Source of the DNA: Armatimonadota bacterium
GTDB taxonomy: Bacteria > Armatimonadota > Hebobacteria > GCA-020354555 > CP070648
Direction: 5' to 3'
DNA: 64,000 nt
Assembly: GCA_035527535.1 (NCBI GenBank)
Contig: DATLAK010000171.1
Location: 7,638 to 71,637, forward strand
Shown: positions 1 to 64,000 of the stretch, piece after piece
How the letters are laid out: every line of letters starts with the position of its first letter
How positions within the stretch are numbered: position 1 is the first letter of the stretch
Translations under genes and position numbers: made by a program
The notes under the pieces: model-generated
Seen by the model: the letters and a program-made list of their open reading frames with translations, nothing else
Told to the model about the DNA's origin: nothing
Database searches by the model: none

Positions 1-43
1 GCGGCTCGAACCCCCGCCGCCAGACCGCGCCCATCTTGCGGTC

Positions 44-1267
44 ATGCCCGATGGCCGCGTACGCGTGGACTCTTATGACAGCGTGCTGTTTTACTCTCCA
101 GGGGGGCCGGGTTCGTTTGCTCGTTTGACCGAGGATAGCACTATCCGGGAGCGACGGGTATTCGATGCCTACCCGAAGTTGGGCGGCCCGTCGTTGCGCA
201 CGCTTGCGCCGTCCGACAGCGCGCTCATGCTGTGGGAGCTGCCGTGGGAAGCGCAGATAGTACAAAACAACTCGCCCATCGTCGGATTCAAGGCGACCTT
301 GAAGAATGCCCCTGCTCACGGCGCCGCCGTCACGCACATCTTCTTTCATGATCTGCCGGATGTCATTCTCTACGACGTCGCATCTGTGCAACGCGGGCAG
401 CCCCCCGAGTCAGCACGGGTGCGTTTCGCCGCCTACGCGACACCGCGTCATAAGTCGTACAACGGCATGCGCTTCTGGAGCGATGATCCTCAGGGGGTAG
501 CGGCGCAGACGTCGGACCACAGAGAAACCATCGTGCCCGGCGAGCCGGAGCACGGGCTGTTCGTCTCGCGCGAGGGGAACTTCTGGATGTACCCCCACCT
601 CACACGCGGCGCGCTGATCGCGCAGTGGAACGGCTACAATGACTGGCGCCGCTATCCGCCGGCGGGGTACGTCATTCGCAAGGACGAATGCGCGGCGATT
701 TACCTGAACGCCACCGACTACTACGCGCAGGTGGTCGAGCTGCACAAGCCGCAGCAGACGCGCTACCAACTGCTGTGGTTCGAGGGAGGGGGCCTGCGCT
801 GCTGGGAGAACATCTTTGACCTGGACGACGCGTTCAACCACCCATGCTCAATCGCGCTGCGTTTGGAAGAGGGCAAAAGCGTAAGAGTCGAGGCCGAGGA
901 GACGGCCGGGCTCAACCGCAACGTGGAAATCGTTGTCTTGTCGCGCGTATTCAACGCCCTCAGCAGCGACTTGGCGGTTTTCCGCGGCGACTCGACGATC
1001 ATGTTGCTGCGCGATGTCAAGGCAGGCTCGCGGCGGTTGCTGGGAACGCTGCCGGTGACGCTGTCGCGCCTCGCGCCTGCGCGATTCGAGATACGCAACG
1101 ACCTAAACCAACCGTTGGAGCAAGTCGAGATCCGGTTGCCCGGAGCGCAGGGTGTGGCGCGCATACGCCACGGCGACCAGTTGGTGAAGGTGATGGAGCG
1201 CGGGCGCGACGCGCTCACTTACCACGCACAGATCGCGCCAGGTTGCACCGAGATCATGGTCGAGTAG
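44..1267 (+). CDS. hypothetical protein (407 aa); reading frame is open to the window start so the N-terminus may lie upstream
   Basis: Long ORF with no in-frame stop between nt 2 and the ATG at 44; no recognisable domain by eye; codon usage matches the surrounding high-GC genes. Confidence 0.45.
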   Translation: MPDGRVRVDSYDSVLFYSPGGPGSFARLTEDSTIRERRVFDAYPKLGGPSLRTLAPSDSALMLWELPWEAQIVQNNSPIVGFKATLKNAPAHGAAVTHIFFHDLPDVILYDVASVQRGQPPESARVRFAAYATPRHKSYNGMRFWSDDPQGVAAQTSDHRETIVPGEPEHGLFVSREGNFWMYPHLTRGALIAQWNGYNDWRRYPPAGYVIRKDECAAIYLNATDYYAQVVELHKPQQTRYQLLWFEGGGLRCWENIFDLDDAFNHPCSIALRLEEGKSVRVEAEETAGLNRNVEIVVLSRVFNALSSDLAVFRGDSTIMLLRDVKAGSRRLLGTLPVTLSRLAPARFEIRNDLNQPLEQVEIRLPGAQGVARIRHGDQLVKVMERGRDALTYHAQIAPGCTEIMVE

Positions 1268-1423
1268 ATATACGTCTTCAGCGTGCACCGCTGCTCCTTC
1301 GAGACAATTGGCGATTGACAGAGCTGCCCCAGCGACAGACGGTCCGGCTTTCGGGGCGGGGGGCGTGAAGTCTGAAAGGATTGTCGAGGGAGCGAACCGA
1401 AAGCCACTGAGGAGGAAGTCGCG

Positions 1424-1762
1424 ATGATCAAGGGCATCGCCCACGTGTGCTTCGTGGCGTGACCTGGAGTCTTCGCTGGCCTTATCGCGCGTGGAGACCT
1501 CGTCCGGGAGGAAACGCTGGTCCGGGCACTTCAAGCGGGATGGATCGCTGGCGCGGGCTTGGATGCCCCGACGCCAGATCCGCTGCCTGGAAGCAGCCGG
1601 CTATGGGATATGCCGAACGCGATCATTAGCCCACATGTGTCCGGCCTCACCCCCAGGCATGGAGAGCGTGCAACCGAGATATTTCTTCGCAACCTGCGCG
1701 CCTTCCTTATCGGCAATCTGGCCGCGATGACAAACGTCATAGGCCCCAAGCTGGGGTACTAG
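1424..1762 (+). pseudogene. C-terminal fragment of a D-isomer-specific 2-hydroxyacid dehydrogenase (SerA/PGDH-like) with an in-frame TGA 12 codons after an ATG
   Basis: Translation ...PGVFAGLIARGDLVREETLVRALQAGWIAGAGLDAPTPDPLPGSSRLWDMPNAIISPHVSGLTP... matches the NAD-binding/C-terminal region of 2-HADH family enzymes (xxRGxLVDExAL...G.iaGAgLDV...P.SPH.SG.T); only ~105 aa of a >300-aa enzyme are present; RBS GAGGAGG precedes ATG 1424, followed by MIKGIAHVCFVA then TGA. Confidence 0.55.
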
Positions 1763-1975
1763 CGATTCCCAAGTGCCTCGAAGTGGGAAGGCAACCTGAA
1801 GCACGCACTCGCGTAAGGAATTGAGATCTTTCGAACTCTGCCTGGCTTCAGGCCCCCAACATCTGTCTCTGCTCCTCCCACTCTGTCGGCAACCGATAGA
1901 GCTTGTCGAGCGATAGGCCGTCTGGCGCCGTGCCGTCGAGGATGGCTTCGACGATGTCCGGCGCCAGTAGTGTAA

Positions 1976-3279
1976 GTCGGAGCCGGCGGTCGCAAACGCC
2001 GGCCACACGCGCTGCGGGTGGTGCTGAGCTACTCCCGCCGGGCCTACAGCGAGGCGGTGTGGCGCCAGGACACGGAAAGCTTCATCCGCTGCCTGGAGAA
2101 TGCCTTCCACCATTTCGGCGGGGTGCCCCCGGACGCTGGTGATCGACAACCTGCGGGCAGCGGTATCCCGAGCCGACTGGTGCTCAGTTAACATAGTTGT
2201 GAATCAAGGACGCCGCAGCCCCCAGGACAGCCGAGGACGGCTGTCCTACCGCGAGAGCGGTGATACCGGTAGGCCAGGCGTCCCGCCTGGCCTCAGATGG
2301 CCATACCTGATCTTGTTGCAGGAATACGTTAACTGAGCACTGGTACGATCCGGAGCTGAATCCGAAGGTCGAGGAGTTTGCCCGCCACTACGCCACGGTG
2401 ATCCTGCCCACCAAGCCGCGTACTCCCCGCCACAAGGGCAAGGTGGAGAACAGCATCGGCTATCTGGCCGGCAACGCGCTCAAGGGCCATCTCTTTTCCA
2501 GCCTGGACGCCCACAACCAGCACCTGCGCCAGTGGGAGACGCAGGTGGCCGACCACCGTATCCACGGCACCACCCGCCGGCAGGTGCGGGCGCTGTTTGA
2601 TGAGCACGAGCGCCAGGCCCTGCTGGCGCTTCCCGAGCAACGATTCCCCTGCTTCCAGGAAGCGCGCCGCAAGGTGCACCGCGACGGTCACATCGAGGTG
2701 GAACGCTCCTACTACTCGGTGCCTCCGGAATACCTGGCCCGGGAAGTCTGGGTGCGCTGGGATAGCCGGGTGGTGCGCATCTATAACGACCGCTTCCCCC
2801 TTCGCTGAAGCTACGGGGGACAAGTCGAGCAGATCGCCATCCACTGCCGGGCACAGCGCGGCGCCTTCAGCACCCAGCAGGCGCATCTGGCTGCCGAGAA
2901 GATCAGCCGGGTCGAACGCGGCGCCGAGTACCTGCTTAGCTGCGCGGGCCTGATCGGCCCCTGGAGTGCCCGCTAGAGCAGGCAGATGATCGAGGCCCGC
3001 GGCGTTGCCGGCATCCGGGTGCTGCAGGGTTTCTTGACCCTGGCCCGCCAGATTCCGACCCCAGTCCTGGAAAGGGCCTGCCAAACCGCCGCCAAGCACC
3101 AGGTGTGGCGGTTGCGCCAACTGCGCCGGCTCTGCCAGCAACACCGCCAGCAGCCGGAGCTGGCGTTGCTGTCGGAGCATCCCCTGATCCGCCCGCTCGA
3201 TGCCTACGACGCCATCGCCCAGTTTCCTGGCGTCTCATTCCGACCGCCGGCGCCCGCACCGGAAATACCATATCCATGA
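1976..3279 (+). pseudogene. istA: IS21-family transposase IstA, 5'-truncated, one frameshift, two in-frame stop codons and a 159-bp insertion
   Basis: Recognisable IstA motifs: VLSYSRRAY...FHHFGGVP / TLVIDNLRAAV (DDE core), KGKVENSIGYL..., C-terminal GIRVLQGFLTLARQIPTPVLERACQTAAKH. HTH and first catalytic D region absent (stop TAA at 1973). Frame change in C5 run ~2126-2130; in-frame TGA at 2806 and TAG at 2974; interrupted at 2181-2339. Confidence 0.7.
2181..2339. mobile_element. MITE-like 159-bp non-autonomous element inserted in istA (12-bp perfect terminal inverted repeats, 4-5-bp target site duplication)
   Basis: Left end TGCTCAGTTAAC (2181-2192), right end GTTAACTGAGCA (2328-2339), flanked by direct CTGG/ACTGG (2176-2180 and 2339-2343); removing the element plus one duplicated target copy restores the IstA frame ...SRADW|YDPELNPK...; internal hairpins GGACAGCCG-AGGA-CGGCTGTCC and CCAGGCG-TCC-CGCCTGG. 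Confidence 0.6.
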
Positions 3280-3320
3280 CGGGCAAAGACTTGTCCGCCT
3301 CTGGCGGAAAGGAGCTGCGT

Positions 3321-4109
3321 ATGAACCCACAACTGCAAACGAGCTTGAAACGCCTTCGACTGTCCGGGCTGGCGAGCACGCTCCAGGTTCGCCTACAGGA
3401 AGCCAGGACCAACCAACTGGGCCATGAGGAGTTCCTCGAATTGCTGCTCCAGGACGAGCTGGCGCTGCGCGATCAGCGCCTGCTCCAACGGCGGCTGCAG
3501 GCCACCCACTTCCGGGAGCACAAGACGCTGGAGGACTTCCACTGGGACTTCAACCCCGCTATCCCCCGCCGCGAGGTAATGGAGTTGGCCACCTGCCGCT
3601 TCGTCGAGCAGGGACGGGGAATCCTGTTCATCGGCCCGCCGGGCACCGGCAAGAGCCATCTCGCCCAAGCTATCGGCTACCAGACCATCAAGCTCGGTTA
3701 CACCGTCCTGTATCGCTCGATCTTTGATCTCGTGCGCGATCTGGCTGCGGACCAGGCGCTCGCCGGCCAGGACAAGCTGCTGGAGCGCTACCTCAAGCCC
3801 GAACTGCTGATCATCGACGACATGGGACTAAGACGCATCCCGCCCCACTCGGGGGAGCATCTGTTCGAGATCATCATGCGCCGCCACGAGGTGCGATCCA
3901 CCATCATGACCTCCAACCGGCCCATCGAGGAATGGGGTAAGCTGCTTGGCGACGTCCCCGCCGCCGGGGCCATCCTCGACCGCTTCCTGCAGCACGCCCA
4001 GGTCATCACCATGGCCGGGCGCAGCTTCCGGCTCAAGGACAAGGCCCAAACTGAGGCCACAAAACCGTCAACCAAGCAGGAAAACAGCAAGCCCAAGAAG
4101 GATAACTAA
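3321..4109 (+). CDS. istB: IS21-family helper ATPase IstB (apparently intact)
   Basis: Walker A GPPGTGKSHLA, Walker B LLIIDDMG, IstB-typical HWDFNP... and SNRPIEEWG motifs; RBS GGAAAGGAG upstream of ATG 3321 (long ORF from 3105 has a less plausible N-extension). Confidence 0.8.
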   Translation: MNPQLQTSLKRLRLSGLASTLQVRLQEARTNQLGHEEFLELLLQDELALRDQRLLQRRLQATHFREHKTLEDFHWDFNPAIPRREVMELATCRFVEQGRGILFIGPPGTGKSHLAQAIGYQTIKLGYTVLYRSIFDLVRDLAADQALAGQDKLLERYLKPELLIIDDMGLRRIPPHSGEHLFEIIMRRHEVRSTIMTSNRPIEEWGKLLGDVPAAGAILDRFLQHAQVITMAGRSFRLKDKAQTEATKPSTKQENSKPKKDN

Positions 4110-4174
4110 CTGGCTGGTCTTGAATCGACCGTGAGTGGTTGGTTTTCAACTGACCGGCGACAGGTTCACGCGCG

Positions 4175-5428
4175 GTGAAGCGGCTCTCTCTCCTGCTCCT
4201 GCTCGCACTCCTGCCCTTCGGCTGCCATGGAGGCAAGCCGGTGACGGAGCTCGAACTGTGGATCACCGATGCCCTCCCGGACACGCGGGATTTGATTGAC
4301 AAGCAGCTCGTGCCGCGCTTCGAGGCCGCCCATCCGGGGGTGAAGGTGAATACCCAGTACATCGCCTGGGCGAACATAGATCAGAAGCTAACCATCAGCT
4401 TTGCCGGCGGCGTCCAGCCCGATGTCTTCCAGGTCGGCGCCGAGTACGTCGGCGGGCTGGCCTATCGCGGCATGGCCGAGCCGCTGGACGGTCGCGTCGC
4501 CAGGTGGGGCCAGAAGGACGATTTCTTCCCCGCCTCCTGGAGCACGTGCGTATACCACGGCAGGACCTACGGGCTGCCCTATCTCTCCGCCCCGCGGGTC
4601 CTGCTCTATCGCAAGGACTTGCTGCGCCAGGCCGGCTTCTCCCACCCGCCCGACACCTGGGAAGAGCTGGCCGCGGCCGCGGAGAAGATGACCCGCCGCA
4701 AGGGGAAGAGCATCGAGTTCGCGGGCATGAACCTGCCCGTCTCCTGGCAGGTGTTCGTCGAGTTCCTGTGGGAGAATGGCGGGCAGATCTTCAACGAGGA
4801 AGGGACGCGCTCGCGGCTCGACTCGCCCGAAGCGATCGAGGCCTTGCAGTTCTACGTGGACCTCTACAACAAGTACCAGGTCTGCCCCACCGCGCCCATG
4901 CCCACCGCCGGCGGCTCCGTCCCGGTCTTCGCCTCGCAGAGAGCCGCGATGCAGTTCATGAACCAGACCGGCATCAAGAACGTGAAGCAGTACGCGCCCG
5001 CGCTGCTCCCGAAGGTGGGGATCGCGGCCCCACCGCGGCGCAAGCAGCGCGTCGTCTCCGTGTACACGGACTGGCTGGCGATGTCGCCCCAGAGCCCGCA
5101 CAAGGACCTCGCCTGGGAGCTGATGACCTTCCTGATGGAGCCGGACAACCTCGCCGCCTACAACTCCACCCTCTTCTTCATCCCCCCGCGGCGCTCCGCG
5201 GTGAAGGCGGCGCAGTTCATGCAGCAGAATCCGCAGCTTCAGGAGTTCGTTTCCCTCATGGATCGGTACGGCCGCTCCCTGCCCGCGATCCCGGAGTGGT
5301 TCGAGATCCGCACCGGCCTCCAGTCCGCCGTCTCTGCCGCGGTCTATAGGACGAAGACCCCGGAGCAGGCCCTGCGCGACTACTCGAAAGAGCTGGACGA
5401 GCTGTTGGCCGAGAGGACGAGGGGATGA
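4175..5428 (+). CDS. ABC transporter substrate-binding lipoprotein, carbohydrate family (SBP family 1)
   Basis: N-terminal lipoprotein signal [17 protein letters not shown]; extracellular solute-binding protein family 1 length/architecture; GTG start; followed by MalF/MalG-type permeases. Confidence 0.75.
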
Positions 5429-6393
5429 AGACCTTCCTGCGCGCCCTACGTTATCTCACTCCCTATTGGCCCTGGCAAGTCGGGGCCCTGGTGTGCGCGT
5501 TTGTCGTCACCGCCTCCAGCTTCATCTGGCCCTACGCCAGCAAGCACCTCCTCGATGACGTGCTCATCCCGAAGCAGCCACCGGCCCATCGGGAGCGGAT
5601 CGTGGTAACGATCGTCCTGGTCACGCTCGCCTGCATCCTCCTGGGCGAGGCCTTCAAACTGCTGCGCGCCTACCTCTTCACCCGTGCGGGCGAGGGGGCC
5701 GCCGCCGATCTGCGCCGCGACTTGTTCCACCACCTGCATCGCCTCCCCATGACCTACTTCGACCGGCGCAAGACCGGCGGCATCATGTCGGTGCTGCAGG
5801 CGGATGTCGAGGCCCTGCGGGCGCTCTACTCCTCACTCCTCGTAGAGATGATCTCGAACCTCCTTCAGGTCGCGACCACGGTCGCCATCCTCACCGCATA
5901 CCATCCCCGGCTGACCCTCATCGGACTTCCGATCCCGATCGCCTTCGGCCGCAAGGGCGCGAAGGAAAAGGAGATCGTTGCCGCCGCCCAGTCCGCCAAC
6001 GCGCACGACTTCATCAGGTCGCTGCCGGAGGGGTATAGCACAGAAGTAGGCGAGGGCGGCACCCGTCTCTCCGTGGGACAGAAGCAGCGCCTCGCCATCG
6101 CCCGCGCGAGCCTGCGCGACCCGCGCCTCCTGGTGCTGGATGAAGCGACCCCCGCACAGGACTCCGAGTCCGAGCGCCTGGTGCAGGAGGCCATGGACCG
6201 GCTGATGGAGGGACGCACCTCCGCCCACCGCCTCTCCAGCGTGCTGCGCGCGGATCGCATTGCGGTATTGAATGAAGGGCGCGTGACGCAGACCGGCTCG
6301 CACGCCGAACTGCTCGCCATGGGCGGCACCTACGCCCGCCTCTACGCGCTGCAGTTCGAAGTTGCGCTCGAGGTAGAACATGGCACCGCCTAG
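5425..6393 (+). CDS. ABC exporter remnant (MsbA-like fused TMD-NBD) with in-frame internal deletion; probably non-functional
   Basis: Only ~3 TM helices then jumps directly to the NBD C-terminus: degenerate signature LSVGQKQR, Walker [13 protein letters not shown]-loop SAHRLSS; Walker A, Q-loop and TM4-6 missing; 322 aa vs ~580 expected; ATG overlaps upstream stop (ATGA). Confidence 0.55.
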
Positions 6394-7288
6394 CGCCGCC
6401 CGTCGCGAACAGCGCGCCGCCTACCTCTTCCTCACCCCCGGGCTGGCCCTCTTCCTCGTCTTCACCGTCATCCCCGTGTTCGCCGCGCTCTACCTCTCGT
6501 TCTGCCGCTACGACGTGATCCACGCGCCGAGTTGGCTGGGGGTGAAGAACTACGCGCGCCTGTGGGAGGACCTGCGCAGCGGCGGCGTCTTCTTCCTCTC
6601 CCTGCGCAACACCGCGCAGTACGCCCTCGGCACTATCCCCCTCGGCATGGCCCTCGCGCTCGGACTGGCCCTGCTGCTCAACGCCGGCATCAGAGGCATG
6701 GGCCTGTATCGAACCACCTACTACCTGCCGGTGGTAACCAGCATGGTGGCCGTGGCCATGGTGTGGATGTGGATTTACGATCCGAGCTATGGGCTGCTGA
6801 ACTATCTCTTGGGCAAGCTCTCCTTCGGCCGGCTCGCGCCGCAGGCCTGGCTCGGGAGCCCGGGGGAGGCGATGCCCGCGATCGTCGCCATGTCCGTGTG
6901 GAAGGGGCTGGGGTACAACACCGTCATCTACCTCGCCGGCCTGCAGGGGATCCCGGAGCATCTCTACGAGGCCGCGACCATGGACGGCGCGGGCGCCTGG
7001 CAGCGCTTTCGTCGCATCACCTGGCCCCTGCTCAAGCCCACCACCGCCTTCATCCTCGTGGTCTCCGTGATCGGCGCCTCCCAGGTCTTCTCGCAGGTGT
7101 ACGTCATGACCAACGGCGGACCCAACAACGCCACCACCACCATCGTCTACCAGATCTTCCAGAACGCGTTCAGCTACATGAAGATGGGCTATGCCTCGGC
7201 CATGGCCTTCGTGCTCTTCGGGCTGATCTTCGTGCTCTCCCTCCTCACGCTGCGGCTCACCCGAGGGGGTCAGGTGGAGTACTCATGA
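6380..7288 (+). CDS. carbohydrate ABC transporter permease (MalF/UgpA-like)
   Basis: Six predicted TM helices; EAA motif [24 protein letters not shown]; start overlaps upstream gene. Confidence 0.8.
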
Positions 7289-8148
7289 GGCCGAGACTCA
7301 GCATCCAAGCCCTCCTCCATCTCTTCCTCGCCCTGGGCGCGGTGAGCATGATCCTGCCCTTCTTGTGGATGCTCTCGACGTCGCTCAAACCGGAGTCGCA
7401 GATCTTCGCCTCCCCCACCTGGCTGCCCAAGGTTTGGCAATGGAGCAACTACTCCGCCGCGATGGCCGCCGCCCCCTTCGCCCGATACTTCGCCAACACC
7501 GTGCTCTACTCCACGCTCGTCACGACCTCGAACCTCCTCCTCTGCTCCCTCGCCGCCTACGCCTTCGCGCGCCTCAATTTTCGGGGAAAGAACCTGCTTT
7601 TCGTGCTCGTGCTCGCCACCATGATGATCCCCGGACAGGTGACCATGGTGCCGGTGTTCGTCATGCTCAAGCATTGGCCTCTCGCGGGCGGCAACCACCT
7701 CCTGGGCGCCGGCGGGCACGGCCTGCTGAACAGCTACACCGGCCTCGTGCTCCCGGGCGCGGTGGGCGCGTTCGGCATCTTCCTCCTGCGCCAGTTCTTC
7801 ATGACCCTCCCCCGCGAGCTCGAGGACGCCGCCCGCATAGACGGCTGCTCCGAGTTCGGCATCTACTGGCGCATCATCCTCCCCCTCTCCAAACCCGCCC
7901 TCGCGACGCTGGGCATCTTCACCTTCACCGCCGCCTGGAACGAGTTCCTCTGGCCCCTCCTCATCACCAGCAAGGACTCCATGAAAACCCTCCAGCTCGG
8001 CCTCCAGATCTTCCAGACCCAGTACACCACGCGCTGGGACCTCCTCATGGCCGGCACCGTCGTCGTCACCCTCCCCGTCCTCCTCCTCTTTCTCTTCGGC
8101 CAGAAGTACTTCACGCGGGGGATCGCGATGAGCGGGATGAAGGGGTAG
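7285..8148 (+). CDS. carbohydrate ABC transporter permease (MalG/UgpE-like)
   Basis: EAA motif EDAARIDGCSEFGIYWRIILPLSKP; ATG 7285 overlaps upstream TGA (ATGA); the longer ORF from 6532 is an out-of-frame overlap artefact. Confidence 0.8.
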   Translation: MRPRLSIQALLHLFLALGAVSMILPFLWMLSTSLKPESQIFASPTWLPKVWQWSNYSAAMAAAPFARYFANTVLYSTLVTTSNLLLCSLAAYAFARLNFRGKNLLFVLVLATMMIPGQVTMVPVFVMLKHWPLAGGNHLLGAGGHGLLNSYTGLVLPGAVGAFGIFLLRQFFMTLPRELEDAARIDGCSEFGIYWRIILPLSKPALATLGIFTFTAAWNEFLWPLLITSKDSMKTLQLGLQIFQTQYTTRWDLLMAGTVVVTLPVLLLFLFGQKYFTRGIAMSGMKG

Positions 8149-8287
8149 CCCTGGGAGCGCAGGCGTCTCGCCTGCCGCGCCGCCTGGGCGACGAGGACGG
8201 GCGTGTTCCCGATCCGACCAGCTTCCTTCGTAAACGGCCCCCCGCGTCTTCGTGTCTATGAAAGCAGCGCTCCCGAAGGAGAGGACC

Positions 8288-8577
8288 ATGCTACCGTCCC
8301 GCCGACTGTGGGTCGGCCTGCTGCTGACCGCGGTTGCGGTCACGCTCTCGGCGGCTCCCGCGTTCAGTGGGTTGCTGATCTTGCAGCAGCCGCCGGTGTT
8401 GGTGCAGGGGCATTGGTACGCGCCGGTCCGGCCGCTGGCGGCGTGGCTGGGGGCCTCGGTCACCTGGCAGTCAACATCCTATGCGAAACTCAATAGTGCA
8501 GACGCCGCACGACATTGCTTGTCAGTGGGAGGCATTTATGGTATAGTAACGATAATCTCCACCAGAGGAGTGCTAGC
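8288..8577 (+). pseudogene. truncated small secreted protein with copper-amine-oxidase N-terminal-like (stalk) domain; reads through into ilvE out of frame
   Basis: RBS AGGAGAGG + ATG 8288; signal peptide MLPSRRLWVGLLLTAVAVTLSAAPAFSG; motif VQGHWYAPVRPLAAWLGASVTWQ resembles Cu_amine_oxidN1 repeats (g..yvPlR.va..lGa.v.W); the ORF continues to 8830 only by overlapping ilvE. Confidence 0.25.
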
Positions 8578-9465
8578 TTGGATCGACTGGTCTATATCAA
8601 CGGCCAGTTTGCTCCCGCTGCTGAGGCGCGGATCTCGGTCTTTGATCACGGACTGCTGTACGGGGATGGTGTATTCGAGGGCATCAGGGCTTACAACGGG
8701 CGGGTTTTCCGCCTCGAACAGCACCTGGAGCGCCTATACGACAGCGCCAAGGCGCTCCTGCTGGAGATTCCTCTCTCGGCGGATGAGATGCGGGAAGCGG
8801 TGCTGGAGTCCCTGCGTCGCAATGACCTGAGCGACGGGTACCTGCGGCTGGTCGTCACCCGCGGCCGCGGCGACCTCGGCCTCGATCCGCGCAAGTGCCG
8901 CGACGGCGCCACCGTCATCATCATCGCCGACAGCATCGAGCTCTACCCGCGGGAGTTTTACGAGCGCGGGCTCGAGGTGCTGACCGTGGTCACCCGGCGC
9001 AACCTGCCGGAAGCCATTAACCCAGCCATCAAGTCCCTCAACTACCTCAACAACGTGCTGGCCAAGATCGAGGTCTGCCAGGCCGGGTTGCTCGAAGGCA
9101 TCATGCTCAACCACGAGGGTTACGTGGCGGAGGCCACCGGCGACAACATCTTCCTCTACGCCGACGGGCGCCTGGTCACGCCGCCGCTGTCGGTTGGCAT
9201 TCTCAATGGCATTACGCGCGCGGCGGTTATCGAACTGGCCGCGAACTTGGGTATACCGGTATCGGAGGAACGTTTTACGCGCTACGTCGTCTATACAGCG
9301 GACGAGTGCTTCCTGACCGGGACCGCGGCAGAGATCATCCCGGTGGTGACGGTGGACGGCCGCAAGATCGGCGAGGGAGTGCCGGGCGCGGTTACCAGGA
9401 AGCTGATGGAGCGATTCACGGCACTGACGCGCAGCGAGGGAGTGCCGATCGCACCGCGACTGTGA
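8578..9465 (+). CDS. ilvE: branched-chain amino acid aminotransferase (PLP fold type IV)
   Basis: N-terminal VYINGQFAPAAEARISVFDHGLLYGDGVFEGIRAY and class IV aminotransferase core; start taken as TTG 8578 preceded by AGGAG (8565-8569); ORF-track start 8515 gives an implausible N-extension. Confidence 0.8.
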   Translation: MDRLVYINGQFAPAAEARISVFDHGLLYGDGVFEGIRAYNGRVFRLEQHLERLYDSAKALLLEIPLSADEMREAVLESLRRNDLSDGYLRLVVTRGRGDLGLDPRKCRDGATVIIIADSIELYPREFYERGLEVLTVVTRRNLPEAINPAIKSLNYLNNVLAKIEVCQAGLLEGIMLNHEGYVAEATGDNIFLYADGRLVTPPLSVGILNGITRAAVIELAANLGIPVSEERFTRYVVYTADECFLTGTAAEIIPVVTVDGRKIGEGVPGAVTRKLMERFTALTRSEGVPIAPRL

Positions 9466-9526
9466 AGGTGATGGCCGCCCGGGAGGGGGTGCTCGTGGCG
9501 GCAGGTGGTTACGGAGGAAAGGGTGG

Positions 9527-12031
<2,505 letters not shown>

Positions 12032-12140
12032 GGGGGGTCGAACATACCGGGCGCACGCTTTCGCCCCCGGCGGTGCGCCGCGCGGGGGCGTTTCCTTTTC
12101 CCCGCCTTCCGCTCCGCGCGCCTAACCGGATCGCCAAACC

Positions 12141-13514
12141 ATGAGAGCCGGGGCCATATATGTGTGCCAGCAGTGCGGGGCCGAACACCTGCGCTGGATG
12201 GGCCGGTGCCGCGACTGCGGCGCCTGGAGCGCCCTGGTGGAGCAGCGGGTGGAGGCCCACGGCCGCGGCGCGGCCGCGCGATGGCCGCCGCTGGCGCCAG
12301 CGGCGCCGATGTGCATCTCCGACGTGGTCGTCGCCGCCACCGCGCGCCAGCCCACCGGCATCGGCGAGTTCGACCGCGTCCTGGGGGGCGGCCTGGTAGC
12401 GGGGGCGTTGGTGCTCATCGGCGGCGAACCGGGGATCGGCAAGTCCACGCTGGTGCTGCAGGCGGCTCGCTCCTTCACCGAGGCGCAGGGGCGGGCGCTG
12501 TACGTGTCCGGGGAGGAGTCGCCGGGGCAGATCCGGATGCGGGCGCAGCGCATCGGGGCGGTTGACGCCCGCCTGGTGGTGCTCGCGGAAACCAACATCG
12601 AGCACATCCTGGCGGCGGTGGAGCAGGTGTCGCCGGGGCTGGTGATCGTGGACTCGGTGCAGACGCTGCACGATCCGGCGCTGGAGAGCGCGCCGGGCAG
12701 TGTCAGCCAGGTGCGGGACTGCGCGGCGCTGCTGATGCGCGCGGGCAAGCAATCCTCGCGGCCCATCTTGCTGGTCGGCCATGTGACCAAGGAGGGGGCG
12801 ATCGCGGGGCCGCGCGTACTGGAGCACATGGTGGACGCGGTGCTCTACCTCGAAGGCGAGCGGCACCATGACTACCGGCTGCTGCGGGCGGTCAAGAATA
12901 GGTTCGGCCCCACCCATGAGCTGGGTGTGTTCCACATGCGCGAGGAGGGAATGGTGGAGGTGGCGAATCCGTCCGCGGCATTCCTGGATGAGCGGCGGGC
13001 GGAGGCACCCGGCTCGGCGGTGATTGCGAGCATGGAGGGGAGTCGTCCGCTGCTGGTGGAGGTGCAGGCGCTGGCGTCGCCGGCGCCGCCGTTTGGCGCG
13101 CCGCGGCGCAGCTCGACGGGCGTCGACCCACGGCGACTGGCCCTGGTGCTGGCGGTGCTGGAGAAGCGGGCGCGGCTGGCGGTGTCGACGCAGGATGTCT
13201 TCGCCAACATCGCCGGCGGGGTGCGGGTGGAGGAGCCGGCCGCTGATCTGGGCCTGGCGGTGGCCCTGGCGTCCAGCTTGAAGGATCGGCCGGTGTGCCC
13301 GGAGACGGTGTTTTTCGGCGAGGTCGGGCTGTCGGGGGAGATCCGCAGCGTCAACCGTTCGGAGGAGCGAATGCGAGAGGCGGCGCGTCTGGGCTTTCGC
13401 CGCTGCGTAGCGCCCGCAGGCGGCGTGTCGCGCGCCTTTGACGAGCTGGAGGTGGTAGCGGTGGCCGATGTCGGCGAGGCCTTCGCCGCCGGGCTGACCG
13501 CGGGCAGCTCGTGA
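12141..13514 (+). CDS. radA: DNA repair protein RadA/Sms
   Basis: N-terminal C4 zinc ribbon CQQCGAEHLRWMGRCRDCGAW, RecA-like Walker A GGEPGIGKST, KNRFG motif, Lon-protease-like C-terminal domain. Confidence 0.9.
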   Translation: MRAGAIYVCQQCGAEHLRWMGRCRDCGAWSALVEQRVEAHGRGAAARWPPLAPAAPMCISDVVVAATARQPTGIGEFDRVLGGGLVAGALVLIGGEPGIGKSTLVLQAARSFTEAQGRALYVSGEESPGQIRMRAQRIGAVDARLVVLAETNIEHILAAVEQVSPGLVIVDSVQTLHDPALESAPGSVSQVRDCAALLMRAGKQSSRPILLVGHVTKEGAIAGPRVLEHMVDAVLYLEGERHHDYRLLRAVKNRFGPTHELGVFHMREEGMVEVANPSAAFLDERRAEAPGSAVIASMEGSRPLLVEVQALASPAPPFGAPRRSSTGVDPRRLALVLAVLEKRARLAVSTQDVFANIAGGVRVEEPAADLGLAVALASSLKDRPVCPETVFFGEVGLSGEIRSVNRSEERMREAARLGFRRCVAPAGGVSRAFDELEVVAVADVGEAFAAGLTAGSS

Positions 13515-13542
13515 CTCCGGCGCAGAGAGGAGGTGAAGGACA

Positions 13543-14712
13543 ATGGCAACACGCGTGATGGGGTTCCTCTTCAGCTTGGCGTTCAGCCTGGTCTCGGCGG
13601 TCGTGTTCGGGGAGCTCGCCGATATCTATCTGGGGCTGTCCTTCATCAAGAACGCGGAGGTCGGCCAATACTTCGTGCTTTGGTATCGCATTGCGTTTGT
13701 CGTTCTTGGACTCCTCATCGGGTTCACGCTGGCCGGCGTCATCTTCCGCCAGATGGTAGGCCTCGCCTGCAACCTGCAGCGGTTCCCCGCCCCGGACAAG
13801 GTGGCGGGGGTGGTCGGCCTGATCATCGGTTTGGTGCTCACCGTGCTGCTGGGGCGGTTCGTGCTTATCATCCCGCGACTGGGGCCGTTTCTGGTGCTGC
13901 TGCTGGGGGTTGCGTGCATCTACCTCGGCGGCAGCATCGCCATGAGCATGAAGGAGGAGCTGTCGTTCTTCATGCCCAACCTCGTCGGCCGCGCCGGCGG
14001 CCGCGACGCCGGAGCGGCCGGCTCGCGCGCGAAGCTGCTGGATACCAACGTGATCATTGACGGTCGCATCGCCGACGTCTGCCGCACCGGGTTCCTCGAG
14101 GGCCCGATCCTGGTGCCGGACTTCGTGCTCGAGGAGCTGCACCTCATCGCCGACAGCGGGGACAGCCTCAAGCGCAACCGCGGTCGCCGGGGCCTCGACG
14201 TCCTCAACCAGATGCAGGACGAGTTGAACCTGTCGGTGGAGGTCTATGATCGCTACGACATCGTGTTCGGCGACAACGAAGGCGTGGACCTCAAGCTGGT
14301 AAAGCTCGCCAAGGCGACCAGCGCGGCCATCGTCACCAACGACTTCAACTTGAACAAGGTGGCCCAGCTCCAGGGCGTTGTCGTGCTCAATGTCAACGAG
14401 TTGGCCAATGCCGTCAAACCCGTGGTGCTGCCCGGGGAGGAGATGTCGGTCACCATCGTCAAGGAAGGCAAGGAGCTCAACCAGGGCGTGGCGTACCTCG
14501 AGGACGGCACCATGGTGGTAGTCGAGGACGGCAAGCGCCACATGGGAGAGACGGTGACGATCATCGTCACCAGCGTGCTGCAGACAGTCGCGGGCAAGAT
14601 GATCTTCGGCAACTTGAGGACCGACCCCACGGGGGAGGCGCGATCTGACAGAGACAGCCGGGCTAATAGCGGCAGCAGGCTCCGGAGAAAGACTCGGCTC
14701 GCGGCGGAGTAA
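13543..14712 (+). CDS. PIN/TRAM domain membrane protein (YacL-like)
   Basis: Four N-terminal TM helices, PIN domain (LLDTNVIIDGRIADV...), C-terminal TRAM-like GETVTIIVTSVLQTVAGKMIFGNL; the last ~30 codons are low-complexity read-through overlapping the ispD N-terminal region; conserved position between radA and ispD as in Firmicutes. Confidence 0.8.
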   Translation: MATRVMGFLFSLAFSLVSAVVFGELADIYLGLSFIKNAEVGQYFVLWYRIAFVVLGLLIGFTLAGVIFRQMVGLACNLQRFPAPDKVAGVVGLIIGLVLTVLLGRFVLIIPRLGPFLVLLLGVACIYLGGSIAMSMKEELSFFMPNLVGRAGGRDAGAAGSRAKLLDTNVIIDGRIADVCRTGFLEGPILVPDFVLEELHLIADSGDSLKRNRGRRGLDVLNQMQDELNLSVEVYDRYDIVFGDNEGVDLKLVKLAKATSAAIVTNDFNLNKVAQLQGVVVLNVNELANAVKPVVLPGEEMSVTIVKEGKELNQGVAYLEDGTMVVVEDGKRHMGETVTIIVTSVLQTVAGKMIFGNLRTDPTGEARSDRDSRANSGSRLRRKTRLAAE

Positions 14713-14740
14713 GGCGCTGACGCCGCTCGGCGGCCGCCCC

Positions 14741-15844
14741 ATGGTCAGCTACTGCCTTGATGCCTTCCGGGCGTCGAGGGTGGGCGAGATCGTGGTGGTC
14801 GCTCCGCCCGACGAGGTGGAGCCGTTCCGGCAGCTCATCGCGCACGGGCCGAGCGACCAGACCGAGAAGGTCGTCGCCGGGGGTGGCACGCGCCAGGAGT
14901 CGGTGATGAACGGCCTGCGCGAGGTGTCGGCAGGCGTGGAGTGCGTGCTGGTGCACGACGCGGCGCGACCCTTGGTGACGCCGGAGCTGATCGCGGCATG
15001 CGCCGCCGCCGCCCGCACCCACGGCGCGGCGGTGGCGGCTCTGCCGGTGAGCGACACGCTCAAGTACGCCGAGGGTGAGCTCATTCGCACGACGGTGGAT
15101 CGGCACGGGCTGTGGGCGGCGCAGACGCCGCAGGCGTTTCGCGTCGAGCTATTAAGGGAAGCCTACGCGCGGGCGCGGCAGGAGGGCGCGGCCGCCACCG
15201 ACGATGCGTCCGTGGTCGAGGCGATGGGCGCGCCGGTGCGATTGATCATGGGTTCGCCGCGGAATCTGAAGATCACATACCCGCAGGACCTCGCGCTGGC
15301 GGAGATGCTGCTGGCGGCGGGGACGGGGAGGCGCGAGTCGCGCTGCGGCGTGGGCTACGACGTGCACCGCCTGGTCGCAGGGCGGCGCCTGGTGTTGGGG
15401 GGCATCGAGTTCCCCGGGGGAGTGGGCCTGGCGGGGCACTCCGACGCCGACGTTCTCACGCACGCCGTCAGCGACGCGCTGTTGGGGGCGGCGGGGTTGG
15501 GCGATATCGGCCGCTGTTTCCCCGACGACGATCCGCGTTATGCGGGAGCGGACAGCGTGGAGCTGCTGCGGCAAGTGGCGGCGATGGCGGCGGCGGCCGG
15601 ATTCCGCGTCATCAACGTGGATGCGGTGGTGGTGGCGGAGCAGCCGCGCATCGCGGAGGCCGTGGGGCAAATGCAGCGGCGGCTGGCGCAGGCCCTGGGC
15701 GTCGCGCCCGAGCGCGTCAACATCAAGGGCAAGACCGCCGAAGGATTGGGGGCCATCGGCGCCGGCGCGGGCATCGCCAGCCATGCCGTATGCACGGTGG
15801 CGCCGGCTGCGAGCGGTGATGACTGCAGTTCCGAGGAGGGGTGA
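14741..15844 (+). CDS. ispDF: bifunctional 2-C-methyl-D-erythritol 4-phosphate cytidylyltransferase / 2-C-methyl-D-erythritol 2,4-cyclodiphosphate synthase (IspDF); true start probably upstream (non-canonical)
   Basis: IspD core (VVAGGGTRQESV, LVHDAARPL) then IspF (YDVHRLV...GHSDADVLTHAV...). Open in-frame back to 14618 encoding the IspD P-loop AGLIAAAGSGERLGS..KAL, but no ATG/GTG/TTG there (only CTG 14645, ATA 14666). Confidence 0.85.
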   Translation: MVSYCLDAFRASRVGEIVVVAPPDEVEPFRQLIAHGPSDQTEKVVAGGGTRQESVMNGLREVSAGVECVLVHDAARPLVTPELIAACAAAARTHGAAVAALPVSDTLKYAEGELIRTTVDRHGLWAAQTPQAFRVELLREAYARARQEGAAATDDASVVEAMGAPVRLIMGSPRNLKITYPQDLALAEMLLAAGTGRRESRCGVGYDVHRLVAGRRLVLGGIEFPGGVGLAGHSDADVLTHAVSDALLGAAGLGDIGRCFPDDDPRYAGADSVELLRQVAAMAAAAGFRVINVDAVVVAEQPRIAEAVGQMQRRLAQALGVAPERVNIKGKTAEGLGAIGAGAGIASHAVCTVAPAASGDDCSSEEG

Positions 15845-16404
15845 TGGACATAACGTTCACCGGCAAGCAATTCGAGGTCACGGACGCGCTCAGGCGCTAC
15901 ACGGAGCGCAAGCTGAGCAAGTACGAGAAGCAGTTGCGCAAGCTGACGTCGGTGCATGTCGTGCAGAGCACCGAGCGCAACTGGCACAACGTTGACCTGA
16001 CCGTCACCGCCGACGGCGCGGTGTTTCGCGGCGAGGGCAGGTCCGACAACATGTACACGTCGATTGACCTCGCGGTCACCCGGCTCGAGACGCAGATCAA
16101 GCACCGCAAGGGCAAGCTTATCGACCGCGCCCACGGCAGAAGCCCGGAGGCGCGCGCGCCCGAGGCGGCGGTCGAGGGCGCAGTCGAGGCTGACGCCGAG
16201 GAGGATCTCGACGCCGAGGAGGCGCCGCGTCGGGTGCGAACCAAGCGCGTGCAGTTGACGCCGATGGCGGTGGAGGAGGCGATTGACGAAATGGAGATGC
16301 TGGAGCAGCAGTTCCTGGTTTTCGTCAACGGCGACAGCGGCCGGGTCAACGTCGTCTACCGGCGCGATGACGGGGGCTACGGGCTGGTTGACCCCGACTA
16401 CTGA
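15841..16404 (+). CDS. hpf: ribosome hibernation-promoting factor, long form (HPF/RaiA)
   Basis: N-terminal S30AE domain ITFTGKQFEVTDALRRYTERKLSKYEK...VDLTV, acidic linker, C-terminal dimerisation domain VRTKRVQLTPMAVEEAIDEMEMLEQQFLVFVN; start overlaps ispDF stop. Confidence 0.88.
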   Translation: MMDITFTGKQFEVTDALRRYTERKLSKYEKQLRKLTSVHVVQSTERNWHNVDLTVTADGAVFRGEGRSDNMYTSIDLAVTRLETQIKHRKGKLIDRAHGRSPEARAPEAAVEGAVEADAEEDLDAEEAPRRVRTKRVQLTPMAVEEAIDEMEMLEQQFLVFVNGDSGRVNVVYRRDDGGYGLVDPDY

Positions 16405-16458
16405 GCGCACTTGCGGGAGCGCCGGCCGGGGGCTTGAGATCAGGCAAGGTATGCGCGA

Positions 16459-16809
16459 GTGAAACTTGACGAGTTCCGCGAGGAGGTCAAGCGGGAGTTC
16501 GGCGGGCAATTGCAGCGAGCGACGCCGGCCAACGTCCAGGACTTCCTGGCGCGCATGCAATCTCAACTGTTCGCCGACGCGGGCAAGGCCGGGCACGCGT
16601 TCGAGATCAGCGAGTCGGCCCGCGATTACGACGAGATCGTGACGCAGTTCTTCGCGCGGGTGCTGGATACCAAGGCGGAGCAGCTGGAGCAGGCGCTGAT
16701 GATGCTGTGGCTGGTGGGATTCGAGCTGCACTTCGCGCGCCTGGAGGAGGAGTACGCCGATCGTTTCGCCGCGATGTTCCGCGAACGCGATGCGGAGGAC
16801 GAACCGTGA
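16459..16809 (+). CDS. hypothetical protein (116 aa)
   Basis: Compact ORF between hpf and the next gene, GTG start, same strand and codon bias; no recognisable domain. Confidence 0.45.
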   Translation: MKLDEFREEVKREFGGQLQRATPANVQDFLARMQSQLFADAGKAGHAFEISESARDYDEIVTQFFARVLDTKAEQLEQALMMLWLVGFELHFARLEEEYADRFAAMFRERDAEDEP

Positions 16810-16844
16810 GCGCGGGCCCACCGTCCGCGGCGGGGAGGGGCGAC

Positions 16845-17225
16845 ATGTCAACCGTGGTACGCATTCGTGCTGGCGATGTCGAGGCGCAGGCCGAGCTCAA
16901 TGATTCGGCGACCGCGCAGGCGATCGCGCGCGCGCTGCCCATCGAGGGCAGCGCCAACACCTGGGGCGACGAGATCTACTTCAGCATCCCCGTGCGCTGC
17001 GACGAGGAGCAGCCCCAGGCGGTGGTGCAGATGGGCGATCTCGGCTACTGGCGGCCGGGCAGCGCGTTCTGCATCTTCTTCGGGCCCACCCCCGCCAGCC
17101 GCGGCGCCGAGATTCGCCCCGCCAGCCCGGTCAACATCTTCGGCCGCGTCGTCGGTGACCCCGAGGTCTTCAAGTCGGTGCCCGACGGTGCGCGCGTGGT
17201 GGTGGAGGCGGCCGGGCGGGTTTAG
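16845..17225 (+). CDS. cyclophilin-like superfamily protein (DUF3830-like)
   Basis: ATG 16845 preceded by GGGGAGGGG; MSTVVRIRAGDVEAQAELNDSATAQAIARALPIEGSANTWGDEIYF... typical of small cyclophilin-fold proteins; longer 16707 ORF overlaps the upstream gene. Confidence 0.55.
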   Translation: MSTVVRIRAGDVEAQAELNDSATAQAIARALPIEGSANTWGDEIYFSIPVRCDEEQPQAVVQMGDLGYWRPGSAFCIFFGPTPASRGAEIRPASPVNIFGRVVGDPEVFKSVPDGARVVVEAAGRV

Positions 17226-17246
17226 GCCGATGAGCGCGGGCAGGTC

Positions 17247-18434
17247 ATGAACATAGTAATCGCACCGGACTCCTTCAAGGGCAGCCTGACCGCGGTGGCG
17301 GCCGCCGATGCCATCGAGCAGGGCGTTCGCGCGGTTGTGCCGAGCGCGGAGCTGGTGCGCGTCCCCCTGGCCGACGGCGGAGAGGGAACCGCACAGGCCC
17401 TGGTGGACGCGACCGGGGGGCGCCTGGTGCAGCAGCGGGTGTGGGGCCCGCTGCGCGAGCCCGTGGAGGCCTTCTTCGGCATCCTGGGTGACGACACCAC
17501 CGGCGTGGTCGAGACGGCGGCGGCCTCGGGCCTGGCGCTGGTCCCCGCCGAGCGGCGGGATCCCCGCGTGACCACCACCTACGGCACCGGTCAGCTGATT
17601 GCGGCGGCGATGGACCAAGGCTGCACCAAGGTCATCGTCGCGGTTGGGGGCAGCGCCACCAACGACGGCGGCGCGGGAATGGCGCAGGCGCTCGGCGCGC
17701 GCCTGACCGACGACAACGGGGAGCAGCTCGGCCCCGGCGGGGCCGAGCTGGCGCGGCTGGCCAAGGTAGACGTGTCGAACATGGACGCGCGCGTGCGCAC
17801 CACGGAGTTCTGTATCGCCACCGACGTCAACAACCCCCTGTGCGGGCCCCAGGGCGCATCGGCCGTATACGGCCCGCAGAAGGGCGCTACTCCCGACATG
17901 GTGCGTGAGCTCGACTCCGCGCTCATGCGCTACGCGACGGTGATCGCGCGTGATCTCAAGCAAGAGGTGGCCGATCGCCCCGGGGCGGGGGCGGCGGGGG
18001 GGCTGGGCGCGGGCCTGATGGCGTTTCTGGGGGCGCAGCCGCGCATGGGCATCGCGGTGGTGCTGGAAACGGTTGACTTCGAGAGCTACCTGGAGGCGGC
18101 CGATCTCGTCATCACGGGCGAGGGGAGGATTGACTCCCAGACCGCGTACGGCAAGACGCTCAGCGGGCTCGGCCGGCTGGCGCGGCGTTACAACGTGCCG
18201 GTGATAGCGCTCGCCGGCGCCGTGCACGAGGAGGCGGAGCGCCTGGCTGAGATCGGCATTGACGCGGCGGTTAGCATTGTGCCGGCGCCGATGACGGAGG
18301 CGGAAGCCATGGCACAGGCGGGCGCGCTCCTGCAAGACGCGGCGGAGAAGGTCATGCGGTTGATCTTGACCGGTCGCGAGGTCGGCGAGGGCAAGTGGAA
18401 GCTGCCGGCGGGCGGGCTCGGCGGCGAGGGGTGA
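17247..18434 (+). CDS. glycerate kinase (GarK/GlxK family)
   Basis: N-terminal MNIVIAPDSFKGSLTAVAAADAIEQG, GTGQLIAAAMD, glycine-rich ADRPGAGAAGGLGAGL; ~395 aa. Confidence 0.85.
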   Translation: MNIVIAPDSFKGSLTAVAAADAIEQGVRAVVPSAELVRVPLADGGEGTAQALVDATGGRLVQQRVWGPLREPVEAFFGILGDDTTGVVETAAASGLALVPAERRDPRVTTTYGTGQLIAAAMDQGCTKVIVAVGGSATNDGGAGMAQALGARLTDDNGEQLGPGGAELARLAKVDVSNMDARVRTTEFCIATDVNNPLCGPQGASAVYGPQKGATPDMVRELDSALMRYATVIARDLKQEVADRPGAGAAGGLGAGLMAFLGAQPRMGIAVVLETVDFESYLEAADLVITGEGRIDSQTAYGKTLSGLGRLARRYNVPVIALAGAVHEEAERLAEIGIDAAVSIVPAPMTEAEAMAQAGALLQDAAEKVMRLILTGREVGEGKWKLPAGGLGGEG

Positions 18435-18489
18435 ACGACAGATCTGCGCGCCGGCCGCAGGCGGCGACCGGCTCCGCGCTGACGGGACG

Positions 18490-20511
18490 ATGGTGGTGGA
18501 TGGCAACGGTCACCGTGTGCACGGTGCGCGGGTATGCGCCGGCCCGGGCAGCCCCGAGGTCGCCCGCGCATTCGATATCCTCGAGCAGCATCCCGGCGCC
18601 GTGTGCGTGGTCCGCGCCGCCGACCTCTCGGTGCTGTACCTGAACCGGGCGTGGGCGGAGTTGATGCAGGTGGAGGCGCCGGCGCTCCCGGGCAGGCCCA
18701 TCGGCGAGGCAGTGCGGCAGGGAGGCGAAGCCCTGCTCAATCTCCTGGTGGCCGCCGGCGGCTCGGGGGCTGCCGCGCGCGTCAGCAACTTCCGGGTGAG
18801 CTGCGACGGCGGCTCCGAGCGACTGTGGACCGTGCAGTTGACCCCGCGCTTCGACGACCGGGGAGAGCGCGTCGCGGAGATCATGGTCTTCATCACGGAT
18901 GTCAGCGAGCGCGCGTACCTGGTGCAGGCGGCCGACCGCGCGGCCGAGCAGGAGCGCCGGCGCGCGGAGCAGTTCGACGCGGTCTTCGCCAGCATCGCCA
19001 GCGCCGTCGTGCTGGCGGACAACGCGGGGATAGTCCGCAAGTGCAACGAGGCGGCGGTGGCGCTGTTCGGCCTGGAGGAGGGATCGGGCCTCGGCGTCGA
19101 AGCGCCGGAGCTGGCGCTCGTCCGCCCCGACGGAGGCGCGATGGGCGCGCACGAGGCGCCGCTGGCGCGGGCGCTGCGAGGCGAGGTGGTGCGCGGCGAG
19201 GAAGCGGTGGTGCTGCGGCCGGGGCACCCCCAACGAGCGGTGTCGGTAGCCGCGGCGCCGGTGATGATTGACGGCGCGGTGACCGGCGCGGTGGCGGTCT
19301 TCCACGACATCAGCGAGATTCGCTCCGCCGAGGAGCGCATGGAACGGGCGCTGCAGGCGGAGCGCCGACGGGCGCGGGAGGCGCGCACCCTGTACCACGC
19401 GGCGCGGGCGACGTCATCGGGCCTCGACCTCCAGGAATGCCTGCACGCAGTGGCCGCAACCATGGCCGAGGCGGTGGGCGTCAGCCGCTGCCACATCGTC
19501 CTGCTGGAGGGAGAAACGATCAAGGGCTTTGCCGCCTTCGGCGCCGGCCCGGAGCAGATCGCGCAGCTGCAGAGCGAAACGCGGCACCGGCGTCTGGACT
19601 GCGCCCGCGGCCTGCAGGCGGTGCGGGAGCATCGCCCGGTGTACGTCGCGGACGCGACCACGGATCCACTGGGCGACCACGAACGCGCACGGGCGCTGGC
19701 GATGAAGTCGGTGCTGGTGGTGCCGCTGGTCTACGGCGCCCACGTCACGGGCGTCGGCTACCTGGACGAACCCGGGGTCGAGCGCGAGTTCAGCGAGTCC
19801 AACCGCGCGATGGCGAGCACGATCGGGGCGCAGGGCGCGGTGGCGATCGAGAACGCGCGACTGTACGAGGTCGAGCAGGGACGCGCGCGCATGCTCGAGA
19901 TCATGATGGCCGAGCTCAACCATCGCGTCAAGAACAATCTGGCCGTCGTGTCCGGGCTGCTGGCGCTGCAGTTGTCACAGGGCGACCCCGCGGCGACCAA
20001 GGAGTCGGTCCTGCGCGACTGCATGACCCGCATCCAGAGCATCGCGCTCATTCACCAACTTCTGCACGCAGAAGACCTGGATGCGGTTGACATGAAGGAA
20101 ACCGCACGTCGGATCGCGTCCATGGTCGCCGAGACCTTCTCGGTCGCCGGCCAGCGCATCACCTGCCGCGTACGCGGGGACCGCCTGATGCTCCCGTGCA
20201 AGCTTGCGACCTCGCTGGGGGTCGCGCTCAACGAGCTGCTATGCAACGCGGTAAAGCATGGCCTGGCGGGGCGCGAGCAAGGGCGGGTTACGGTCAGCAT
20301 CACCGCCGGCGAGCGCATTTGCATCACCGTCAGCGACAACGGGCGCGGGCTGCGCCCCGGATTCGACGCCGGGCGCGACGGTCACCTGGGCGTGCTGGTG
20401 GTGGGCGGCTTGGTGGAGGGAGAGCTCGGCGGCTCTTTCACCCTGCGCAACCGCGCGCGCGGCGGCACCACCGCCGTCATCGCCTTTCCCGCGGCCGCGG
20501 CCCGGCGCTGA
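18490..20511 (+). CDS. sensor histidine kinase with PAS, PAS and GAF domains and HisKA_2/HWE-type kinase core
   Basis: GAF-like region (...VLVVPLVYGAHVTGVGYLDEP...), HisKA_2 H-box NHRVKNNLAVVSGLLALQ, HATPase (NELLCNAVKHG...GRGL); no response regulator adjacent. Confidence 0.8.
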   Translation: MVVDGNGHRVHGARVCAGPGSPEVARAFDILEQHPGAVCVVRAADLSVLYLNRAWAELMQVEAPALPGRPIGEAVRQGGEALLNLLVAAGGSGAAARVSNFRVSCDGGSERLWTVQLTPRFDDRGERVAEIMVFITDVSERAYLVQAADRAAEQERRRAEQFDAVFASIASAVVLADNAGIVRKCNEAAVALFGLEEGSGLGVEAPELALVRPDGGAMGAHEAPLARALRGEVVRGEEAVVLRPGHPQRAVSVAAAPVMIDGAVTGAVAVFHDISEIRSAEERMERALQAERRRAREARTLYHAARATSSGLDLQECLHAVAATMAEAVGVSRCHIVLLEGETIKGFAAFGAGPEQIAQLQSETRHRRLDCARGLQAVREHRPVYVADATTDPLGDHERARALAMKSVLVVPLVYGAHVTGVGYLDEPGVEREFSESNRAMASTIGAQGAVAIENARLYEVEQGRARMLEIMMAELNHRVKNNLAVVSGLLALQLSQGDPAATKESVLRDCMTRIQSIALIHQLLHAEDLDAVDMKETARRIASMVAETFSVAGQRITCRVRGDRLMLPCKLATSLGVALNELLCNAVKHGLAGREQGRVTVSITAGERICITVSDNGRGLRPGFDAGRDGHLGVLVVGGLVEGELGGSFTLRNRARGGTTAVIAFPAAAARR

Positions 20512-20584
20512 CGCCAGCAGCAGGAATCGCGCTCGGCGGAGAGGAAATCTCCAGCCGGACCTGCCTCTCCGGTCGGACGCCTCG

Positions 20585-21379
20585 ATGACACAACGCCAGA
20601 CCATGAAGGACGTCGCCGCCGCCCACGACGACCGCGGCGTCACCATCCAGCGCGTCGGCGTCAAGGACGTGCACCTGCCGGCGCAGATACGGCGCCAGGA
20701 GGGCGGCTACGACAGCGTGCTCGCCCGCGTCAACCTCGCGGCCGAACTGCCCCACCACTTTCGCGGCACCCACATGAGCCGCTTCCTGGCGGTGCTGTTC
20801 AAGTGGAGCCAGCGCCCGGTGGCCAGCCCCGATATTCGCGCCATGCTGGCCGACGTGTGCGCCGAGCTGCAGGCGCCCAGCGCCCACGTTGACATGCGCT
20901 TCAAGTACTTCATCGCCAAGCGCGCCCCGGTGAGTGGAGCCGAAAGCTACCTTGACCACGATTGCCAGTTCGCCGGCTCGCTGGCAGGCGACGACTATGT
21001 CTTCACCCTGGGGGTGGAGGCGCCCGTCACTTCGCTGTGCCCTTGCAGCCGCGACATCTCGACCCACGGCGCGCACAGTCAACGCGCGATGCTCCGCGTG
21101 CGCGTGCGCTACGCCCCCGGAGAGATCATCTGGATCGAGGACCTGGTGTCAGAGCTGGAGCGCCACGGCAGCGCCGAGATTTACCCCGTGCTCAAGCGCG
21201 AGGACGAGAAGTTCGTCACCGAGCAGGCGTACGCCAACCCCAAGTTCGTGGAGGACATCGTCCGCGACGCCGTCATCGGTCTGCGCGCCGATCAGCGTGT
21301 GACCTGGTTCGAGGTCGAGTGCGAGAGCTACGAATCCATCCACAACCACAGCGTCTACGCATATCAACAGGAGGGATAG
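20585..21379 (+). CDS. folE2: GTP cyclohydrolase FolE2/MptA (type IB)
   Basis: Conserved FolE2 motifs incl. THMSRF and SLCPCSRDISTHGAHSQR; 264 aa from ATG 20585; longer 20258 ORF is an out-of-frame extension over the kinase 3' end. Confidence 0.8.
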   Translation: MTQRQTMKDVAAAHDDRGVTIQRVGVKDVHLPAQIRRQEGGYDSVLARVNLAAELPHHFRGTHMSRFLAVLFKWSQRPVASPDIRAMLADVCAELQAPSAHVDMRFKYFIAKRAPVSGAESYLDHDCQFAGSLAGDDYVFTLGVEAPVTSLCPCSRDISTHGAHSQRAMLRVRVRYAPGEIIWIEDLVSELERHGSAEIYPVLKREDEKFVTEQAYANPKFVEDIVRDAVIGLRADQRVTWFEVECESYESIHNHSVYAYQQEG

Positions 21380-21388
21380 CCCCGCCCC

Positions 21389-22645
21389 ATGCCACTTACG
21401 ATCGCCGAGAAGATCTTGGGGGGCCACGCCGGGCGCGAGGTGCGCGCGGGCGAGATCGTAGTCGCCGACGTGGATTTCACGATGGGCCAGGACGGCACCT
21501 CGATGATGATCATTGATGAGCTGGAGCGCCTGGGCGCGGAGCGGGTGGCCGACCCCGCGCGTTTCGCCATGGTGCTCGACCATTCAGCCCCCAGTCCCGT
21601 GGCGGGGACTTCGCGCATCCACGCCAAGATGCGGAGCGCGGCCGCGAGGTACGGCTCGCTGCTCTACGACATCGGCGAGGGCGTTTGCCACCAGCTGCTC
21701 CCGGAGCACGGCCATGTCTTGCCGGGCGATCTCATCGTCGGCGCTGACAGCCACACCTGCACCTACGGCGCCCTCAACGCCGCCGCCACCGGGGTCGGTT
21801 CGACCGACCTGGCGGCCGCGGCGTACACCGGCAAGCTGTGGTTCAGGGTGCCCCAGAGCATGCGCGTGGTCTGCCGCGGGACGTTGCCGCCGGGGGTTTA
21901 CGCCAAGGACCTGGTGCTGCACCTGGTGGGCGACATCGGCGCCGACGGCGCGACCTATCAAGCGGTCGAATTCGTCGGCGAGACGATCTCCGCACTGTCG
22001 GTGGAGGGGCGCTTCACGGTGTGCAACATGGCGGTGGAAATGGGCGCCAAGTTCGGCATCATGGAGGCCGACGACAGGACCCTGGAGTGGGTGCGGGGGC
22101 GCTCGCCGCGGGCGGCCCAGCCGGTCGCCGCCGATGACGGGGCGCAGTATGCCGAGGTGCGGGAGTACGACTTGTCCAGCCTCGCGCCGCAGGTAGCCAG
22201 GCCGCATACGGTGGACAACGTCGCGCCGGTGGAGGAGGCGCTGGGGACGCCGGTGCAGCAGGGGGTGATCGGCACCTGCACCAACGGGCGGGTCGAGGAC
22301 TTCGCCGTCGCCGCGCAAGTGCTGGGTGGGCGTCACGCGCATCCCCTCACGCGCCTGATCTGCGTGCCGTCGTCCAAGCAGGTGCTGATCGAGATCATCG
22401 AGCGCGGCATTCACCGCGCGCTGCTCGAGGCGGGGGCGGTGTTCGTTACTCCCGGGTGCGGGCCTTGTGTGGGAACTCACGCCGGAGTGCCAGGGGATAA
22501 CGAGAACGTGATCTCCACCGCCAATCGCAATTTCCTGGGGCGCATGGGCAACCCGCAGGGGGTCAACATCTACCTCGCGTCGCCGGCAACGGTCGCGGCG
22601 TCGGCCATCGAGGGGCGCATCGCCGACCCCCGCAGGTACCTTTAG
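21389..22645 (+). CDS. leuC: 3-isopropylmalate / 2-alkylmalate dehydratase large subunit (aconitase family, short LeuC type)
   Basis: MPLTIAEKILGGHAG...DFTMGQDGTS, Fe-S ligand motifs (CHQ, GADSHTCTYGA, TCTNGR, PGCGPC); 418 aa archaeal/short type. Confidence 0.85.
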   Translation: MPLTIAEKILGGHAGREVRAGEIVVADVDFTMGQDGTSMMIIDELERLGAERVADPARFAMVLDHSAPSPVAGTSRIHAKMRSAAARYGSLLYDIGEGVCHQLLPEHGHVLPGDLIVGADSHTCTYGALNAAATGVGSTDLAAAAYTGKLWFRVPQSMRVVCRGTLPPGVYAKDLVLHLVGDIGADGATYQAVEFVGETISALSVEGRFTVCNMAVEMGAKFGIMEADDRTLEWVRGRSPRAAQPVAADDGAQYAEVREYDLSSLAPQVARPHTVDNVAPVEEALGTPVQQGVIGTCTNGRVEDFAVAAQVLGGRHAHPLTRLICVPSSKQVLIEIIERGIHRALLEAGAVFVTPGCGPCVGTHAGVPGDNENVISTANRNFLGRMGNPQGVNIYLASPATVAASAIEGRIADPRRYL

Positions 22646-22658
22646 GAGACCAAGGATC

Positions 22659-23180
22659 ATGATTCTGCGCGGCAAGGGGCGGCGGGTTGACCCGCCGAAC
22701 GATGTCAATACCGACTACATTATCGCGGGTCGCTACAAGTTCAAGTCAGAGGATATGACGGAGCTGGCCCAGCACCTGCTGGAGGACCTCGATCCCGGAT
22801 TCACCCGGCGCATTGAGCCCGGCGACTTCATCGTCGCGGGCTCCAACTTCGGCTGCGGCTCCTCCCGCGAGCAGGCGCCGCGGGTGATCCTCGCCGCCGG
22901 GCTGAGCGCCGTCATCGCCCGCTCCTTTGCGCGCATCTTCTACCGCAATGCCTTCAACCTGGGCCTGCCCTTGATCGAGAGCGAGACCGAGTTCATCCGC
23001 GACGGCGACGACCTCGAGTTGGACCTCGACGCCGGGGTGCTGCGCGACCTCACGCAGGGCCGCGAAGTCCCGGTCAAGCCGCTGCCGGCGGTGATGCAGA
23101 CCCTGCTCGCTGACGGCGGCCTGGTGCAGCATCTCAAGCGCCACGGCGGGTTCGCGCTCGGGGGCGGCGGCGACGTCTAG
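22659..23180 (+). CDS. leuD: 3-isopropylmalate dehydratase small subunit (LeuD type)
   Basis: Aconitase swivel domain: FIVAGSNFGCGSSREQAP...; immediately downstream of leuC. Confidence 0.85.
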   Translation: MILRGKGRRVDPPNDVNTDYIIAGRYKFKSEDMTELAQHLLEDLDPGFTRRIEPGDFIVAGSNFGCGSSREQAPRVILAAGLSAVIARSFARIFYRNAFNLGLPLIESETEFIRDGDDLELDLDAGVLRDLTQGREVPVKPLPAVMQTLLADGGLVQHLKRHGGFALGGGGDV

Positions 23181-23254
23181 CGTCGCCGCCGACATCGCGC
23201 GCCGATGGGTGCCCGGAGCGGTCGCGGCGCCCGGCGCCACAGGAGGGAGACAAG

Positions 23255-24175
23255 GTGAAGGTCACGGTGGTGGGCGCCGCAGGCAAGGTGGGAGCGGCTA
23301 CGGCATTCGCGCTGCAAACCGGAGGCGTAGTGCGTGAGTTGGCGCTCATTGACGTGATGCAGGAGGCGGCTTTCGGGGAGGCGCTCGACCTGCTCCACGG
23401 CTCCGCGCTGTGCGGCCCGCTCGACGTGCGCGCGGGCGGATACGAAATGGCGGCCGGCTCCGACGTCGTGGTCATCACCGCCGGGCTGCGCCGCAGGCCG
23501 GAGGAGACGCGCCTGCGGCTCACCGGGCGCAATGTCTCTCTCTTCCGCGAGATCCTGGGGCAACTGGAGCAGGTCGCGCTGGCCGATGACGCCATCCTGG
23601 TCGTGGTTGCCAACCCGGTGGATGTGCTGACCCACATTGCGGTGGATTCGGGCTGGGCGGCGAACAAGGCGATCGGCACCGGCACCTTCCTGGACACGGT
23701 GCGCCTGCGTTCGCTGCTGGCGCAGCGGCTGCGGTGCGACCCGCGCGCCGTGCAGGCGCTGATCCTGGGGGAGCATGGGGACAGCATGGTGCCCATCTGG
23801 TCGCGGGCCTGCATCGGCGGGGTCACGCTGGACTCCTACCCCGGGTTTGACGACGGTCTGCGCGAGGAGATCCTCGACCTGGTGCGCGGCGCGGGGGCGG
23901 AAATGATCCGCCTCAAGCAAGGCGCCGCCTACGCCATCGGGCAGTGCGTGCGCGAGGTCGTGCACGCTATCGCCGCCGACGCGCGCCGCTTGCTGCCGTT
24001 GTCCACGCGACAGCACGGGGCGTGCGGCATCGAGGGTGTGTGCCTGAGCCTGCCCACGGTCGTCGGCGCGCGAGGCGTCTGCGACGTGCTGGAGCCCGCG
24101 GTGGCGCCGCAAGAGCTGGAAGACCTTCGCGCCTCGGCCGCGATACTGCGCGAAACCCTCGCCGGCATCGAGTAG
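23255..24175 (+). CDS. malate/L-lactate dehydrogenase family (Ldh_1) oxidoreductase, likely malate dehydrogenase
   Basis: Rossmann VVGAAGKVGAATAF, substrate loop ITAGLRRRPEETRLRL (Arg at the specificity position favours Mdh), catalytic IGTGTFLDTVR and EHGDS; GTG start with RBS AGGAGGGAG. Confidence 0.75.
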   Translation: MKVTVVGAAGKVGAATAFALQTGGVVRELALIDVMQEAAFGEALDLLHGSALCGPLDVRAGGYEMAAGSDVVVITAGLRRRPEETRLRLTGRNVSLFREILGQLEQVALADDAILVVVANPVDVLTHIAVDSGWAANKAIGTGTFLDTVRLRSLLAQRLRCDPRAVQALILGEHGDSMVPIWSRACIGGVTLDSYPGFDDGLREEILDLVRGAGAEMIRLKQGAAYAIGQCVREVVHAIAADARRLLPLSTRQHGACGIEGVCLSLPTVVGARGVCDVLEPAVAPQELEDLRASAAILRETLAGIE

Positions 24176-24192
24176 GTGCGGGAGGAGAGGCG

Positions 24193-24849
24193 ATGACGAT
24201 TCGCTACCTGGGCCATGCGAGCTTCTTGGTCGCCGCTGCCGACGGCGCTAACATCGTGTTCGATCCGTATCAACCGGGGGCCTTCAACGGCGCCATCGGC
24301 TACGGCCGGATGAGCGAGCCGGCCGCAGTCGTCGCCATCTCCCACGATCACGCCGATCACAACTTCGCGGCGGGTGTGCCGGGCAGTCCGCAGGTCATAA
24401 GGACCCCCGGCGCCCATTGGGCGGGCTCGGTGCGGTTACGCGGGATCGCCGCCAAACACGACGCGTCGAACGGGGAGGCACGCGGCGACAACGTCGTCTT
24501 CTGTGCCGAGATTGACGGCGTGCGCCTGTGTCATCTCGGCGACCTTGGCCATGAGTTGAGCGATGCGCAGGTGACGGAGATCGGGCCGGTGGAGGTCCTG
24601 CTCTGCCCGGTAGGCGGCACCTTCACCATCGACTGCGAGGGGGCGACGCGGGTGATGCAGGCGCTGAGGCCGCGAATCACGATCCCCATGCACTTCAAGA
24701 CGCCCAAGGCGAACCTGCCGATTGCACCCGTGGACGACTTCCTGCGCGGCAAGCACAACGTACGCCGAGAGGGGGGATCCGAGATCACCGTGACCCCGGA
24801 GACCCTGCCCCCCGAGCCACTGCTGATCGTGCTCGAACCGGCGCTATGA
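24193..24849 (+). CDS. MBL-fold metal-dependent hydrolase (UPF0173-like)
   Basis: HDHADHNF metal-binding motif, 218 aa from ATG 24193 with RBS GGAGGAGAGG; longer 23944 ORF overlaps upstream gene. Confidence 0.75.
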   Translation: MTIRYLGHASFLVAAADGANIVFDPYQPGAFNGAIGYGRMSEPAAVVAISHDHADHNFAAGVPGSPQVIRTPGAHWAGSVRLRGIAAKHDASNGEARGDNVVFCAEIDGVRLCHLGDLGHELSDAQVTEIGPVEVLLCPVGGTFTIDCEGATRVMQALRPRITIPMHFKTPKANLPIAPVDDFLRGKHNVRREGGSEITVTPETLPPEPLLIVLEPAL

Positions 24850-24899
24850 TCCCTTGGAACCGAAAGGCTCGTCCGGTGACAACGCCCTGCCAGCGGAGC

Positions 24900-25730
24900 A
24901 TGGGCGCCTCGCCCGTGATCTCCGCGCGGCGCGCTCGACAACGCGGCGCGGGGCCGGGGGCGGCCGCAGTGACGGCGCTGCTCGCCGGATGGGTCTGCTG
25001 GTGCGCCTCGGCCAACGTGTCGGTGCCGCTGAACTGCGCCGCCCGTCAAGTCGTCGCCCCGGTGACGATTGACGGCAAGCTCGACGAGTGGGAGGAAGCC
25101 CAGCCAGTAGTGCTGGCGGGGGAATCACACTGGCGCGCGGCCCAGCCCGGGGCGGAATACGGCGGCTCCAGTGACGTAGCCGCGAGATTCTACGCCGCCT
25201 GGGACCGTAATCGCCTGTACCTCGCGATCGAGGCCTACGACGACGATCTGGCGCCGCCCGGGGATGCGGAAGATATGCTCCAAGGAGACTGCATCATCGT
25301 GGCGGTGGATGCGCGCAACGATGCCACCCAGGGGTATGACGAGGACGACAGCGAGTTCGGCTTCGCCTACACTCCGGCGGGTCCGTACTCCTGGCGCTGG
25401 TTCCCGCTTAAGCGCGCGGGCCGGCCGTCGCCGGTCAAGGTGGCGGTGGTGCGGGAGGTGAAGCCGGGAGCGGTGAAGGCCGGCATTCCCCCGATCAAGC
25501 TCACCTACGAGATCGCCATCCCCTGGTCGGAGCTGCACGGCGCCAGCCCCGGGGAGGGGGAGGCGCTCGGTTTCGACATCGTGGTCAACGACGTTGACGG
25601 CAACCGCCGACACGGCTGGCTCGAGTGGACGTCGGGGATCCTGGGCATCAAGGACCCGTCTCGCTTCGGCAACATCGTGCTGACGGTCACCGCGCCCCCC
25701 GCTCCCGAGCAGCCGGCGCCGGCGCCATAG
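24900..25730 (+). CDS. secreted carbohydrate-binding family 9 (CBM9/DOMON-like) domain protein
   Basis: Signal-like N-terminus then APVTIDGKLDEWEEAQPVVL...RFYAAWDRNRLYLAIEAYDDD... typical of CBM9-like domains; start ambiguous (24846 or 24900). Confidence 0.6.
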   Translation: MGASPVISARRARQRGAGPGAAAVTALLAGWVCWCASANVSVPLNCAARQVVAPVTIDGKLDEWEEAQPVVLAGESHWRAAQPGAEYGGSSDVAARFYAAWDRNRLYLAIEAYDDDLAPPGDAEDMLQGDCIIVAVDARNDATQGYDEDDSEFGFAYTPAGPYSWRWFPLKRAGRPSPVKVAVVREVKPGAVKAGIPPIKLTYEIAIPWSELHGASPGEGEALGFDIVVNDVDGNRRHGWLEWTSGILGIKDPSRFGNIVLTVTAPPAPEQPAPAP

Positions 25731-25829
25731 CCTACGTCCGTCGCGCCGCCGCCCGCCGGCGCTTGGCACGGCCGCTCGAAGCGTGTATGATCGTGGTAAG
25801 CAGACCACTGGAGGCGGTGGCGTGGCCTG

Positions 25830-26816
25830 ATGGCGCAGCCCGACGCGCGAGAGCTGGACCTATCCATCTGCATCGTCAACTGGAACACCCGCGACTTGCT
25901 GCGCGACTGCCTGCGCTCCCTGGAGGCGACCGTCACCGGGCACGGGTTCGAGCGCATCGTCGTGGACAATGCCTCCTCCGATGGCAGCGCGGCAATGGTG
26001 GCCGCCGAGTTCCCGCAGGCCCACCTGATCGCCAACCGCGACAACCTCGGCTACGCCGCCGCCAACAACCAGGCCTTCCGCGCCGCCCGCGGGCGCTACC
26101 TGCTGACCCTCAACCCCGACACCGTGGCCCTGCCCGACACCCTCGATTACATGGTGCGTTACATGGACGCCCATCCCCAGGTGGGAGTCACCACCGCGAA
26201 ACTGGTGTACCCCGACGGCTCGCCGCAGAGCTCCTGTCTCGCGTTCCCCTCGCTGCTGACGGAGTTCGCCGACCTCTCGGGCTTGCAGCGCAGATACCCG
26301 CGCAGCGCCCTCTGGGGGCGCTACATCATGGCCGGCTGGGCGCACGATGAGACGCGCGAGGTGGATCAACCCATGGGCACCTGCCTGCTGGCGCGCCGGG
26401 AGGTGCTGGAGGCGGTGGGCGGGCTGGACGAGCGCTTCCCATTGTATTTCAACGACGTGGACTGGTGCTATCGCATCAAGCGCGCGGGCTGGAGAATCAT
26501 GTTTCTGGCGGAGCCGCGGCTGATTCACCACCGCCGCGCGGTGGGCGACAAGCTCGGGCCGCGCCGCATCGTCGAGCACTTCCGGGGGAAGCGCCGCTAT
26601 TTCCGCAAGCACTACGCGCTGCCGGGCTTCATCGCCGACTGGCTGCTCAACGTTGTGTTTCTGGGCGCGCGCTACCTGCGCCTGCGCGGGCGCTGGCAGG
26701 TCGCCCGCTGGCGCGGCCGTTCGATTCAGGATTCGCGCATCGGCGAGACGGCGGCGAGCCTCAAGGTGTATCTCGGTATCGGCGAGAGAGGAAGCGGCTG
26801 GCGCCCGCCGGAATAG
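25830..26816 (+). CDS. glycosyltransferase family 2
   Basis: LSICIVNWNTRDLLRDCL...VVDNASSDGS...GYAAANN... DXD-type GT-A fold. Confidence 0.85.
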   Translation: MAQPDARELDLSICIVNWNTRDLLRDCLRSLEATVTGHGFERIVVDNASSDGSAAMVAAEFPQAHLIANRDNLGYAAANNQAFRAARGRYLLTLNPDTVALPDTLDYMVRYMDAHPQVGVTTAKLVYPDGSPQSSCLAFPSLLTEFADLSGLQRRYPRSALWGRYIMAGWAHDETREVDQPMGTCLLARREVLEAVGGLDERFPLYFNDVDWCYRIKRAGWRIMFLAEPRLIHHRRAVGDKLGPRRIVEHFRGKRRYFRKHYALPGFIADWLLNVVFLGARYLRLRGRWQVARWRGRSIQDSRIGETAASLKVYLGIGERGSGWRPPE

Positions 26817-26822
26817 GAAATC

Positions 26823-28325
26823 ATGCGCATCTTGCTCGTGCCCAGGAACTTCATGCCGACCTGCGTCGGCAGCGCAGCGATGTTCACCCTCGACCTCGCT
26901 CACGCCCTGGGCGCCCGCGACCAGGTGCGCATCCTGTGGGGCGAGACGGATCCGCACCACCCATGGGAAGGCCCGGCCGCTGTCTGCTCCGGCAGCCACG
27001 AAGGGGTCGAGACGACGACGGTCACCCTGCCCGAGCCGGCCGAGCCGAACGAATGCCTGGACCTGGTCAACCCCCTGGCGGTAGAAGCCTTCGGCGCCGG
27101 TCTCGACGACTTCCGCCCCGACCTGGTCCATTTTCAGGACCTCGGTCCGTTGTCGGCGGCGGCGGTGTGGGAGTGCGGCGAGCGCGGCCTCCCCGTTGCG
27201 CTGACCCTGCGCGACTACTGGGCGACATGCCATCGCCGGTCGCTCATCACCGCCGGCGGACGAGCGTGCGCGGGCCCCGAGGGCGGGGTGCGCTGTGCGG
27301 TTGAGGGCTGTCTGCTGCTGCCGGGCGACGAATGGCGTCCCCTGACCGCGGAGGTCCGGCGTAATCTCTCCAGCCTCGGCCGGCGCCAGCGCTCTCTGCA
27401 GCGCGCGGCGGCGGAGCCGCCGATACCGCCGTGGTACCGAGCACTGCAGCGGGTGCCGCAGCCGGTCAAGGGCCTCGCCCCCACGTGGCTGCGCCACCTG
27501 GCGCGGCGAACCGCGGTCGGCGCAGCGCCCGATCTCTGGGAGCCGGCGTCTCGCCAGGACCGCGACGCTCTGGTCTGGGCCGAATGGGCGACGGCCCACT
27601 CCCGGTTTCGGTTTCAGATGCTGGAGCGCACCCTGGCTCGCGTTGGGCTGTTGACAACCCCCTCGCCCGCGGTGCAGGGATCGCTGGAAAGCGCCGGCGG
27701 TCAACCTGGCCGCTGCCTGGTGCTGGCCGACGGCCCGCAGCGGGAGCGGCTGGCCGGGTGGGCCCGCAAGGCGGGCGGCAGGCTGACCTTCGCGTATCTG
27801 GGCGCCGTACATCCGGCGCGGGGGCTGGAGGCCCTGGTGCGCGCCTTTGACCGCCTGCCGCCGGGAGCCGCTCGCCTCATCATCGCCGGGCCCGCCGATG
27901 GCGACTACTTCGCCCAACTGCGCGGGCTTGCCGGCGGCAGCGAAGTGCTGTTCCTGGGGCGCGTGGCCCCGCACCAACTGGCGGCGTTCTTCAGCGAGGT
28001 GGATGTAGTCGTACTGCCTTCAGCGCGCCGCGAGCCGATGCCGGGGGCGTTGTCATACGCGCGGCACCTGCGGCTGCCGGTCATCGCTGCCGCTGCGGGC
28101 GACCTCGCGCAGGCCGTCGGTGCGCAGGGGGGCGGTCTCACCTATCCACCCGGAGACATCGCCGCCCTGGAGGCATGCCTGAGCCGTTTCGTGGACGAGC
28201 CAGGGCTGGCGCTGGCGCTGGGGGAAGCCGCTCCCGCCGTCGCCCCCGCCGAGGAGATCGCCGTGCGGCTGCGGGAGGAATACGAGGGATTGACCGCCTC
28301 CGACCGACCTGCGGGGAGACGATGA
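26823..28325 (+). CDS. glycosyltransferase family 4 (GT-B), 500 aa with long inter-domain insertion
   Basis: C-terminal GT1/GT4 signature GRVAPHQLAAFFSEVDVVVLPSARREPMPGALSYARHLRLPVIAAAAGDL; N-domain RILLVPRNFMPTCVGSA. Confidence 0.75.
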   Translation: MRILLVPRNFMPTCVGSAAMFTLDLAHALGARDQVRILWGETDPHHPWEGPAAVCSGSHEGVETTTVTLPEPAEPNECLDLVNPLAVEAFGAGLDDFRPDLVHFQDLGPLSAAAVWECGERGLPVALTLRDYWATCHRRSLITAGGRACAGPEGGVRCAVEGCLLLPGDEWRPLTAEVRRNLSSLGRRQRSLQRAAAEPPIPPWYRALQRVPQPVKGLAPTWLRHLARRTAVGAAPDLWEPASRQDRDALVWAEWATAHSRFRFQMLERTLARVGLLTTPSPAVQGSLESAGGQPGRCLVLADGPQRERLAGWARKAGGRLTFAYLGAVHPARGLEALVRAFDRLPPGAARLIIAGPADGDYFAQLRGLAGGSEVLFLGRVAPHQLAAFFSEVDVVVLPSARREPMPGALSYARHLRLPVIAAAAGDLAQAVGAQGGGLTYPPGDIAALEACLSRFVDEPGLALALGEAAPAVAPAEEIAVRLREEYEGLTASDRPAGRR

Positions 28326-29383
28326 CCATGCGCGTGGGCTTCATCCCCTATGACGACGACATCGCCAATCCGGCCAGCCGCTTGCGGGGCTTCGAGGTCG
28401 TCCGCGGACTGCGCGCCCTGGGCGTGGATGCGCAGGTGGTGACACCGCAAGCCGCGGGAGGGTGCGACGCCATCGTCCTCGCCAAGTACGCGCTCAGGAG
28501 CGCGCCGGCATGCCTGCGGCTGATGACGGAGCTGCAAGCGCGGGGCGCCAAGGTCATCTTCGACTTCGCTGACGACCTGGAGCGAGTGCTGCGGCAGACG
28601 CTGGCGGGCTTGCGGGCGCTGCCCATCCGCGAGCGCTGGTCGGCGCGCCTGGAGCTGCGCCGTCAGGCGCGGGCGTTGTTTCGCATGCTGGCCCAGGCGC
28701 ACCACGTCACCGTCTCCGCCGGGCCCCTGCGGGGCATCGCCGAGCGGCGGGGTGCACCGTGCACCGTCGTGGCGGACGCGATCGCCCCGGAGTTCTTCTT
28801 CGCCCAGAAGCGGCACGCGACCCACAACCCGACGGCGATCGTGTGGACCGGCTACGTGCACAACGTGACGTATATCGAATTGGTGGAGGAAGCGCTGGAA
28901 CGCCTGGCGCGCCGCCGCGACATCGAGGTGCGTTTCATTACCTCGCGCCGGCGCCTACACCCCTATCGGGGCACGAAAGACAATCGCCAGATCGTCTCCT
29001 CCTATCGGTTCCCGGCACGGTTCGTGGAGTGGCGCATGGACAACTGCTGGAGCGAGCTGTTCGCGGGCGACATCGGCATCGCGCCGGTGCCGCCGGGCAT
29101 CATCAAGTCCGCCAACAAGGCGGCGACCTACATGGCGATGGGGCTGCCGGTGGTCGCCAGTCGCAGCGATGACTATGTGCGCGCAGTCGAGCAACCGGGG
29201 GCCGGTTACGTGTGCGCGACTTCGCGGGAGTGGGAGCATGCGCTCGACGAGCTGGTGAGTGCCCCCGAAGCGCGGGCGCGCATGGGCGCCGCCGGCCGCG
29301 CCGCGGCCACGGAGATGTTCTCGATGGAGGCGGTGGCCCGCCAATGGCGCAACCTGATCGAACGCGTGCTCGATTCGTCATGA
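28322..29383 (+). CDS. glycosyltransferase (GT-B fold, GT4-like)
   Basis: ATG overlaps upstream stop; C-terminal ...AATYMAMGLPVVASRSDDYVRAVEQPGAGYV... typical of GT4 C-domain. Confidence 0.65.
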   Translation: MTMRVGFIPYDDDIANPASRLRGFEVVRGLRALGVDAQVVTPQAAGGCDAIVLAKYALRSAPACLRLMTELQARGAKVIFDFADDLERVLRQTLAGLRALPIRERWSARLELRRQARALFRMLAQAHHVTVSAGPLRGIAERRGAPCTVVADAIAPEFFFAQKRHATHNPTAIVWTGYVHNVTYIELVEEALERLARRRDIEVRFITSRRRLHPYRGTKDNRQIVSSYRFPARFVEWRMDNCWSELFAGDIGIAPVPPGIIKSANKAATYMAMGLPVVASRSDDYVRAVEQPGAGYVCATSREWEHALDELVSAPEARARMGAAGRAAATEMFSMEAVARQWRNLIERVLDSS

Positions 29384-29423
29384 CGCGCCCCACACCGCCC
29401 GGGGACGACGCGAGAGCTGTGAG

Positions 29424-30899
29424 ATGCGCATCCTGATTCTGGTGCACGCGTTCCCGCCGGAAATGCAGGCGGGGGCGGAACTGGCTACGTTTCATCTCGC
29501 CCGGCGGCTGCGGGCGCGCCACGAGGTGGTGGTCGCCTACGTCAGCAATGTCGCTCGCGACCACGACCACATCACGACCGGTACCTACGCAGACGTACCG
29601 GTGATCCGTCTTCACTCCCGCCCGCGCCCGGAGCGAGCGATGGCGATGGGCCTGGTGCATCCGGCGCTGGAGCATCTGCTGCTGGAGGCGGTGCGCGCCT
29701 TTCGCCCCGAGGTGGTGCACGTCCAGCACGCGATCCGGTCATCAGCCAATGTGCTGTTTCGCCTTAAGGCGGCGGGCTTGCCGGTGGTGTTGACCCTGCA
29801 CGACTTCTGGTTCCTGTGCCCGCGCATCAATCTCTTCCGCCCGGACGGATCGCTGTGCGCCGGCCCGCAGGGCGGCAAAGCCTGCGTGCCCGCCGGCTGT
29901 TATCCGGGCAACGCCTGGTTCGACCCGTACGCGGACCGGGAGCCGGCGCCGGCCGTCGTTGCTCCCGCGCCGGCAGCGCCGTCCTCTCCGCCTCCTGCGA
30001 GCCGATTCTCGCGCCTGGTGGGTGCGATCCCGCGCCCGCTGAAGGCGCTGGCGCCGCCCGGGTTGAAGCACCGTCTCGCCTCGCGGTTCGGTGCGCCCAC
30101 GCCCGTTCCCTCCCCGTTGGTGCCGTCCCCGGCTCCCGCAGCCCCGCCGCCGGCGCCCGATCCCCGCGATGCCATGTTCATGGAGGACCGGGCGCGATTC
30201 ATGTTCGACGCGCTGGGCGCGCCGGATCACATCATCTCGCCCAGCGCCCACCTGCGTCAGCGATTCGTCGAGCACGGGGCCGCGCCGGAACAGATCAGCG
30301 TGATCCGAAATGTCGTCGACGTCGCCGGATTCGGTCGCGTGGGCCTGCCGCCGCCAGCCCCCCCGGTCGTCTTTGGCTACATCGGCACCCTGTGGCCGCA
30401 CAAGGGCGTGCAGGTCCTGATCGAGGCCGCCAATCGCCTGGCGCCGGAGGCCGCCCGCCTCCTCATCGTCGGCAAGGGCGAGGCCCGCTATGAGGAGAAC
30501 CTGCGCCGCCACGCCCGGAATCCCGCCATCGAGTTTCTGGGCGAGGTGCCGGCCGAGAACGTCCCGGAGATCTACGAGCGCTTACACGCGCTGGTGCTGC
30601 CCTCCATCTGCTACGATAACTGGCCGGTGACCATGCAGGAGGCGGTCGCCGCGCGGCGGCCGATCATCGCCTCCGATATCGGCGGCATGGCGGAGGCGCT
30701 GAAGCACGAGCGCAATGCCCTGCTGTTTGCGGCGGGGGACGCGGAGGCGCTCCACAAGCAGCTTGTGCGGGTGGTGGAAGACCCCCAGGCACTGGCCCGA
30801 TTCGCCGACAACCTCCCGCCCCCCGACGACCCCGAGCAGTCCACTGCCGCTCACGAGGCAGTATATCGCAGGCTGGTTGAAGAGGCGCAGAGGCGATAA
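29424..30899 (+). CDS. glycosyltransferase family 4 with ~80-aa Pro/Ala-rich low-complexity insertion
   Basis: MRILILVHAFPPEMQAGAELATFHLARRL (GT4 N-domain), C-domain GKGEARYEENLR...LVLPSICYDNWPVTMQEAVAARRPIIASDIGGMAEAL; insert ~29930-30190 (PAPAVVAPAPAAPSSPPP...PSPAPAAPPPAPDP). Confidence 0.8.
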   Translation: MRILILVHAFPPEMQAGAELATFHLARRLRARHEVVVAYVSNVARDHDHITTGTYADVPVIRLHSRPRPERAMAMGLVHPALEHLLLEAVRAFRPEVVHVQHAIRSSANVLFRLKAAGLPVVLTLHDFWFLCPRINLFRPDGSLCAGPQGGKACVPAGCYPGNAWFDPYADREPAPAVVAPAPAAPSSPPPASRFSRLVGAIPRPLKALAPPGLKHRLASRFGAPTPVPSPLVPSPAPAAPPPAPDPRDAMFMEDRARFMFDALGAPDHIISPSAHLRQRFVEHGAAPEQISVIRNVVDVAGFGRVGLPPPAPPVVFGYIGTLWPHKGVQVLIEAANRLAPEAARLLIVGKGEARYEENLRRHARNPAIEFLGEVPAENVPEIYERLHALVLPSICYDNWPVTMQEAVAARRPIIASDIGGMAEALKHERNALLFAAGDAEALHKQLVRVVEDPQALARFADNLPPPDDPEQSTAAHEAVYRRLVEEAQRR

Positions 30900-30917
30900 T
30901 CGCCGACGGGGAACACC

Positions 30918-32687
30918 ATGCCTGAGCGCGCACTATTCGTCGTCTCTGACAGCGAATCCATCCTGGAGCGGATGGAGCCGCTGCTGGCCGACCTGCGGGA
31001 AGAGGTCGAGCCGCTGGTGGTGCTGCGCTACGCGCCTTCCGCCCAGCGCTTGCGCGCCCTGGGGTATCCGACGCTGCTGGTCAGCGATGTGCTCAACTGG
31101 GAGCAACTGCTGCCCTACACGCGCGCGCCGCGGGAGATCTTCGGCTCCGCGGTCACGCCCCAATCCTTCGACGGCGTCGCGCTGGAGCAGGTGACCACCT
31201 TCGACCGGCGGCTGGCCGAGATGCAGCGCCGGCCGCGCCAGGCCCGCGCGGTGCTGGTCGAGGCGGGCGAGATAGTGACGCGCTTCCTGTCGCTGGCGCG
31301 CTTCTGGCAGCCGAGGCTGGTCTTCGTGTGGAACGGCTATGCCCTTCCGCACAGCCCCATCAAGGCGCTGGCGAAGCAACACGGCGCGTTCACGCTGTGC
31401 GCGGAGCGGGGCCTGGTGCCCGATTCGATGGTGATGGATACCGAGGGCGTCAATGCCGGCTCCTACCTGTGCGGGCCGAAGTGGGAGGAGATCGCCGCCC
31501 GGCCCCTGGACGCCGAGGGCGAGCAGATCGTCGCTGACTATCGGCAGCGCCACGCCGCCGAGCGCCGCAGTGTGATCGCGGTGGGTTCTGCGACTGCCGG
31601 CGAGGACCTGTCGCGGGAGCTGGGAGTCCCCGGCGGGGCGAAGGTCATCCTGTGCCCGGTGCAGTTGGACCTGGACACCAACCCCATCCTCTTCTCCCCC
31701 CACTTCCCGACCAACAGCGATGTGGCGCGGGCGCTGGTGGAAGCGGGCGGCGGCCGCGATTTCTACGTCCTGCTGAAGGCCCACCCCGAGGATATGACCG
31801 ACCCGAGTCGCTACCAGGAGCTGTTGGGCGACGCGGGCCGGGTCGTCGGCAAGGATGTGCCCTTGCACTCGCTGATGGACCTCACCGACATCGTGGTCAC
31901 GCGCAACTCGACGGTGGGATTCGAGGGGCTGCTGCTGGGCAAGCCGGCGGTGGTGCTGGGGCGCAGCATCTACTCGCACAAGGGCTTCACGCGCGACGTG
32001 ACCGACGTCGGGTCGCTGCGGCAGGCGCTCGAGGCCGCCGCGACCGAGGGCCTGACGCCCGAGCAGGACGAGGTCTTCCGGCGCTTCCTGGCCTATTTCC
32101 TGCGCCGGTACCACTACTACGTGCGGCCCGAGGGCTGGCAGCGGGAGACGAACCAGCGCAAGCTGGAGTTCATTCGCGCATCGCTGCTAGAGGCCCGGCC
32201 CGAGTGGGGGGAGGCGACCCCGGGCGAGACCTCCTTCTGGCGGGGGCTGTTGGCGGTCGAGGACGAGCTGGCGCAACTGGGCCGACGGGTATCGCTGCGC
32301 GCCGCGGAGGGCGGTGAAGGCCCACCGCAGCGGATCCTCGTGGTGAAAACCTGCCCGCCGGGGCCGCTGGGGCGCTTGGTCGAGCGCCTGCGGCGCGACC
32401 TGCCGGAAGTCTCGTTGAGCCTGGTTCTGAGGCGGCCGGAGGAGTTGCCGCAGGCGATATTGGGGCAGTTCGCGGCGCGGTACGCGCTATCAAACCCCCT
32501 GCAGGCGGCGGGGGTGTTGGCGCGGGGATGGGATGTGGTCATCTACTGCCTGAACAACGTCTCGGTCCCGCCGGGTCCGCTATTCAACTTCAACCGGCTG
32601 GTGCGCGCGCCGACGCGGCTGCTGGCGGACGATGTGGGGCGGCTGCTGGTGATCGGCGGCTCGCGGCCGTGGGCGCCGACCGGGTAA
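30918..32687 (+). CDS. capsule polysaccharide biosynthesis protein (Capsule_synth / KpsC-KpsS-like) with ~180-aa C-terminal extension
   Basis: ...FYVLLKAHPEDMTDP...LTDIVVTRNSTVGFEGLLLGKPAVVLGRSIYSHKGFT... matches the KpsC/KpsS/LpsZ family pattern. Confidence 0.6.
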   Translation: MPERALFVVSDSESILERMEPLLADLREEVEPLVVLRYAPSAQRLRALGYPTLLVSDVLNWEQLLPYTRAPREIFGSAVTPQSFDGVALEQVTTFDRRLAEMQRRPRQARAVLVEAGEIVTRFLSLARFWQPRLVFVWNGYALPHSPIKALAKQHGAFTLCAERGLVPDSMVMDTEGVNAGSYLCGPKWEEIAARPLDAEGEQIVADYRQRHAAERRSVIAVGSATAGEDLSRELGVPGGAKVILCPVQLDLDTNPILFSPHFPTNSDVARALVEAGGGRDFYVLLKAHPEDMTDPSRYQELLGDAGRVVGKDVPLHSLMDLTDIVVTRNSTVGFEGLLLGKPAVVLGRSIYSHKGFTRDVTDVGSLRQALEAAATEGLTPEQDEVFRRFLAYFLRRYHYYVRPEGWQRETNQRKLEFIRASLLEARPEWGEATPGETSFWRGLLAVEDELAQLGRRVSLRAAEGGEGPPQRILVVKTCPPGPLGRLVERLRRDLPEVSLSLVLRRPEELPQAILGQFAARYALSNPLQAAGVLARGWDVVIYCLNNVSVPPGPLFNFNRLVRAPTRLLADDVGRLLVIGGSRPWAPTG

Positions 32688-32764
32688 CGCGCGCGATGCC
32701 GAGGGCGGAGAGGATGCCTGTCGCGCGGAACTAGAAGTCCTGAGTGTCTGTGCAGGGAGACCGC

Positions 32765-33727
32765 ATGAAGCCGGATGCACAAGCGCCGGCCGGAGGCCGG
32801 GATGGCGCCGCTCAGCTGCGGGCGCGCGTGGCCGCCCTGGAGCGCGAGGTCGCGCGCCGGGAGGAGTTCATCCAACGTGTGATCACCTCTCGGCCCTATC
32901 GGGTTTGGCGCGCGCTCAAGCGAGCGTGCGGCCGCGGCCACCAGGGCCTGCGTTGTCCGCCGGTGGAAGCGCCCGCTCCCCGGCCCGTCGCGCCGCCGCC
33001 CGCGGCTGCGCCCGCTCCTGTCGGCAGCCCCCGGCGCACGCCGAGCCGCGGCGAACTCGGCCTCAGGCTGAGCGGCGTGGGAGTGGACATCAGCCCCCTG
33101 CACAGCCCGGTCGCAACCGACCCGCAGCGCAGCCGGGTTTACTATGTGGACCGCCTCGAAGCGGAGCAGATACGCCGCCACTACCCGAACATGGTCGAGC
33201 GCGGGTTAGTCATGCCCGACGTGGTGTGCGATGGCGGGGCGGGCCTGGCGTTTGGCGACTCGACTCTCAATTTCATCATTGCGAGCCATCTGCTGGAGCA
33301 TGTGCACGATCCCATCGGCGCCTTGCGGGCGTGGCATCGGGCGCTGCGTCCGGGCGGCCATCTGCTGATGGTCGTGCCCGACCCCGGCAGGTGCGCCGAC
33401 CGGTCGCGTTTGGTCACCCCCATTGACCACCTCATCGCCGATCACGAGGCGCCGTCGGCAGAGCGCGATCTTGAGCACTTCCGGGAGTGGGCGCAATTCT
33501 GGGACAAGTGCGCCGACGGCCTGGCCATCGAGGCGCGGGCGCGCAAACTGGTCGAAATGGGATACGCGATCCACTACCACGACTGGTCGGCAGCGACCCT
33601 GGCGCAGGCCATGCAGTGCGTGCAAGAGCGCTACGGCTGCCACTGGCGCGGACTGGTGATACCGGACGTCGCCAGCGCGGAGGGGTTCGTCGGCTTGTGG
33701 GAGAAACTGGGCTCCGCGTCGGGATGA
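32765..33727 (+). CDS. class I SAM-dependent methyltransferase with N-terminal coiled-coil
   Basis: Methyltransf_11/23-like core VVCDGGAGLAFGDSTLNFIIASHLLEHVHDPIGALRAWHRALRPGGHLLMVVP; ATG 32765 preceded by GGGAGA; upstream GTG 32744 alternative. Confidence 0.7.
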   Translation: MKPDAQAPAGGRDGAAQLRARVAALEREVARREEFIQRVITSRPYRVWRALKRACGRGHQGLRCPPVEAPAPRPVAPPPAAAPAPVGSPRRTPSRGELGLRLSGVGVDISPLHSPVATDPQRSRVYYVDRLEAEQIRRHYPNMVERGLVMPDVVCDGGAGLAFGDSTLNFIIASHLLEHVHDPIGALRAWHRALRPGGHLLMVVPDPGRCADRSRLVTPIDHLIADHEAPSAERDLEHFREWAQFWDKCADGLAIEARARKLVEMGYAIHYHDWSAATLAQAMQCVQERYGCHWRGLVIPDVASAEGFVGLWEKLGSASG

Positions 33728-33796
33728 CGCGGGATCGCCCTTCGTAATCGGCCCGCGGGCGGCAACTGCGCGTGCCCAAAGCCTTTTTCGCATACC

Positions 33797-33815
33797 CGGT
33801 CGGCTTTCGCCCGAC
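33797..33815 (+). terminator. GC-rich hairpin 70 nt downstream of the methyltransferase gene (possible intrinsic terminator, no U-tract)
   Basis: GGTCGGC-TTTC-GCCCGACC, 7-bp stem with a one-base bulge. Confidence 0.3.
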
Positions 33816-33921
33816 CACCGTGGACGGCGTATTCGAGATCGTGTCTTGCCACCATGTCATCAAGCGGGTTGACCTGAACCAACCCTCGTCCGCAGTGTAA
33901 GCTATGTATCCGGTACAGTGT

Positions 33922-33970
33922 AAGCGATCTCTCCGGTCGGGACCCCCTGAGAGGGGGAGGAGATCGCTTG
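33922..33970 (+). promoter_or_regulatory. nested stem-loop element upstream of the FHA/MraY-fusion operon
   Basis: AAGCGATCTCTCC...GGAGGAGATCGCTT 13-bp inverted repeat enclosing CCCCCT-GAG-AGGGGG; preceded by direct repeat CAGTGTAAGC x2 (33907-33929). Confidence 0.35.
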
Positions 33971-34013
33971 CCCCAAACCAACGCTCCGAGTTCACACCTC
34001 GCAGGCTGCAGCC

Positions 34014-34043
34014 TTGACACCGCCGCGGGGCCGGGCCTAGAAT
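34014..34043 (+). promoter_or_regulatory. sigma70-like promoter for the FHA / MraY-fusion genes
   Basis: TTGACA (34014-34019) - 18 nt - TAGAAT (34038-34043), then RBS GGAGGG and ATG 34065. Confidence 0.5.
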
Positions 34044-34064
34044 GGACTCGATGGAGGGCGACCG

Positions 34065-34529
34065 ATGCCCGGATGCTCGCGGTGCGGCGCGGAGAGCGCC
34101 GCCGATAGCCGTTTCTGCCAGAGCTGCGGGCACGAACTCGAGCGCTTCGCGCCGCTGGCGGATGACGACACCATCATCATGCGGCTGGTGACGGGGGAGA
34201 GCGGCTCCCGGCCACGGGAATCCCCGGGGCGCGCCCACCTGTGGCTGCTCGAGCCCACCGGGCGGCAAGTCGAGCGGGCGGCGGAGTTATCCGGTGATCA
34301 ACCGGTGGTGATCGGGCGTCGCGCCGACTCGACGGTGGTGCTACCGTCCAACACCGTATCGCGCCGTCACGCCCAGATCTGGCGCGACGACGACCGCTAC
34401 TTCGTGAGCGACCTGGGCAGCACCAACGGCACCCTGCTCAACGGCGAGCCGGTCATCGGCGCCGAGCGCCTGAGCGACCGCGACGAGATCGCCGTCGGCA
34501 TCTACAAGCTCATCTTCCGCAATACCTGA
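34065..34529 (+). CDS. FHA-domain protein with N-terminal zinc-ribbon
   Basis: CSRCGAESAADSRFCQSCGH (zinc ribbon), FHA core VVIGRRADSTVVLPSNTVSRRHAQIWRDDDRYFVSDLGSTNGTLLNGEPV. Confidence 0.8.
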   Translation: MPGCSRCGAESAADSRFCQSCGHELERFAPLADDDTIIMRLVTGESGSRPRESPGRAHLWLLEPTGRQVERAAELSGDQPVVIGRRADSTVVLPSNTVSRRHAQIWRDDDRYFVSDLGSTNGTLLNGEPVIGAERLSDRDEIAVGIYKLIFRNT

Positions 34530-34593
34530 TGCGCGGCGGCCGGGCGCGATCCAGGCGTCGCGTCTGGCGGCGCGACCAACCGGCGCAGCGACC

Positions 34594-37485
34594 ATGCTCT
34601 ATTCCGCAGCCGCATTCGCTATAGCCTTCGTCCTCGCCCTCGTGGGCACCGCCGTGCTCCGGCGGCGCTTCGGGGATTTCGTCTCGCGCGAGGCCAAGCC
34701 GGGCAAGGAGAAGATCCACCGCCTGTTCCCCAAGCCGCGCAAGCCTCTCGGCGGCGGCGCGAGCATGATGGTCGCATTCGCCGTCGGTGCGCTGGTCGCG
34801 GCGCGCATGCGCGGCGACGCGCCGCGGGGAATCGAGGCGGTCATCTCGGTCATCGCCGGCGCGTGGCTGTTCGCCGCCATCGGCATGACCGATGATCTGC
34901 GCAAGGCTCGGGGACTGGGCCTGTCCGAGCGCGCCAAGCTGCTACTGCAGATCGGCCTCGGCCTGGGGCTGGGGCTCTACCTGAAGCTGCGCCTGTCGGA
35001 CGGGCAGGTCTATGTGCCGCTCGCCGGTCACTACCTCGAGCTGGGCTGGCTTTACGTGCCCTTCGCCGCGGTCGTCATCATCGCCACCTCCAATGCCGTC
35101 AACCTCACCGACGGCGTGGACGGCCTGGCGGCGGGGAGCGTGGCGATCGCGGGGGTGGCGTACTTCCTGGTCGGCCTCATCGGCAGCTCGCTGGTGCAAT
35201 TGACGGCGCCGGCGCTCGTCGGCGCATGCCTGGGCTTCCTGGTATTCAACTATCCCCCGGCGCGGGTGATCATGGGTGATACGGGAGCGCTGGGCCTGGG
35301 GGCGGCGCTGGCGATGATGGCGCTAGTGTCGCTGAGCGAATGGACCTTGGTCCTGATCGGCGGCGTGTTCGTGATAGACGCCCTCTCGGTCATCCTGCAA
35401 ACGGGGACGGTCAAGGTGGCGCGGGGGCCGCTGCAGCTTTTGCGCCATCGCACCGGCGAGCCGTGGCGGCCGTTCCTGTGCACTCCGCTGCACCATCACT
35501 TCCAGTGGCTGGGATGGCGCGAGGGGCGCATCCTGGCGCTGTTCTGGGGCACGGGCTTGGGGCTGGCGCTGCTGGGGGTGCTGGACTACCGGCTGCGGGC
35601 GGACTGGCTGTGGGTCATCGGGCTGGCCCTGATGGGCGCCTTTCTCGGCGGGGCGGCGTGGCACAAGGTGGCGCGCGCCAATTTCTTCCTGGGGCTGATG
35701 CCGGCGGACGACGGCGAGGAACTGCTGGCCCTGTTCCGGGGAGTGCCGCTGCGGGTGCTGGGACGCGCGCTCTATCGGTGCTGGCGGGTGACGCCGATCG
35801 TGGGCCGCGCGATGGGGCCGGTGGCGGCGGAGAATCTGTGGCGGCCGTTGGGAGAGATCGAGGCCGGGATCCTGCTGGGCAAGGTTTACGGTGAGCACAA
35901 GCTCTACGACCAGGCGCTGGCGGAGTGGGAGCAGGTGCCCGTGCGCAACCTGGTGTTGCGCCGCGACGTGGCCCTGCGGCTGGCGCGGATCTACTACGCG
36001 CGCAATCGCATCCTCGACGCGGTGCGACTGTGGGAGATGCTGCCCGCGGGTGCGGACGAGGCCGGCGGCCTGGGCGCCGTGGTGGCGCGCGCGAAGGCGC
36101 GGCTGGCGGACCTGGCGGGCAAGTCCTACCGGCAGGCCATGCGCTCGCGCGAGCGGGGCGAACTCGCCCAGGCGCGGCGGCTCAACCAGGACCTGCTGGA
36201 GCTGCTGGTGTACGAACGCGAGAAGATGGAGGCGCCGGGCGGGCAGGCGCGGTCGCCGCAGGACGACCGCCGGCGCAATCTCTTCAGGCGCATGGAGCGG
36301 GCGGTGCTGCGCCGCATCGCCGACCTCGACCAGCGGCTGCAGGCGCCGGAGGACGCAGCGCCGCCGCGACCGGCGCTGCCGCAGTGTGACGAACGCACGC
36401 GAACGATAGCGCGCCGGCTCGGGCTCAGCGGCGAGCAGTTCGCGCAGGCGTTCAGCGCCTGCCCTTACGGCACGCCGCGGGCGCGCTGGTGCGAGGAGGT
36501 GCCGGGGGCCTCGCGCAACGAGATCTACCGCCTCGACGCGCAGTGGGCGGGGCCGGCGACAATCATCGCCAAGTGCTACGATCCCGCGCGCATCCGCTTC
36601 TTCGCGGCCTGTTACCGGCGCGAGGCGGAGGTGGTGCGACTGCTGCACGAGTACGGGTGCGCGGTGCCGGAGTTCTACGGCGGCGCGCTCAACCGGCGAC
36701 GGGCGGTGGGGTTCTTCGAGGACCTGGGGCCGGCGACCTTAGCTCAGCGGCTGGGCGAGGTCGGGCGCGAGCAGCGCGTGCGCGTGCTGGAGCGCGCGGT
36801 GGAGGCAGTGGCAGCCATGCACGCCACCGCCCGCCGCCACCTGCCGCGGCTGCGGGAGGAGATCCTGCGCATTGACAAAGAGGCGCTGAGCGAGCGCTAC
36901 TACATGGACGCATTCAAGATCGCGCTGGGGCGACTGCTGGAGCTGGCGCGGGCGGACCTATCGGTGGATGAGTGGGGCATCATCGAGGGGCAGTTCAGGG
37001 AGGTGGCAGCCATGCTGGCGACTCAACCCAGGACCTTCATCCACTTCGAGTTGACGCCGCACCACCTCGCGCTGCGCGGGGCCGCCTTCGTCGCCTTTGA
37101 CTTCGAGCAGGCCACCATCGGCCCGCCGGAATTCGACGTGGTGGCGCTGCTGCGCTCCCCCGACAGCGACCTGACGGAGCCCGAGGTGCAGCGTTTGCTC
37201 GGGCGCTACCACGAGGCGGTCGCCAAGGCCGAGACCGAGCCGCTTCCCCCCGGCGCCCCCGCGGCCGCCGACTACGCGGCGCTGTTCAAGGGTTTGAGCT
37301 ACGCCGGGGCCGCCGCCAATTTCGCGCGCAAGTTCGGCGCCGAGGCATGGCTGGGGCGGCTGCGCTGGTACCTCGATGACTGGTCGGCGGTCGCGCTCCG
37401 CACCTCCGCGCTCGCCGACACGGCGCACATCGTGCGCTCACGCCTGGAGTCCATGCTGCCCCCCGCCAACCCGGATCAGTTATGA
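34594..37485 (+). CDS. mraY: fusion protein: MraY-type phospho-N-acetylmuramoyl-pentapeptide transferase (aa 1-~330) + TPR-like helical region + C-terminal aminoglycoside-phosphotransferase-fold kinase-like domain (963 aa)
   Basis: MraY motifs: KPLGGGASMMV (cf. TPTMGG), SNAVNLTDGVDGLAAGS, VFNYPPARVIMGDTGALGLGAALA, and MraY-specific TPLHHHFQWLGWREGRI. C-terminal domain: FIHFELTPHHLALRG...VAFDFEQATIGPPEFDVVALL = APH/ChoK-like catalytic and DFE-type metal-binding motifs. Confidence 0.8.
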   Translation: MLYSAAAFAIAFVLALVGTAVLRRRFGDFVSREAKPGKEKIHRLFPKPRKPLGGGASMMVAFAVGALVAARMRGDAPRGIEAVISVIAGAWLFAAIGMTDDLRKARGLGLSERAKLLLQIGLGLGLGLYLKLRLSDGQVYVPLAGHYLELGWLYVPFAAVVIIATSNAVNLTDGVDGLAAGSVAIAGVAYFLVGLIGSSLVQLTAPALVGACLGFLVFNYPPARVIMGDTGALGLGAALAMMALVSLSEWTLVLIGGVFVIDALSVILQTGTVKVARGPLQLLRHRTGEPWRPFLCTPLHHHFQWLGWREGRILALFWGTGLGLALLGVLDYRLRADWLWVIGLALMGAFLGGAAWHKVARANFFLGLMPADDGEELLALFRGVPLRVLGRALYRCWRVTPIVGRAMGPVAAENLWRPLGEIEAGILLGKVYGEHKLYDQALAEWEQVPVRNLVLRRDVALRLARIYYARNRILDAVRLWEMLPAGADEAGGLGAVVARAKARLADLAGKSYRQAMRSRERGELAQARRLNQDLLELLVYEREKMEAPGGQARSPQDDRRRNLFRRMERAVLRRIADLDQRLQAPEDAAPPRPALPQCDERTRTIARRLGLSGEQFAQAFSACPYGTPRARWCEEVPGASRNEIYRLDAQWAGPATIIAKCYDPARIRFFAACYRREAEVVRLLHEYGCAVPEFYGGALNRRRAVGFFEDLGPATLAQRLGEVGREQRVRVLERAVEAVAAMHATARRHLPRLREEILRIDKEALSERYYMDAFKIALGRLLELARADLSVDEWGIIEGQFREVAAMLATQPRTFIHFELTPHHLALRGAAFVAFDFEQATIGPPEFDVVALLRSPDSDLTEPEVQRLLGRYHEAVAKAETEPLPPGAPAAADYAALFKGLSYAGAAANFARKFGAEAWLGRLRWYLDDWSAVALRTSALADTAHIVRSRLESMLPPANPDQL

Positions 37486-37630
37486 TTCGGGTTGGCGCCC
37501 CGACATGTCGGGGCGGTCAGCGTTCTACGCTCTCCTTTCGGGAAGCAGGGCGCGCGCCCATGCTTGCGCGCACAGTGCGCGGCACTTGAGTACATTCGGG
37601 GCGCGTGGGGATGAAGACCGCGCGTCCCCC

Positions 37631-40015
37631 TCACCGGCGTGGATGCACTACCGCGCGCACTTCGTGGGTCTCATTGTCGTCGTGGGGCGGGATGATGTTG
37701 CCCGCGAGCTGCTCCCCGTCGCAGGTGAGCGTGACCTCGCCGCAGCATACGCCCCTGGGCTTCTCGATTACGATGTGATAGGTGGCTCCGCGGAAGGGCC
37801 GCGTGACCTCGGCGCGCTCCCACTCGCCGGGCATGCAGGGGTCTATTCTCAGGCCGTCCCACGCCGGGTGGACGCCCAGGATCCAGTCCAAGCACGCCCG
37901 CCACATCCACGCCGCGGTGCCAGTGGCCCACGAGAACTCCCCCTGACCGAAGTCCTCGGAATCGGGCCCGCACACGAACTCGGAATAGACGTAGGGCTCA
38001 GCCTTGTAGACGTCGGGTTCCTCGCCGCGGGTGATGAACGACGTCCGCCGCCACAGGTCGTAGGCGCGGTCGCCGCGTCCGAGCTTGCATTCGGCGATGA
38101 TGGCCCAGCACACGGGGTGGTTGAAGATGGTGCCGTTTTCCTTGGTGCCGGGGGCGAAGCGGGTGATGATGCCGATCTCGGGATCGGGCCGACGGTAGGC
38201 GGGCAGGAACAGGCACGGGCCGTAGGGGGTGTCGAGATGCTCCGCCACCGCGTCCAGGCACCGCCGCGCGCGCTCGTCGGCGGCGATGCCCGCGATCACG
38301 CACCAGGTCTGGGCGTTGAGGAAGATGCGGCCTTCCTCGTCGTGCGCGGAGCCGAGCACTCGGCCCTCATCCGTGGTCGCGCGAATATACCACTCGCCGT
38401 CCCAGCATAGGTCATTGACGCGATCGGCGAGCAAGGAGCACTCGGCGGTGTAGCGCCGCGCCCGCCGCTCGTCGCCGCGGCGCTGCGCGAGCTCGCGCAC
38501 CTCGTGCAGCATCCAGCACAGGTGGCCGGCCACCATCACGCTCTCACCGCGCCCCTCGCGTCCCACGAAGTCGAGGCCGTCGTTCCAGTCGGCGGCGCCC
38601 ATCAGCGGCAGGCCCCGTGGGCTGAAGCGGCCCAACGTGTAGTCAATCGCCCGCACCAGGTGCTCGTAGACCGTTCCCTCCGGGCCGTCGTGGTAGGGCA
38701 CGCGCGAGTCCAGGAGGCCGAACTCGCCCGTCTCCTTGAGGTAGAAGACCATGCCCAGAGCGAGCCACAAGGGGTCGTCGGAATGCCCACTCTTGACGCC
38801 GATGTCGGTGCGCGGGTCCCAGTTGTGCAGGCAACTACCGTCGGAGAACTGGTGGCGCAGCAGGTAGAGCATGCGCTGCCGGCTCCACCGGGGGTCGTTG
38901 GGCAAGACCCCGAGCAGGTCCTGCCAGCTATCGCGGAAGCCCACGATCGAGCCCCCGCCGATGTAGTAGGAGTCCATGCGCGACCAGTGCGCGGTCACCC
39001 ACGCCTGGTACTTGTTCCAGATGTTGACCGACAGGTCGAAGCGCGGGTCCGGAGTCCGCACCCGGACCCGCGCAAGGTAGGAATCCCAGTATGACTTGAC
39101 CTGCGCCACGGCGGCGGCGCCCGCGCCGCGCCGGCGGTACTTGCGCACCAGGCGCTGGACGCCCTCGCGGTCGAAGGCCACGCCCAGGATCGCCGCCAGC
39201 TCGCGCTCCTCGCCGGGGGCCAGCGATAGGTTGTGCTGGAGTGCCGCCGCCGCCGCCTTGCCGCTGGCGGCGGTGTTGGAGCACGCCCCTCGCTCCACCG
39301 CCAGCGGGCAGTGCCACGAGCGGTACATGCCGATGAAGTCCTCCTCCGAGGTGTCGTAGCCGTGCACCTCGAAGTCGCCGGCGAAGAAGGCGAGCTTGTC
39401 CCACGCCTCATTGGGCGGCAAGCCGTCGCGCGTCGGCTTGTTCCAGTAGCGCGAGGTGGCGTGGATGATGCCGTCCGCGACCCAGGTCTGGGTGAAGAGC
39501 TCGGCGAAAGCGTGCTCGGTCAGGTGGTAGGCGTAGTTGCCCAGGCACCAGTCGGCGTAGAAGAAGAGGTTGAAGCTGCGGGGCTGCGCGCCGGTGTTGC
39601 GCAGCTTGACCAGCCACAGCTCGAGGTCGTCGTCGCGTGGCACGACGAACGTGACTTCGCCCTCGAGGTCGAAGTACAGCGAGCGCACCCAGGTATAGCC
39701 CTGACCGTGGCCGCTCTCCCAGCGCTCCGGCTCCACCATCGTCGGCTGCCACGTCAGCCCCCAGCAGTGCTTGGGGTTATCCGCGTCGCGCACGTAGATG
39801 TAGCGCCCCGGGCGGTCGCGCAGCACCGCCAGCGACGGGTACCCCCCCAGGATGCGGTCATACCCCGCGCTCTCGTAGAACGAATAACCGCCCCCCGTGT
39901 GCGAGCACAGGGCGCAGTAGTGTTCATTCGACAGGTAGTTGATCCATGGCCGCGGGGGGGAGTGGGTGGTTATGAGGAACTCCCTGCCGTCATCGCTGAA
40001 ACGACCGTATTGCAT
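37631..40015 (-). CDS. glycoside hydrolase family 94 glycan phosphorylase (cellobiose/chitobiose phosphorylase-like)
   Basis: N-terminal QYGRFSDDGREFLITTHSPPRPWINYLSNEHYCALCSHTGGGYSFY... typical GH94; ~794 aa from ATG 40015 with RBS GGGGAGG; the first 17 codons of the ORF-track call are likely upstream extension. Confidence 0.8.
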   Translation of the reverse strand: MQYGRFSDDGREFLITTHSPPRPWINYLSNEHYCALCSHTGGGYSFYESAGYDRILGGYPSLAVLRDRPGRYIYVRDADNPKHCWGLTWQPTMVEPERWESGHGQGYTWVRSLYFDLEGEVTFVVPRDDDLELWLVKLRNTGAQPRSFNLFFYADWCLGNYAYHLTEHAFAELFTQTWVADGIIHATSRYWNKPTRDGLPPNEAWDKLAFFAGDFEVHGYDTSEEDFIGMYRSWHCPLAVERGACSNTAASGKAAAAALQHNLSLAPGEERELAAILGVAFDREGVQRLVRKYRRRGAGAAAVAQVKSYWDSYLARVRVRTPDPRFDLSVNIWNKYQAWVTAHWSRMDSYYIGGGSIVGFRDSWQDLLGVLPNDPRWSRQRMLYLLRHQFSDGSCLHNWDPRTDIGVKSGHSDDPLWLALGMVFYLKETGEFGLLDSRVPYHDGPEGTVYEHLVRAIDYTLGRFSPRGLPLMGAADWNDGLDFVGREGRGESVMVAGHLCWMLHEVRELAQRRGDERRARRYTAECSLLADRVNDLCWDGEWYIRATTDEGRVLGSAHDEEGRIFLNAQTWCVIAGIAADERARRCLDAVAEHLDTPYGPCLFLPAYRRPDPEIGIITRFAPGTKENGTIFNHPVCWAIIAECKLGRGDRAYDLWRRTSFITRGEEPDVYKAEPYVYSEFVCGPDSEDFGQGEFSWATGTAAWMWRACLDWILGVHPAWDGLRIDPCMPGEWERAEVTRPFRGATYHIVIEKPRGVCCGEVTLTCDGEQLAGNIIPPHDDNETHEVRAVVHPRR

Positions 40016-40213
40016 AAGGCCTCCCCGAAGCCGACGGAATGCCGCTCCGCCGACCCGCACTCTCACTTCGCCGGGCGCGAACGTGCCTTCGACCTTGCCC
40101 AGGGCAGACCTTGCCAGCGCGGCCGCACAAGGCGCCGCGATCTTGGCACCGTTTTCGCACCTGCGATGGGGTCAAGTAGAGAGTAGCGGCGCCCGGCCGC
40201 GCGTCCTGGCAGC

Positions 40214-41713
40214 TCAGAGATAGCCCAGCGTCCGCAGCCACTCGCGGATGTCGGGGTCGAGCTCGCCCTCCTTGGCGGGAGGCGCGCCGCGGATATAGGT
40301 TTGGCGCTCGGCCCACGCCCGCCACAGCGCCGACAGTCGCTGCGCGAGCTCGGGACGACGGGTGATGAGGTTCCGGCGCTCGAGGGGATCCGCCTTGAGG
40401 TCGAACACCTGTACCAGACGGCCGCGGTCATTGAAGATGCCCTTGGCGCCCGGGATCTCCACCGCATGCTGAATCCGGGGCAAAGCGAGGCACGTTGAAA
40501 AAGCGGCCGGGCGCGCGTTGGCGCGGTCGCCGAAGATCACGCCCGAGGCGTCCAGGCCCTGCACCTGTTCCTGCGGCATCTGGAACCCGCACAGCGCGCC
40601 CAGGGTCGGCGCCAAGTCGCTGAGTTGGATCAGGCTGTCCACCTCCGCCGCCGCGCCCTTCACCCCGGCGGGAAAGCGCAAGATCAGCGGCATGTGAGTC
40701 ATCTCATTGTACACGGTATTGCCGTGCAGGAACTGCCCGTGCTCGCCGAAGGCCTCGCCGTGATCAGCCAAGAGGACCAGCACCGTCTTGTCGAGCAAGC
40801 CCCGCGCGCGCAGGTCGTCCACCAGTCGCCCTACCGCCCAGTCGGCGTAGGCCAGCGCCTCGTCGTACATGTCGACCATATGCGTGACATCGCGCGGCGA
40901 CAGCTTGAGCACGTCGGCATCGCGCTGCAGCAGGAGTTCGCTGGTCGGCGGCAGCGCCCCCCGGTAGTTCCGGTCGAACCGGCCGCGAAACGGCCCCGCG
41001 CGCTCGTAGGGGTGATGGGGCGGCATGATGTGGACGTAGAGGAAGAAGCGCTCGTCCCGGTTGTCGTCGAGCCATGCACCCCAGGCCTTGCGCAGCGCGG
41101 GGACGCTGCCCTGCGCCGGGTCGCGGTCGAGGATGACCTGGAAATGGTCAACGCCGTCGCCCAAACCGTGGCCGCGAATGATCATCCCGCTGCCGGTGAT
41201 AACGGCCGTGCGCATGCCCGCCGCGCGACAGGCCTCGGGCAGGGTCACCAACTCGGTCGGGATGCGCATGGAGGCGGTGGACACGCCGTGGGTATCGTAG
41301 TACTGGCCGGTGTACAGCGAGGTAATGGCGGCGAGGGTGAAGGGGGCATCGGTCACGGCATGGGTAAAGCGCGTGCCGTGCGCCGCCACGCGGTCTATCT
41401 CCGGCGTGGTGGGCCGGTCGTAGCCATAGCAGCCCAGGTGGTCCGCGCGCGCGGCGTCGATGACACAGATCACGATATTTGCCGCGCCGCAAGCCTCCTG
41501 CGCCGCGGCAAGGTTCGCGCGCGCAGGGGGTTCGGCCTCGGGCCAGCCGTTGGTGGTCATGCTGCGCGGGCACCCGCCGCCCGCGAGGGCGGCGCAGACC
41601 AGGGCCAGCGCGCCCAGGATCCGCGCCCAGCCAGGGCCGCGCGGGAGACTGGGAAGAGTGAGCGCTCGAGTGGCGAGTCGGTTCGTCCATGACCCGGGAG
41701 TGAGCCAGTCCAT
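40214..41713 (-). CDS. sulfatase family protein (arylsulfatase/phosphoethanolamine-transferase fold), secreted
   Basis: Sulfatase N-terminal metal/FGly region VICVIDAARADHLGCYGYDRPTTPEIDRVAAHGTRFTHAVTDAPFTLAAITSLYTG; lipoprotein-like signal; 499 aa. Confidence 0.8.
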   Translation of the reverse strand: MDWLTPGSWTNRLATRALTLPSLPRGPGWARILGALALVCAALAGGGCPRSMTTNGWPEAEPPARANLAAAQEACGAANIVICVIDAARADHLGCYGYDRPTTPEIDRVAAHGTRFTHAVTDAPFTLAAITSLYTGQYYDTHGVSTASMRIPTELVTLPEACRAAGMRTAVITGSGMIIRGHGLGDGVDHFQVILDRDPAQGSVPALRKAWGAWLDDNRDERFFLYVHIMPPHHPYERAGPFRGRFDRNYRGALPPTSELLLQRDADVLKLSPRDVTHMVDMYDEALAYADWAVGRLVDDLRARGLLDKTVLVLLADHGEAFGEHGQFLHGNTVYNEMTHMPLILRFPAGVKGAAAEVDSLIQLSDLAPTLGALCGFQMPQEQVQGLDASGVIFGDRANARPAAFSTCLALPRIQHAVEIPGAKGIFNDRGRLVQVFDLKADPLERRNLITRRPELAQRLSALWRAWAERQTYIRGAPPAKEGELDPDIREWLRTLGYL

Positions 41714-41720
41714 GTCGCGT

Positions 41721-42869
41721 CTAGCGCTCCCGCGCCATCTCCGCCAGGCGCAACCCGATCTTCCGATCCTCGCCCTCGCGGCGGATGGTTATCGTCAGCT
41801 TGTCCCCAGGGCGTTTGGCGCGGATGATGCGCGCGACGTCCTCCCTGCGTCGGACCGCGCGTCCGTCCAGGGCCACGATCAGGTCACCCTGGCGCAGCCC
41901 CGCCCGCGCCGCCGGCGTATGGGGCAGCACGCGCTCGACGACCGCGCCCGGTTGCGTCCGCGGCGTCCCGTAGGCGATGCCCAACCACGGGTAGGAGACC
42001 TTGCCCGCCCGCACCAGCTCCGGCAGGACGGCCTTCACGGTGTCGCTCGCCACCGCGAAACCGATGCCCTTGGCATAGGGCACGATCGCGGTCGGCATTC
42101 CCACCACTTGCCCGCGCAGGTCAATCAGGGCCCCGCCGCTGTTGCCGGCGTTGATTGCCGCGTCGGTCTGCAGCAGGTCCGTCACCGCACTCGCCCCCTC
42201 GCCGGCGATGGTACGGCCCTTCGCGCTCAGCACGCCCGTCGTCACCGTGTTCTCCAGTCCGAAGGGGTTGCCGACCGCGATCACCCAACTGCCGACCGCC
42301 AGCGCCTCCGAGCTGCCCAGCTCGGCCTCGGGCAGATTCCGCCCACGGATCTGCACCACCGCGATGTCGGTGACCACATCCGCGCCCAGCAATCTCCCGC
42401 GCAAGCTGCGCCCCGACGGCAGCACCACCCAAATCGCGCGCGCCCCTGCCACCACGTGAGCGTTGGTCAAGACATAACCGTGCCGCCCATTGACGATCAC
42501 CCCTGAGCCTTGGCCGGGGTGCGGGAAGAGATCCTGGGGACCCCCAAACAGCCCCGGCAAGAGCGCTCCCGGCCCGGCCCCCGCCGTCGTGTCAATCCGC
42601 ACCACCGCCGGCGCCACTCGCGCCACCGCCCGGCTGATATCCTCCGGCAGCGCCCCCGCCGCCCCCAGCCGGTAGGGGCGAGCGCCGCGCTCGCGCACCA
42701 TCCGCCACGTTACCGCCGTGACCGCAATGACCACGAGCACGATCACCACCAGCACCGCCGCCAGGGCTCGCCCGCGGCGGTCGCTCACATCATAAACAGG
42801 CAACAGCGTTTCTCCTCGACACGGTGTGCCCAACATCGCAAGGCTACCAACGCCAGCCTCGCGTGTCAA
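41721..42869 (-). CDS. S1C-family serine protease (HtrA/DegP-like) with PDZ domain
   Basis: Catalytic triad context TNAHVV, D...IAVVQI, GNSGGAL; N-terminal TM anchor; C-terminal PDZ. Confidence 0.85.
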   Translation of the reverse strand: MTREAGVGSLAMLGTPCRGETLLPVYDVSDRRGRALAAVLVVIVLVVIAVTAVTWRMVRERGARPYRLGAAGALPEDISRAVARVAPAVVRIDTTAGAGPGALLPGLFGGPQDLFPHPGQGSGVIVNGRHGYVLTNAHVVAGARAIWVVLPSGRSLRGRLLGADVVTDIAVVQIRGRNLPEAELGSSEALAVGSWVIAVGNPFGLENTVTTGVLSAKGRTIAGEGASAVTDLLQTDAAINAGNSGGALIDLRGQVVGMPTAIVPYAKGIGFAVASDTVKAVLPELVRAGKVSYPWLGIAYGTPRTQPGAVVERVLPHTPAARAGLRQGDLIVALDGRAVRRREDVARIIRAKRPGDKLTITIRREGEDRKIGLRLAEMARER

Positions 42870-42960
42870 GCGAGCGCGTTACGCAATGAGGTTGGGGGCG
42901 GCGCGGTACGCGAGGACCCAACCATGGCGGTACGGCGGATGGCGGAGGAGCGACGGTAGA

Positions 42961-43446
42961 TCAGCGCCTCCGGCGCGCCGCGGGCTTGCCCTTGTGCCAC
43001 AAGCCCGGCATCATCTGGCGCGCTTCGCCGGTGCGCTCCAGCTCCGCCAGCTCACGCTGCGCCTCCGACTGCTCCACCCCCAGGCGCAGTCCGATGTCGT
43101 GCGCGGTCGCCACCACGTGAGGATTGCGCTCCAGGAAACGGCGCACCAGCGCGCCCCCGCCGCCCTGCCCCTTGGACCCCTGTGCCGGCTCCGTCCCAAC
43201 CTCGTCGTGGAGCGCCCGGCGACTGCGAATACAGCCCTTGGGAATGATCGCCCCGTAGTTGTTGGGGGAGTCGCGCCGGCCGCTCAGGTCCACGTCATCC
43301 GCCAGCACCACATATTCGGGCGTTTCCCGGATGACGAAACCAACCGACACCTTGAACAGCCGCTGCGCTTCGAAATCCTGGTCGAGGGTGAAACGGGAGA
43401 CGATGGTCACGTCCTCCCACTCGATCGCCTCAAGGCGCCACGCCAT
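42961..43446 (-). CDS. hypothetical protein (161 aa), possible C-terminal winged-helix
   Basis: Isolated ORF on - strand with Gly-rich linker and basic C-terminal tail; no confident domain. Confidence 0.4.
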   Translation of the reverse strand: MAWRLEAIEWEDVTIVSRFTLDQDFEAQRLFKVSVGFVIRETPEYVVLADDVDLSGRRDSPNNYGAIIPKGCIRSRRALHDEVGTEPAQGSKGQGGGGALVRRFLERNPHVVATAHDIGLRLGVEQSEAQRELAELERTGEARQMMPGLWHKGKPAARRRR

Positions 43447-43904
43447 GGTCCGCTCCTGCCGGCGAGCGCTCGCCTGCTCAAATGCGAAACGTCCCCCACT
43501 TGCTTCGGGGGACGTTCATCATGCCCGTGACTGCTGTCTTACCCACGGCTTCGATTCCATCCGGTGATGACGCAGGCACCCGCAGTGTACCATAGCCCCA
43601 CCCGGCCGTCAATCGTCAGCCCATGCTCCACAGGAGCTCCGGTTCGCGCCGATTGCGCGCGGTGGCGTTGGCGGGTGCCCGAAAGCCCGGGCCCTGTCGC
43701 CCCGCAGGACAAGCCACAAGGAGTTTGACCCCGCGGAAGGGAAACATGGATAGTAAAGCGGCACAGGCGCGGTCTCCGGCCAGCAGCACGCAGTCGGCAG
43801 TGGCCTGAGCAGGCCGGGGAGGGCGCGATGGTGCCGCATCTTCTTGCCCCGGACGGTGCCAGCGACCCAGCGACGCCGGGGCGAGGGACCTATGGGAGGC
43901 GGTA

Positions 43905-45980
43905 ATGGGTACCGAGGTCGAGCCCCAGGCCCCATGCCTGGCGGCGTGTCCGGTGCACACCGACACGCGCGGCTACGCTGAATGCATCGCCGAGGGACAC
44001 TACGAGGAGGCCCTGGACCTGCTGCTGGCGGCCAACCCTTTCACCTCCGTCTGCGGGCGCATCTGCCATCACCCCTGCGAGCAAAGCTGCCGCCGCGCCC
44101 AGGTTGACGCCCCGGTCGCGCTGCGCCAGCTCAAGCGCTTCGTGGTCGAGGCGACCGGCGACTATCGCCAGCGCCGCCGCGCCCCGGTCGAGCATACGCG
44201 CTGCGAGCGCATCGCTATCATCGGCGCCGGCCCCGCGGGCCTCACCGCCGCCCACGATCTGGCGCGCGCGGGCTTCGGGGTGACCGTCTTCGAGGCTGCC
44301 GACACGCCGGGCGGGATGCTGGGGCAGACCATCCCCCGCTATCGGTTGCCCTACGCGGTGCTGCGCGAGGACATTGACGACATCCTGGCGCTGGGGGTGG
44401 AGCTGCGCACCCGGTGCGCCGTCGGCAAGGAAGTCCAGCTCGCCCAACTCCAGCGGGACTTTGACGTCGTGCTCATCGCCACCGGGTTGAGCGAGAGCCG
44501 CGCCCTGGGGGTGCCGGGGATTGACAGCCGTGGGGTGCTGCTGGCCTTGCCGTTTCTGCGGGCGGTGGCCGCCGGCCGGCCGCCGGCGCTGGGGGAGCGG
44601 GTGGTCGTGATCGGCGGCGGCAACGTCGCCATGGATGTCGCGCGCTCGGCGCGGCGGCTGGGGGCGGGCGAGGTGACGGCGGTTTCACTGGAGTCGCGGA
44701 AGGAGCTGCCGGCCTGGGACTGGGAGGTGCAGGAGGCGCTGGAGGAAGGCGTCAAGCTGGCCCCGTCGTGGGGCCCGCAGGAGGTGCTGGCCGAGGACGG
44801 CGCCGTCACCGGCATCGTCCTCAAGCGCTGTGTGCGCGTGTTCGACGAGCAGGGCAAGTTCAGTCCGTCGTTTGACGACAGCGAGACGACCGAACTGCCG
44901 GCCGACAGCATCGTCCTCTCCATCGGGCAGCGGGCGGATCTGGCATGCGTGGAGGGATCGCAGGTCGCCACCCGCCCGGGCGACCGGCTCCAGTACGATC
45001 CGGAAACGATGGCGACCTCCGAGCGCGGCGTCTTCGCCTGCGGCGAAGTCGTCACCGGCCCGGGGGCGGCGGTGGAGGCGGTGGCGGACGCGCATCGCGC
45101 GGCGCGGGCGATCTCGCATTTCCTGGACACCGGCGAGCTGCTGCGGCAGGCGCCCAAGGAGGAGTTGCCGGCGCTGAGCGAGCTGCCGGACGACGTGCTG
45201 CGGCGCGTACGCAGCCGGGGGCGCGTCGAGGTGCCGCTGACGCCGGCCGAGGCGCGCGTGCGTGATTTCTCCGAGTTCGAGCCGTGCTTCTGCGAATCCG
45301 AGGCCTGCGCCGAGGCGCGCCGGTGCCTGGCTTGCACCGCCGGGGCGGTGCCGGACGAGGAGCGCTGCGCCGCCTGTCTGACCTGCGTGCGGGTGTGTCC
45401 GTTCGGCGTCGCCACGGTGACCAGCACGGCGGCCATGCCGGCGGAGAAGTGTCAAGCCTGCGGCCTGTGCGCGGCGGTATGCCCGGCAGCGGCGATCGCG
45501 CTCAAGCGCTTCGACCCCGACCGCCTGGGGAGCGAGCTTCAGCACCTGGTGGGGGCTCTGGAGGCGGCGGCGCCGCCCACGCTGGTGGTGTCGTTCGGCT
45601 GCCTGTTTGCCACTACCAGTCGGCGCTTGCTGGAGCAGACCGCGCAGGAGGTCAAGGACACCGGCGTGGCACGGGTGGTCGTGCCGTGCGTGGCGCGGCT
45701 AAGCGTGCCGGACCTGCTGAAACCGTTCGAGATGGGCGCCGCCGGGGTGTGCGTCATCGCCTGTGCCGAGGGTGACTGCGCCTATCCGACCGCCGACGAG
45801 CAGTTGGCGATGAGGGTCGAACAGGTACGGCGCATCTTGGACGAGTTGGGCCTGGGCCGCGAGCGGTTGGAGCTGGCGCGGACGGTGGGGACGGCCGAGG
45901 CCTCCTGGCCCACCATCTGGGATGACTTCAAGACAAGGCTCGAGCGCGCCCCGGTCGAGCAAAGAGGCGAGGCAGAATGA
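43905..45980 (+). CDS. multidomain flavoprotein: GltD/NfnB-like NAD(P)H-dependent FAD oxidoreductase + 2x[4Fe-4S] ferredoxin domains + MvhD (methyl-viologen-reducing hydrogenase delta) domain
   Basis: GltD N-terminal Fe-S region CLAACPVHTDTRGY...CGRICHHPCEQSC, FAD site IAIIGAGPAGLTAAHDLARAGFGVTVFEA, NAD(P)H site VVVIGGGNVAMDVARSA, ferredoxin CxxCxxCxxxCP x2, MvhD-like LVVSFGC...VVPCVARLSVPDLLKPFEMGAAGVCVIACAEGDCAY. Confidence 0.75.
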   Translation: MGTEVEPQAPCLAACPVHTDTRGYAECIAEGHYEEALDLLLAANPFTSVCGRICHHPCEQSCRRAQVDAPVALRQLKRFVVEATGDYRQRRRAPVEHTRCERIAIIGAGPAGLTAAHDLARAGFGVTVFEAADTPGGMLGQTIPRYRLPYAVLREDIDDILALGVELRTRCAVGKEVQLAQLQRDFDVVLIATGLSESRALGVPGIDSRGVLLALPFLRAVAAGRPPALGERVVVIGGGNVAMDVARSARRLGAGEVTAVSLESRKELPAWDWEVQEALEEGVKLAPSWGPQEVLAEDGAVTGIVLKRCVRVFDEQGKFSPSFDDSETTELPADSIVLSIGQRADLACVEGSQVATRPGDRLQYDPETMATSERGVFACGEVVTGPGAAVEAVADAHRAARAISHFLDTGELLRQAPKEELPALSELPDDVLRRVRSRGRVEVPLTPAEARVRDFSEFEPCFCESEACAEARRCLACTAGAVPDEERCAACLTCVRVCPFGVATVTSTAAMPAEKCQACGLCAAVCPAAAIALKRFDPDRLGSELQHLVGALEAAAPPTLVVSFGCLFATTSRRLLEQTAQEVKDTGVARVVVPCVARLSVPDLLKPFEMGAAGVCVIACAEGDCAYPTADEQLAMRVEQVRRILDELGLGRERLELARTVGTAEASWPTIWDDFKTRLERAPVEQRGEAE

Positions 45981-46702
45981 TTGTAGCGGAAGCAAAGTCA
46001 CTGAGTGAGGTCGAGGGGTTCGTCCGGCAGTACAGCAAGGTCCTGGTCGTGGGCTGCGGGGAGTGCGTGACCGTGTGTCACGCGGGAGGTGAGAAGGAAG
46101 TCAAGACCGTCGCCGGCGCGCTGCGCATCGCCGCGCGCCGGGACCAGCGCGCGCAGGAGCTGGTGGAGGACTGCGTCACGCGCCAGTGCGAGCCGGAGTT
46201 CGTTCAGCCGATCATCGAGCTGGTGGAGCGCGAAGGCATCGCCGCCGTGCTGTCGTTGGCCTGCGGGGTCGGCGTCAACTTCCTGGCCGAGCGGCTGGGC
46301 GAGGTGCCGGTGTTTCCGGGGGTGGACACCAAGTTCTACGGCGCGTGCACCGAGCCCGGGGTCTGGGCCGAGATGTGCGCGGGCTGCGGCGAGTGCGTGC
46401 TGCACCTGACGGGAGGGATTTGTCCCGTCGCGCGCTGCGCAAAGTCCATCCTCAACGGCCCGTGCGGGGGCAGCAACCAGGGCAAGTGCGAGATCAGCCC
46501 CGACGTGGACTGCGCCTGGGCGCTGATCATCGAGCGCATGCGGAAGCTGGGTACGCTCGACCGGTTAGCGGAGCTGACGCCGGCGCGGGACTGGTCGCAC
46601 TCGGCGCACGGCGGACCGCGCCGGGTGGTGCGCGAGGATCTGCGCCAGATCGCGGTCGAGGGTGAGGAAACGGCGGAAAAGGAGAGCGTGGCGGCATCAT
46701 GA
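45977..46702 (+). CDS. metV: methylene-tetrahydrofolate reductase C-terminal-domain protein MetV (zinc-ribbon-like)
   Basis: MTHFR_C-type Cys pattern VVGCGECVTVCHAGG ... CAGCGECVLHLTGGICPVARCAKSILNGPCGGS ... CEISPDVDCAW; start overlaps upstream gene. Confidence 0.75.
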   Translation: MIVAEAKSLSEVEGFVRQYSKVLVVGCGECVTVCHAGGEKEVKTVAGALRIAARRDQRAQELVEDCVTRQCEPEFVQPIIELVEREGIAAVLSLACGVGVNFLAERLGEVPVFPGVDTKFYGACTEPGVWAEMCAGCGECVLHLTGGICPVARCAKSILNGPCGGSNQGKCEISPDVDCAWALIIERMRKLGTLDRLAELTPARDWSHSAHGGPRRVVREDLRQIAVEGEETAEKESVAAS

Positions 46703-47688
46703 ACAGCGGCAGCAACCTGGAGCGGGTGTTGGCGGCGGGGCATTTCGCGGTGACCGCGGAGATCGGCCCCCCCATGGACTGCAACGCGGAGGTGGTGCTG
46801 GAGAAGGCGCGCCTGCTCAAGGGCTACGCCGACGCCTTCAACATCACTGATTGCCAGACCGCGGTGGTGCGCATGTCGAGCCTGGCCTCGGCGGTGCTCA
46901 TCATGCGCGAGGGGCTGGAGCCGGTGCTGCAGATGACCTGCCGCGACCGCAACCGCATCGCCATCCAGGCCGACCTGCTGGGGGCGGCGGCGCTGGGGAT
47001 TCGCAACTGCCTGTGCATCGCCGGCGACCATCAGTCCTTCGGCGCCGCCGGCAGACTCAAGGGCCACCCCGGCGCCAAGAACGTCTATGACGTGGATTCC
47101 ATCCAGCTGGTGTCCATTCTCAAGGGCTTGCGCGACGACGGCCGCCAGCAGGGCGGGGACGAGATCGAGCTGCGACCGCCGTTCTTCATCGGCGCGGTGT
47201 GGACGCCCATGGGCGACCCCATTGACTTCCGGCCGCTGCGCCTGGGCAAGAAGGTCGCGGCCGGCGCCGATTTCATCCAAACCCAGGGCGTCTACGACAT
47301 GGACCTCTTCCGGCAGCAGATGGCGCGCGCCCGCGACCTGGGGCTGCACGAGCGGACGGCCCTTCTGGCCGGTATCATCGTCCCGCGCAACCTGGGGATG
47401 CTCAAGTACATGGACAGCGCGGTGGCGGGGGTGAGCGTGCCCCAGGAGCTCATGCAGCGCATGGCCCGGGCGCGCGACGCTGCCGGCGACGACAAGCAGC
47501 AAGCGCGGGGCAACCAGGAGCAGGAGGGCATCCGCATCAGCGTCGAGCTGATCGAGCAGGCGCGGGAGATCGAGGGCGTGCGCGGGGTGCACCTCCAGGC
47601 CATCGAATGGGAGCGCAAAGTGCCCGAGATCGTGGAGCATGCGGGGCTGCTGCCACGCCCGGTCGTCGCCCCTGAGTGCGGGGGGTGA
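46699..47688 (+). CDS. metF: 5,10-methylenetetrahydrofolate reductase MetF
   Basis: MTHFR TIM-barrel motifs: FAVTAEIGPP, NITDCQTAVVRMSSL, LQMTCRDRNRIAIQADLLGAAALGIRNCLCIAGD. Confidence 0.85.
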   Translation: MNSGSNLERVLAAGHFAVTAEIGPPMDCNAEVVLEKARLLKGYADAFNITDCQTAVVRMSSLASAVLIMREGLEPVLQMTCRDRNRIAIQADLLGAAALGIRNCLCIAGDHQSFGAAGRLKGHPGAKNVYDVDSIQLVSILKGLRDDGRQQGGDEIELRPPFFIGAVWTPMGDPIDFRPLRLGKKVAAGADFIQTQGVYDMDLFRQQMARARDLGLHERTALLAGIIVPRNLGMLKYMDSAVAGVSVPQELMQRMARARDAAGDDKQQARGNQEQEGIRISVELIEQAREIEGVRGVHLQAIEWERKVPEIVEHAGLLPRPVVAPECGG

Positions 47689-47700
47689 ACGACCGCGGAT

Positions 47701-47728
47701 GTAGGGGCAAGGGATGCCTTGCCCCTAC
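47701..47728 (+). terminator. perfect 12-bp stem hairpin 13 nt after metF stop
   Basis: GTAGGGGCAAGG-GATG-CCTTGCCCCTAC. Confidence 0.5.
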
Positions 47729-47810
47729 GAGATCGCGCCCGGGTGTGCGCCCAGCCATCCCAACGAGAAACGGTCACCCCCGGGATCGCATTAGGTGGAA
47801 CCTGGGCCTC

Positions 47811-47841
47811 TTGACTCCTTGGGTCCAGTATGGTAGATAAT
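47811..47841 (+). promoter_or_regulatory. sigma70-like promoter of the tetR-efflux operon
   Basis: TTGACT (47811-47816) - 17 nt - TAGATA/GATAAT (47834-47841). Confidence 0.45.
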
Positions 47842-47852
47842 GACCATTTGAG

Positions 47853-47882
47853 TGACTGCTCACTTTCGAAAGTGAGCAGTCA
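47853..47882. promoter_or_regulatory. perfect 30-bp palindrome: putative TetR operator overlapping the transcription start
   Basis: TGACTGCTCACTTTC|GAAAGTGAGCAGTCA, immediately downstream of the -10 and 30 nt upstream of tetR ATG 47912. Confidence 0.6.
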
Positions 47883-47911
47883 CATCACCTCGCGTTCACG
47901 AGAGTGCTGAC

Positions 47912-48397
47912 ATGAGTCGGAAGATAGAACCGAATCAGCGCTGGCGGCGTGCAGAGGAGCGCCGCGCCCAGATCATGGAGGCAGCGATCCGGCTCTTCGC
48001 CCGTCAGGGCTTCGCCCGGACTACGACCAAAGAGCTCGCCCGTGAGGCTGGTATCTCTGAGGGTACCATCTACAAGCACTTCGCCGGCAAGCAGGACATC
48101 CTCTTTGCGTTCATCGAGCGCGAGGCCACCGCGCGTGTGAGGGCACTGCTGCAGCCCCCGCAGGCCGACGGCGACGAGCCCTTCCGCCGGTTCTTCCTCG
48201 ACCGCTTCTCCACCGCCGCGCAGCCCCTGCCCCTCTTGAAGGTCATTATCGGAGAGGTGCTTTTCGACGAGGAGTTCGCTCGCCGATATGCCGAGGTGGC
48301 CAGGCCTAGGCTGGCACTCCTCGAGAAGAGGATCGCCGAGCACACGCGGGCAGGGCAGTTTCGGCAGTCGACACTAAGCTCGCCGCAGGGGCGCTGA
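47912..48397 (+). CDS. TetR/AcrR-family transcriptional regulator (apparent frameshift near 48360; remainder of ligand-binding domain continues in another frame to 48558)
   Basis: HTH RRAQIMEAAIRLFARQGFARTTTKELAREAGISEGTIYKHF; after ...GQFRQ the TetR C-terminal continuation VDTKLAAGALIGLFLMVGVILPTVLPDEM...LLDGVRRH is in the +2 frame ending TGA 48556-48558. Confidence 0.7.
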   Translation: MSRKIEPNQRWRRAEERRAQIMEAAIRLFARQGFARTTTKELAREAGISEGTIYKHFAGKQDILFAFIEREATARVRALLQPPQADGDEPFRRFFLDRFSTAAQPLPLLKVIIGEVLFDEEFARRYAEVARPRLALLEKRIAEHTRAGQFRQSTLSSPQGR

Positions 48398-48554
48398 TCG
48401 GGCTTTTCCTCATGGTCGGAGTCATCTTGCCTACAGTGCTTCCCGATGAGATGAGGCGCTACCCACCCAGGCGGGTGGCCGATACGCTGACTTCCATTCT
48501 TCTCGACGGCGTGCGCCGCCATCCCGAAAGAAGCAGCGGAAAGGAGCGCCACCG

Positions 48555-49778
48555 ATGAGAAGGCGACCATCCCCATGGCTCGCTGCTGGGGCACTGCTCT
48601 TGCTCGGGGCCGCCGCGGCGGCGGTTTGGCATGTGCGGGCCGGCCGTGAGCAGCCACCTTCGGACCGGCTCTTCGGGAACGGCACCGTCGAGGCGACCGA
48701 GGTGGACGTAACCACGCAGACGCCTAGCAAGCTGATCTCCTTGACGGTGCAAGAGGGTGACCGGGTGCGGGCGGGTCAGCGCATTGCGTCGCTCGATGCA
48801 GCGGCTCTGGACACCCAGGTGGCGCAGGCGCAGAGCGCGGCCCAGACGGCGGAGGCGCAGCTCGGGGAACTGCAGGCCGGCAGTCGTCCGCAGGACATCG
48901 CTAGCGCGCGGGCGCAGTACGAGGCGGCGGTGAATGCCAAGGACCAGGCGAAGGCGCGTCTCGATCTCGTGAGGGCCGGCCCGCGCCGGGAGGACATCGC
49001 CCAGCTCCGCGCCGGCGTGCGTCAGGCGCAAGTGACGCTCGACTACGCGGAGACAGAGCTTGGCCGGGCGACGCGCCTGGAGGTGAACGGTGCGGTGGCG
49101 CGCCAGCAGGTGGATCTGGCGCGCACGCAGCGAGACACCGCGGCCGCGCAGTTGGATGCCGCGCGGCAGCGGTTGCTGGAGGCCGAGCGCGGCTCCCGCC
49201 AGGAGGACATCCGCATCGCCCGCGCCGCATTGCAGCAGACCGAGTCGCAGGTGAAGGCGGCCAGGGCCACCCTCGATCTCGCCCTCGTCGGTCCCCGCCG
49301 CGAGACCATCGCTGCCGCGCAGGCCCGCGTCGCGCAAGCCAAGGCCGCCGTTGAGACGGCACGCGTGCAGCAGAGCTATGCGGCCATCACTGCCCCTATG
49401 GATGGCACCGTGACCTTGCGCAACCTCGAGCCCGGCGATTTCGTCTCCCCGGGCACGCCCATCGTCCGGGTCGCCGCGCTTGACCACGTGTGGCTGCGCG
49501 CCTACGTCTCGGAGACAGACCTGGGACGGGTGAAGCTCGGGCAGTCTGCCGAGGTGAGGAGCGATACGTACCTGGGGAAGGTGTACCGCGGCCGCGTCAT
49601 CGAGATCTCCCAGGAACCCGAGTTCACCCCCAAGAACGTGCAGACCAAGGAGGAGCGCGTGAAGCTCGTGTTCGGGGTGAAGATCGAGGTGGAGAATGCG
49701 AACCAAGAGTTGAAACCGGGGATGCCCGTGGACGCCTCCATCCTGGTGGGCGCGCCGCTCCAGAAGGCGAGCCGCTGA
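48555..49778 (+). CDS. HlyD-family periplasmic adaptor (membrane fusion protein)
   Basis: N-terminal TM, long coiled-coil hairpin (Q/A/R-rich repeats), C-terminal beta-barrel ...VRSDTYLGKVYRGRVIEIS...; ATG overlaps tetR-continuation stop. Confidence 0.85.
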   Translation: MRRRPSPWLAAGALLLLGAAAAAVWHVRAGREQPPSDRLFGNGTVEATEVDVTTQTPSKLISLTVQEGDRVRAGQRIASLDAAALDTQVAQAQSAAQTAEAQLGELQAGSRPQDIASARAQYEAAVNAKDQAKARLDLVRAGPRREDIAQLRAGVRQAQVTLDYAETELGRATRLEVNGAVARQQVDLARTQRDTAAAQLDAARQRLLEAERGSRQEDIRIARAALQQTESQVKAARATLDLALVGPRRETIAAAQARVAQAKAAVETARVQQSYAAITAPMDGTVTLRNLEPGDFVSPGTPIVRVAALDHVWLRAYVSETDLGRVKLGQSAEVRSDTYLGKVYRGRVIEISQEPEFTPKNVQTKEERVKLVFGVKIEVENANQELKPGMPVDASILVGAPLQKASR

Positions 49779-49786
49779 GGAGCGCG

Positions 49787-50728
49787 ATGGACCAGCCGCT
49801 TGTCTCCTCAGCCATCCGCGCTTCGAGTCTGCGCAAACGCTTCGGCGAAGTGACGGCCGTGGACGGCCTCGCCCTCCAGGTTGCGCCGGGCGAGATCTTC
49901 GGCCTGGTCGGACCGGACGGCGCGGGGAAGACGACCACGATTCGCATACTCTGCGGCATTCTCGACGGGGACGGCGGAGAGGCGGAGGTGGCCGGCTTCG
50001 ACGTGCGCCGCCGGCCCGAGCAGGTAAAGCAGCGCATCGGCTACATGCCTCAGCAATTCAGCCTCTACGGAGACCTGACGGTGGCGGAGAACCTGCTCTT
50101 CTTCGCCAACATCTACCACGTGCCGAAAAGGGAGCGGCTGCGACGGGAGCAGGAGTTGCTCGAGTTCAGCCGGCTGGCACCATTTCGCACCCGCCTGGCC
50201 CAGCATCTCTCCGGAGGCATGAGACAGAAGCTGGCGCTCGCCTGTACGCTCATCCACCGGCCGCAAGTGCTCTTTCTCGACGAGCCGACCACCGGCGTCG
50301 ATCCCGTGTCCCGCCGTGATTTCTGGAAGATCCTCTACTCCCTCCTCCGAGAGGGCATGACGCTGTTCATCAGCACGCCTTACATGGACGAGGCGGAGCG
50401 ATGCAATCGGGTGGCCCTCATCAGCAAGGGGCGGATTCTCCAGTGTGATACGCCGGAGGCCCTGCGGCAGCAAATGCGCGGCGACCTGCTGGAGATCGTC
50501 GCGGAGCCCCAACGCCAGGCGAAGGCAACGCTGTCGGAGCGCCCGGAGGTGCTGGGCGTGCAGGTCTTCGGTGACCGCTTGCACGTGTGGGTGTCCGACG
50601 TGGCGCGGGACGAGCCCGCGCTCCTCTCCGTGCTGGGCCAGCACGGCGTCCTGGTACGTTCCTCGCGCCGCGCGGCTCCCGGCCTGGAGGACGTGTTCGT
50701 GTCGCTGGTATCGGAAGGGGCGCGATGA
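49787..50728 (+). CDS. ABC transporter ATP-binding protein (first NBD of a YbhF-like pair)
   Basis: Walker A GPDGAGKTTT, signature LSGGMRQK, Walker B LFLDEPTTGVD; ATG 49787 with RBS GAGGAG; ORF-track start 49490 overlaps hlyD. Confidence 0.85.
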   Translation: MDQPLVSSAIRASSLRKRFGEVTAVDGLALQVAPGEIFGLVGPDGAGKTTTIRILCGILDGDGGEAEVAGFDVRRRPEQVKQRIGYMPQQFSLYGDLTVAENLLFFANIYHVPKRERLRREQELLEFSRLAPFRTRLAQHLSGGMRQKLALACTLIHRPQVLFLDEPTTGVDPVSRRDFWKILYSLLREGMTLFISTPYMDEAERCNRVALISKGRILQCDTPEALRQQMRGDLLEIVAEPQRQAKATLSERPEVLGVQVFGDRLHVWVSDVARDEPALLSVLGQHGVLVRSSRRAAPGLEDVFVSLVSEGAR

Positions 50729-51693
50729 GCGGGATGGCGAACGGCGAACCGGCGGTGGCGGTCGAGAACCTGGTGAAGAGGTTCGGCAAGTTCCTGGCGG
50801 TGGACCGGATCTCGTTCTCCTTGCCCAAAGGGGAGGTCTTCGGCTTCCTGGGACCCAACGGCGCGGGCAAGTCAACGACCATTCGCATGCTCTGCGGCCT
50901 TCTCCTGCCGACCTCCGGCCGGGGCCGCGTGGTCGGCTACGACGTGATGACGGAGTCGGAACAGATCAAGCAGCGCATCGGGTACATGAGCCAGAAGTTC
51001 TCCCTCTACGGGGACCTGACGGTCGAGGAGAACATCGAGTTCTATGCCGACGTGTACGGCGTTCCCCTGGGGCGCATGGCCGAACGCAAGTCCTGGATTC
51101 TCCGGATGGCGGACCTCCAGGATCGCACGAAGAGTCTCACCCGCGAGCTGGCTGTCGGGTGGAAGCAGCGACTCGCCCTGGGTTGCGCGGTCGTCCACGA
51201 GCCGCAGGCGCTCTTCCTCGATGAACCGACGGCAGGTGTGGATCCGGTGTCGCGGCGCACGTTCTGGGACCTGATCTACACCGTCGCCGGGCAGGGGGTG
51301 AGCGTGTTCGTGACCACACACTATATGGACGAGGCGGAGCACTGCGACCGGCTGGGGCTGATCTACGGCGGCAAGCTGATCGCTCTCGGCGCCCCGGCCG
51401 AACTGAAAGCACAGGCCGCCTCCGGGGTCCTGTTGGAGGTCTCCGCGCGCCCGCTGATGGAGGCTCTGGGCGTGTTGGAGACCGACCCCCGCGTGGGCGA
51501 CGTCGCCGTGTTCGGGAGCAACCTCCACGTGGTCGTGCCGGACGAGCCGCAGCCCGCGGCGGTGGTACGCGCCGCGCTCACCAACGCCGGCCTGTCCGTC
51601 ATCAGTGTGGAACCCATTCTGCCGTCGCTCGAAGATGTTTTCGTCTCGTTGATCGAGCGCGCCGACCGGGAGGCGCGGGAGGTTACGAGCTAG
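50725..51693 (+). CDS. ABC transporter ATP-binding protein (second NBD)
   Basis: Walker A GPNGAGKSTT, signature (LAVGWKQR, degenerate), Walker B LFLDEPTAGVD; ATGA overlap with upstream gene. Confidence 0.85.
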   Translation: MSGMANGEPAVAVENLVKRFGKFLAVDRISFSLPKGEVFGFLGPNGAGKSTTIRMLCGLLLPTSGRGRVVGYDVMTESEQIKQRIGYMSQKFSLYGDLTVEENIEFYADVYGVPLGRMAERKSWILRMADLQDRTKSLTRELAVGWKQRLALGCAVVHEPQALFLDEPTAGVDPVSRRTFWDLIYTVAGQGVSVFVTTHYMDEAEHCDRLGLIYGGKLIALGAPAELKAQAASGVLLEVSARPLMEALGVLETDPRVGDVAVFGSNLHVVVPDEPQPAAVVRAALTNAGLSVISVEPILPSLEDVFVSLIERADREAREVTS

Positions 51694-51696
51694 GCT

Positions 51697-52830
51697 ATGC
51701 TGCTGCGCACCTGGATGATCGCCTGGAAAGAGTCCCTCCAGATCCGGCGCGACCCGCGCACGCTGCTGGTGGTAATCGCGCTGCCCGTGCTCATGCTGGT
51801 CCTGTACGGATACGCCTTCAACCTGGATGTGAAGCATCTGACGCTGGCCGTCTACGATCAGGATCACACCCGGGCCGGGCGCGACCTGATAGGCGCCTTC
51901 TCTCACAGCGAGTACTTCGATCTCGCGGGCAGCCTGACCAGCTACCAGGAGGTGGAATCCGCGCTCGACCGGGGCGAGGCGAAGGTCGCTCTAATCATCC
52001 CGGCCCGGTTCGGCACCGAGCTGGCTTCGGGCCGGCCTGCCCCCGTGCAGGTGATCATCGACGGTTCCGACTCCACCACCGCGAGCACGGCGATTGGCTA
52101 CGCCGCGCTGGCGGTACAGCAGTATTCCCGGCAGGTCACCGTTGAGGCCTTAAGGCGGGCCGGCCTGCCCGGGGACAGCGGGCTGGGCCCGCTCGATATG
52201 CGGGGACAGGTCTGGTACAACCCGGAGCTGCGCAGCACCAACTTCCTGGTGCCGGGTCTGATCGCAGTCATCTTGAGCATGCTCGCGGCCTTGCTTATCT
52301 CCATGACCGTGGCGCGGGAACGGGAACGCGGCACCATCGAGCCGTTAATCGCTTCGCCGGTGATGCCCCACGAGCTGATGCTGGGGAAGCTTCTGCCGTA
52401 TGCGGCGATCGCCTTCGTGGATATCGTCCTCGTCATCCTGGCCGGGCTGCTGCTTTTCCACGTGCCGCTCAGGGGCAGCCCCTCCCTGCTGCTCGGCCTG
52501 TCCGCCCTTTTCCTGCTGACCTCACTGGCGATCGGCCTGCTGATCTCGACCGTCTCCACCAGCCAGCAGACAGCCATGACCGTGGCCATGCTCGTCACCC
52601 AGCTCCCCGCCATGTTGCTCTCCGGCTTCGTCTTCCCCATCCGGGCCATGCCCCCGGTCCTACAATGGATCACGAACTTCGTCCCCGCCCGCCACTTCCT
52701 GGTGATCGTGCGTGGGATATTCCTTAAGGGAATCGGGATCTCGATTCTGTGGGAGCCGGCGTTGATTCTGCTGCTGTACAGCGTGGCCTTGATCGGGCTC
52801 TGTTCGTTTCGATTCCGGAAGAAGTTGTGA
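51697..52830 (+). CDS. ABC-2 type transporter permease
   Basis: N-terminal TM then large extracytoplasmic loop then 5 TM; ABC2_membrane pattern (...LLVPGLIAVILSML...). Confidence 0.85.
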   Translation: MLLRTWMIAWKESLQIRRDPRTLLVVIALPVLMLVLYGYAFNLDVKHLTLAVYDQDHTRAGRDLIGAFSHSEYFDLAGSLTSYQEVESALDRGEAKVALIIPARFGTELASGRPAPVQVIIDGSDSTTASTAIGYAALAVQQYSRQVTVEALRRAGLPGDSGLGPLDMRGQVWYNPELRSTNFLVPGLIAVILSMLAALLISMTVARERERGTIEPLIASPVMPHELMLGKLLPYAAIAFVDIVLVILAGLLLFHVPLRGSPSLLLGLSALFLLTSLAIGLLISTVSTSQQTAMTVAMLVTQLPAMLLSGFVFPIRAMPPVLQWITNFVPARHFLVIVRGIFLKGIGISILWEPALILLLYSVALIGLCSFRFRKKL

Positions 52831-52839
52831 GGCGCGGCG

Positions 52840-53961
52840 GTGAACTGGCGACGCGTCCTGCGCATCATCAAGAAAGAGTTTCTCCAGTTGCGCCGCGATC
52901 CGCGACTGCTGCGGATGGTGGTGGTGGCGCCCGTGCTCCAGCTCATCCTCTTTGGCTACGCGGTCACCACGGATGTCCGCCACGTCAGCATGGCCGTCTA
53001 CGACGAGGACCACACGCCGGCCAGCCGCGCCCTCGTCGCCCGCTTCGTTCACTCCGGGTACTTCGACCTGGACCGATGGGTGACGCGCCCGGATCAGATT
53101 CAGCCGCTGCTCGATGCCAGCGCGGTGCAGGTGGCCGTGCACATCCCGCGGGGGTTTGCCAAGGATCTTGCGCGGGGGCTTCCTGCCGCGGCGCAAGTCA
53201 TCCTCGACGGCTCCGACTCGACCACCGCCGGTATCATCTCCGGCTACGTGGCGGGTGTGGCCGCGACCTACTCGGGCCAGATAGAGGTGGCTCGGATCGG
53301 TCGCCTTGCTCCACTTCCACGCGTCGAGAGCCGGCTGCGCGTCTGGTACAACCCAGAACTCAAGAGCGTCAACTTCATGGTCCCCGCCGTGCTTTGCATG
53401 ATCCTCCTCAACACGACGATGATGCTCACCTGTCTTGCCATCGTGAAGGAGCGAGAGATCGGGACGCTGGAGCAACTCGTCGTGACGCCAATCACCGCCC
53501 GCGAACTGATGGTGGGCAAGACGGTTCCCTTTATCGTGATCAGCTTCGTTGACGTGGTGCTGGTGCTCCTGGTCTCCTCACTCTGGTTTCGCGTGCCAAT
53601 CGCGGGGAGCCTGATGCTGTTGTTTGCGCTGGCCGCGCTGTTTCTACTCACCAGCCTCGGATCCGGCCTCTTCATCTCCACCATCTCGCACACTCAACAG
53701 CAGGCGATGATGACCGCTTTCTTCTTCATGTTCCCCTCCTTCATTCTCTCGGGTCTGATCTTCCCGATCGAGAACATGCCGCGGGTGATCCAATGGGTCA
53801 CCTACGCAATCCCGCTCCGCTACTTCCTGACCATCGTCCGCGGTATCTTCCTGAAGGGAAGCGGCCTGGACGTCCTCTGGCCGCATGTGGTCGCGCTCGC
53901 GGTCTTCGGCCTCGTCATCATGATGCTGAGCGTGGCGCGCTTCACGAAGCGATTGGGGTGA
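52840..53961 (+). CDS. ABC-2 type transporter permease (paralog of the preceding gene)
   Basis: Same architecture and ~40% identity by eye to 51697-52830 (e.g. VWYNPELKSVNFMVPAVLCMIL vs VWYNPELRSTNFLVPGLIAVIL); GTG start. Confidence 0.85.
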   Translation: MNWRRVLRIIKKEFLQLRRDPRLLRMVVVAPVLQLILFGYAVTTDVRHVSMAVYDEDHTPASRALVARFVHSGYFDLDRWVTRPDQIQPLLDASAVQVAVHIPRGFAKDLARGLPAAAQVILDGSDSTTAGIISGYVAGVAATYSGQIEVARIGRLAPLPRVESRLRVWYNPELKSVNFMVPAVLCMILLNTTMMLTCLAIVKEREIGTLEQLVVTPITARELMVGKTVPFIVISFVDVVLVLLVSSLWFRVPIAGSLMLLFALAALFLLTSLGSGLFISTISHTQQQAMMTAFFFMFPSFILSGLIFPIENMPRVIQWVTYAIPLRYFLTIVRGIFLKGSGLDVLWPHVVALAVFGLVIMMLSVARFTKRLG

Positions 53962-53964
53962 GAC

Positions 53965-54100
53965 AGAGTCTTCTCCCACCACCGCGGGGCGAGCTCGCGG
54001 CTTAGCCTCGCTTCGGAACTGGCCAGGTGGGCTTTCGGCAGTAGGTTGGTGCGCAGCAGGTGGGCCAGCGTAGCCGCGTCAGTCTTATCGGTCTTGATGC
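53965..54100 (-). pseudogene. IS110-family transposase internal fragment (~45 aa)
   Basis: RIKTDKTDAATLAHLLRTNLLPKAHLASSEARLSRELAPRWWEKTL matches the conserved KTDk.DA..LA.llr.g.l..vwvP.....lR.L.R.R segment of IS110 DEDD transposases; no start, no catalytic region. Confidence 0.5.
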
Positions 54101-54346
54101 GGGCGCTGGTCGGCACGGTTTCTCCAGACCCGCGCATCTTCACCCGCCGAGGCGGGATAGCGCAAGCCCGGAGGGAGGCCAGCCTTCGCATGACATCAAC
54201 TGCAACATCGAGCCCACCTCGCCAGGTTCCGATACATCAAGTTGCAGGTGCACCAAAGAGCTTCGTACATTAGCGCAGGGCGAATACAAACCCGATTCGA
54301 GTTCAGTTCTGGGCTTCTTCTGCCCTGGCCTGATACACGAGCTTCT

Positions 54347-54553
54347 CTAGATCGTCGCCTTGGGGCGGGACTTGTCATCTTCGCGTCGCCGCGGTTGCTC
54401 GATCTGGGGTATCGTTGGGGCTAGATCGGGCGCTGCACCCCGCTGTTTCAAGACGAGCAGGTGCAGCAGGTCAACACGCTTCTCCAGTTCCGCGATCCGT
54501 CCCTCCAAGTATGCAATCCGTTGCGCCAGTTCCTGGAACATAGATTCCTCCAT
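54347..54553 (-). CDS. small coiled-coil protein (68 aa), hypothetical
   Basis: MEESMFQELAQRIAYLEGRIAELEKRVDLLHLLVLKQ... heptad pattern; lies in the low-GC island; weak evidence. Confidence 0.25.
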   Translation of the reverse strand: MEESMFQELAQRIAYLEGRIAELEKRVDLLHLLVLKQRGAAPDLAPTIPQIEQPRRREDDKSRPKATI

Positions 54554-54750
54554 CGTTGGCTATCCAAAGTCGTTCCTGTCGCCGATCCGTCGTCTAGTAT
54601 TCCGCGCGTGCTGTCGCCCATCCTGCCGCATGTATGTCGCCCGTAAGCCATGCGCCGTTCGGCTTTCGTTATTGCAGCGTCGGCCGCCATGATGAAGGAA
54701 CTGCGCAGTTTGTGTGGTTCACGAAGCGGCAGAGCCGGTCAGACTGGCGA

Positions 54751-55787
54751 TTAGCCCCACCGCCGTCTCTTTGGCGCGGGTGTCGGAGTGGAGATAGTTG
54801 GCGGTAGTTTCGAGGTCGGCGTGGCCGAGGAGTTCTTGGACGGTGCGGACGTCCACGCCGTTGCGCACGAGGTGGGTGGCGAAGGTGTGGCGGAGTGGCT
54901 AGGCCGCCAGGCCGCCATGGCGGTCGCGGCGCGACTTAGCCACTTATGAACCGTGATGCGCTGGCCGGCCAAGCCTGCCCGCTCCACCAGTCGGCGCACG
55001 ATGCGATGGATGCGAGCGCCGTTTATCGGCTGGCCCCACATCTGGCTGATGAAGAGGTGGCCGCTCTGCGTCGGCCCGCGCCAAGCCACGCTTGTCCGCC
55101 GCCAGGTGAGATATTCCATGATTGCCTCGACCACCTCAGGTGTTAACGGCACCACCCGCTCCTTGTTACCTTTGCCGCGCACGCGCAGTTGGCAATACTC
55201 CAGGTCACCCTGATCCAGCACGATGCCGGCAGCCTCGCTGCGGCGCAAGCCGGTTGAAAGCAAGAGCAGGACCAATAGCCTGCGGTCAGGAGTCTGTGCC
55301 GCCGCCAGCAGTTGGTGCACCTGCTCGGCGGACAGCACGGTGGGCAGATTCCTCGCCACCTTGGGTAGAGGCAGTCTGCGGGCAGGGTTGCCCTGGCAAT
55401 GGCCCATGTGGCTCTGCCATCCCGTTGGGAGGGCAACGCCATCTCAGAGGGATCCTGGAGGAAGGAGAAGAACGACGAGAGGCAGCCATACTTGCGGCGG
55501 ATCGTGAGCGGCTTCATACCGGTTAGCTTCAGCCCCCAGGCGACCACCTGCGGGCGGGTGATCTCCGCGGGCGCGGGCACGCGGCCTCCCTGCTCAAGCA
55601 GGAACTCCTGGAACTCGCGCAGGTCAATGCGATAGGCCCCGACCGTCCACGGCGAGTAGTGGCGGTAGCCCTGCAGGTACGACAGAAACTTCGAAACCGC
55701 GGCGTCGAAGGCGCTGCCCTCCTCGGCCCCTGTATTCTGCTCAGATGCGTCCGGAAAGTCCGGATTCTCCGCCGCCTGCGTGACCAT
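54751..55787 (-). pseudogene. tyrosine site-specific recombinase/integrase (XerC/XerD-like), disrupted by two frameshifts and an in-frame TAG
   Basis: N-terminal SAM-like domain (FLSYLQGYRHYSPWTVGAYRIDLREFQEFL...ITRPQVVAWG), core (LSTGLRRSEAAGIVL...LRVRGKGNKERVVPL), then catalytic [39 protein letters not shown] only in a shifted frame after TAG. Confidence 0.7.
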
Positions 55788-56029
55788 GCGTGACCTCTCC
55801 TGTAACCCACGTTCTGTCGCCTACATAGGTCACTCGAAGCCAGCCAGAAGTCAAGCGAGATTCGAGGCAATCCTTGCGCGCGGTGGCCCACAGGAAAGAG
55901 CCTTGCGAAGGAAGGCGATGTGGCCGCTGCTTGGAGCCGATTGGGGATAGCTCGGGGGGCAAGCCACGTGGGAATCGCGCGGGCGCCGGCAGGGGCCTTT
56001 TCCGGCGATCATGTATTGTCTATGGCCAC

Positions 56030-57916
56030 TCAAACGCCATCCGAGGAGTCGATGCCCAGTTGGCGGTCAACCTCCGTGACCGGGTTGCAGCCCTTGTCGA
56101 GGCGGATTGGGAACCCGGTGGAAGGAAGGACGGCGGAGTTTAGATGGATCGTTAGTCGGGGTTGCCCCGAGTCTCCGGCGCTCGGTTCAAGACGGAGCAG
56201 GGACGCCTTGTCCGATAGCAATCTGAGCGCGAGCTGGTTAAGTTGCTCGGGGGTCGTGTCCTTGCATAGGACCGCGAGGGCCGGCGCGGACACGGCCAAA
56301 AGAAGTTCACGTAGGGCTTCCCTCTCATCGATCGACTGGACGCGCGCTGCAAATCTAAGTGCGCGGAGAGCATCGGCGTACTGCGCCTCAAGAAGCGCAC
56401 TATCTGCCTGCGCAAATGTCGTTGCCTCAACGAGCGCTTCGCCAGGCTTCCCTGCGGCGGTTCGGGCATCCACGGTTCCATAGTAGCACTCGATGGTGCC
56501 CCTTCGAAAAACAAAGCACCCGGCAGTCTCAAGGAAATCAAGTAAGGCGGTGACCCTGTCGTATATCGCGACCCACTGTACGGTGTTGGACATTGAAGCT
56601 CGTTCGGCGGCTGACATGCTCATGAGGGCCGCGAGAGCTGCGCGCCTCTTCTGCGCCACCTCGTTCTTAGTGGGGTCTCGAAGCTGCCAGTACGGGTGCT
56701 GCTCGGCGTGGGGTGCTATGTCGTGCCATTGAGCATCGGCCAAGTGGCAGAAATCACCGTGCACTGATGCCGCGAACGCGTGCGCATCGGAATAGCCCTT
56801 GGCATTGGCGGCTTTCGCAACAGAGGAGTCGCTTGCGTAGACGCTGACAAGGTCGAGGCCATCGGCGATGGCATCGACATCTGCTAGGACGATGGGTGAC
56901 TTGCCGATGAGCTTGAGTAACTTTGCTACGATGGGCATTCGCCCTTTGCCCATCACAGGTACAAGTTGGGCTCCTGTCGGCGCGAGGTAGAGGCTGAGTC
57001 GGTTGTCCAACTCTGTGCAGATGAAGGCATCACTTGGGCCTTCGACAAGCAGGGGTCGCGCACAGAAGAACGCCAACTTGTGTGCGTGACTCAAGTGCGG
57101 GAGAAGAGCGCGTAGTTGGGCGTTTTTCAGCTCGGGCCTTTCGGGACTCACTTGGATGGGGGGACGATCTGGATCGCAGCAGAAGACTATGCTTGCCACG
57201 TCTTCGGGGCGCCTGATATCAATCATCTCGGTGGAGTGTGTCGCGATGAACACGAGCTTCTTGCCAGGGGTACTCGGATCGCCTGCAACCTCACGAATCT
57301 CGCGAAGCAAGAACGCTTGAAGTTGGGGGTGGAGGGAGACTTCCGGCTCGTCTATGAGGAGCGCGGCGACCTCGTCATCATAAAGGGCCGCCAAGAGCAC
57401 CACCAGCTGCAGCAGTCCGCTCGCCTCTCGCGCCACTGAGTAGGGCGGATGGGACGAGTCCAGCCTTACGAATCTCACCCTCAGCCTGCCTTCGTCCCAG
57501 TCGAGAAGAACGTCACGATTGAAGAGCCTACGGAGTCGCTCCGCGATTTTGATCTGCAGGTCAGCTCGGAAGCTGAGCGTATGAAAGTCCCCCGTCACGG
57601 CCTCACTGAGATGCCGTCTATCGCGCAACTTCCTCCCGCCGAAAGCTGCCTCATCGTAGTTCAGTGAATCTCCTCTGCTCCCGTCCCAATCCGAGCGGTA
57701 TTGCTCGACGGGCGCGGAACGGCCGGCCGACAAGAAATGGACTTTGCCTTGCGCGACAAGCGGACGGACCGCCGACTTAAGTGCCCGAAGGACTTGAGTC
57801 TTCCCCGAGCCATTGGGGCCGACAAGCGTGGTGAGGCCCCCATAGACAGTGATGCTCGAAGTAGCGGCCCCAGGCACCTCCCTTATCTCGCACTTCAGTT
57901 CAAATGGAAAGTTCAC
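56030..57916 (-). CDS. OLD-family (overcoming lysogenization defect) ATP-dependent endonuclease: N-terminal ABC/AAA_21-type ATPase + C-terminal Toprim domain
   Basis: Walker A GPNGSGKTQ, Walker B/D-loop LLIDEPEVSLHPQLQ, H-loop FIATHST; Toprim motifs LVEGPSD and ~40 aa later LADVDAIADG; 628 aa, similar size to P2 Old / Gabija GajA. Confidence 0.75.
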   Translation of the reverse strand: MNFPFELKCEIREVPGAATSSITVYGGLTTLVGPNGSGKTQVLRALKSAVRPLVAQGKVHFLSAGRSAPVEQYRSDWDGSRGDSLNYDEAAFGGRKLRDRRHLSEAVTGDFHTLSFRADLQIKIAERLRRLFNRDVLLDWDEGRLRVRFVRLDSSHPPYSVAREASGLLQLVVLLAALYDDEVAALLIDEPEVSLHPQLQAFLLREIREVAGDPSTPGKKLVFIATHSTEMIDIRRPEDVASIVFCCDPDRPPIQVSPERPELKNAQLRALLPHLSHAHKLAFFCARPLLVEGPSDAFICTELDNRLSLYLAPTGAQLVPVMGKGRMPIVAKLLKLIGKSPIVLADVDAIADGLDLVSVYASDSSVAKAANAKGYSDAHAFAASVHGDFCHLADAQWHDIAPHAEQHPYWQLRDPTKNEVAQKRRAALAALMSMSAAERASMSNTVQWVAIYDRVTALLDFLETAGCFVFRRGTIECYYGTVDARTAAGKPGEALVEATTFAQADSALLEAQYADALRALRFAARVQSIDEREALRELLLAVSAPALAVLCKDTTPEQLNQLALRLLSDKASLLRLEPSAGDSGQPRLTIHLNSAVLPSTGFPIRLDKGCNPVTEVDRQLGIDSSDGV

Positions 57917-58120
57917 GGTGTCAGTGCCTCCTGGTGACCGACAGACTCAGGGGCGCGCGATCCGGCCGCTTAGGGCGATACGGGCACTTGACGGCTTGTT
58001 GCCGCCCCTGAGCCATTGTAGGTTGAGGCTCCGCTGCTGTCAACGCGAACAGGCCCTTCGGACCGTCGATCACGTGATTCGCTGTGCGCGACGATGGTCG
58101 GAGCAAGCCGGTCGAGGAAT

Positions 58121-58169
58121 GGGCCTGTAATGCGGCAACTGTCGCGTGCCGGGAAAGTGATGAGAACGG
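58121..58169. repeat. ~50-bp motif copy A, ~200 nt upstream of the OLD-family gene
   Basis: GGGCCTGTAATGCGGCAACTGTCGCGTGCCGGGAAAGTGATGAGAACGG; 26/28 identical over the first 28 nt to copy B and ~75% over the rest. Confidence 0.6.
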
Positions 58170-58193
58170 TTCCGCGTCCGGTTTGAGTTCTGC

Positions 58194-58985
58194 CTACGGG
58201 TCAATCGGCCGCCAACTGGTGGAGCGAACCTCTTCGATCTTCTCGATCTCAGAGCGAGAGATGGGACGCTGCGCTCGGACGTTGAACTCGCGCTGCTCGG
58301 GAGGGAGAACATGCTGAATCGCCTGCGGTGTGCGTGAAAGCCCCTCGCGCTCGACGGCTGCCACGACCCTGCCCATGAAGTAGTCAAGGGATCCCAGCGG
58401 CAGGGCTCCCTCGTTCACCTCAAACGCGGGTGACGTGCGTCGCACCCAAATGACGACCTTGGTGCACACCAGGTCGCCGCTCGATACCCACTCGCTCACT
58501 CGCTCCACCAGCGCCCAGCCGGCGGCCGTCATTCCCGCCCGCAGGATGGGATCGTCTTTGCGCTCCGGGAGGTGATCCGTGATGTACTTGAGATTCTGCT
58601 TGAGCTGGCTGCCGCGGTAGTTGTGTGCATATCCCAGTGCACTGTGGTGAATTGAAGCAAAACCTATGCCGGGGCTGTCGAGATCGCGTTTCGACCAATC
58701 GAGGATGTCTTTCAGATCGAAGGAGAAGGAGCTATAGTCTTCGTGGACTGTGAAACGGAATCCGCGAGACACCTGTGCCTGCAGGATCTCAAGCAGGTGG
58801 CACAACTCTGGACGGATAGGCCGGAAGGGATCGGCTTGAGGGTCCAGCGGGTCGGAGAGGTCCTCAAGGCACATGCCGCGGTACATATACCGCGACGCCA
58901 CGGCCTCCTGCCAGATCCGCTCTGCCGCCTCAATGAATTCGCGTTCCGCGCTCATTGTATTGTTCCATCGCCCTTTAGTGACCAA
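58194..58985 (-). CDS. hypothetical protein (263 aa), putative partner of the OLD-family nuclease
   Basis: Co-directional ORF 277 bp upstream of the OLD gene, similar reduced G+C; no recognisable motif (no RT YxDD, no helicase motifs); alternative start at Met11. Confidence 0.5.
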   Translation of the reverse strand: MVTKGRWNNTMSAEREFIEAAERIWQEAVASRYMYRGMCLEDLSDPLDPQADPFRPIRPELCHLLEILQAQVSRGFRFTVHEDYSSFSFDLKDILDWSKRDLDSPGIGFASIHHSALGYAHNYRGSQLKQNLKYITDHLPERKDDPILRAGMTAAGWALVERVSEWVSSGDLVCTKVVIWVRRTSPAFEVNEGALPLGSLDYFMGRVVAAVEREGLSRTPQAIQHVLPPEQREFNVRAQRPISRSEIEKIEEVRSTSWRPIDP

Positions 58986-59303
58986 GTGACCAGGAGACTA
59001 TACTCGTTTCGCCCGGCTGCTATCAAGGCTTCTCGTGGTGCGGGGCGTAATGTCGAGCCTGTTGAAATGTCCCGTAGGTCACTTCCCAATAGGAGAGGAT
59101 TGAGGCGGGGGAAGACAGCTGGTGCGGGCCTTGTGCAATTCATGGCAACAGCGCGTGAGCGAAATCCGCCGTATGGTTTCCGATTCGTCGTCCATAGGCC
59201 GTTTCACCCCGACTCTTGGTAGCCGCCGCTGGTCAGTCGAATTGGTCAAGGACTCCAGCGGAGTTCTGGGCGGAATCTTCGGACTGCAGAATGGCCGAAA
59301 AGC

Positions 59304-59354
59304 GGGCCTGTAATTCGGCAACTGTCGGGTGTTGTGCGGAATGACGACAAACGG
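59304..59354. repeat. ~50-bp motif copy B, ~320 nt upstream of the 263-aa gene; partial third copy at 59511-59525
   Basis: GGGCCTGTAATTCGGCAACTGTCGGGTGTTGTGCGGAATGACGACAAACGG; partial GGGCCTGTAAGCCGG at 59511. Confidence 0.6.
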
Positions 59355-59591
59355 AGCGGCGGATTCGGGCGGAAGGATGCATCTCGGAATTCACAGCCGG
59401 GGGCGGCTGTGCCACATGATAATGCGTGGCGGCCGAGCCCACTTCGCTGAAGCTACGAGGGCCAAGGGCGGCTGTGTCAGCGGGAGGACAGAAAGAGGAG
59501 AGCGAGGAGCGGGCCTGTAAGCCGGAGTCCGCAGGGCAGGCCGGGCACTTCTCGCCCCCCAAAGCACCGACGCTCCAGGCCAAGGCCAGAC

Positions 59592-59624
59592 CAGGGTAAA
59601 ACCAGGGTAAAACCAAGGTAAAAC
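59592..59624. repeat. iteron-like tandem direct repeats (3 x 11 bp) in AT-richer non-coding region
   Basis: CAGGGTAAAAC CAGGGTAAAAC CAAGGTAAAAC followed by CGTACACTTTTGGCCGATTATTCC; nearby palindromes CACAGCCG-GGGG-CGGCTGTG (~59388) and GTGCCAAATGGCAC (~59752). Confidence 0.6.
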
Positions 59625-59946
59625 CGTACACTTTTGGCCGATTATTCCGGCGGCGCACGTTTGACAGGACCCATGGCGGGCAGCTGCACATGATGAACCA
59701 CAGCGACGCGCACCTGCCCTGGGGCCTGAGGCTCAGCCCGTCCAATCGGAAAGTGCCAAATGGCACATAGGCTGCCAGGCAAACCCAGGGGGGACACGAC
59801 CACCAGCGCGGCCAGCTGCGGCTCGGCTCGGGTGGCGAATGGCATCAACGCGAGCAATGGCAGCCACGCATGAGGCCGCGGCCTAAGCCACTCCTTCAGA
59901 CATCCGCACCAGGCGTGTGCCCGCCCGCCCCGCGGTTGCCGCGCGG

Positions 59947-60324
59947 TCAGGGCCGCAGAACCTTGAGCTCCAGGTCCTGGACGAGCCGGTAATGCTTGCG
60001 GTTTGCGGTGCACAGGGGCAGGCCCTGCTCGACGGCAGTGGCGGCCACCAACGCGTCGCCGGCGCTCATGCCGGATCGGAGACTGTATTCCTCCATGTAG
60101 ACCAGCGCACGATGGCCGATGTTCTCGGTCAGGGGCAGCACCGCGAAGGCGAAGTCGGCGAGGAAGCCCTTGATCGCTTTCACCTCCTGCTTGCTGCGCG
60201 CGCCTTGCACCAGCTCCATGTGCGTCATCACCGACAGCGCGCGCTCGCGCGCCAGCTCAACCATCCGGGCCGCCCCCTCATGGCCCCGAAACACCCATAT
60301 CAGCACATCGGTGTCAAACACCAT
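59947..60324 (-). CDS. vapC: type II toxin VapC (PIN-domain ribonuclease)
   Basis: MVFDTDVLIWVF... (first acidic residue), ...DALVAATAVEQGLPLCTANRKHY PIN core; 125 aa; the longer ORF-track call is an upstream extension. Confidence 0.8.
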   Translation of the reverse strand: MVFDTDVLIWVFRGHEGAARMVELARERALSVMTHMELVQGARSKQEVKAIKGFLADFAFAVLPLTENIGHRALVYMEEYSLRSGMSAGDALVAATAVEQGLPLCTANRKHYRLVQDLELKVLRP

Positions 60325-60565
60325 GGGATCGCACCTTGCGCAGGCCGCGCACCACCTGCTCGACATCCTGCAGGTCCTTGCGGTCCTGCCACATGCCGAA
60401 AGCTGAGTGCTCGGTGACGCGCACCTGCGCGCGCCTCGACTGCCGCCGCGGATAGATGACGCCCTTCTCCTTGCCCCGGTAGAGTAAGGTGACCGGTTGA
60501 TTCTGCTCGAGGGCGCGCAGGACCTCACCCATGCGCCGCCGCAGGTCCAGCACCGATGCCTTCAT
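60314..60565 (-). CDS. type II antitoxin, Phd/YefM family (partner of VapC)
   Basis: MKASVLDLRRRMGEVLRALEQNQPVTLLYRGKEKGVIY... typical Phd/YefM N-terminus; overlaps vapC start by 11 nt; start among Met37/40/42 uncertain. Confidence 0.7.
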   Translation of the reverse strand: MKASVLDLRRRMGEVLRALEQNQPVTLLYRGKEKGVIYPRRQSRRAQVRVTEHSAFGMWQDRKDLQDVEQVVRGLRKVRSHGV

Positions 60566-60774
60566 CCACATCACCTCCATCCCAAGTGTACAGATGAAGT
60601 GTACACTGCGCTGGCTGCCGAAGTCAAGTGCGGCTGCCAGCCCGAGGTCGCGCCCGGCGCCGCCGCTGGGGCGGCCAATCTCGCCCATCTGCGTCGCGGC
60701 GGCGCTTCGCCCTTCTGGATTCGGGGCGCCCTACCGGTGGACCACGACGAGGACTCCGCGCCCAGGCGCCGGAT

Positions 60775-62343
60775 CTAATCATCAAGCCATCGAATCCGAG
60801 GTTCTGGCGGCCGTGGCTCCAGGCACACATAGTTGGCCAGGGCGAGCGCCATCACCAGGTCATCATGGGCTCCTGACGGCGCTCCCAGACTTCCATCATC
60901 CAGGTGCTGATAGGCCCGCAGCTCACTGATGGTCGCTTCGCACGAGAGGACTAGACTGTGCTCCCGCAGCGACTTGTCCAACCGGTCAATGAGCAGGACC
61001 TTGGATGCCTGATTGGTCAGGAATCCCGCCTGGGCTTCGGTACCCCGCCGGTGGTCCGTCCACACGTTGGCGCGCAGATACTCGAGCTCCAGCAGCACCG
61101 CGTGTCCGTGGTTGTTGCGCTCCACCACCAGCTCCGCCCGGTGGTAGCGCTGGGAGAGCGTGTAGAGCTTGGCCGCGAAGACATCCGGAGGCCACTGCCC
61201 GCGTATGCGCGCCATCACACGCATGGGAACCCCTGCCTCCTCGGGGCGGCGCACCACCACCGCGGCACTGGGATCGCTCTCGGAGAGGCCTTCCGCCGGG
61301 TCGGCGCCTATGACGTAGCTCGCATCACCCACCGGCTCCTCCCAGATCGCCTCATGCTCGTCCCCTGGCAGGGGTGGCCGGCTCTCCAGCCACCCGATGG
61401 CCTCCTCGCCAAATGCCGGCCGCCCCGAGCGCAGGAAGCAGCGCGCCGGGTCTTCCGGGTATTCCTGGTCGAACCTCTCGCCCAGGTCGAAGCGCTTGGC
61501 CCGGCGCCATTGGATCTGGGCCTCATCCAGGCCATGGTCGCTGATTAGGGCAAGCTCGTCCTCGGTCAGGCTTGGCGGATCGAGGATGCTTGGGAGGCGA
61601 TAGGTCGGGTCCTCCCACCAGGGGAAGAAGTGGCGCTTGAAGCGCGGCAGGTTGTGATCGCCCGCCGCATGCTTCTGCCAGAAGTCCCAGGCGTAATTCT
61701 GGCCGTGGGGAGTGGTCTCGATGACCACGCGTCCTCCCGCGGGCACCGCCTCGAGAATGGAGGCCAGGGTCTCTTCGGGATTGGGCCAGAAGGCGAACTC
61801 GCTGGCATGAACGTTATCGACGGTTTGCGCGCGGCCGAAAGTCACCGAGCCGGCGGTGCCGACGATGAACTGCGAGTCTGTCTCAGACCACCACAGCTCC
61901 CGGCGGTTGCTGCGCCGGGTGGAAAGGCGTGCGCGCTCCGATTCGGGCAGCCTGCGCTCAAACAACTGCACCATCTGGAAGATCCTCTCGGTGGACTCCA
62001 GGTCATGGGCGATGACCACCGTGCGTCGGTTGGGGGTCAACCGGGTATCGTGGTAGAAGATGGCCTCGACCAGGGTCGAGACCCCCACCTGGCGCGGCTT
62101 GAGGATGTAGTCCCGCCCGCTCAGCTCCCGCTCAAGCTTGCGTTGGATCGGGTTCAACCTCAGCGGAATCACTCGGTTCTGCTTGTCCCGAATCTGCAGC
62201 AGCGCCTCTATCCACCGCACTCGAGTCAATTGGTGGGGATACTGGCAGGCTATCCGGCGCGCCACCTCCTGCCATTCCTTCGGTGTCAGCGGCGGCTTGG
62301 GCAAGGGCATAGGCGATGCCTGCGCAAATGCGTTGCTCGTCAT
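60775..62343 (-). CDS. phage terminase large subunit (ATPase + nuclease domains)
   Basis: Terminase_6-type ATPase region (ILKPRQVGVSTLVEA Walker-A-like, VVIAHDLESTERI), C-terminal RNaseH-like nuclease with acidic residues; 522 aa; start may be Met12 (62310). Confidence 0.7.
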   Translation of the reverse strand: MTSNAFAQASPMPLPKPPLTPKEWQEVARRIACQYPHQLTRVRWIEALLQIRDKQNRVIPLRLNPIQRKLERELSGRDYILKPRQVGVSTLVEAIFYHDTRLTPNRRTVVIAHDLESTERIFQMVQLFERRLPESERARLSTRRSNRRELWWSETDSQFIVGTAGSVTFGRAQTVDNVHASEFAFWPNPEETLASILEAVPAGGRVVIETTPHGQNYAWDFWQKHAAGDHNLPRFKRHFFPWWEDPTYRLPSILDPPSLTEDELALISDHGLDEAQIQWRRAKRFDLGERFDQEYPEDPARCFLRSGRPAFGEEAIGWLESRPPLPGDEHEAIWEEPVGDASYVIGADPAEGLSESDPSAAVVVRRPEEAGVPMRVMARIRGQWPPDVFAAKLYTLSQRYHRAELVVERNNHGHAVLLELEYLRANVWTDHRRGTEAQAGFLTNQASKVLLIDRLDKSLREHSLVLSCEATISELRAYQHLDDGSLGAPSGAHDDLVMALALANYVCLEPRPPEPRIRWLDD

Positions 62344-62845
62344 AATCGTCTCCTGTTCGTGTTCTCTCCTCGGTCACCACGGTCGGCTCTCCCCGGGCGG
62401 TTCTCTCCACGTCCACGCCCACCTTGAAGAGGTTGGTCACCTCGGTGGGGCGCAGCTTCGCCGCCAGCACCAGCTGGCCGGTTTGCGGGTCCGGCTTCAC
62501 CCACTCGGACATGGCTCCCTTGGCCAGGCGCTGCATGTCGGCGCCGTCTCGGGCTTGCCGCTCCGCCATCTCGCGGATGGCTTCCAGTTGGGCCTGGCGG
62601 CGCGCCCGGTCTTGCTCATCATCCCAGGCGGCCGCCCGGGATTGCCAGTGCCAGCGCTGGCACGCTTCCTCCAGCGCCGATCGCGACCAGCCTTCTTCCC
62701 CGGCATGCAGCCGGCGCAGCTTCACCAGCGACCGGCCGGGTCCCAAATCCCGGTACGCGCAGAACTTGCCGTAGACTTTGCTCGATTCTCCCGGCATACG
62801 CTCCCACAGGTGATCGGGCTCCTCGTGGACTTCAATCTCAGTCAT
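62132..62845 (-). CDS. hypothetical protein (237 aa), possible terminase small subunit/DNA-binding protein; 3' third overlaps terminase start
   Basis: N-terminal region with KVYGKFCAYRDLGPGRSLVKL (HTH-like), acidic low-complexity tail; overlap of ~180-210 nt with downstream gene is unusual. Confidence 0.35.
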   Translation of the reverse strand: MTEIEVHEEPDHLWERMPGESSKVYGKFCAYRDLGPGRSLVKLRRLHAGEEGWSRSALEEACQRWHWQSRAAAWDDEQDRARRQAQLEAIREMAERQARDGADMQRLAKGAMSEWVKPDPQTGQLVLAAKLRPTEVTNLFKVGVDVERTARGEPTVVTEERTRTGDDYDEQRICAGIAYALAQAAADTEGMAGGGAPDSLPVSPPIDSSAVDRGAAADSGQAEPSDSAEVEPDPTQA

Positions 62846-64000
62846 GATTCACACCCCCGGGCATGTTCGCCCGTAAACTCTTCCCAGCGCCGCAAGATGA
62901 CGTCGCAATATCGCGGCTCGAGGTCGATGCCATAACAGATGCGGCCGCACCGCTGCGCGGCGATGATGGCGGTGCCGGAGCCGAGGAAGGGGTCGATCAC
63001 CAGTTGCCCCGGGGTGGTGGCGTTGACGATGGCGCGCTCGATCAACGCCAGCGGCTTCATCGTGGGGTGCAGCTCATTGCGGGTCGGCTTGTCGTGCTGC
63101 CAGAGAGTTGATTCGTTGGTGGGGCCGTGCCAGCGCGGGGCCTGGCCTGCCTTGTGGGCATAGAACAGAGGTTCATACCAGTGTTTGTACTGAGCGAACA
63201 GAGCGCCCGCACCGTTGTTCTTGGCCCACACGATGAGATTTCTCTCTTGCCAGCCGGTGTCGGAAAGGCAAGTCAGGACATCCCTCAGGTGCGCCGAGGC
63301 GAACCATAGGTATAAAGGTGAGGCCGCGTCGCTGTAGCGGTGGGCAAGCGACAGGCTTGCGGTTAACAAGTCTCGATAGGCGTCGGGCGTGAGGTCATCC
63401 CAGTAGGCATCTGATGGGCCGTCAACCCCGCGGCGCGCCCTGGCGATGCGCTCTTCCTGAGCGGCGCGGCCACCGCAGTAGGAGACGGCATATGGTGGGT
63501 CGGTGACCACCGCATGGGCGAGCCTGCCGCTCATCAGCCGCTCCCACGCTTGGCCATCTGTCGCATCTCCGCAGACCAATCGGTGGGGCCCGAGCTGCCA
63601 AGCTTCGCCGGGCTGAACGCGGGTGGGGCCGGTGGCCTCCTCGGCCTGCGCCATCGCCTCCTCTGCGTCAAATCTCTCCTCTTGGTCGCCGAAGAGTAGC
63701 TGGCGCGCCTGGCCGAAGATCTCACCGATCTCCTCCTGCCCGAATCCGGTGAGATCGAGGTCCGCGTTCGCCAACTGCAGCTCCTCAAGTACTGCCGAGA
63801 GCTTGGGGATATCCCAATCGCCGGTAATCTTGTTGAGGGCTAGGTTGAGGGTGCGCTCGTCCGCAGGTGCGAGATCGACCACCACGACATCGGTTTCCTC
63901 GATCCCCTGGGCCTGCAATACCTTGAGGCGCTGATGCCCGCCCACGACGTTACCGCTTCTGCGGTTCCACACGATCGGCTCGACCAGCCCGAAGCGGGTG
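62842..64000 (-). CDS. ParB-like nuclease domain fused to N6-adenine/N4-cytosine DNA methyltransferase (partial; N-terminus beyond window end)
   Basis: ParB/Srx motif ...GLVEPIVWNRRSGNVVGGHQRLKVL; MTase motif IV VVTDPPYAV and motif I IDPFLGSGTAI; frame stays open to nt 64000. Confidence 0.75.
   Translation of the reverse strand, partial: TRFGLVEPIVWNRRSGNVVGGHQRLKVLQAQGIEETDVVVVDLAPADERTLNLALNKITGDWDIPKLSAVLEELQLANADLDLTGFGQEEIGEIFGQARQLLFGDQEERFDAEEAMAQAEEATGPTRVQPGEAWQLGPHRLVCGDATDGQAWERLMSGRLAHAVVTDPPYAVSYCGGRAAQEERIARARRGVDGPSDAYWDDLTPDAYRDLLTASLSLAHRYSDAASPLYLWFASAHLRDVLTCLSDTGWQERNLIVWAKNNGAGALFAQYKHWYEPLFYAHKAGQAPRWHGPTNESTLWQHDKPTRNELHPTMKPLALIERAIVNATTPGQLVIDPFLGSGTAIIAAQRCGRICYGIDLEPRYCDVILRRWEEFTGEHARGCES

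Follow-up and report, generated by a model that had tools for sequence, protein, structure and literature searches.

A probable IS630-type MITE inside a decaying IS21 copy of an Armatimonadota bacterium

The 64-kb window (the whole stretch of DNA analyzed, to which all coordinates refer unless another contig is named) contains a bacterial miniature inverted-repeat element (MITE), a genuine mobile insertion inside the istA gene of an IS21-family remnant. The sequence-only reading had placed a short element with inverted repeats here, a mobile element nested in a mobile element, and the repeats, the flanks, and the restoration of the IstA frame were all reproduced. That reading recognized no described family. 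The MITE does represent a family so far undescribed, within a well-known and ordinary class; it is not an orphan type, since it fits the MITEs derived from IS630/Tc1-mariner elements. Judged from its ends, target, and duplication, it is very probably of this type. Neither the repeat strings nor the element itself was found in the literature searched.

The IS21 remnant and its interruption

The features of the host element are as follows.

1980-4163, plus strand: 5'-truncated IS21-family remnant, with 84 to 91% BLASTN identity to an intact IS21 copy from a JGI metagenome, L033 (91% over 1980-2181, 84% over 2339-4163)
~1980-3279, plus strand: istA pseudogene (Pfam rve and Mu-transpos_C_2)
2126-2130, plus strand: +1 frameshift in istA, an extra C in a C-run; ...FGGVP and RTLVIDNL are contiguous in 10 homologues; independent of the MITE
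2797-2826, plus strand: 30-nt hairpin insert with a TGA stop in istA, unrelated to the MITE; it separates NDRF from EQIA, which directly adjoin each other in 10 homologues and in L033
2974-2976, plus strand: nonsense mutation in istA, TGG to TAG, where homologues have Trp
3321-4109, plus strand: intact istB (Pfam IstB_IS21; NCBIfam IS21_help_AAA, NF038214, 246.7 bits, cutoff 200)

With an istA remnant followed by the gene for an IstB AAA+ helper, the host element can be assigned by its predicted gene content to the IS21 family; the closest intact IstA homologue (P0293) scores 279 bits against NF033546 (cutoff 160). About 149 N-terminal codons of istA are gone together with the left end of the IS21, and apart from the MITE the gene thus carries four further lesions (truncation, frameshift, 30-nt insert, and stop). 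The IS21 copy was already decaying when the MITE entered. As the remnant is dead and carries four other lesions anyway, one more disruption is the only functional effect that the insertion has today; it does account for the split istA pseudogene in the annotation and for contig breaks within the repeat.

Neither the ten homologues nor L033 have the 30-nt insert of istA (CCCCTTCGCTGAAGCTACGGGGGACAAGTC). An exact second copy of its 16-nt core, CTTCGCTGAAGCTACG, is present at 59442-59457 (region 59439-59466), and the insert may represent a tiny hairpin element that is repeated. The region 1270-2015, which precedes the IS21 remnant on its upstream side, resembles gene debris: a 52-amino-acid minus-strand open reading frame (ORF) in the 1848-2006 region, without a Pfam match, is presumably the C-terminal tail of a recombinase, and the fragments at ~1440-1760 we take to be dehydrogenase-like.

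Deletion of 2181-2343 (163 bp) fuses ...LRAAVSRADW in frame with YDPELNPK..., as had been noted before for an exact removal of the element, and the rejoined IstA aligns gap-free over the junction to IstA of IS5376 (PDB 8q4d/8b4h, residues 146-349). All ten intact IstA homologues (72-90% identity) read ...ADWYDPELNPK..., uninterrupted and with no gap at the junction. On the DNA level L033 carries the empty site, GACTGGTAC; its two BLASTN segments share an ACTGGT overlap, and the window has 163 extra base pairs.

The whole element is also present at this locus in two ENA assemblies (L001 and L002) and one JGI assembly (L030), and contigs of the locus from two independent Logan assemblies (L031 and L032) both break inside the MITE, position 1 of each corresponding to window position 2274, the start of the third internal hairpin (see below). 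Such a shared break point is as expected for a repeat that is multicopy in those samples. A look-up with IstB returned the same locus in other assemblies alone, and no MITE-free strain at this locus.

It might be argued that there was no insertion, and that the segment is a native or lineage-specific part of istA or a mis-assembly of unrelated reads. One of its frames is indeed open for 51 codons; otherwise this is an a priori possibility alone. The segment is absent from the ten IstA homologues (up to 90% identity), from IS5376 IstA, and from the L033 DNA, which bears out the earlier expectation that it is not native to istA, and it occurs in nine contexts other than IS21. The same junctions are found in ENA, JGI, and Logan assemblies, and an assembly artifact is excluded because the insertion is present in these independent assemblies of the locus. 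The probability of this explanation is negligible. The insertion entered a C-TG-G target; its TGG encodes the conserved Trp of ...ADWYDPE..., and for this reason the target could not have been TA.

Ten copies and a 2-bp target-site duplication

The element and its boundaries are as follows.

2180-2340, no strand assigned: MITE, 161 bp, noncoding, in all likelihood IS630-type; the unit is found at 10 distinct loci without indels, its ends always being G...C
2180-2192, plus strand: left terminal inverted repeat, GTGCTCAGTTAAC; an imperfect repeat runs on to ~2208
2328-2340, minus strand: right terminal inverted repeat, GTTAACTGAGCAC on the plus strand
2178-2179, no strand assigned: left copy of the 2-bp target-site duplication, TG (TA at the nine other loci)
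2341-2342, no strand assigned: right copy of the 2-bp target-site duplication, TG

The element had been described as 159 bp long, with perfect 12-bp inverted repeats and a duplicated CTGG or ACTGG. The perfect repeats stand: TGCTCAGTTAAC at 2181-2192 is paired with its exact reverse complement at 2328-2339, and these are the only two matches with at most one mismatch in the 64 kb (0.09 expected by chance). A repeat on both flanks is likewise present, CTGG at 2177-2180 and 2340-2343, the full repeated string being ACTGGT (2176-2181 and 2339-2344), which overlaps the element ends. Nine further copies and related insertion sequences (ISs), however, correct the extent to 161 bp with 13-bp repeats, and the true duplication is 2 bp, not 4 to 5 bp.

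The nine further copies were obtained by scanning JGI metagenome contigs for the repeat pair at a spacing of 120 to 150 bp, which gave nine matches. They come from three metagenomes, lie in nine different flanking contexts on contigs of 59-66% GC, and are identical to the window copy at 148 to 152 of 159 positions (93-96%), with the same length and zero indels. The occurrence of further copies, which had been named as a test, is thereby established at unrelated loci, with inverted repeats and flanking duplication reproduced, and multiple copies within a single genome are likely. Four of the copies (L005, L006, L007, and L010) are identical to each other, a sequence signature that points to recent transposition. 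The inverted repeats, perfect over 13 bp and imperfect over ~28 bp, are identical in the 10 copies, an identity that is partly a matter of ascertainment, the search pattern having demanded 12 of the 13 bases.

Other data sets yielded no copies. The exact repeat pair had no match in the GTDB species genomes, so the host metagenome-assembled genome (MAG) or close relatives with perfect ends are not among the species representatives. The repeat pair was likewise not found in viral contigs, where two one-end matches (L015 and L016) are due to chance, lying in coding sequence of phages of 39% GC, and a consensus MITE gave no BLASTN match to PLSDB plasmids. A copy census via MITE-encoded peptides was dropped, since the TAG within the CTAG target terminates the open frames. 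In practical terms the absence of an ORF noted before holds, as the only two frames that stay open for 51 codons are each terminated at both element ends. No Rfam match at E ≤ 1 was obtained for 1700-3400, and a promoter and terminator scan revealed no promoter- or terminator-like site in the MITE.

Across the 10 loci the target is C-TA-G in eight cases, G-TA-G in one, and C-TG-G in the window; the duplicated dinucleotide is TA at 9/10 loci and TG at the window locus. Just inside the flanks, all 10 copies have a G at the left end and a C at the right end, the CTGG site included. The simplest reading is an element of 161 bp, G TGCTCAG...CTGAGCA C, with a 2-bp duplication, and the apparent 4-bp repeat then arises because the duplication is extended by the element's own terminal G and C.

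Alternatively, the ends would be TGCTCAG...CTGAGCA, the duplication a true 4-bp one (CTAG; here CTGG), and the MITE a derivative of an IS5-, IS701-, or IS1182-type element. Members of these types duplicate 4 bp at YTAR-like targets, and the perfect CTAG/CTAG flanks of eight copies and the CTGG/CTGG of the window, taken alone, fit equally well. The perfect 4-bp YTAR-like duplication of such elements is, however, missing at L005, which is flanked by G-TA...TA-G (GTAG on the left, CTAG on the right) and has no 4-bp repeat, while the element there shows zero substitutions relative to three other copies. Moreover, a related full-length IS (L023 to L026) is flanked by C-TA...TA-A, that is, CTA-G.../...C-TAA, and so demonstrates a 2-bp duplication for the clade independently. 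Because of L005 (G-TA/TA-G) and L023 (C-TA/TA-A), a 4-bp duplication is excluded. The ends, furthermore, match ISs whose transposases pass a curated IS630 model rather than IS5-type models, and no IS5-like partner was seen; taken as a whole, this alternative is clearly unlikely. We therefore retain the 161-bp element with a 2-bp duplication. It is a clean worked example of how CTAG flanks can lead to an element being misread as one that duplicates 4 bp.

Relation to IS630-family insertion sequences and to known MITEs

A one-end scan of genomes for TA, the 13-bp repeat, and 5 partly degenerate bases gave three matches, against an estimated ~17 chance matches, and the one in a Dehalococcoidia MAG (L014) is convincing solely since it falls exactly on an IS terminus. 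Here the IS end reads TA plus GTGCTCAGTTAACAT, with 15 bases and the TA in full agreement with the MITE, and is followed inward by an AT-rich leader and the ORF start MAGVAVMVRDKYAVRL. The IS with this exact end match lies in another phylum (Chloroflexota). The two remaining matches fall in coding sequence and are attributed to chance, L012 lying inside a 480-amino-acid gene and L013 in a Ligilactobacillus MAG.

In a sister strain (L017), a frameshifted gene with a Pfam DDE_3 match occupies the same place, and its reconstruction contains HTH_23/29/32 and DDE_3. This transposase has 7,964 homologues at E < 1e-30, with the NCBI name IS630 family transposase; on the curated NCBIfam model NF033545, "IS630 family transposase" (cutoff 100), P0123 reaches 217 bits and P0145 225 bits. 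Four intact relatives (L018, L020, L021, and L022) are 1220 to 1228 bp long and are flanked by C-TA...TA-G; the transposases of these relatives likewise contain HTH_23/29/32 and DDE_3. Their ends are GTACTCAGTCAAC / GTTGACTGACTAC in L021 and L022 and GTATTCAGTCAAA in L018 and L020. The MITE repeat agrees with the ends of L021/L022 at 11/13 positions and with the L014 IS end at 15/15 plus the flanking TA, and the TGA of the MITE right repeat is in the register of the transposase stop codon in the right ends of L017/L021. Past the first 13 to 15 bases the similarity between the MITE and the sampled IS ends is not significant (z < 2), and the link to IS630 therefore rests on terminal repeat, duplication, and target.

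A search for a full-length autonomous element with the same inverted repeats had been proposed. An IS630 clade with similar ends does exist, although no full-length element bearing both MITE ends was recovered. A tblastn search detected no IS630-family transposase in the 64-kb window or the nine MITE-bearing contigs, and none of the best 120 homologues ends in ...QEYVN or ...TLTEH, the C termini expected of a transposase encoded up to the MITE right end.

Several further observations concern these ISs. In L018 (3116-3131) and L020 (1246-1261), the transposase stop codon TAG lies outside the element and consists of the duplicated TA and the flanking G of CTAG. The L017 transposase gene carries, at 7402-7425, a small GC hairpin insert (CCCCGCATCAAGTACGGGG...) just past ...GSWLN, and several database transposases (P0142, P0146, and P0211) have different inserts at the same spot (WLNPVLSLSKG...), which suggests a hotspot for tiny hairpin insertions. 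An unrelated 145-bp MITE-like element with repeats GTATTACAACGACGG (L017, 8470-8614) sits exactly at the TA beside the IS630 left end and is missing at the same site in the sister strain (L014, 108-127), providing a filled/empty pair in Dehalococcoidia. In L027/L028 (380-500), a short element bounded by inverted repeats TAACTGTTCAG...CTGAACAGTTA takes the place of the left end of another IS630 copy and could belong to yet another MITE family.

In IS630/ISY100 elements, short terminal repeats are bound by an N-terminal double helix-turn-helix, and the DDE domain carries out cut-and-paste transposition (PMC2170065). By analogy, we infer mobilization of the MITE in trans, the acting enzyme, and its presence in the host. 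The MITE would hold just the 13-bp (~28-bp imperfect) repeats for an IS630-family DDE transposase, placed around a GC-rich core of three hairpins. A transposase made elsewhere in the genome would bind both ends via its N-terminal helix-turn-helix domains, the element would be cut out by cut-and-paste, and its 3' ends would be joined to the target with a 2-bp stagger, usually at TA in the center of CTAG; repair would then duplicate the two staggered bases. The window copy entered an off-consensus CTGG, at the Trp codon of istA, with duplication of TG.

The TA duplication is shared with IS630/ISY100, and so is the target, IS630 preferring TA within CTAG (Tenzen & Ohtsubo 1991, as cited in PMC2170065); in addition, the full-length relatives of the MITE pass the curated IS630 model. 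In contrast, the window MITE encodes nothing, and its nearest full-length relatives form a separate 1.22-kb clade with ends GTRYTCAGTYAAC, mostly from Dehalococcoidia MAGs. A further difference concerns the target: ISY100 inserts "almost exclusively" at TA (PMC2170065), the rare non-TA exceptions in vitro being AA/TT, whereas the window MITE duplicated TG. This duplication is atypical for the superfamily, and the site is one base off CTAG; the window copy is a natural exception to TA targeting.

The closest known analogue in behavior is RUP of Streptococcus pneumoniae, a MITE attributed to IS630-Spn1 on the grounds of similar repeats and of its TA targets. RUP has repeatedly been encountered within the transposase genes of ISs from other families, and these genes are inactivated by it (PMC2229807). 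Both elements are short and noncoding, have terminal repeats like those of IS630-family ISs, insert at TA, and have highly similar copies that suggest recent mobility; the position of the window MITE inside an IS21 istA parallels that of RUP in foreign transposase genes and is a further case of a TA-targeting MITE disrupting another IS. The two differ in size and setting, RUP having 107 bp and 9-bp repeats in a low-GC Firmicute, while the window MITE has 161 bp, 13-bp repeats, and a GC-rich three-hairpin core in an Armatimonadota MAG of 65-70% GC. No sequence relationship between them was seen, and an IS is the target of just 1 of the 10 copies of the MITE. Correia/NEMIS elements of Neisseria and the eukaryotic Stowaway elements are also TA-flanked, 100 to 160 bp long, and bounded by terminal repeats, their transcripts or single strands fold into long stem-loops, and they lie both in and between genes (PMC2229807). 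Their sequences and hosts, however, are unrelated to the window MITE, and Correia elements possess IHF sites and promoter elements, unlike the MITE, in which the scan described above gave no promoter- or terminator-like site.

The MITE opens neither a new mechanism nor a new question. It adds a MITE family and, by association, an IS630 clade to the poorly studied, uncultured lineages of Armatimonadota and Dehalococcoidia, its notable points being the corrected 2-bp duplication, the TG exception, and hairpins free of substitutions.

The hairpin core

Two internal GC hairpins had been noticed in the element. Hairpins are indeed present, and their number is three.

2225-2246, no strand assigned: internal hairpin 1, GGACAGCCG-AGGA-CGGCTGTCC; identical in 10/10 copies
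2246-2272, no strand assigned: internal hairpin 2, CTACCG...CGGTAG; loop variable, stem shortened by one pair in the window copy
2272-2292, no strand assigned: internal hairpin 3, GGCCAGGCG-TCC-CGCCTGGCC; identical in 10/10 copies

As single-stranded DNA the MITE has a predicted folding energy of -43.1 kcal/mol (z = -6.75 relative to shuffled sequences), and the predicted fold is a junction of three hairpins closed by the terminal repeats. Among the 135 positions left free by the search pattern 21 are variable, and none of these falls in hairpins 1 and 3, which span 43 nt (hypergeometric P = 1.4e-4). Constraint on transposition-competent lineages may explain this lack of substitutions, as may self-correction of perfect palindromes or substitutions that are not independent of each other. 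A bolder proposal would make hairpins 1 and 3 a selected functional module, acting in synapsis or excision or as a host RNA or DNA signal, and would at the same time have the transposase of the clade tolerate natural non-TA targets such as CTGG; we regard this combination as rather doubtful.

The same core could be taken to indicate a REP/BIME-like or other hairpin repeat that spread by another route, such as RAYT- or IS200-IS605-type single-strand transposition or recombination, the inverted repeats being incidental. It consists mostly of GC-rich perfect hairpins with strong predicted folding, and the stem of hairpin 1 occurs once elsewhere in the window (59393-59410). This one partial match, however, is all that the 114 kb examined contain in the way of independently moving hairpins, whereas the ten copies agree in length and in their 13-bp inverted ends, each is flanked by a duplicated dinucleotide from a palindromic target, and their ends match a DDE-transposon family. 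A hairpin repeat of this kind is thus very improbable, and we favor the MITE with IS630-type ends.

The partial match is itself a hairpin, ACAGCCG-GGGG-CGGCTGT, with the same 7-bp stem as hairpin 1 of the MITE (ACAGCCG-AGGA-CGGCTGT), and it is the only stem match outside the MITE copies in the 114 kb. The tiny element with the 16-nt core has its second copy 30 nt downstream of this hairpin.

Follow-up and report, generated by a model that had tools for sequence, protein, structure and literature searches.

Two characterised types of MTHFR offer the closest comparison for the locus described here. In type IV (HdrCBA-MvhD-MetVF; Moorella thermoacetica, Sporomusa ovata), the HdrA of M. thermoacetica is an NADH-oxidising protein with a GltD domain (PMC9430772; PMC8760232), and type III (RnfC2-MetVF) of Acetobacterium woodii is soluble and non-bifurcating (PMC8760232). 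GltD-like domains also occur in StnC (S. ovata StnABC; 8oh5) and in NfnA of the Bfu-type NfnABC (9bov, 9n5u), where they sit inside a NuoG/FdhF-like transhydrogenase subunit and use NADPH; in 9bov_A and 8oh5_C electrons enter, without bifurcation, at an FAD that terminates the chain (PMC11829005 for NfnA). In sulfate reducers, recombination between GltD and Hdr modules is evident from HdrL, an HdrA/GltD fusion of Desulfobacterium autotrophicum (PMC2702500)—though downstream of hdrL genes mvhD stands as a gene of its own, and hdrL1 has dsr genes rather than metVF after it. Here, in a 64-kb window (the whole stretch of DNA analysed), we describe three genes that, on balance, probably encode one soluble NADH:methylene-tetrahydrofolate oxidoreductase on a MetVF core, operating linearly from a single flavin entry with no ferredoxin co-reduced.

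The genes encode a fusion flavoprotein, MetV and MetF (Table 1), and the reading-frame coordinates given in the preliminary description are exact for all three. Their GC3 of 0.89–0.93 (codon-position GC), in a window of roughly 70% GC, identifies all of them as real genes. Both junctions (gene 1/metV and metV/metF) are 4-nt ATGA stop/start overlaps, by which the three genes are, on the reading of the sequence, translationally coupled. The 458-bp divergent intergenic region 5' of the operon holds a promoter-like site (two such sites, where shuffled sequence would give 0.1), and a hairpin beyond metF is likely the operon 3' end; it has no T tract, and a consensus terminator scan, in which a T run is mandatory, missed it. 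The overlaps, together with a lone Shine-Dalgarno and promoter-like site ahead of gene 1 and the hairpin after metF, point to one transcription unit.

Table 1. Features of the fusion-metV-metF locus, in positions of the window
Feature	Position	Strand	Details
Candidate promoter TTGACC, 18-nt spacer, GATAGT	43725..43754	+	consensus match only
Shine-Dalgarno GGGAGG	43894..43899	+	5 nt 5' of ATG at 43905; read from sequence
Gene 1, fusion flavoprotein	43905..45980	+	691 aa
N-terminal FeS domain of GltD fold, aa 8–84	43926..44156	+	Pfam Fer4_20 (2.7e-16); StnC/NfnA/NfnB alignment
FAD and NAD(P)H Rossmann domains, aa 102–396	44208..45092	+	Pfam Pyr_redox_2 (2e-32)
Circularly permuted segment, aa 438–477, ending R-C474-L-A-C477	45216..45335	+	alignment
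2x[4Fe-4S] ferredoxin domain, aa 482–532	45348..45500	+	Pfam Fer4 families (dicluster, about 1e-5)
MvhD/FlpD domain, aa 561–680	45585..45944	+	PF02662 (aa 585–680, 3.7e-18); NCBIfam; structure alignment
Gene 2, MetV	45977..46702	+	241 aa; PF12225 (aa 113–207, 6e-36)
Gene 3, MetF	46699..47688	+	329 aa; PF02219 (aa 7–316, 5.4e-31)
Hairpin, perfect 12-bp stem, 4-nt loop	47701..47728	+	13 nt past metF stop

Pfam and NCBIfam matches divide the fusion into an FAD domain of the GltD/NfnB type, then a 2x[4Fe-4S] ferredoxin domain, then MvhD, upholding the earlier reading of the locus as a MetV-MetF operon led by such a fused protein. NCBIfam adds matches to VhuD and to HdrA2 (NF040770; aa 481–667), and the same architecture recurs in more than 120 full-length fusion homologues. 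The Pfam E-values for all three proteins are far beyond chance. MetF also matches the MTHFR part of NCBIfam PRK08645 and the PDB MTHFRs 1v93 and 3apt, and is 85% identical to the MetF of Hebobacterum, whose MetV homologue is 72% identical to the one here. By these similarities, MetV is assigned as the Cys-rich FeS/Zn subunit of a MetVF-type MTHFR and MetF as its flavin-containing catalytic subunit.

Cluster ligands in the GltD module were assigned on the model of Csac NfnA, whose FAD-proximal cluster is held by C108, C147, C151 and K170 (PMC11829005), and residue conservation was scored over 27 homologues of the fusion. Residues 8–84 hold Cys11, 15, 50, 54, 58 and 62 and Lys77; this region, together with Cys474 and Cys477, is predicted to hold two [4Fe-4S] clusters. 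Cys474 and Cys477, both invariant, close the permuted segment, which equates to the first 40 residues of NfnB/GltD (aligning with P. furiosus NfnI-L residues 7–48, 9bov_A 518–567 and StnC 527–566) and is predicted to provide the two missing cluster ligands of the module. In the AF2 model, pLDDT is mostly >85 over aa 102–396 and <50 in all FeS regions, where the model is poor. The ferredoxin domain, in which all eight Cys (Cys488/491/494/498 and Cys516/519/522/526) are invariant, is a homologue of the one at the HdrA C-terminus, and PDB HdrA chains match at 573–650. Thus, of the two ferredoxin modules initially proposed, the ferredoxin content stands but the number does not: there is a single 2x[4Fe-4S] domain, and it is the GltD part that should carry two further [4Fe-4S] clusters. 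In the MvhD domain, Cys566, 595, 620 and 625 are invariant and align with Cys of the MvhD structures 9sw2_D, 9sfi_K, 7bkb_F and 5odc_D, so that the domain is not devoid of conserved Cys ligands and the earlier reading stands on this count; two further Cys that belong to the canonical CCxxC motif are lost. For this domain we predict a [2Fe-2S] cluster and docking onto MetV. The order C-terminal ferredoxin, then MvhD, is also that of the HdrA2-type HdrA-MvhD fusions of Methanosarcina; unlike those, the present fusion is entirely without the HdrA thioredoxin-reductase core.

By descent, the locus is best read as a Moorella-type HdrCBA-MvhD-MetVF (type IV) minus the thioredoxin-reductase modules of HdrA and minus HdrBC. 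Specifically, the Moorellaceae locus runs HdrC-HdrB-HdrA(1493 aa)-MvhD-MetV-MetF, and the fusion is 45% identical over aa 10–498 to the GltD domain inside this HdrA and 52% identical over aa 481–541 to its C-terminal ferredoxin domain—which bears out the earlier view that a flavoprotein stands in place of HdrA—with MetV and MetF at 55 and 51% identity. (This Moorellaceae homologue, the NADH anchor in our alignments, is distinct from the assayed M. thermoacetica protein.) Both systems share the MetV-MetF core, an MvhD element 5' of metV (mvhD is always immediately 5' of metV in type IV clusters), a pyridine-nucleotide site formed by a GltD-type FAD/NAD(P)H domain (within HdrA in Moorella) and an HdrA C-terminal ferredoxin domain beside MvhD. 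On the other hand, the present locus is without HdrB, HdrC and the thioredoxin-reductase-like HdrA flavin modules, the proposed sites of bifurcation, and carries GltD, ferredoxin and MvhD in a single 691-aa chain where type IV has a 1490-aa HdrA and a separate MvhD. The reported absence of HdrABC agrees with tblastn and with the Pfam content of the flanking genes, which gave no homologue of HdrB or HdrC either 5' of the operon or elsewhere in the window; nor did the whole 64 kb contain homologues of Acs or CooC or any Wood-Ljungdahl gene besides the trio.

The fusion is not a one-off, as its layout is found in many anaerobic phyla. A full-length fusion is carried by 44 public loci, 37 of them evaluable (≥1.5 kb of downstream sequence), and in 30 of these 37 MetV and/or MetF lie directly 3' on the same strand. 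The linked loci span about 10 phyla, at identities of only 35–68%, and include Armatimonadota (Hebobacterum), Actinomycetota, Chloroflexota, Nitrospirota, Nitrospinota, Spirochaetota, Syntrophobacterales (with the cultured Desulforhabdus amnigena), Desulfobacterales and Planctomycetota (with Brocadia). In at least seven Actinomycetota loci (L010, L012, L014, L016, L023, L028 and L033) the trio lies within a CODH/ACS cluster, in the order AcsB-AcsD-fusion-MetV-MetF-(CooC)-AcsE, so that there, judged by gene context, it is a Wood-Ljungdahl MTHFR. No description of this enzyme layout was found in the searched literature, and it falls outside all four characterised MTHFR types given in PMC8760232, in keeping with the initial remark that it could not be assigned to a characterised complex.

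Such linkage bears on whether the neighbours work together at all. Purified type II MetVF runs on reduced ferredoxin in vitro with no third subunit (PMC8760232), and the seven evaluable loci without nearby MetVF are mostly from Bacillota, whose fusion homologues stand alone between ppdK and dnaG-rpoD. The 691-aa protein might then act on its own, as an oxidoreductase of the NADH:ferredoxin type (or with another acceptor), beside a type II MetVF using free reduced ferredoxin. We regard this as very unlikely given the recurrence of the linkage across divergent phyla, the ATGA overlaps that couple translation, and the placement of the MvhD domain at the C-terminal end of the gene preceding metV, the position of mvhD in type IV. 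It is also quite unlikely that the fusion is a mere NADH-input subunit of a larger, type IV-like Hdr complex whose HdrA and HdrBC are encoded elsewhere in the genome. The visible part of the genome is 64 kb, MetF/V/MvhD genes are often apart from hdrABC (Poudel et al., PMC6085437), and in one Desulfobacterales locus (L056) HdrC-HdrB-HdrA-MvhD lies immediately upstream of the compact fusion-MetVF set, so the fusion is able to coexist with Hdr. However, L056 is the only MetVF-linked compact locus with HdrB/HdrC in its flanks (≤7 kb each side; some contigs shorter), and the acs-embedded loci are also without them, where type IV organisms have hdrCBA adjacent. Moreover, the fusion brings its own MvhD and ferredoxin domains, so that HdrA, the normal receiver of MvhD, would have no obvious part to play in docking.

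In Rossmann folds, an acidic residue at the end of beta-2 denotes NAD(H) binding. The fusion has the dinucleotide motif G237-G-G-N and a beta-2 ending in S-L262-E263, with L262 and E263 invariant in 27 close homologues; the Moorellaceae HdrA has C-L-E at the same position, and NADPH-dependent structures (n = 4 aligned; NfnA-Bfu, StnC, NfnI) end beta-2 with Y-R-R. With S-L-E replacing Y-R-R, NADH rather than NADPH is expected, and we predict that the fusion uses NADH. The NAD(P)H dependence first put forward is thereby narrowed to its NADH half.

Sequence and structure comparisons agree in placing 9bov_A and 8oh5_C as the best matches of the fusion (StnC and NfnA(Bfu): 337, 295 and 284 bits; 33–40% identity). 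These proteins share with it the StnC-type circular permutation of the GltD fold (RCxxC after the flavin domains), two [4Fe-4S] clusters plus FAD, and a Lys at the proximal ligand position: Lys77, Lys in 76 of 78 loci, aligns with Lys170 of both StnC and Csac NfnA, a ligand of the FAD-proximal cluster that is Glu in bifurcating NfnB. They differ from the fusion in that the latter has S-L-E, Cys50, and ferredoxin and MvhD domains serving MetVF. NfnB (NfnL; NfnAB/NfnSL) has the GltD fold, FAD and two [4Fe-4S] clusters in common with the fusion at 218–226 bits (TM 0.77–0.79 normalised to NfnB length), whereas the fusion has no NfnA/PyrK-like partner and no Arg-Arg NADPH motif, and is permuted.

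The homology to NfnB, whose GltD fold bifurcates by itself, speaks for an electron-bifurcating MTHFR, in which the GltD-module FAD would act like the NfnB b-FAD and two NADH would be oxidised, the high-potential branch reaching methylene-THF by way of the ferredoxin domain, MvhD and MetV, and the low-potential branch reaching free ferredoxin by way of the other [4Fe-4S] pair. Methylene-THF reduction would then be an energy-conserving step. A bifurcating type IV enzyme has long been postulated (PMC8760232), and the fusion has two separate [4Fe-4S] pairs that could make two exit branches. It also keeps the FAD-N5 arginine (R147) and Cys50. R147, however, is kept in bifurcating and non-bifurcating relatives alike, and hence does not separate the two modes; Cys50, invariant in the fusion, is present in NfnB and absent from StnC and NfnA(Bfu), so cluster ligation may differ from that of StnC. 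Against bifurcation to ferredoxin stand Lys77 and the permuted RCxxC segment, hallmarks of StnC and NfnA(Bfu), in whose structures FAD terminates a linear chain; the ferredoxin and MvhD domains, which by analogy with HdrA-MvhD would lie in series with no second branch; and the fact that the HdrA flavin modules are precisely the missing part. We therefore consider bifurcation, which the preliminary description had thought possible, unlikely and disfavoured. The Leu-Glu motif, Lys77 and the StnC-like permutation lead us to favour a linear, non-bifurcating NADH:methylene-THF oxidoreductase.

In such a linear enzyme, the FAD in the GltD-type module would accept hydride from NADH and release single electrons through the proximal (Cys15, Cys54, Cys58, Lys77) and distal (Cys11, Cys62, Cys474, Cys477) [4Fe-4S] clusters. 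These electrons would then cross the HdrA-type ferredoxin domain by its two [4Fe-4S] clusters and arrive at the [2Fe-2S] cluster in the fused MvhD domain. From the gene order we infer that the three proteins form a complex in which MvhD sits on MetV, whose FeS clusters would pass electrons to the MetF flavin; there, in the presumed physiological direction, 5,10-methylene-THF would be reduced to 5-methyl-THF. We propose, by analogy, that fusion-MetVF works like type III RnfC2-MetVF, as both would join a MetVF core to one dedicated NADH-oxidising FeS flavoprotein subunit. The input modules themselves are unrelated: that of A. woodii is RnfC-like with FMN, and the one here is GltD-like with FAD, an HdrA-type ferredoxin domain and MvhD.

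The operon consists of three plus-strand genes whose positions agree to the nucleotide with those of the preliminary description (table below). At both junctions the stop codon and the next start share 4 nt (ATGA), with metV ending 4 nt inside metF, and—in a window of ~70% GC where spurious ORFs are numerous and codon-position GC was used as the gene criterion—all three carry the signature of real genes (GC3 0.89-0.93). The metF product matches PDB methylenetetrahydrofolate reductases (MTHFRs; 1v93, 3apt, 6fcx), while MetV, encoded beside it, is a Cys-rich MTHFR_C/DUF5981 domain protein without a homologue among PDB entries. By subunit content, genes 2 and 3 are a MetVF-type MTHFR, with catalysis predicted from sequence. 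The 5' leader was considered as the site of a riboswitch or another RNA element, and this was rejected, as Rfam on 43400-43960 gave noise only (E > 0.5); across the whole window Rfam returned zero matches at gathering thresholds, and no tRNAs were found.

Features of the MTHFR operon, its flanks and the low-GC region
Feature	Position	Strand	Details
161-aa ORF w/o domains, HtrA-like protease, sulfatase, GH94 phosphorylase	upstream flank	opposite	Pfam
Promoter-like site	43725-43754		upstream of gene 1
Shine-Dalgarno GGGAGG	5 nt 5' of first ATG		gene 1
Gene 1, fusion	43905-45980	+	691 aa
Fer4_20	gene 1 aa 8-84		Pfam
Pyr_redox_2	gene 1 aa 102-396		Pfam, 2e-32
2x[4Fe-4S] ferredoxin domain	gene 1 aa 482-532		Pfam
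FlpD/MvhD (PF02662)	gene 1 aa 561-680		Pfam, 3.7e-18
Gene 2, MetV	45977-46702	+	241 aa; PF12225, 6e-36, aa 113-207
Gene 3, MetF	46699-47688	+	329 aa; PF02219, 5.4e-31, aa 7-316
Perfect 12-bp hairpin	47701-47728		3' of metF
TetR-HlyD-ABC-2 efflux operon	downstream flank		Pfam
Integrase N-terminal fragment	55143-55787	-	low-GC region
OLD-family AAA/TOPRIM nuclease	56030-57916	-	low-GC region
PIN-domain protein	59947-60528	-	low-GC region
DNA N6/N4 methylase	62842-63972	-	low-GC region

Gene 1, the GltD-ferredoxin-MvhD fusion, ends in its MvhD domain directly 5' of metV. The NCBIfam HdrA2 ferredoxin-MvhD part matches aa 481-667, with no HdrA-model match outside this segment. In an alignment of 27 family members, C50, C54, C58, C62, K77, the FAD and NAD glycine motifs, L262-E263, C474, C477, all eight ferredoxin Cys, C566, C595, C620, and C625 are invariant, and 90% or more of the members keep C11 and C15. 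The earlier assignment of an MvhD domain holds: the region does not lack Cys ligands, since Cys 566, 595, 620, and 625 (27/27 invariant) align to Cys of a solved MvhD chain (9sw2_D), and of the six Cys of MvhD only the first and third of CCxxC are lost. The fusion thus belongs to the MvhD/FlpD [2Fe-2S] family, and cluster ligation by the remaining Cys is predicted. In an AF2 model, all of the cluster-binding segments have pLDDT < 50. Among 5.8 billion proteins searched there were >120 full-length relatives (53-96% identity) of identical Pfam architecture; those named come from Armatimonadota (about 70%), Planctomycetota, Latescibacterota, Spirochaetota, Zipacnadales, and Desulforhabdus amnigena, which also keeps the gene order fusion-MetV-MetF. 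Among named relatives, Armatimonadota MAGs, Hebobacterum included, are the closest.

The MTHFR classification holds four types (PMC8760232), and this layout is none of them, though its parts are known and its logic familiar. In a scan of GTDB species representatives (79-80 loci; the window's own genome is not among them, best match 68%), a second group of loci carries the GltD-like part (aa 10-498, 40-46% identity) with MvhD, MetV, and MetF ~2.5 kb further on. The Moorellaceae member (L046) reads HdrC, HdrB, a 1493-aa HdrA, MvhD, MetV, MetF, which is the type IV enzyme. In M. thermoacetica, the GltD domain of HdrA binds [4Fe-4S], FAD, and NAD(P)H, and HdrA is the NADH oxidation site of the type IV enzyme (PMC9430772, PMC8760232). 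The ferredoxin domain of the window protein shares 52% identity with the extreme C-terminus of the Moorellaceae HdrA; with the GltD match, this makes the compact protein the GltD domain, C-terminal ferredoxin domain, and MvhD of type IV, and both layouts have an MvhD element immediately 5' of metV. However, type IV also has thioredoxin-reductase-like HdrA flavin modules, HdrB (CCG-domain), and HdrC (FeS), none of which the window operon has. As the preliminary description had it, HdrABC is absent from the window: tblastn with Moorellaceae HdrB and HdrC found no match in 64 kb, and the HdrA query matches only via its last 63 residues, i.e., the C-terminal ferredoxin domain, in gene 1. The layout reads as a natural deletion experiment on the Moorella-type complex, in which NADH domain, ferredoxin domain, and MvhD are kept and HdrA flavin modules and HdrBC dropped. 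When the GltD parts are placed on a rough NJ tree with midpoint rooting, compact and Hdr-fused forms interleave; as the tree has no bootstrap support, we draw from it neither an evolutionary direction nor a single origin of the compact form. Type III differs in combining metVF with an RnfC-like NADH/FMN subunit, whereas the third gene here is GltD-like, and there was no RnfC-type domain among the Pfam hits of the operon and flanks. Related arrangements in the literature are the Moorella GltD-containing HdrA, HdrL, and ANME HdrA-NfnB fusions; we found no description of a compact fusion with MetVF in the literature searched, the coverage of which was not exhaustive.

The best PDB matches to the fusion are NfnA of C. 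saccharolyticus NfnABC (9bov_A, 337 bits), StnC of Sporomusa ovata StnABC (8oh5_C, 295 bits), and T. sibiricus NfnA (9n5u_A, 284 bits), followed by NfnB/NfnL (4ylf_B, 5jca_L; 218-226 bits), and Foldseek ranks the structures as sequence does. Residues 438-477, ending R-C-L-A-C, align to the N-terminal 40 residues of NfnB but stand after the flavin domains. The fusion shares this circularly permuted GltD fold, in which the RCxxC segment follows the flavin domains, with StnC and the NfnA of Bfu-type NfnABC, and its N-terminus consequently lacks the first CxxC. Lys77 aligns to Lys170 of StnC and NfnA (the fourth ligand of the FAD-proximal cluster), giving L-K-R-F in the fusion vs L-E-R-F, with the NfnB-type Glu ligand, in 4ylf_B and 5vj7_A; Lys occupies this position in 76/78 loci. 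The FAD of StnC and Bfu-type NfnA is a non-bifurcating entry point at the chain end (PMC10482914, PMC11829005). Based on the permutation, Lys77, and the non-bifurcating FAD of these relatives, we place the module with the Stn/Bfu type.

The likeness has its limits, as the GltD-like domains of StnC and Bfu-type NfnA are embedded in a NuoG/FdhF-like subunit that docks a HydBC-like bifurcating core, whereas the 691-aa fusion has no such part, and Pfam found neither a NuoG/molybdopterin domain in the fusion nor HydB/HydC-like neighbours (operon and flanks). Retention of Cys50, unlike in StnC and Bfu-type NfnA, is a likeness to NfnB, and it leaves some room for bifurcation to ferredoxin, which we consider unlikely. 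In the boldest form of this reading, the compact fusion with MetVF would be a minimal, self-contained electron-bifurcating MTHFR with the GltD FAD acting as in NfnB, and could catalyze 2 NADH + methylene-THF + oxidised ferredoxin -> 2 NAD+ + methyl-THF + reduced ferredoxin; if true, bifurcating MTHFRs would also occur in anammox bacteria, Actinomycetota, Armatimonadota, and sulfate reducers. We regard this form as quite improbable. NfnAB itself has an NfnA partner (PyrK-like, [2Fe-2S] + FAD), the Glu ligand, and the NADPH Arg-Arg, and the fusion has none of the three, with no PyrK-like NfnA gene found in the operon or flanks.

The nucleotide-binding site points to the electron donor. After beta-2 of the NAD(P)H Rossmann fold the fusion reads S-L-E, vs Y-R-R in four NADPH-dependent structures (NfnI, StnC, Bfu-type NfnA), with Leu262 and Glu263 invariant in close homologues. 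Under the standard Rossmann rule, an acidic residue ending beta-2 contacts the NAD ribose through its hydroxyls, and Arg residues hold the 2'-phosphate of NADP. Given this rule and the NADH activity reported for Moorella HdrA, we predict by analogy that the window fusion uses NADH. Across loci, x-L-E occurs in 58/79, including the Moorellaceae HdrA (C-L-E), and Y-R-R in 15/79. One subgroup of compact fusion-MetVF loci keeps Y-R-R (L027, L030, L034, L035, L038, L041, L043-L045, L047, L056), and we predict, from this motif, NADPH use by the Y-R-R subgroup (Thermodesulfovibrionia, Nitrospinota, some Brocadiia, Desulfobacterales, Actinomycetota). The "LE" and "YRR" clades separate in the rough NJ tree, which lacks bootstrap, and with Y-R-R beside L-E loci the family appears to have NADH- and NADPH-type branches.

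Taken as a whole, the operon probably encodes a linear NADH:methylene-THF oxidoreductase, a functional counterpart of the type III RnfC2-MetVF enzyme. Electrons would pass from NADH to the FAD of the fusion and its two GltD [4Fe-4S] clusters, then through the two [4Fe-4S] clusters of the ferredoxin domain to the MvhD [2Fe-2S] cluster, and from there via the MetV FeS clusters and the MetF flavin to methylene-THF. This reaction would be exergonic by roughly 23 kJ/mol (E0' -320 vs -200 mV; PMC8760232, PMC6295475).

Such a chain presumes that fusion and MetVF work together, and gene order across genomes argues that they do. The full-length compact fusion occurs in 44 of 79 loci, 37 of them followed by 1.5 kb or more of sequence, and in 30 of these 37 MetV and/or MetF lies directly downstream on the same strand. 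The linked loci come from Candidatus Hebobacterum (fusion 67-68% identity; MetF 85%), Syntrophobacterales, several Actinomycetota classes, Dehalococcoidia, Anaerolineae, Nitrospirota (Thermodesulfovibrionia), Nitrospinota, Brocadia and other Planctomycetota, Desulfobacterales, and Spirochaetota. In seven Actinomycetota loci (L010, L012, L014, L016, L023, L028, L033) the trio lies within a CODH/ACS cluster (tblastn; Pfam for L012), in the order AcsB-AcsD-fusion-MetV-MetF-(CooC)-AcsE, and so must be the pathway's MTHFR there. The fusion stands alone, without MetVF, in seven loci, for the most part Bacillota, as would suit independent neighbours unconnected in function; weighed with the linked loci, we regard this reading as highly improbable.

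Some loci vary on this arrangement. In four Bacillota/Syntrophomonadaceae MAGs (L018, L020, L022, L031; ~7001-9000), a homologue of about 40% identity, with no MetVF within 7 kb, sits in a conserved housekeeping context (PPDK regulator, PPDK (ppdK), fusion, DnaG, RpoD). Brocadiaceae bacterium S225 (L042:7001-10132) has the fusion and then MetF, MetV not being detected, and in Brocadia L036 and L039 MetV and MetF are 1-1.7 kb apart with low-GC3 ORFs between.

Another reading makes the fusion one subunit of a dispersed Hdr-type complex. Among compact loci, only that of Desulfobacterales MAG CSMAG_2677 (L056) adjoins HdrC, HdrB, HdrA, and MvhD (tblastn), and we regard the reading as quite improbable. 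In L056 (2918-11675), HdrC-HdrB-HdrA-MvhD lies directly 5' of the compact fusion, then MetV-MetF, and the locus holds further MetV and MetF copies; it is possibly an intermediate between Hdr-type and compact enzymes.

In Wood-Ljungdahl bioenergetics it has long been debated which donor supplies MetVF-type MTHFRs with electrons and whether this exergonic step conserves energy (PMC8760232, PMC9430772), and ATP-yield models hinge on the answer. The operon adds a fifth, widespread layout whose likely donor can be read from sequence. It is also misannotated: the fusion is labelled "FAD-dependent oxidoreductase," "glutamate synthase beta subunit-like," "formate dehydrogenase beta subunit," or "hydrogenase iron-sulfur subunit," and screens in which MetF + MetV + MvhD counts as a bifurcating Hdr-type enzyme (PMC6085437) would misclassify it. 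Reconstructed metabolism is affected in Armatimonadota, Actinomycetota, anammox Planctomycetota, and sulfate reducers. With three genes and about 3.8 kb, the operon is small enough for heterologous expression, and the layout is also found in a cultured organism, D. amnigena.

In the window organism, the enzyme may take part in acetogenesis, or its role may be confined to methionine and one-carbon anabolism. The class Hebobacteria has been described as putatively acetogenic, 7/13 MAGs having a complete Wood-Ljungdahl pathway (PMC10290634). Within the 64 kb, neither tblastn (AcsB, AcsD, AcsE, CooC) nor Pfam of all GC3-supported ORFs found other Wood-Ljungdahl genes. The remaining window holds housekeeping and envelope genes (ClpC, RadA, IspDF, HPF, glycerate kinase, FolE2, an aconitase-family pair, malate/lactate dehydrogenase, glycosyltransferases) and a lower-GC island at its 3' end. 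The FolE2-type GTP cyclohydrolase IB (20258-21379), an enzyme of pterin/folate or queuosine precursor synthesis, lies 22 kb upstream of the MTHFR operon, beside a PAS-GAF histidine kinase. A 322-aa ORF (5425-6393), flanked by genes for a solute-binding protein and a permease, contains half an ABC_membrane domain and, of an ABC_tran ATPase domain, no more than the last third; it may be degraded or mis-framed. Downstream of the MTHFR operon, a perfect 32-bp palindrome (47852-47883; GTGACTGCTCACTTTC|GAAAGTGAGCAGTCAC) 29 nt upstream of a TetR-family gene (47912-48397) is probably the TetR operator of the HlyD/ABC-2 efflux operon (48555-53961). Over ~54000-64000, where GC drops from about 0.70 to 0.60-0.66, the genes in the table are joined by two domain-less ORFs (263 and 522 aa), and the region looks like a mobile or defence island.

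Follow-up and report, generated by a model that had tools for sequence, protein, structure and literature searches.

The window analysed here, a stretch of 64,000 nucleotides from an Armatimonadota bacterium, contains an OLD-family nuclease gene beside a co-oriented gene for a 253-aa protein, and raises the question of why a motif of about 50 bp occurs upstream of both. The initial annotation, which gave the second protein 263 residues and treated the two genes as one OLD locus, offered three answers: a common regulator site or promoter module, a duplicated 5'-UTR structure, or att-like cassette-boundary repeats that flank the smaller gene as a unit. The att-like interpretation is supported, while the regulator or promoter and 5'-UTR interpretations are rejected. 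It is probable, from comparison with related loci, that the repeats are att-type copies of the rnpB 3' end belonging to elements with tandem recombinases, and that the OLD and 253-aa units are separately inserted modules.

The repeat copies and rnpB

The copies at 58121 and 59304 (A and B), reported in the same orientation, are real. In a repeat search of the 64-kb window, 58110-58148 and 59293-59331 are 82% identical over 39 nt, and the two copies have 27 of 29 core positions in common, with none expected by chance. The pattern GGGCCTGTAATNCGGCAACTGTCG matches at 58121 and 59304 only, both on the + strand, and has 0 matches in 100 shuffles. Weaker gapped similarity extends to about 58172 and 59380, so that the proposed length of about 50 bp is fair. 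The spacing of about 200-320 nt is also correct: 205 nt separate A from the GTG of the OLD gene at 57916, and 319 nt separate B from the TTG at 58985 (349 nt from the ATG at 58955). A lies 21 nt past the stop codon of the 253-aa gene, and is therefore as much "downstream of" this gene as "upstream of" the OLD gene.

The partial third copy noticed at 59511 (C) is genuine, not a chance decamer, since its block GCGAGGAGCGGGCCTGTAAGCCGGA is invariant in 11 of 11 distinct loci. The initial annotation missed that B and C both belong, as separate blocks, to a larger conserved module. It also missed a fourth copy (D), which came to light as repeat family D3 of L022: the direct repeat CCTGTAACCCACGTTCTGTCG at 55799-55819 lies just upstream of the recombinase start, and is at the same place in 11 of 11 distinct loci. 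The four copies all fall within 3.7 kb, on the same strand. The sequence at 55992-56020, immediately after the stop codon of OLD, was considered as a degenerate fifth copy but is no better than shuffles.

Features of the repeat region, in window coordinates
Feature	Position	Strand	Remarks
Xer-like tyrosine recombinase gene	54751-55787	-	frameshifted; two overlapping ORFs, 55143-55787 and 54751-55407
Recombinase-proximal module part	55785-55871	-	profile 13-98; nhmmer E = 4.9e-14; pairwise alignment to L017
Copy D	55794-55819	-	rnpB-3'-end-like; overlaps recombinase ribosome-binding site; + strand = CCTCTCCTGTAACCCACGTTCTGTCG
OLD unit	55872-58105	-	cargo module inserted at profile ~98/111
OLD-family ATPase-TOPRIM nuclease gene	56030-57916	-	Pfam AAA_21, AAA_15, OLD-like_TOPRIM; PADLOC GajA, AriA and Old models
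Copy A	58106-58172	-	B-type copy, profile 111-177; rnpB-like core and flanking hairpin region; nhmmer E = 1.4e-7
253-aa unit	58173-59229	-	second cargo module; promoter-like site 59026->58997 (promoter scan)
253-aa gene	58194-58955	-	function not assigned; likelier ATG 58955; ORF finder's TTG 58985
Second leader copy and B	59230-59345	-	leader' 59230-59290 (profile 54-110), then B directly
Copy B	59293-59345	-	B-type rnpB-like site
Variable B-C spacer	59346-59495	.	AT-rich, -10-like box (about 59415-59435) inside hairpin GCCACATGATAATGCGTGGC; kept with sequence changes in all loci (alignments of 5 and 11 loci)
Copy C	59496-59537	-	rnpB 3'-end sequence AGCGAGGAGCGGGCCTGTAAGCCGGA, then element DNA instead of rnpB body
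Arm-like non-coding region	59541-59946	.	conserved with L027 (alignment)

The rnpB origin of the repeats became visible only through the related loci. A complete rnpB gene (RNaseP_bact_a, RF00010) is found in L018, L021, L022, L025 and L026, with scores of 232-268 bits over model positions 1-367, and in these five loci the full match terminates in ...GACAGAAUCCGGCUUACAGGCCCGCUCCUCGC, which is the C block. The C of the window aligns exactly to the last 26 nt of these complete genes. When the four copies are scored against the true rnpB 3' 26-mer, they have 18, 19, 21 and 22 matches of 26 (D 18, A 19 and B 21), and the number of sites expected by chance in the whole window is 1.0 at 18 or more matches, 0.15 at 19 or more and 0.007 at 21 or more. 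D, B and C have the outer bases CCTGTAA-N8-CTGTCG in common and differ in the inner 8 nt, and B is more strongly conserved than its flanks. On these alignments, A, B and D are diverged direct copies of the rnpB 3' terminus, and therefore att-type repeats. The correspondence of the repeat to the 3' end of its target gene, which marks attachment at stable-RNA genes, is found for C, B, A and D. The dyad symmetry usual for the core sites of tyrosine recombinases is absent from the motif.

An intact target gene stands at one end of the island in five related loci and is absent from the window. Indeed, no complete rnpB is present on the contig of the window, and searches of the window, of L005 and of L016, whose sequence extends 4.3 kb past the right end, gave none. 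The window therefore has an attP-like or tandem-junction arrangement, not a classic attL. The Rfam search of the region returned nothing at E <= 1 because the rnpB fragments are too short. A search of each locus over up to 9 kb to the left of the recombinases revealed no second att copy, and the literature searched contained no description of rnpB as an attachment target.

Copy A is 75% identical to the window's own B and 78% identical to the B of L012, and the two leader copies of the window are strongly diverged from each other. By these figures A is no recent local duplicate of B; it fits import from another element lineage.

Two other ways of looking at the copies were set aside. Read by eye as LexA boxes, sigma-54 or sigma-70 promoters, they gave nothing convincing, and the matches of the promoter scan lie elsewhere. 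Small ORFs end at a TAA inside the copies (57849-58130, 59122-59313 and 59329-59520), but the indels between loci are not multiples of three.

Recombinases, cargo and the insertion point

A tyrosine recombinase gene lies next to the att-type repeats. In the window it is split, with a Pfam Phage_int_SAM_1 match on one ORF and Phage_integrase on the other, and the split is identical in four independent assemblies; relatives have intact tandem pairs or a trio. By blastn, the identity of 54719-54895 with the 3' end of the recombinase gene in related loci is 88-89% for the second recombinase and 73-77% for the first. The 3' end of the window gene thus resembles, at the nucleotide level, the second paralogue of the tandem pair.

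In ten related metagenome loci, D, B and C form one non-coding module of about 330 nt beside two or three tandem genes for Xer-like recombinases, and B and C lie in one conserved module beside tandem recombinases in all 11 distinct loci. The enzymes are simple and Xer-like, without an arm-binding domain. In the L018 trio the proteins are close paralogues, 323-356 aa long, and all three have one SAM-like and one catalytic domain. In the integrated form the order is rnpB, C (its own 3' end), a spacer of about 140 nt, B, a leader of about 100 nt, D with the ribosome-binding site, recombinase 1 and recombinase 2, co-oriented throughout. The comparison shows an element family, with two or three tandem Xer-like tyrosine recombinase genes, in Armatimonadota-like metagenome bacteria. 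All the comparison loci come from a few related metagenome studies, and the sample is therefore small and phylogenetically narrow.

An nhmmer profile of the module was built from three cargo-free loci. The window segment 59230-59541 aligns to profile positions 54-309 with E = 5.2e-46. The leader of the recombinase carries a -35-like CTTGACT on the - strand. The arm-like region beyond C has three tandem 11-nt repeats CCAGGGTAAAA at 59580-59623 and the palindrome GTGCCAAATGGCAC at 59753-59766. A break in one metagenome assembly, at 59274-59280, falls within the duplicated leader and is a hint of heterogeneity only. A scan of viral contigs for the motif gave no match.

The module is intact and free of cargo in six of the 11 loci (L014, L017, L022, L025, L026 and L027). 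The other five each have a different cargo of 2.4-5.4 kb between the recombinase leader and B: the OLD gene with the 253-aa gene in the window, QatABCD (identified with E values of 1e-32 to 1e-143), a 1474-aa STAND-like protein, and two unknown sets. L012, L021, L023 and the OLD unit of the window have the insertion point at profile 86-120 / 98-112. A second boundary, at profile 51-54, is common to the window and L018, whose cargoes are unrelated. The leader-B stretch is shown by these alignments to be a recurrent insertion point for foreign modules, among them several anti-phage systems.

One copy of the site in the window is interrupted by the OLD unit, with the leader and D on one side and copy A, which lies between the OLD and 253-aa units, on the other. 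A second, complete site copy (leader', B, spacer and C) is found beyond the 253-aa unit, which is bracketed by the B-type direct repeats A and B, 1183 bp apart. It follows from this split site and the second complete one that the OLD and 253-aa genes were acquired separately, as single-gene modules. Each has its own promoter-like site, that of the OLD unit being a sigma-70-like match at 58043->58015 (11 of 12 positions in the promoter scan). For four cargoes (OLD, Qat, STAND and L012) no rnpB-like copy could be detected at the edge nearer the recombinase; these insertions have no recognisable core repeats on both sides and may have come by another route.

The premise of a two-gene OLD locus is not borne out, since the two genes are unlinked everywhere else. 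The 253-aa protein has no Pfam, NCBIfam or PADLOC match and only 16 homologues, which stand in unrelated contexts and never adjoin OLD; the OLD homologues are stand-alone, and those at 49-50% identity have unrelated neighbours. Two-gene OLD systems include Gabija (GajAB, with the UvrD-like GajB), PARIS (AriAB) and retron Eco8 (reverse transcriptase and ncRNA). A two-gene defence system of this type was rejected here, as the 253-aa neighbour matches no partner model and its homologues are unlinked to those of OLD.

Possible histories of the locus

The site-specific nature of the insertions is something we infer. The 253-aa unit would have entered as a small circle carrying a site of about 125 nt (leader, B-type core and hairpin). 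This circle would have recombined with a resident B-type site, the recombinase pair catalysing the reaction in trans, by the same logic by which islands accumulate in tandem at tRNA or tmRNA genes. Because the recombinase is broken, the repeats presumably no longer act in the source genome, and B and D may be inherited remnants that are not active. Neither a circular form nor a product of excision was observed, and no locus that is a whole contig has the terminal overlap expected of a circle.

The alternative that survives best is that B and D are accessory recombinase-binding sites, i.e., core-like direct repeats in the P' arm of an attP, comparable to DR1 and DR2 of the integron attI1. Cargo would then be exchanged by homologous or illegitimate recombination between related elements in their conserved flanks, and copy A would be what an unequal cross-over between two elements of different cargo left behind; a site-specific cassette insertion would not have produced it. 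We regard this as possible, if on the doubtful side. The simple Xer-like recombinases lack an arm-binding domain, the outer bases of D, B and C are the same and their inner 8 nt differ, B is conserved above its flanks, A resembles the B of another lineage, and four cargoes abut B with no second core copy at their other edge, all of which would agree with such a scheme. It would, however, leave the supposed arm sites (D and the leader) parted from the core by kilobases of cargo. The 253-aa unit is moreover flanked by two copies of the same span of about 125 nt (profile 54-177), as recombination of site with site predicts, and two loci whose cargoes are unrelated have the same boundary at profile 51-54.

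That the repeats encode a structured RNA, as a duplicated UTR element or as a small RNA from the B-C module, is very improbable. The AT-rich B-C hairpin with its -10-like box is kept in all loci, the pairing of the C hairpin survives G-C to G-U changes on the + strand, and copy A, on the + strand, gives a fold somewhat better than those of shuffled sequences (z = -2.5). Yet the C hairpin is simply the 3' strand of P1/P4 in RNase P RNA, indels of 1-60 nt occur in the spacer, compensatory changes are almost absent from the RNAalifold results for both strands, and there is no Rfam match at E <= 1. The duplicated 5'-UTR proposed in the initial annotation fails on two counts: the copies lie upstream of the promoter matches, and the gene-sense strands of A and B fold no better than shuffles (z of +0.46 and +0.67).

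Co-regulation of the OLD and 253-aa genes, as a single defence system, by an operator or promoter in common was suggested by the two copies ahead of these co-oriented genes, at distances of 205 nt and 319-349 nt, and has slightly less still to recommend it. The motif is absent from all the homologue loci fetched, three for OLD and four for the 253-aa gene, and ten loci with the recombinase pair carry it although they have neither gene. It is derived from rnpB, each gene has a nearer sigma-70-like promoter match, and the two genes are unlinked elsewhere.

A generic dispersed host repeat, of the REP or MITE type, is hardly credible: only the multiplicity within 3.7 kb speaks for it, whereas the 64 kb contain clustered copies only, 185,579 species-representative genomes gave two chance-level matches in unrelated phyla, and the real matches among ten metagenome stretches (L011, L012, L014, L016, L017 and L018) are all in the same module context, the other four (L013, L015, L019 and L020) having no homology outside the pattern.

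The reading of the repeats as rnpB-derived att-type copies replaces a speculative OLD "regulatory motif" by a concrete history, in which two unrelated cargo genes would have been stacked at a recombination hotspot. It exposes a putative element family whose attachment site is rnpB, with tandem simple recombinases and a fixed slot that collects anti-phage systems (OLD, Qat and the STAND-like protein). This slot may be used as bait for new defence genes in a poorly studied phylum, the 253-aa protein being the first candidate. If the B-type sites were active, they would constitute a new cassette-capture system.

A bolder extension, which we think unlikely, is that the elements are an integron-like gene-capture platform made of tandem Xer-like recombinases and rnpB-derived sites. 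C, B and D would be paralogous cores with the shared arms CCTGTAA / CTGTCG and different 8-nt centres, C serving for integration of the element into rnpB and the B-type cores for small, integrase-less, promoter-bearing defence cassettes that stack in series, such as the 1.18-kb 253-aa unit. If this were true, it would be a cassette system independent of IntI/attC and anchored on the RNase P RNA gene.

Comparison with known systems

Reportedly, according to Ricker et al. in 2013, RIT elements are expected to have flanking inverted repeats. None was found here, most loci have two recombinase genes, and the L018 trio consists of uniform paralogues, so the RIT reading was rejected. Of the three distinct RIT recombinases, RitA carries two core-binding domains and RitC an additional helix at the C terminus; the third is RitB (PMC8138268).

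The Xer-like character of the enzymes is reminiscent of Xer-dependent elements, such as IMEX at dif and the pdif modules of Acinetobacter plasmids. As in these, a pair of Xer-like recombinases would act on a short site, copies of which delimit integrase-less modules. In contrast with the XerC and XerD equivalogs, for which the cut-offs are 335 and 330 bits, the intact relatives score 205-229 bits. The site has none of the XerC-arm / 6-bp spacer / XerD-arm dyad of the 28-bp dif, its half-sites CCTGTAA...CTGTCG being direct. The repeats, too, are in direct and not in inverted orientation, and the recombinase genes belong to the element itself.

CIMEs are integrase-less, cis-mobilisable elements that accrete next to ICEs such as ICESt1 and ICESt3. 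The modules described here are similarly small and recombinase-less, and are bounded by att-type direct repeats beside an element that encodes a recombinase. Unlike CIMEs, they are single defence-type genes of 1-2 kb, there are no conjugation genes, and their mobility is putative.

The integron platform (intI, attI and attC cassettes) also has a recombinase gene with an adjacent preferred insertion point for promoter-proximal foreign genes, including defence genes, and serial insertion also gives single-gene units bounded by repeats. However, the integron integrase models fail (TIGR02249 at 109-118 bits against a cut-off of 265, and NF011946 at 80-87 against 435), the repeats are not the imperfect palindromes of attC, the units have their own promoter-like sites, and the recombinase gene lies downstream of the cargo, in the same orientation. 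The attC sites of integrons, found at the 3' ends of cassettes, are imperfect inverted repeats with R''/L''-L'/R' boxes. Direct reading of A and B as attC sites was rejected, as they have no RYYYAAC...GTTRRRY pair or dyad and no R''/R' boxes.

Defence-gene hotspots are present in P2-like prophages, P4-like satellites and GMT islands. As in these hotspots, interchangeable anti-phage systems, here OLD, Qat and the STAND-like protein, occupy a fixed position between conserved parts of the element. The differences are in the backbone of the element, the rnpB target and the repeat-bounded sub-modules. Pipolins are reported to be a comparable defence reservoir on an integrative element (PMC11551731).

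The elements described here share with islands at tRNA and tmRNA genes a tyrosine recombinase gene that adjoins a small stable-RNA gene. Islands and prophages integrated at the 3' ends of tRNA or tmRNA genes were reportedly described by K.P. Williams in 2002, and form tandem arrays separated by gene-fragment repeats. In both cases the att core is the 3' end of the RNA gene, so that the gene would be regenerated on integration, and displaced or decayed 3' fragments remain as direct repeats between serial modules. Unlike these islands, which have a single lambda- or P4-type integrase with an arm-binding domain, the present elements target rnpB and have two or three tandem, simple Xer-like paralogues. 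Their pseudo-sites B and D lie in the recombinase-proximal arm, and cargo seems to enter beside B, not at the live end of the gene.

The repeat and its origin at the rnpB terminus

The shared motif that the initial annotation had reported at 58121 and 59304, with a third copy, is present as described: a repeat search of the window aligns 58110-58148 with 59293-59331 (82% identity across 39 nt) and retrieves a third, weaker member at 59500-59538. The pattern GGGCCTGTAATNCGGCAACTGTCG, with 23 specified bases, has exactly two matches, at 58121 and 59304 on the + strand; shuffled sequence is expected to give none. Past the core of these two copies (A and B in the table) gapped similarity extends for another ~25-50 nt.

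A scan of one genome per species gave only two matches, both in unrelated phyla, which is about chance level for 19 specified bases and contradicts a generic dispersed repeat; a viral collection gave no match. A metagenome scan returned ten stretches, six of them real (L011, L012, L014, L016, L017 and L018), each homologous over a long stretch around B and with C at a constant distance from it. Of these, L016 duplicates the window itself, and L011 and L012 are one sequence. A search with the neighbouring recombinase added six distinct loci of the same arrangement (L021, L022, L023, L025, L026 and L027; L024 duplicates L023 and L028 duplicates L027). In all 11 distinct loci (window included) the copies lie in the same module.

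To the right of C, five loci (L018, L021, L022, L025 and L026) have in common a long conserved stretch bearing the hallmarks of RNase P, in which an Rfam search identified complete RNaseP_bact_a genes (232-268 bits, model positions 1-367). Block C, reverse-complemented, is the 3' end of this RNase P RNA gene, rnpB (...GACAGAAUCCGGCUUACAGGCCCGCUCCUCGC), and the recombinase genes and the module point the same way as rnpB. In the window, C reproduces the final 26 nt of rnpB without a mismatch and then departs from it; B, A and D agree with this 26-mer at 21, 19 and 18 positions, where 0.007, 0.15 and 1.0 sites per window, respectively, would be expected by chance. The Rfam 3' ends, the identity of C and these matches show that the motif is a copy of the rnpB terminus. 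Attachment sites of this kind are typical of elements inserting into stable-RNA genes at the 3' end.

In the attL form C is followed by the rnpB body; in the attP-like or tandem-junction form, found in the window, L012, L014, L017, L023 and L027, it is followed by other element DNA. The window and the 4.3 kb to its right contain no rnpB. L027 conserves the flank at 59541-59946, together with its 11-nt tandem units of CCAGGGTAAAA (three in the window, four in L027) and the palindrome GTGCCAAATGGCAC. Lying just outside C, both may serve the ParB-methylase/terminase-like element as arm-type binding sites.

The module and its cargo slot

In 11 of 11 distinct loci the module, ~330 nt of non-coding DNA, sits immediately upstream of a tandem pair of Xer-like recombinase genes (a trio in L018), whose scores stay below the cut-offs for XerC, XerD and integron integrases. 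CCTGTAA-N8-CTGTCG occurs three times in each module in direct orientation: as D, which overlaps the ribosome-binding site of the recombinase, as B, ~100 nt beyond D, and as C, ~140-200 nt past B. The window has one copy more, A, which is 75% identical to its B and 78% to B of L012 and is not a fresh duplicate of B. Between B and C, an AT-rich -10-like box (GATAAT) sits inside a hairpin; TATAAT, TATAGT or TATATG occupies the same position in all related loci, with a stem sequence that differs between loci and surrounding DNA of 65-70% G+C. The box may act as an outward promoter or as a binding site.

A profile built from three cargo-free loci was used to place every module piece. The module is uninterrupted in six loci. 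Unrelated cargo separates profile positions 4-120 from 112-314 in L012 (3.9 kb), 4-106 from 98-319 in L021 (5.4 kb, including a complete QatABCD system) and 4-86 from 108-307 in L023 (4.7 kb, including a 1474-aa STAND-like protein). In the window, profile pieces 13-98 and 111-177 stand on either side of the OLD unit, which thus occupies the same slot. A second site copy, from profile position 54 on, follows the 253-aa unit, and L018 has the same second boundary (12-110, then 51-319). This placement leaves the 253-aa unit flanked by two copies of profile 54-177, of which OLD splits the left one. The two leader copies of the window are hardly alignable with each other. The rnpB origin of the repeats, their linkage to recombinases and the recurrent insertion point are established at the level of sequence comparison. 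Downstream of the L021 recombinase pair (9477-16352), GIY-YIG, PglZ and SNF2-helicase genes (BREX- or DISARM-like) place defence genes on both sides of the recombinases.

Features of the window around the repeats
Feature	Position	Strand	Basis or remark
Tyrosine recombinase, frameshift-split	54751-55407 + 55143-55787	-	ORF list, domain search
Module piece, profile 13-98	55785-55871
Copy D	55794-55819
OLD-family ATPase-TOPRIM gene	56030-57916	-	ORF list, domain search
Copy A, profile 111-177	58106-58172
253-aa gene, no family match	58194-58955	-	ORF list, domain search
Gap of ~1 kb without credible gene			right of 253-aa gene
Second site copy, from profile 54	59230-59541
Copy B	59293-59345
-10-like box in hairpin	59405-59440
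Copy C	59496-59537
Three 11-nt units	59580-59623
Palindrome	59753-59766		also kept in L027
PIN toxin / Phd-YefM-like antitoxin pair	59947-60688	-	between arm-like region and terminase-like gene
Weak terminase-like, 237-aa and ParB-N6-methylase genes, in this order	60775-63972	-	on into L005 and L016; set also at L027 5097-8434 and L023 1-1245

The G+C content is ~60% here vs ~69% in the first 50 kb. Several loci carry beside the module a conserved set encoding a ParB_N-N6/N4 methylase, a 237-aa protein and a 465-522-aa protein, the last with weak terminase-like matches only; the element with this backbone is unclassified. In L027 the terminase-like gene directly follows the arm, and the window's toxin-antitoxin pair thus resembles one more inserted module. 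The assembly of metagenome 3300031566 breaks at 59274-59280 (L008 end, L016 start, 7-nt contig overlap), inside the duplicated leader and beside B, which may reflect population heterogeneity in cargo content.

Two independent cargo genes and their proposed entry

OLD and the 253-aa gene are, judging from their homologues, independent and not one system. The 253-aa protein has only 16 homologues (16 clusters among 5.8 billion proteins, no domain match), and the exact protein of the window is that of an Armatimonadota MAG; contigs encoding its homologues (43-70% identity) have no OLD gene and unrelated neighbours. In L001, a 70%-identical copy adjoins a DDE transposase. OLD homologues are numerous (>1500 at 45-59% identity, across many phyla), and OLD stands alone in the two contexts examined.

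The 253-aa unit would have entered by recombination of a B-type site on a small circle with a resident B-type site, the recombinases acting in trans. OLD-type insertions have no detectable second core copy at their other edge; their crossover was perhaps too short for a visible duplication, or they may have spread via recombination in conserved flanks. Four independent assemblies all show the window's recombinase gene in two overlapping frames, as a pseudogene. Its 3' end (54719-54895) shares 88-89% identity with the second paralogue in related loci, the rest 73-77% with the first, which suggests that a deletion fused the tandem pair; being frameshifted and chimeric, it has probably left the array frozen.

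The serious competing account takes B and D for accessory binding sites or inherited relics, and A for a scar left when two elements recombined unequally. It keeps the att-derived origin and departs from the reading above only in the arrival of the 253-aa unit. A common operator or promoter, the first reading of the initial annotation, is contradicted: the motif is absent from all fetched loci of 253-aa and OLD homologues, and both genes have a separate sigma-70-like match closer to the start (58043->58015, 11/12, for OLD; 59026->58997, 10/12, for the 253-aa gene). Its second reading, a duplicated 5'-UTR structure, is contradicted by the scarcity of covariation in the alignments and by gene-sense folds that do not beat shuffled sequence. 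Only its third, an att-like cassette boundary, is supported.

The arrangement is not an integron (recombinase scores), a Xer/dif system (recombinase scores, repeat arrangement) or a RIT element (recombinase gene set, no flanking inverted repeats). In the literature searched, rnpB is nowhere described as an attachment target, which is weak evidence given the incomplete coverage. Att repeats where modules join are an ordinary kind of feature; the variant seen here seems to be undescribed. Islands that target tRNA or tmRNA genes with tandem accretion follow the same logic; here the target is rnpB instead, and tandem simple recombinases, internal pseudo-sites and a defence slot set the system apart.
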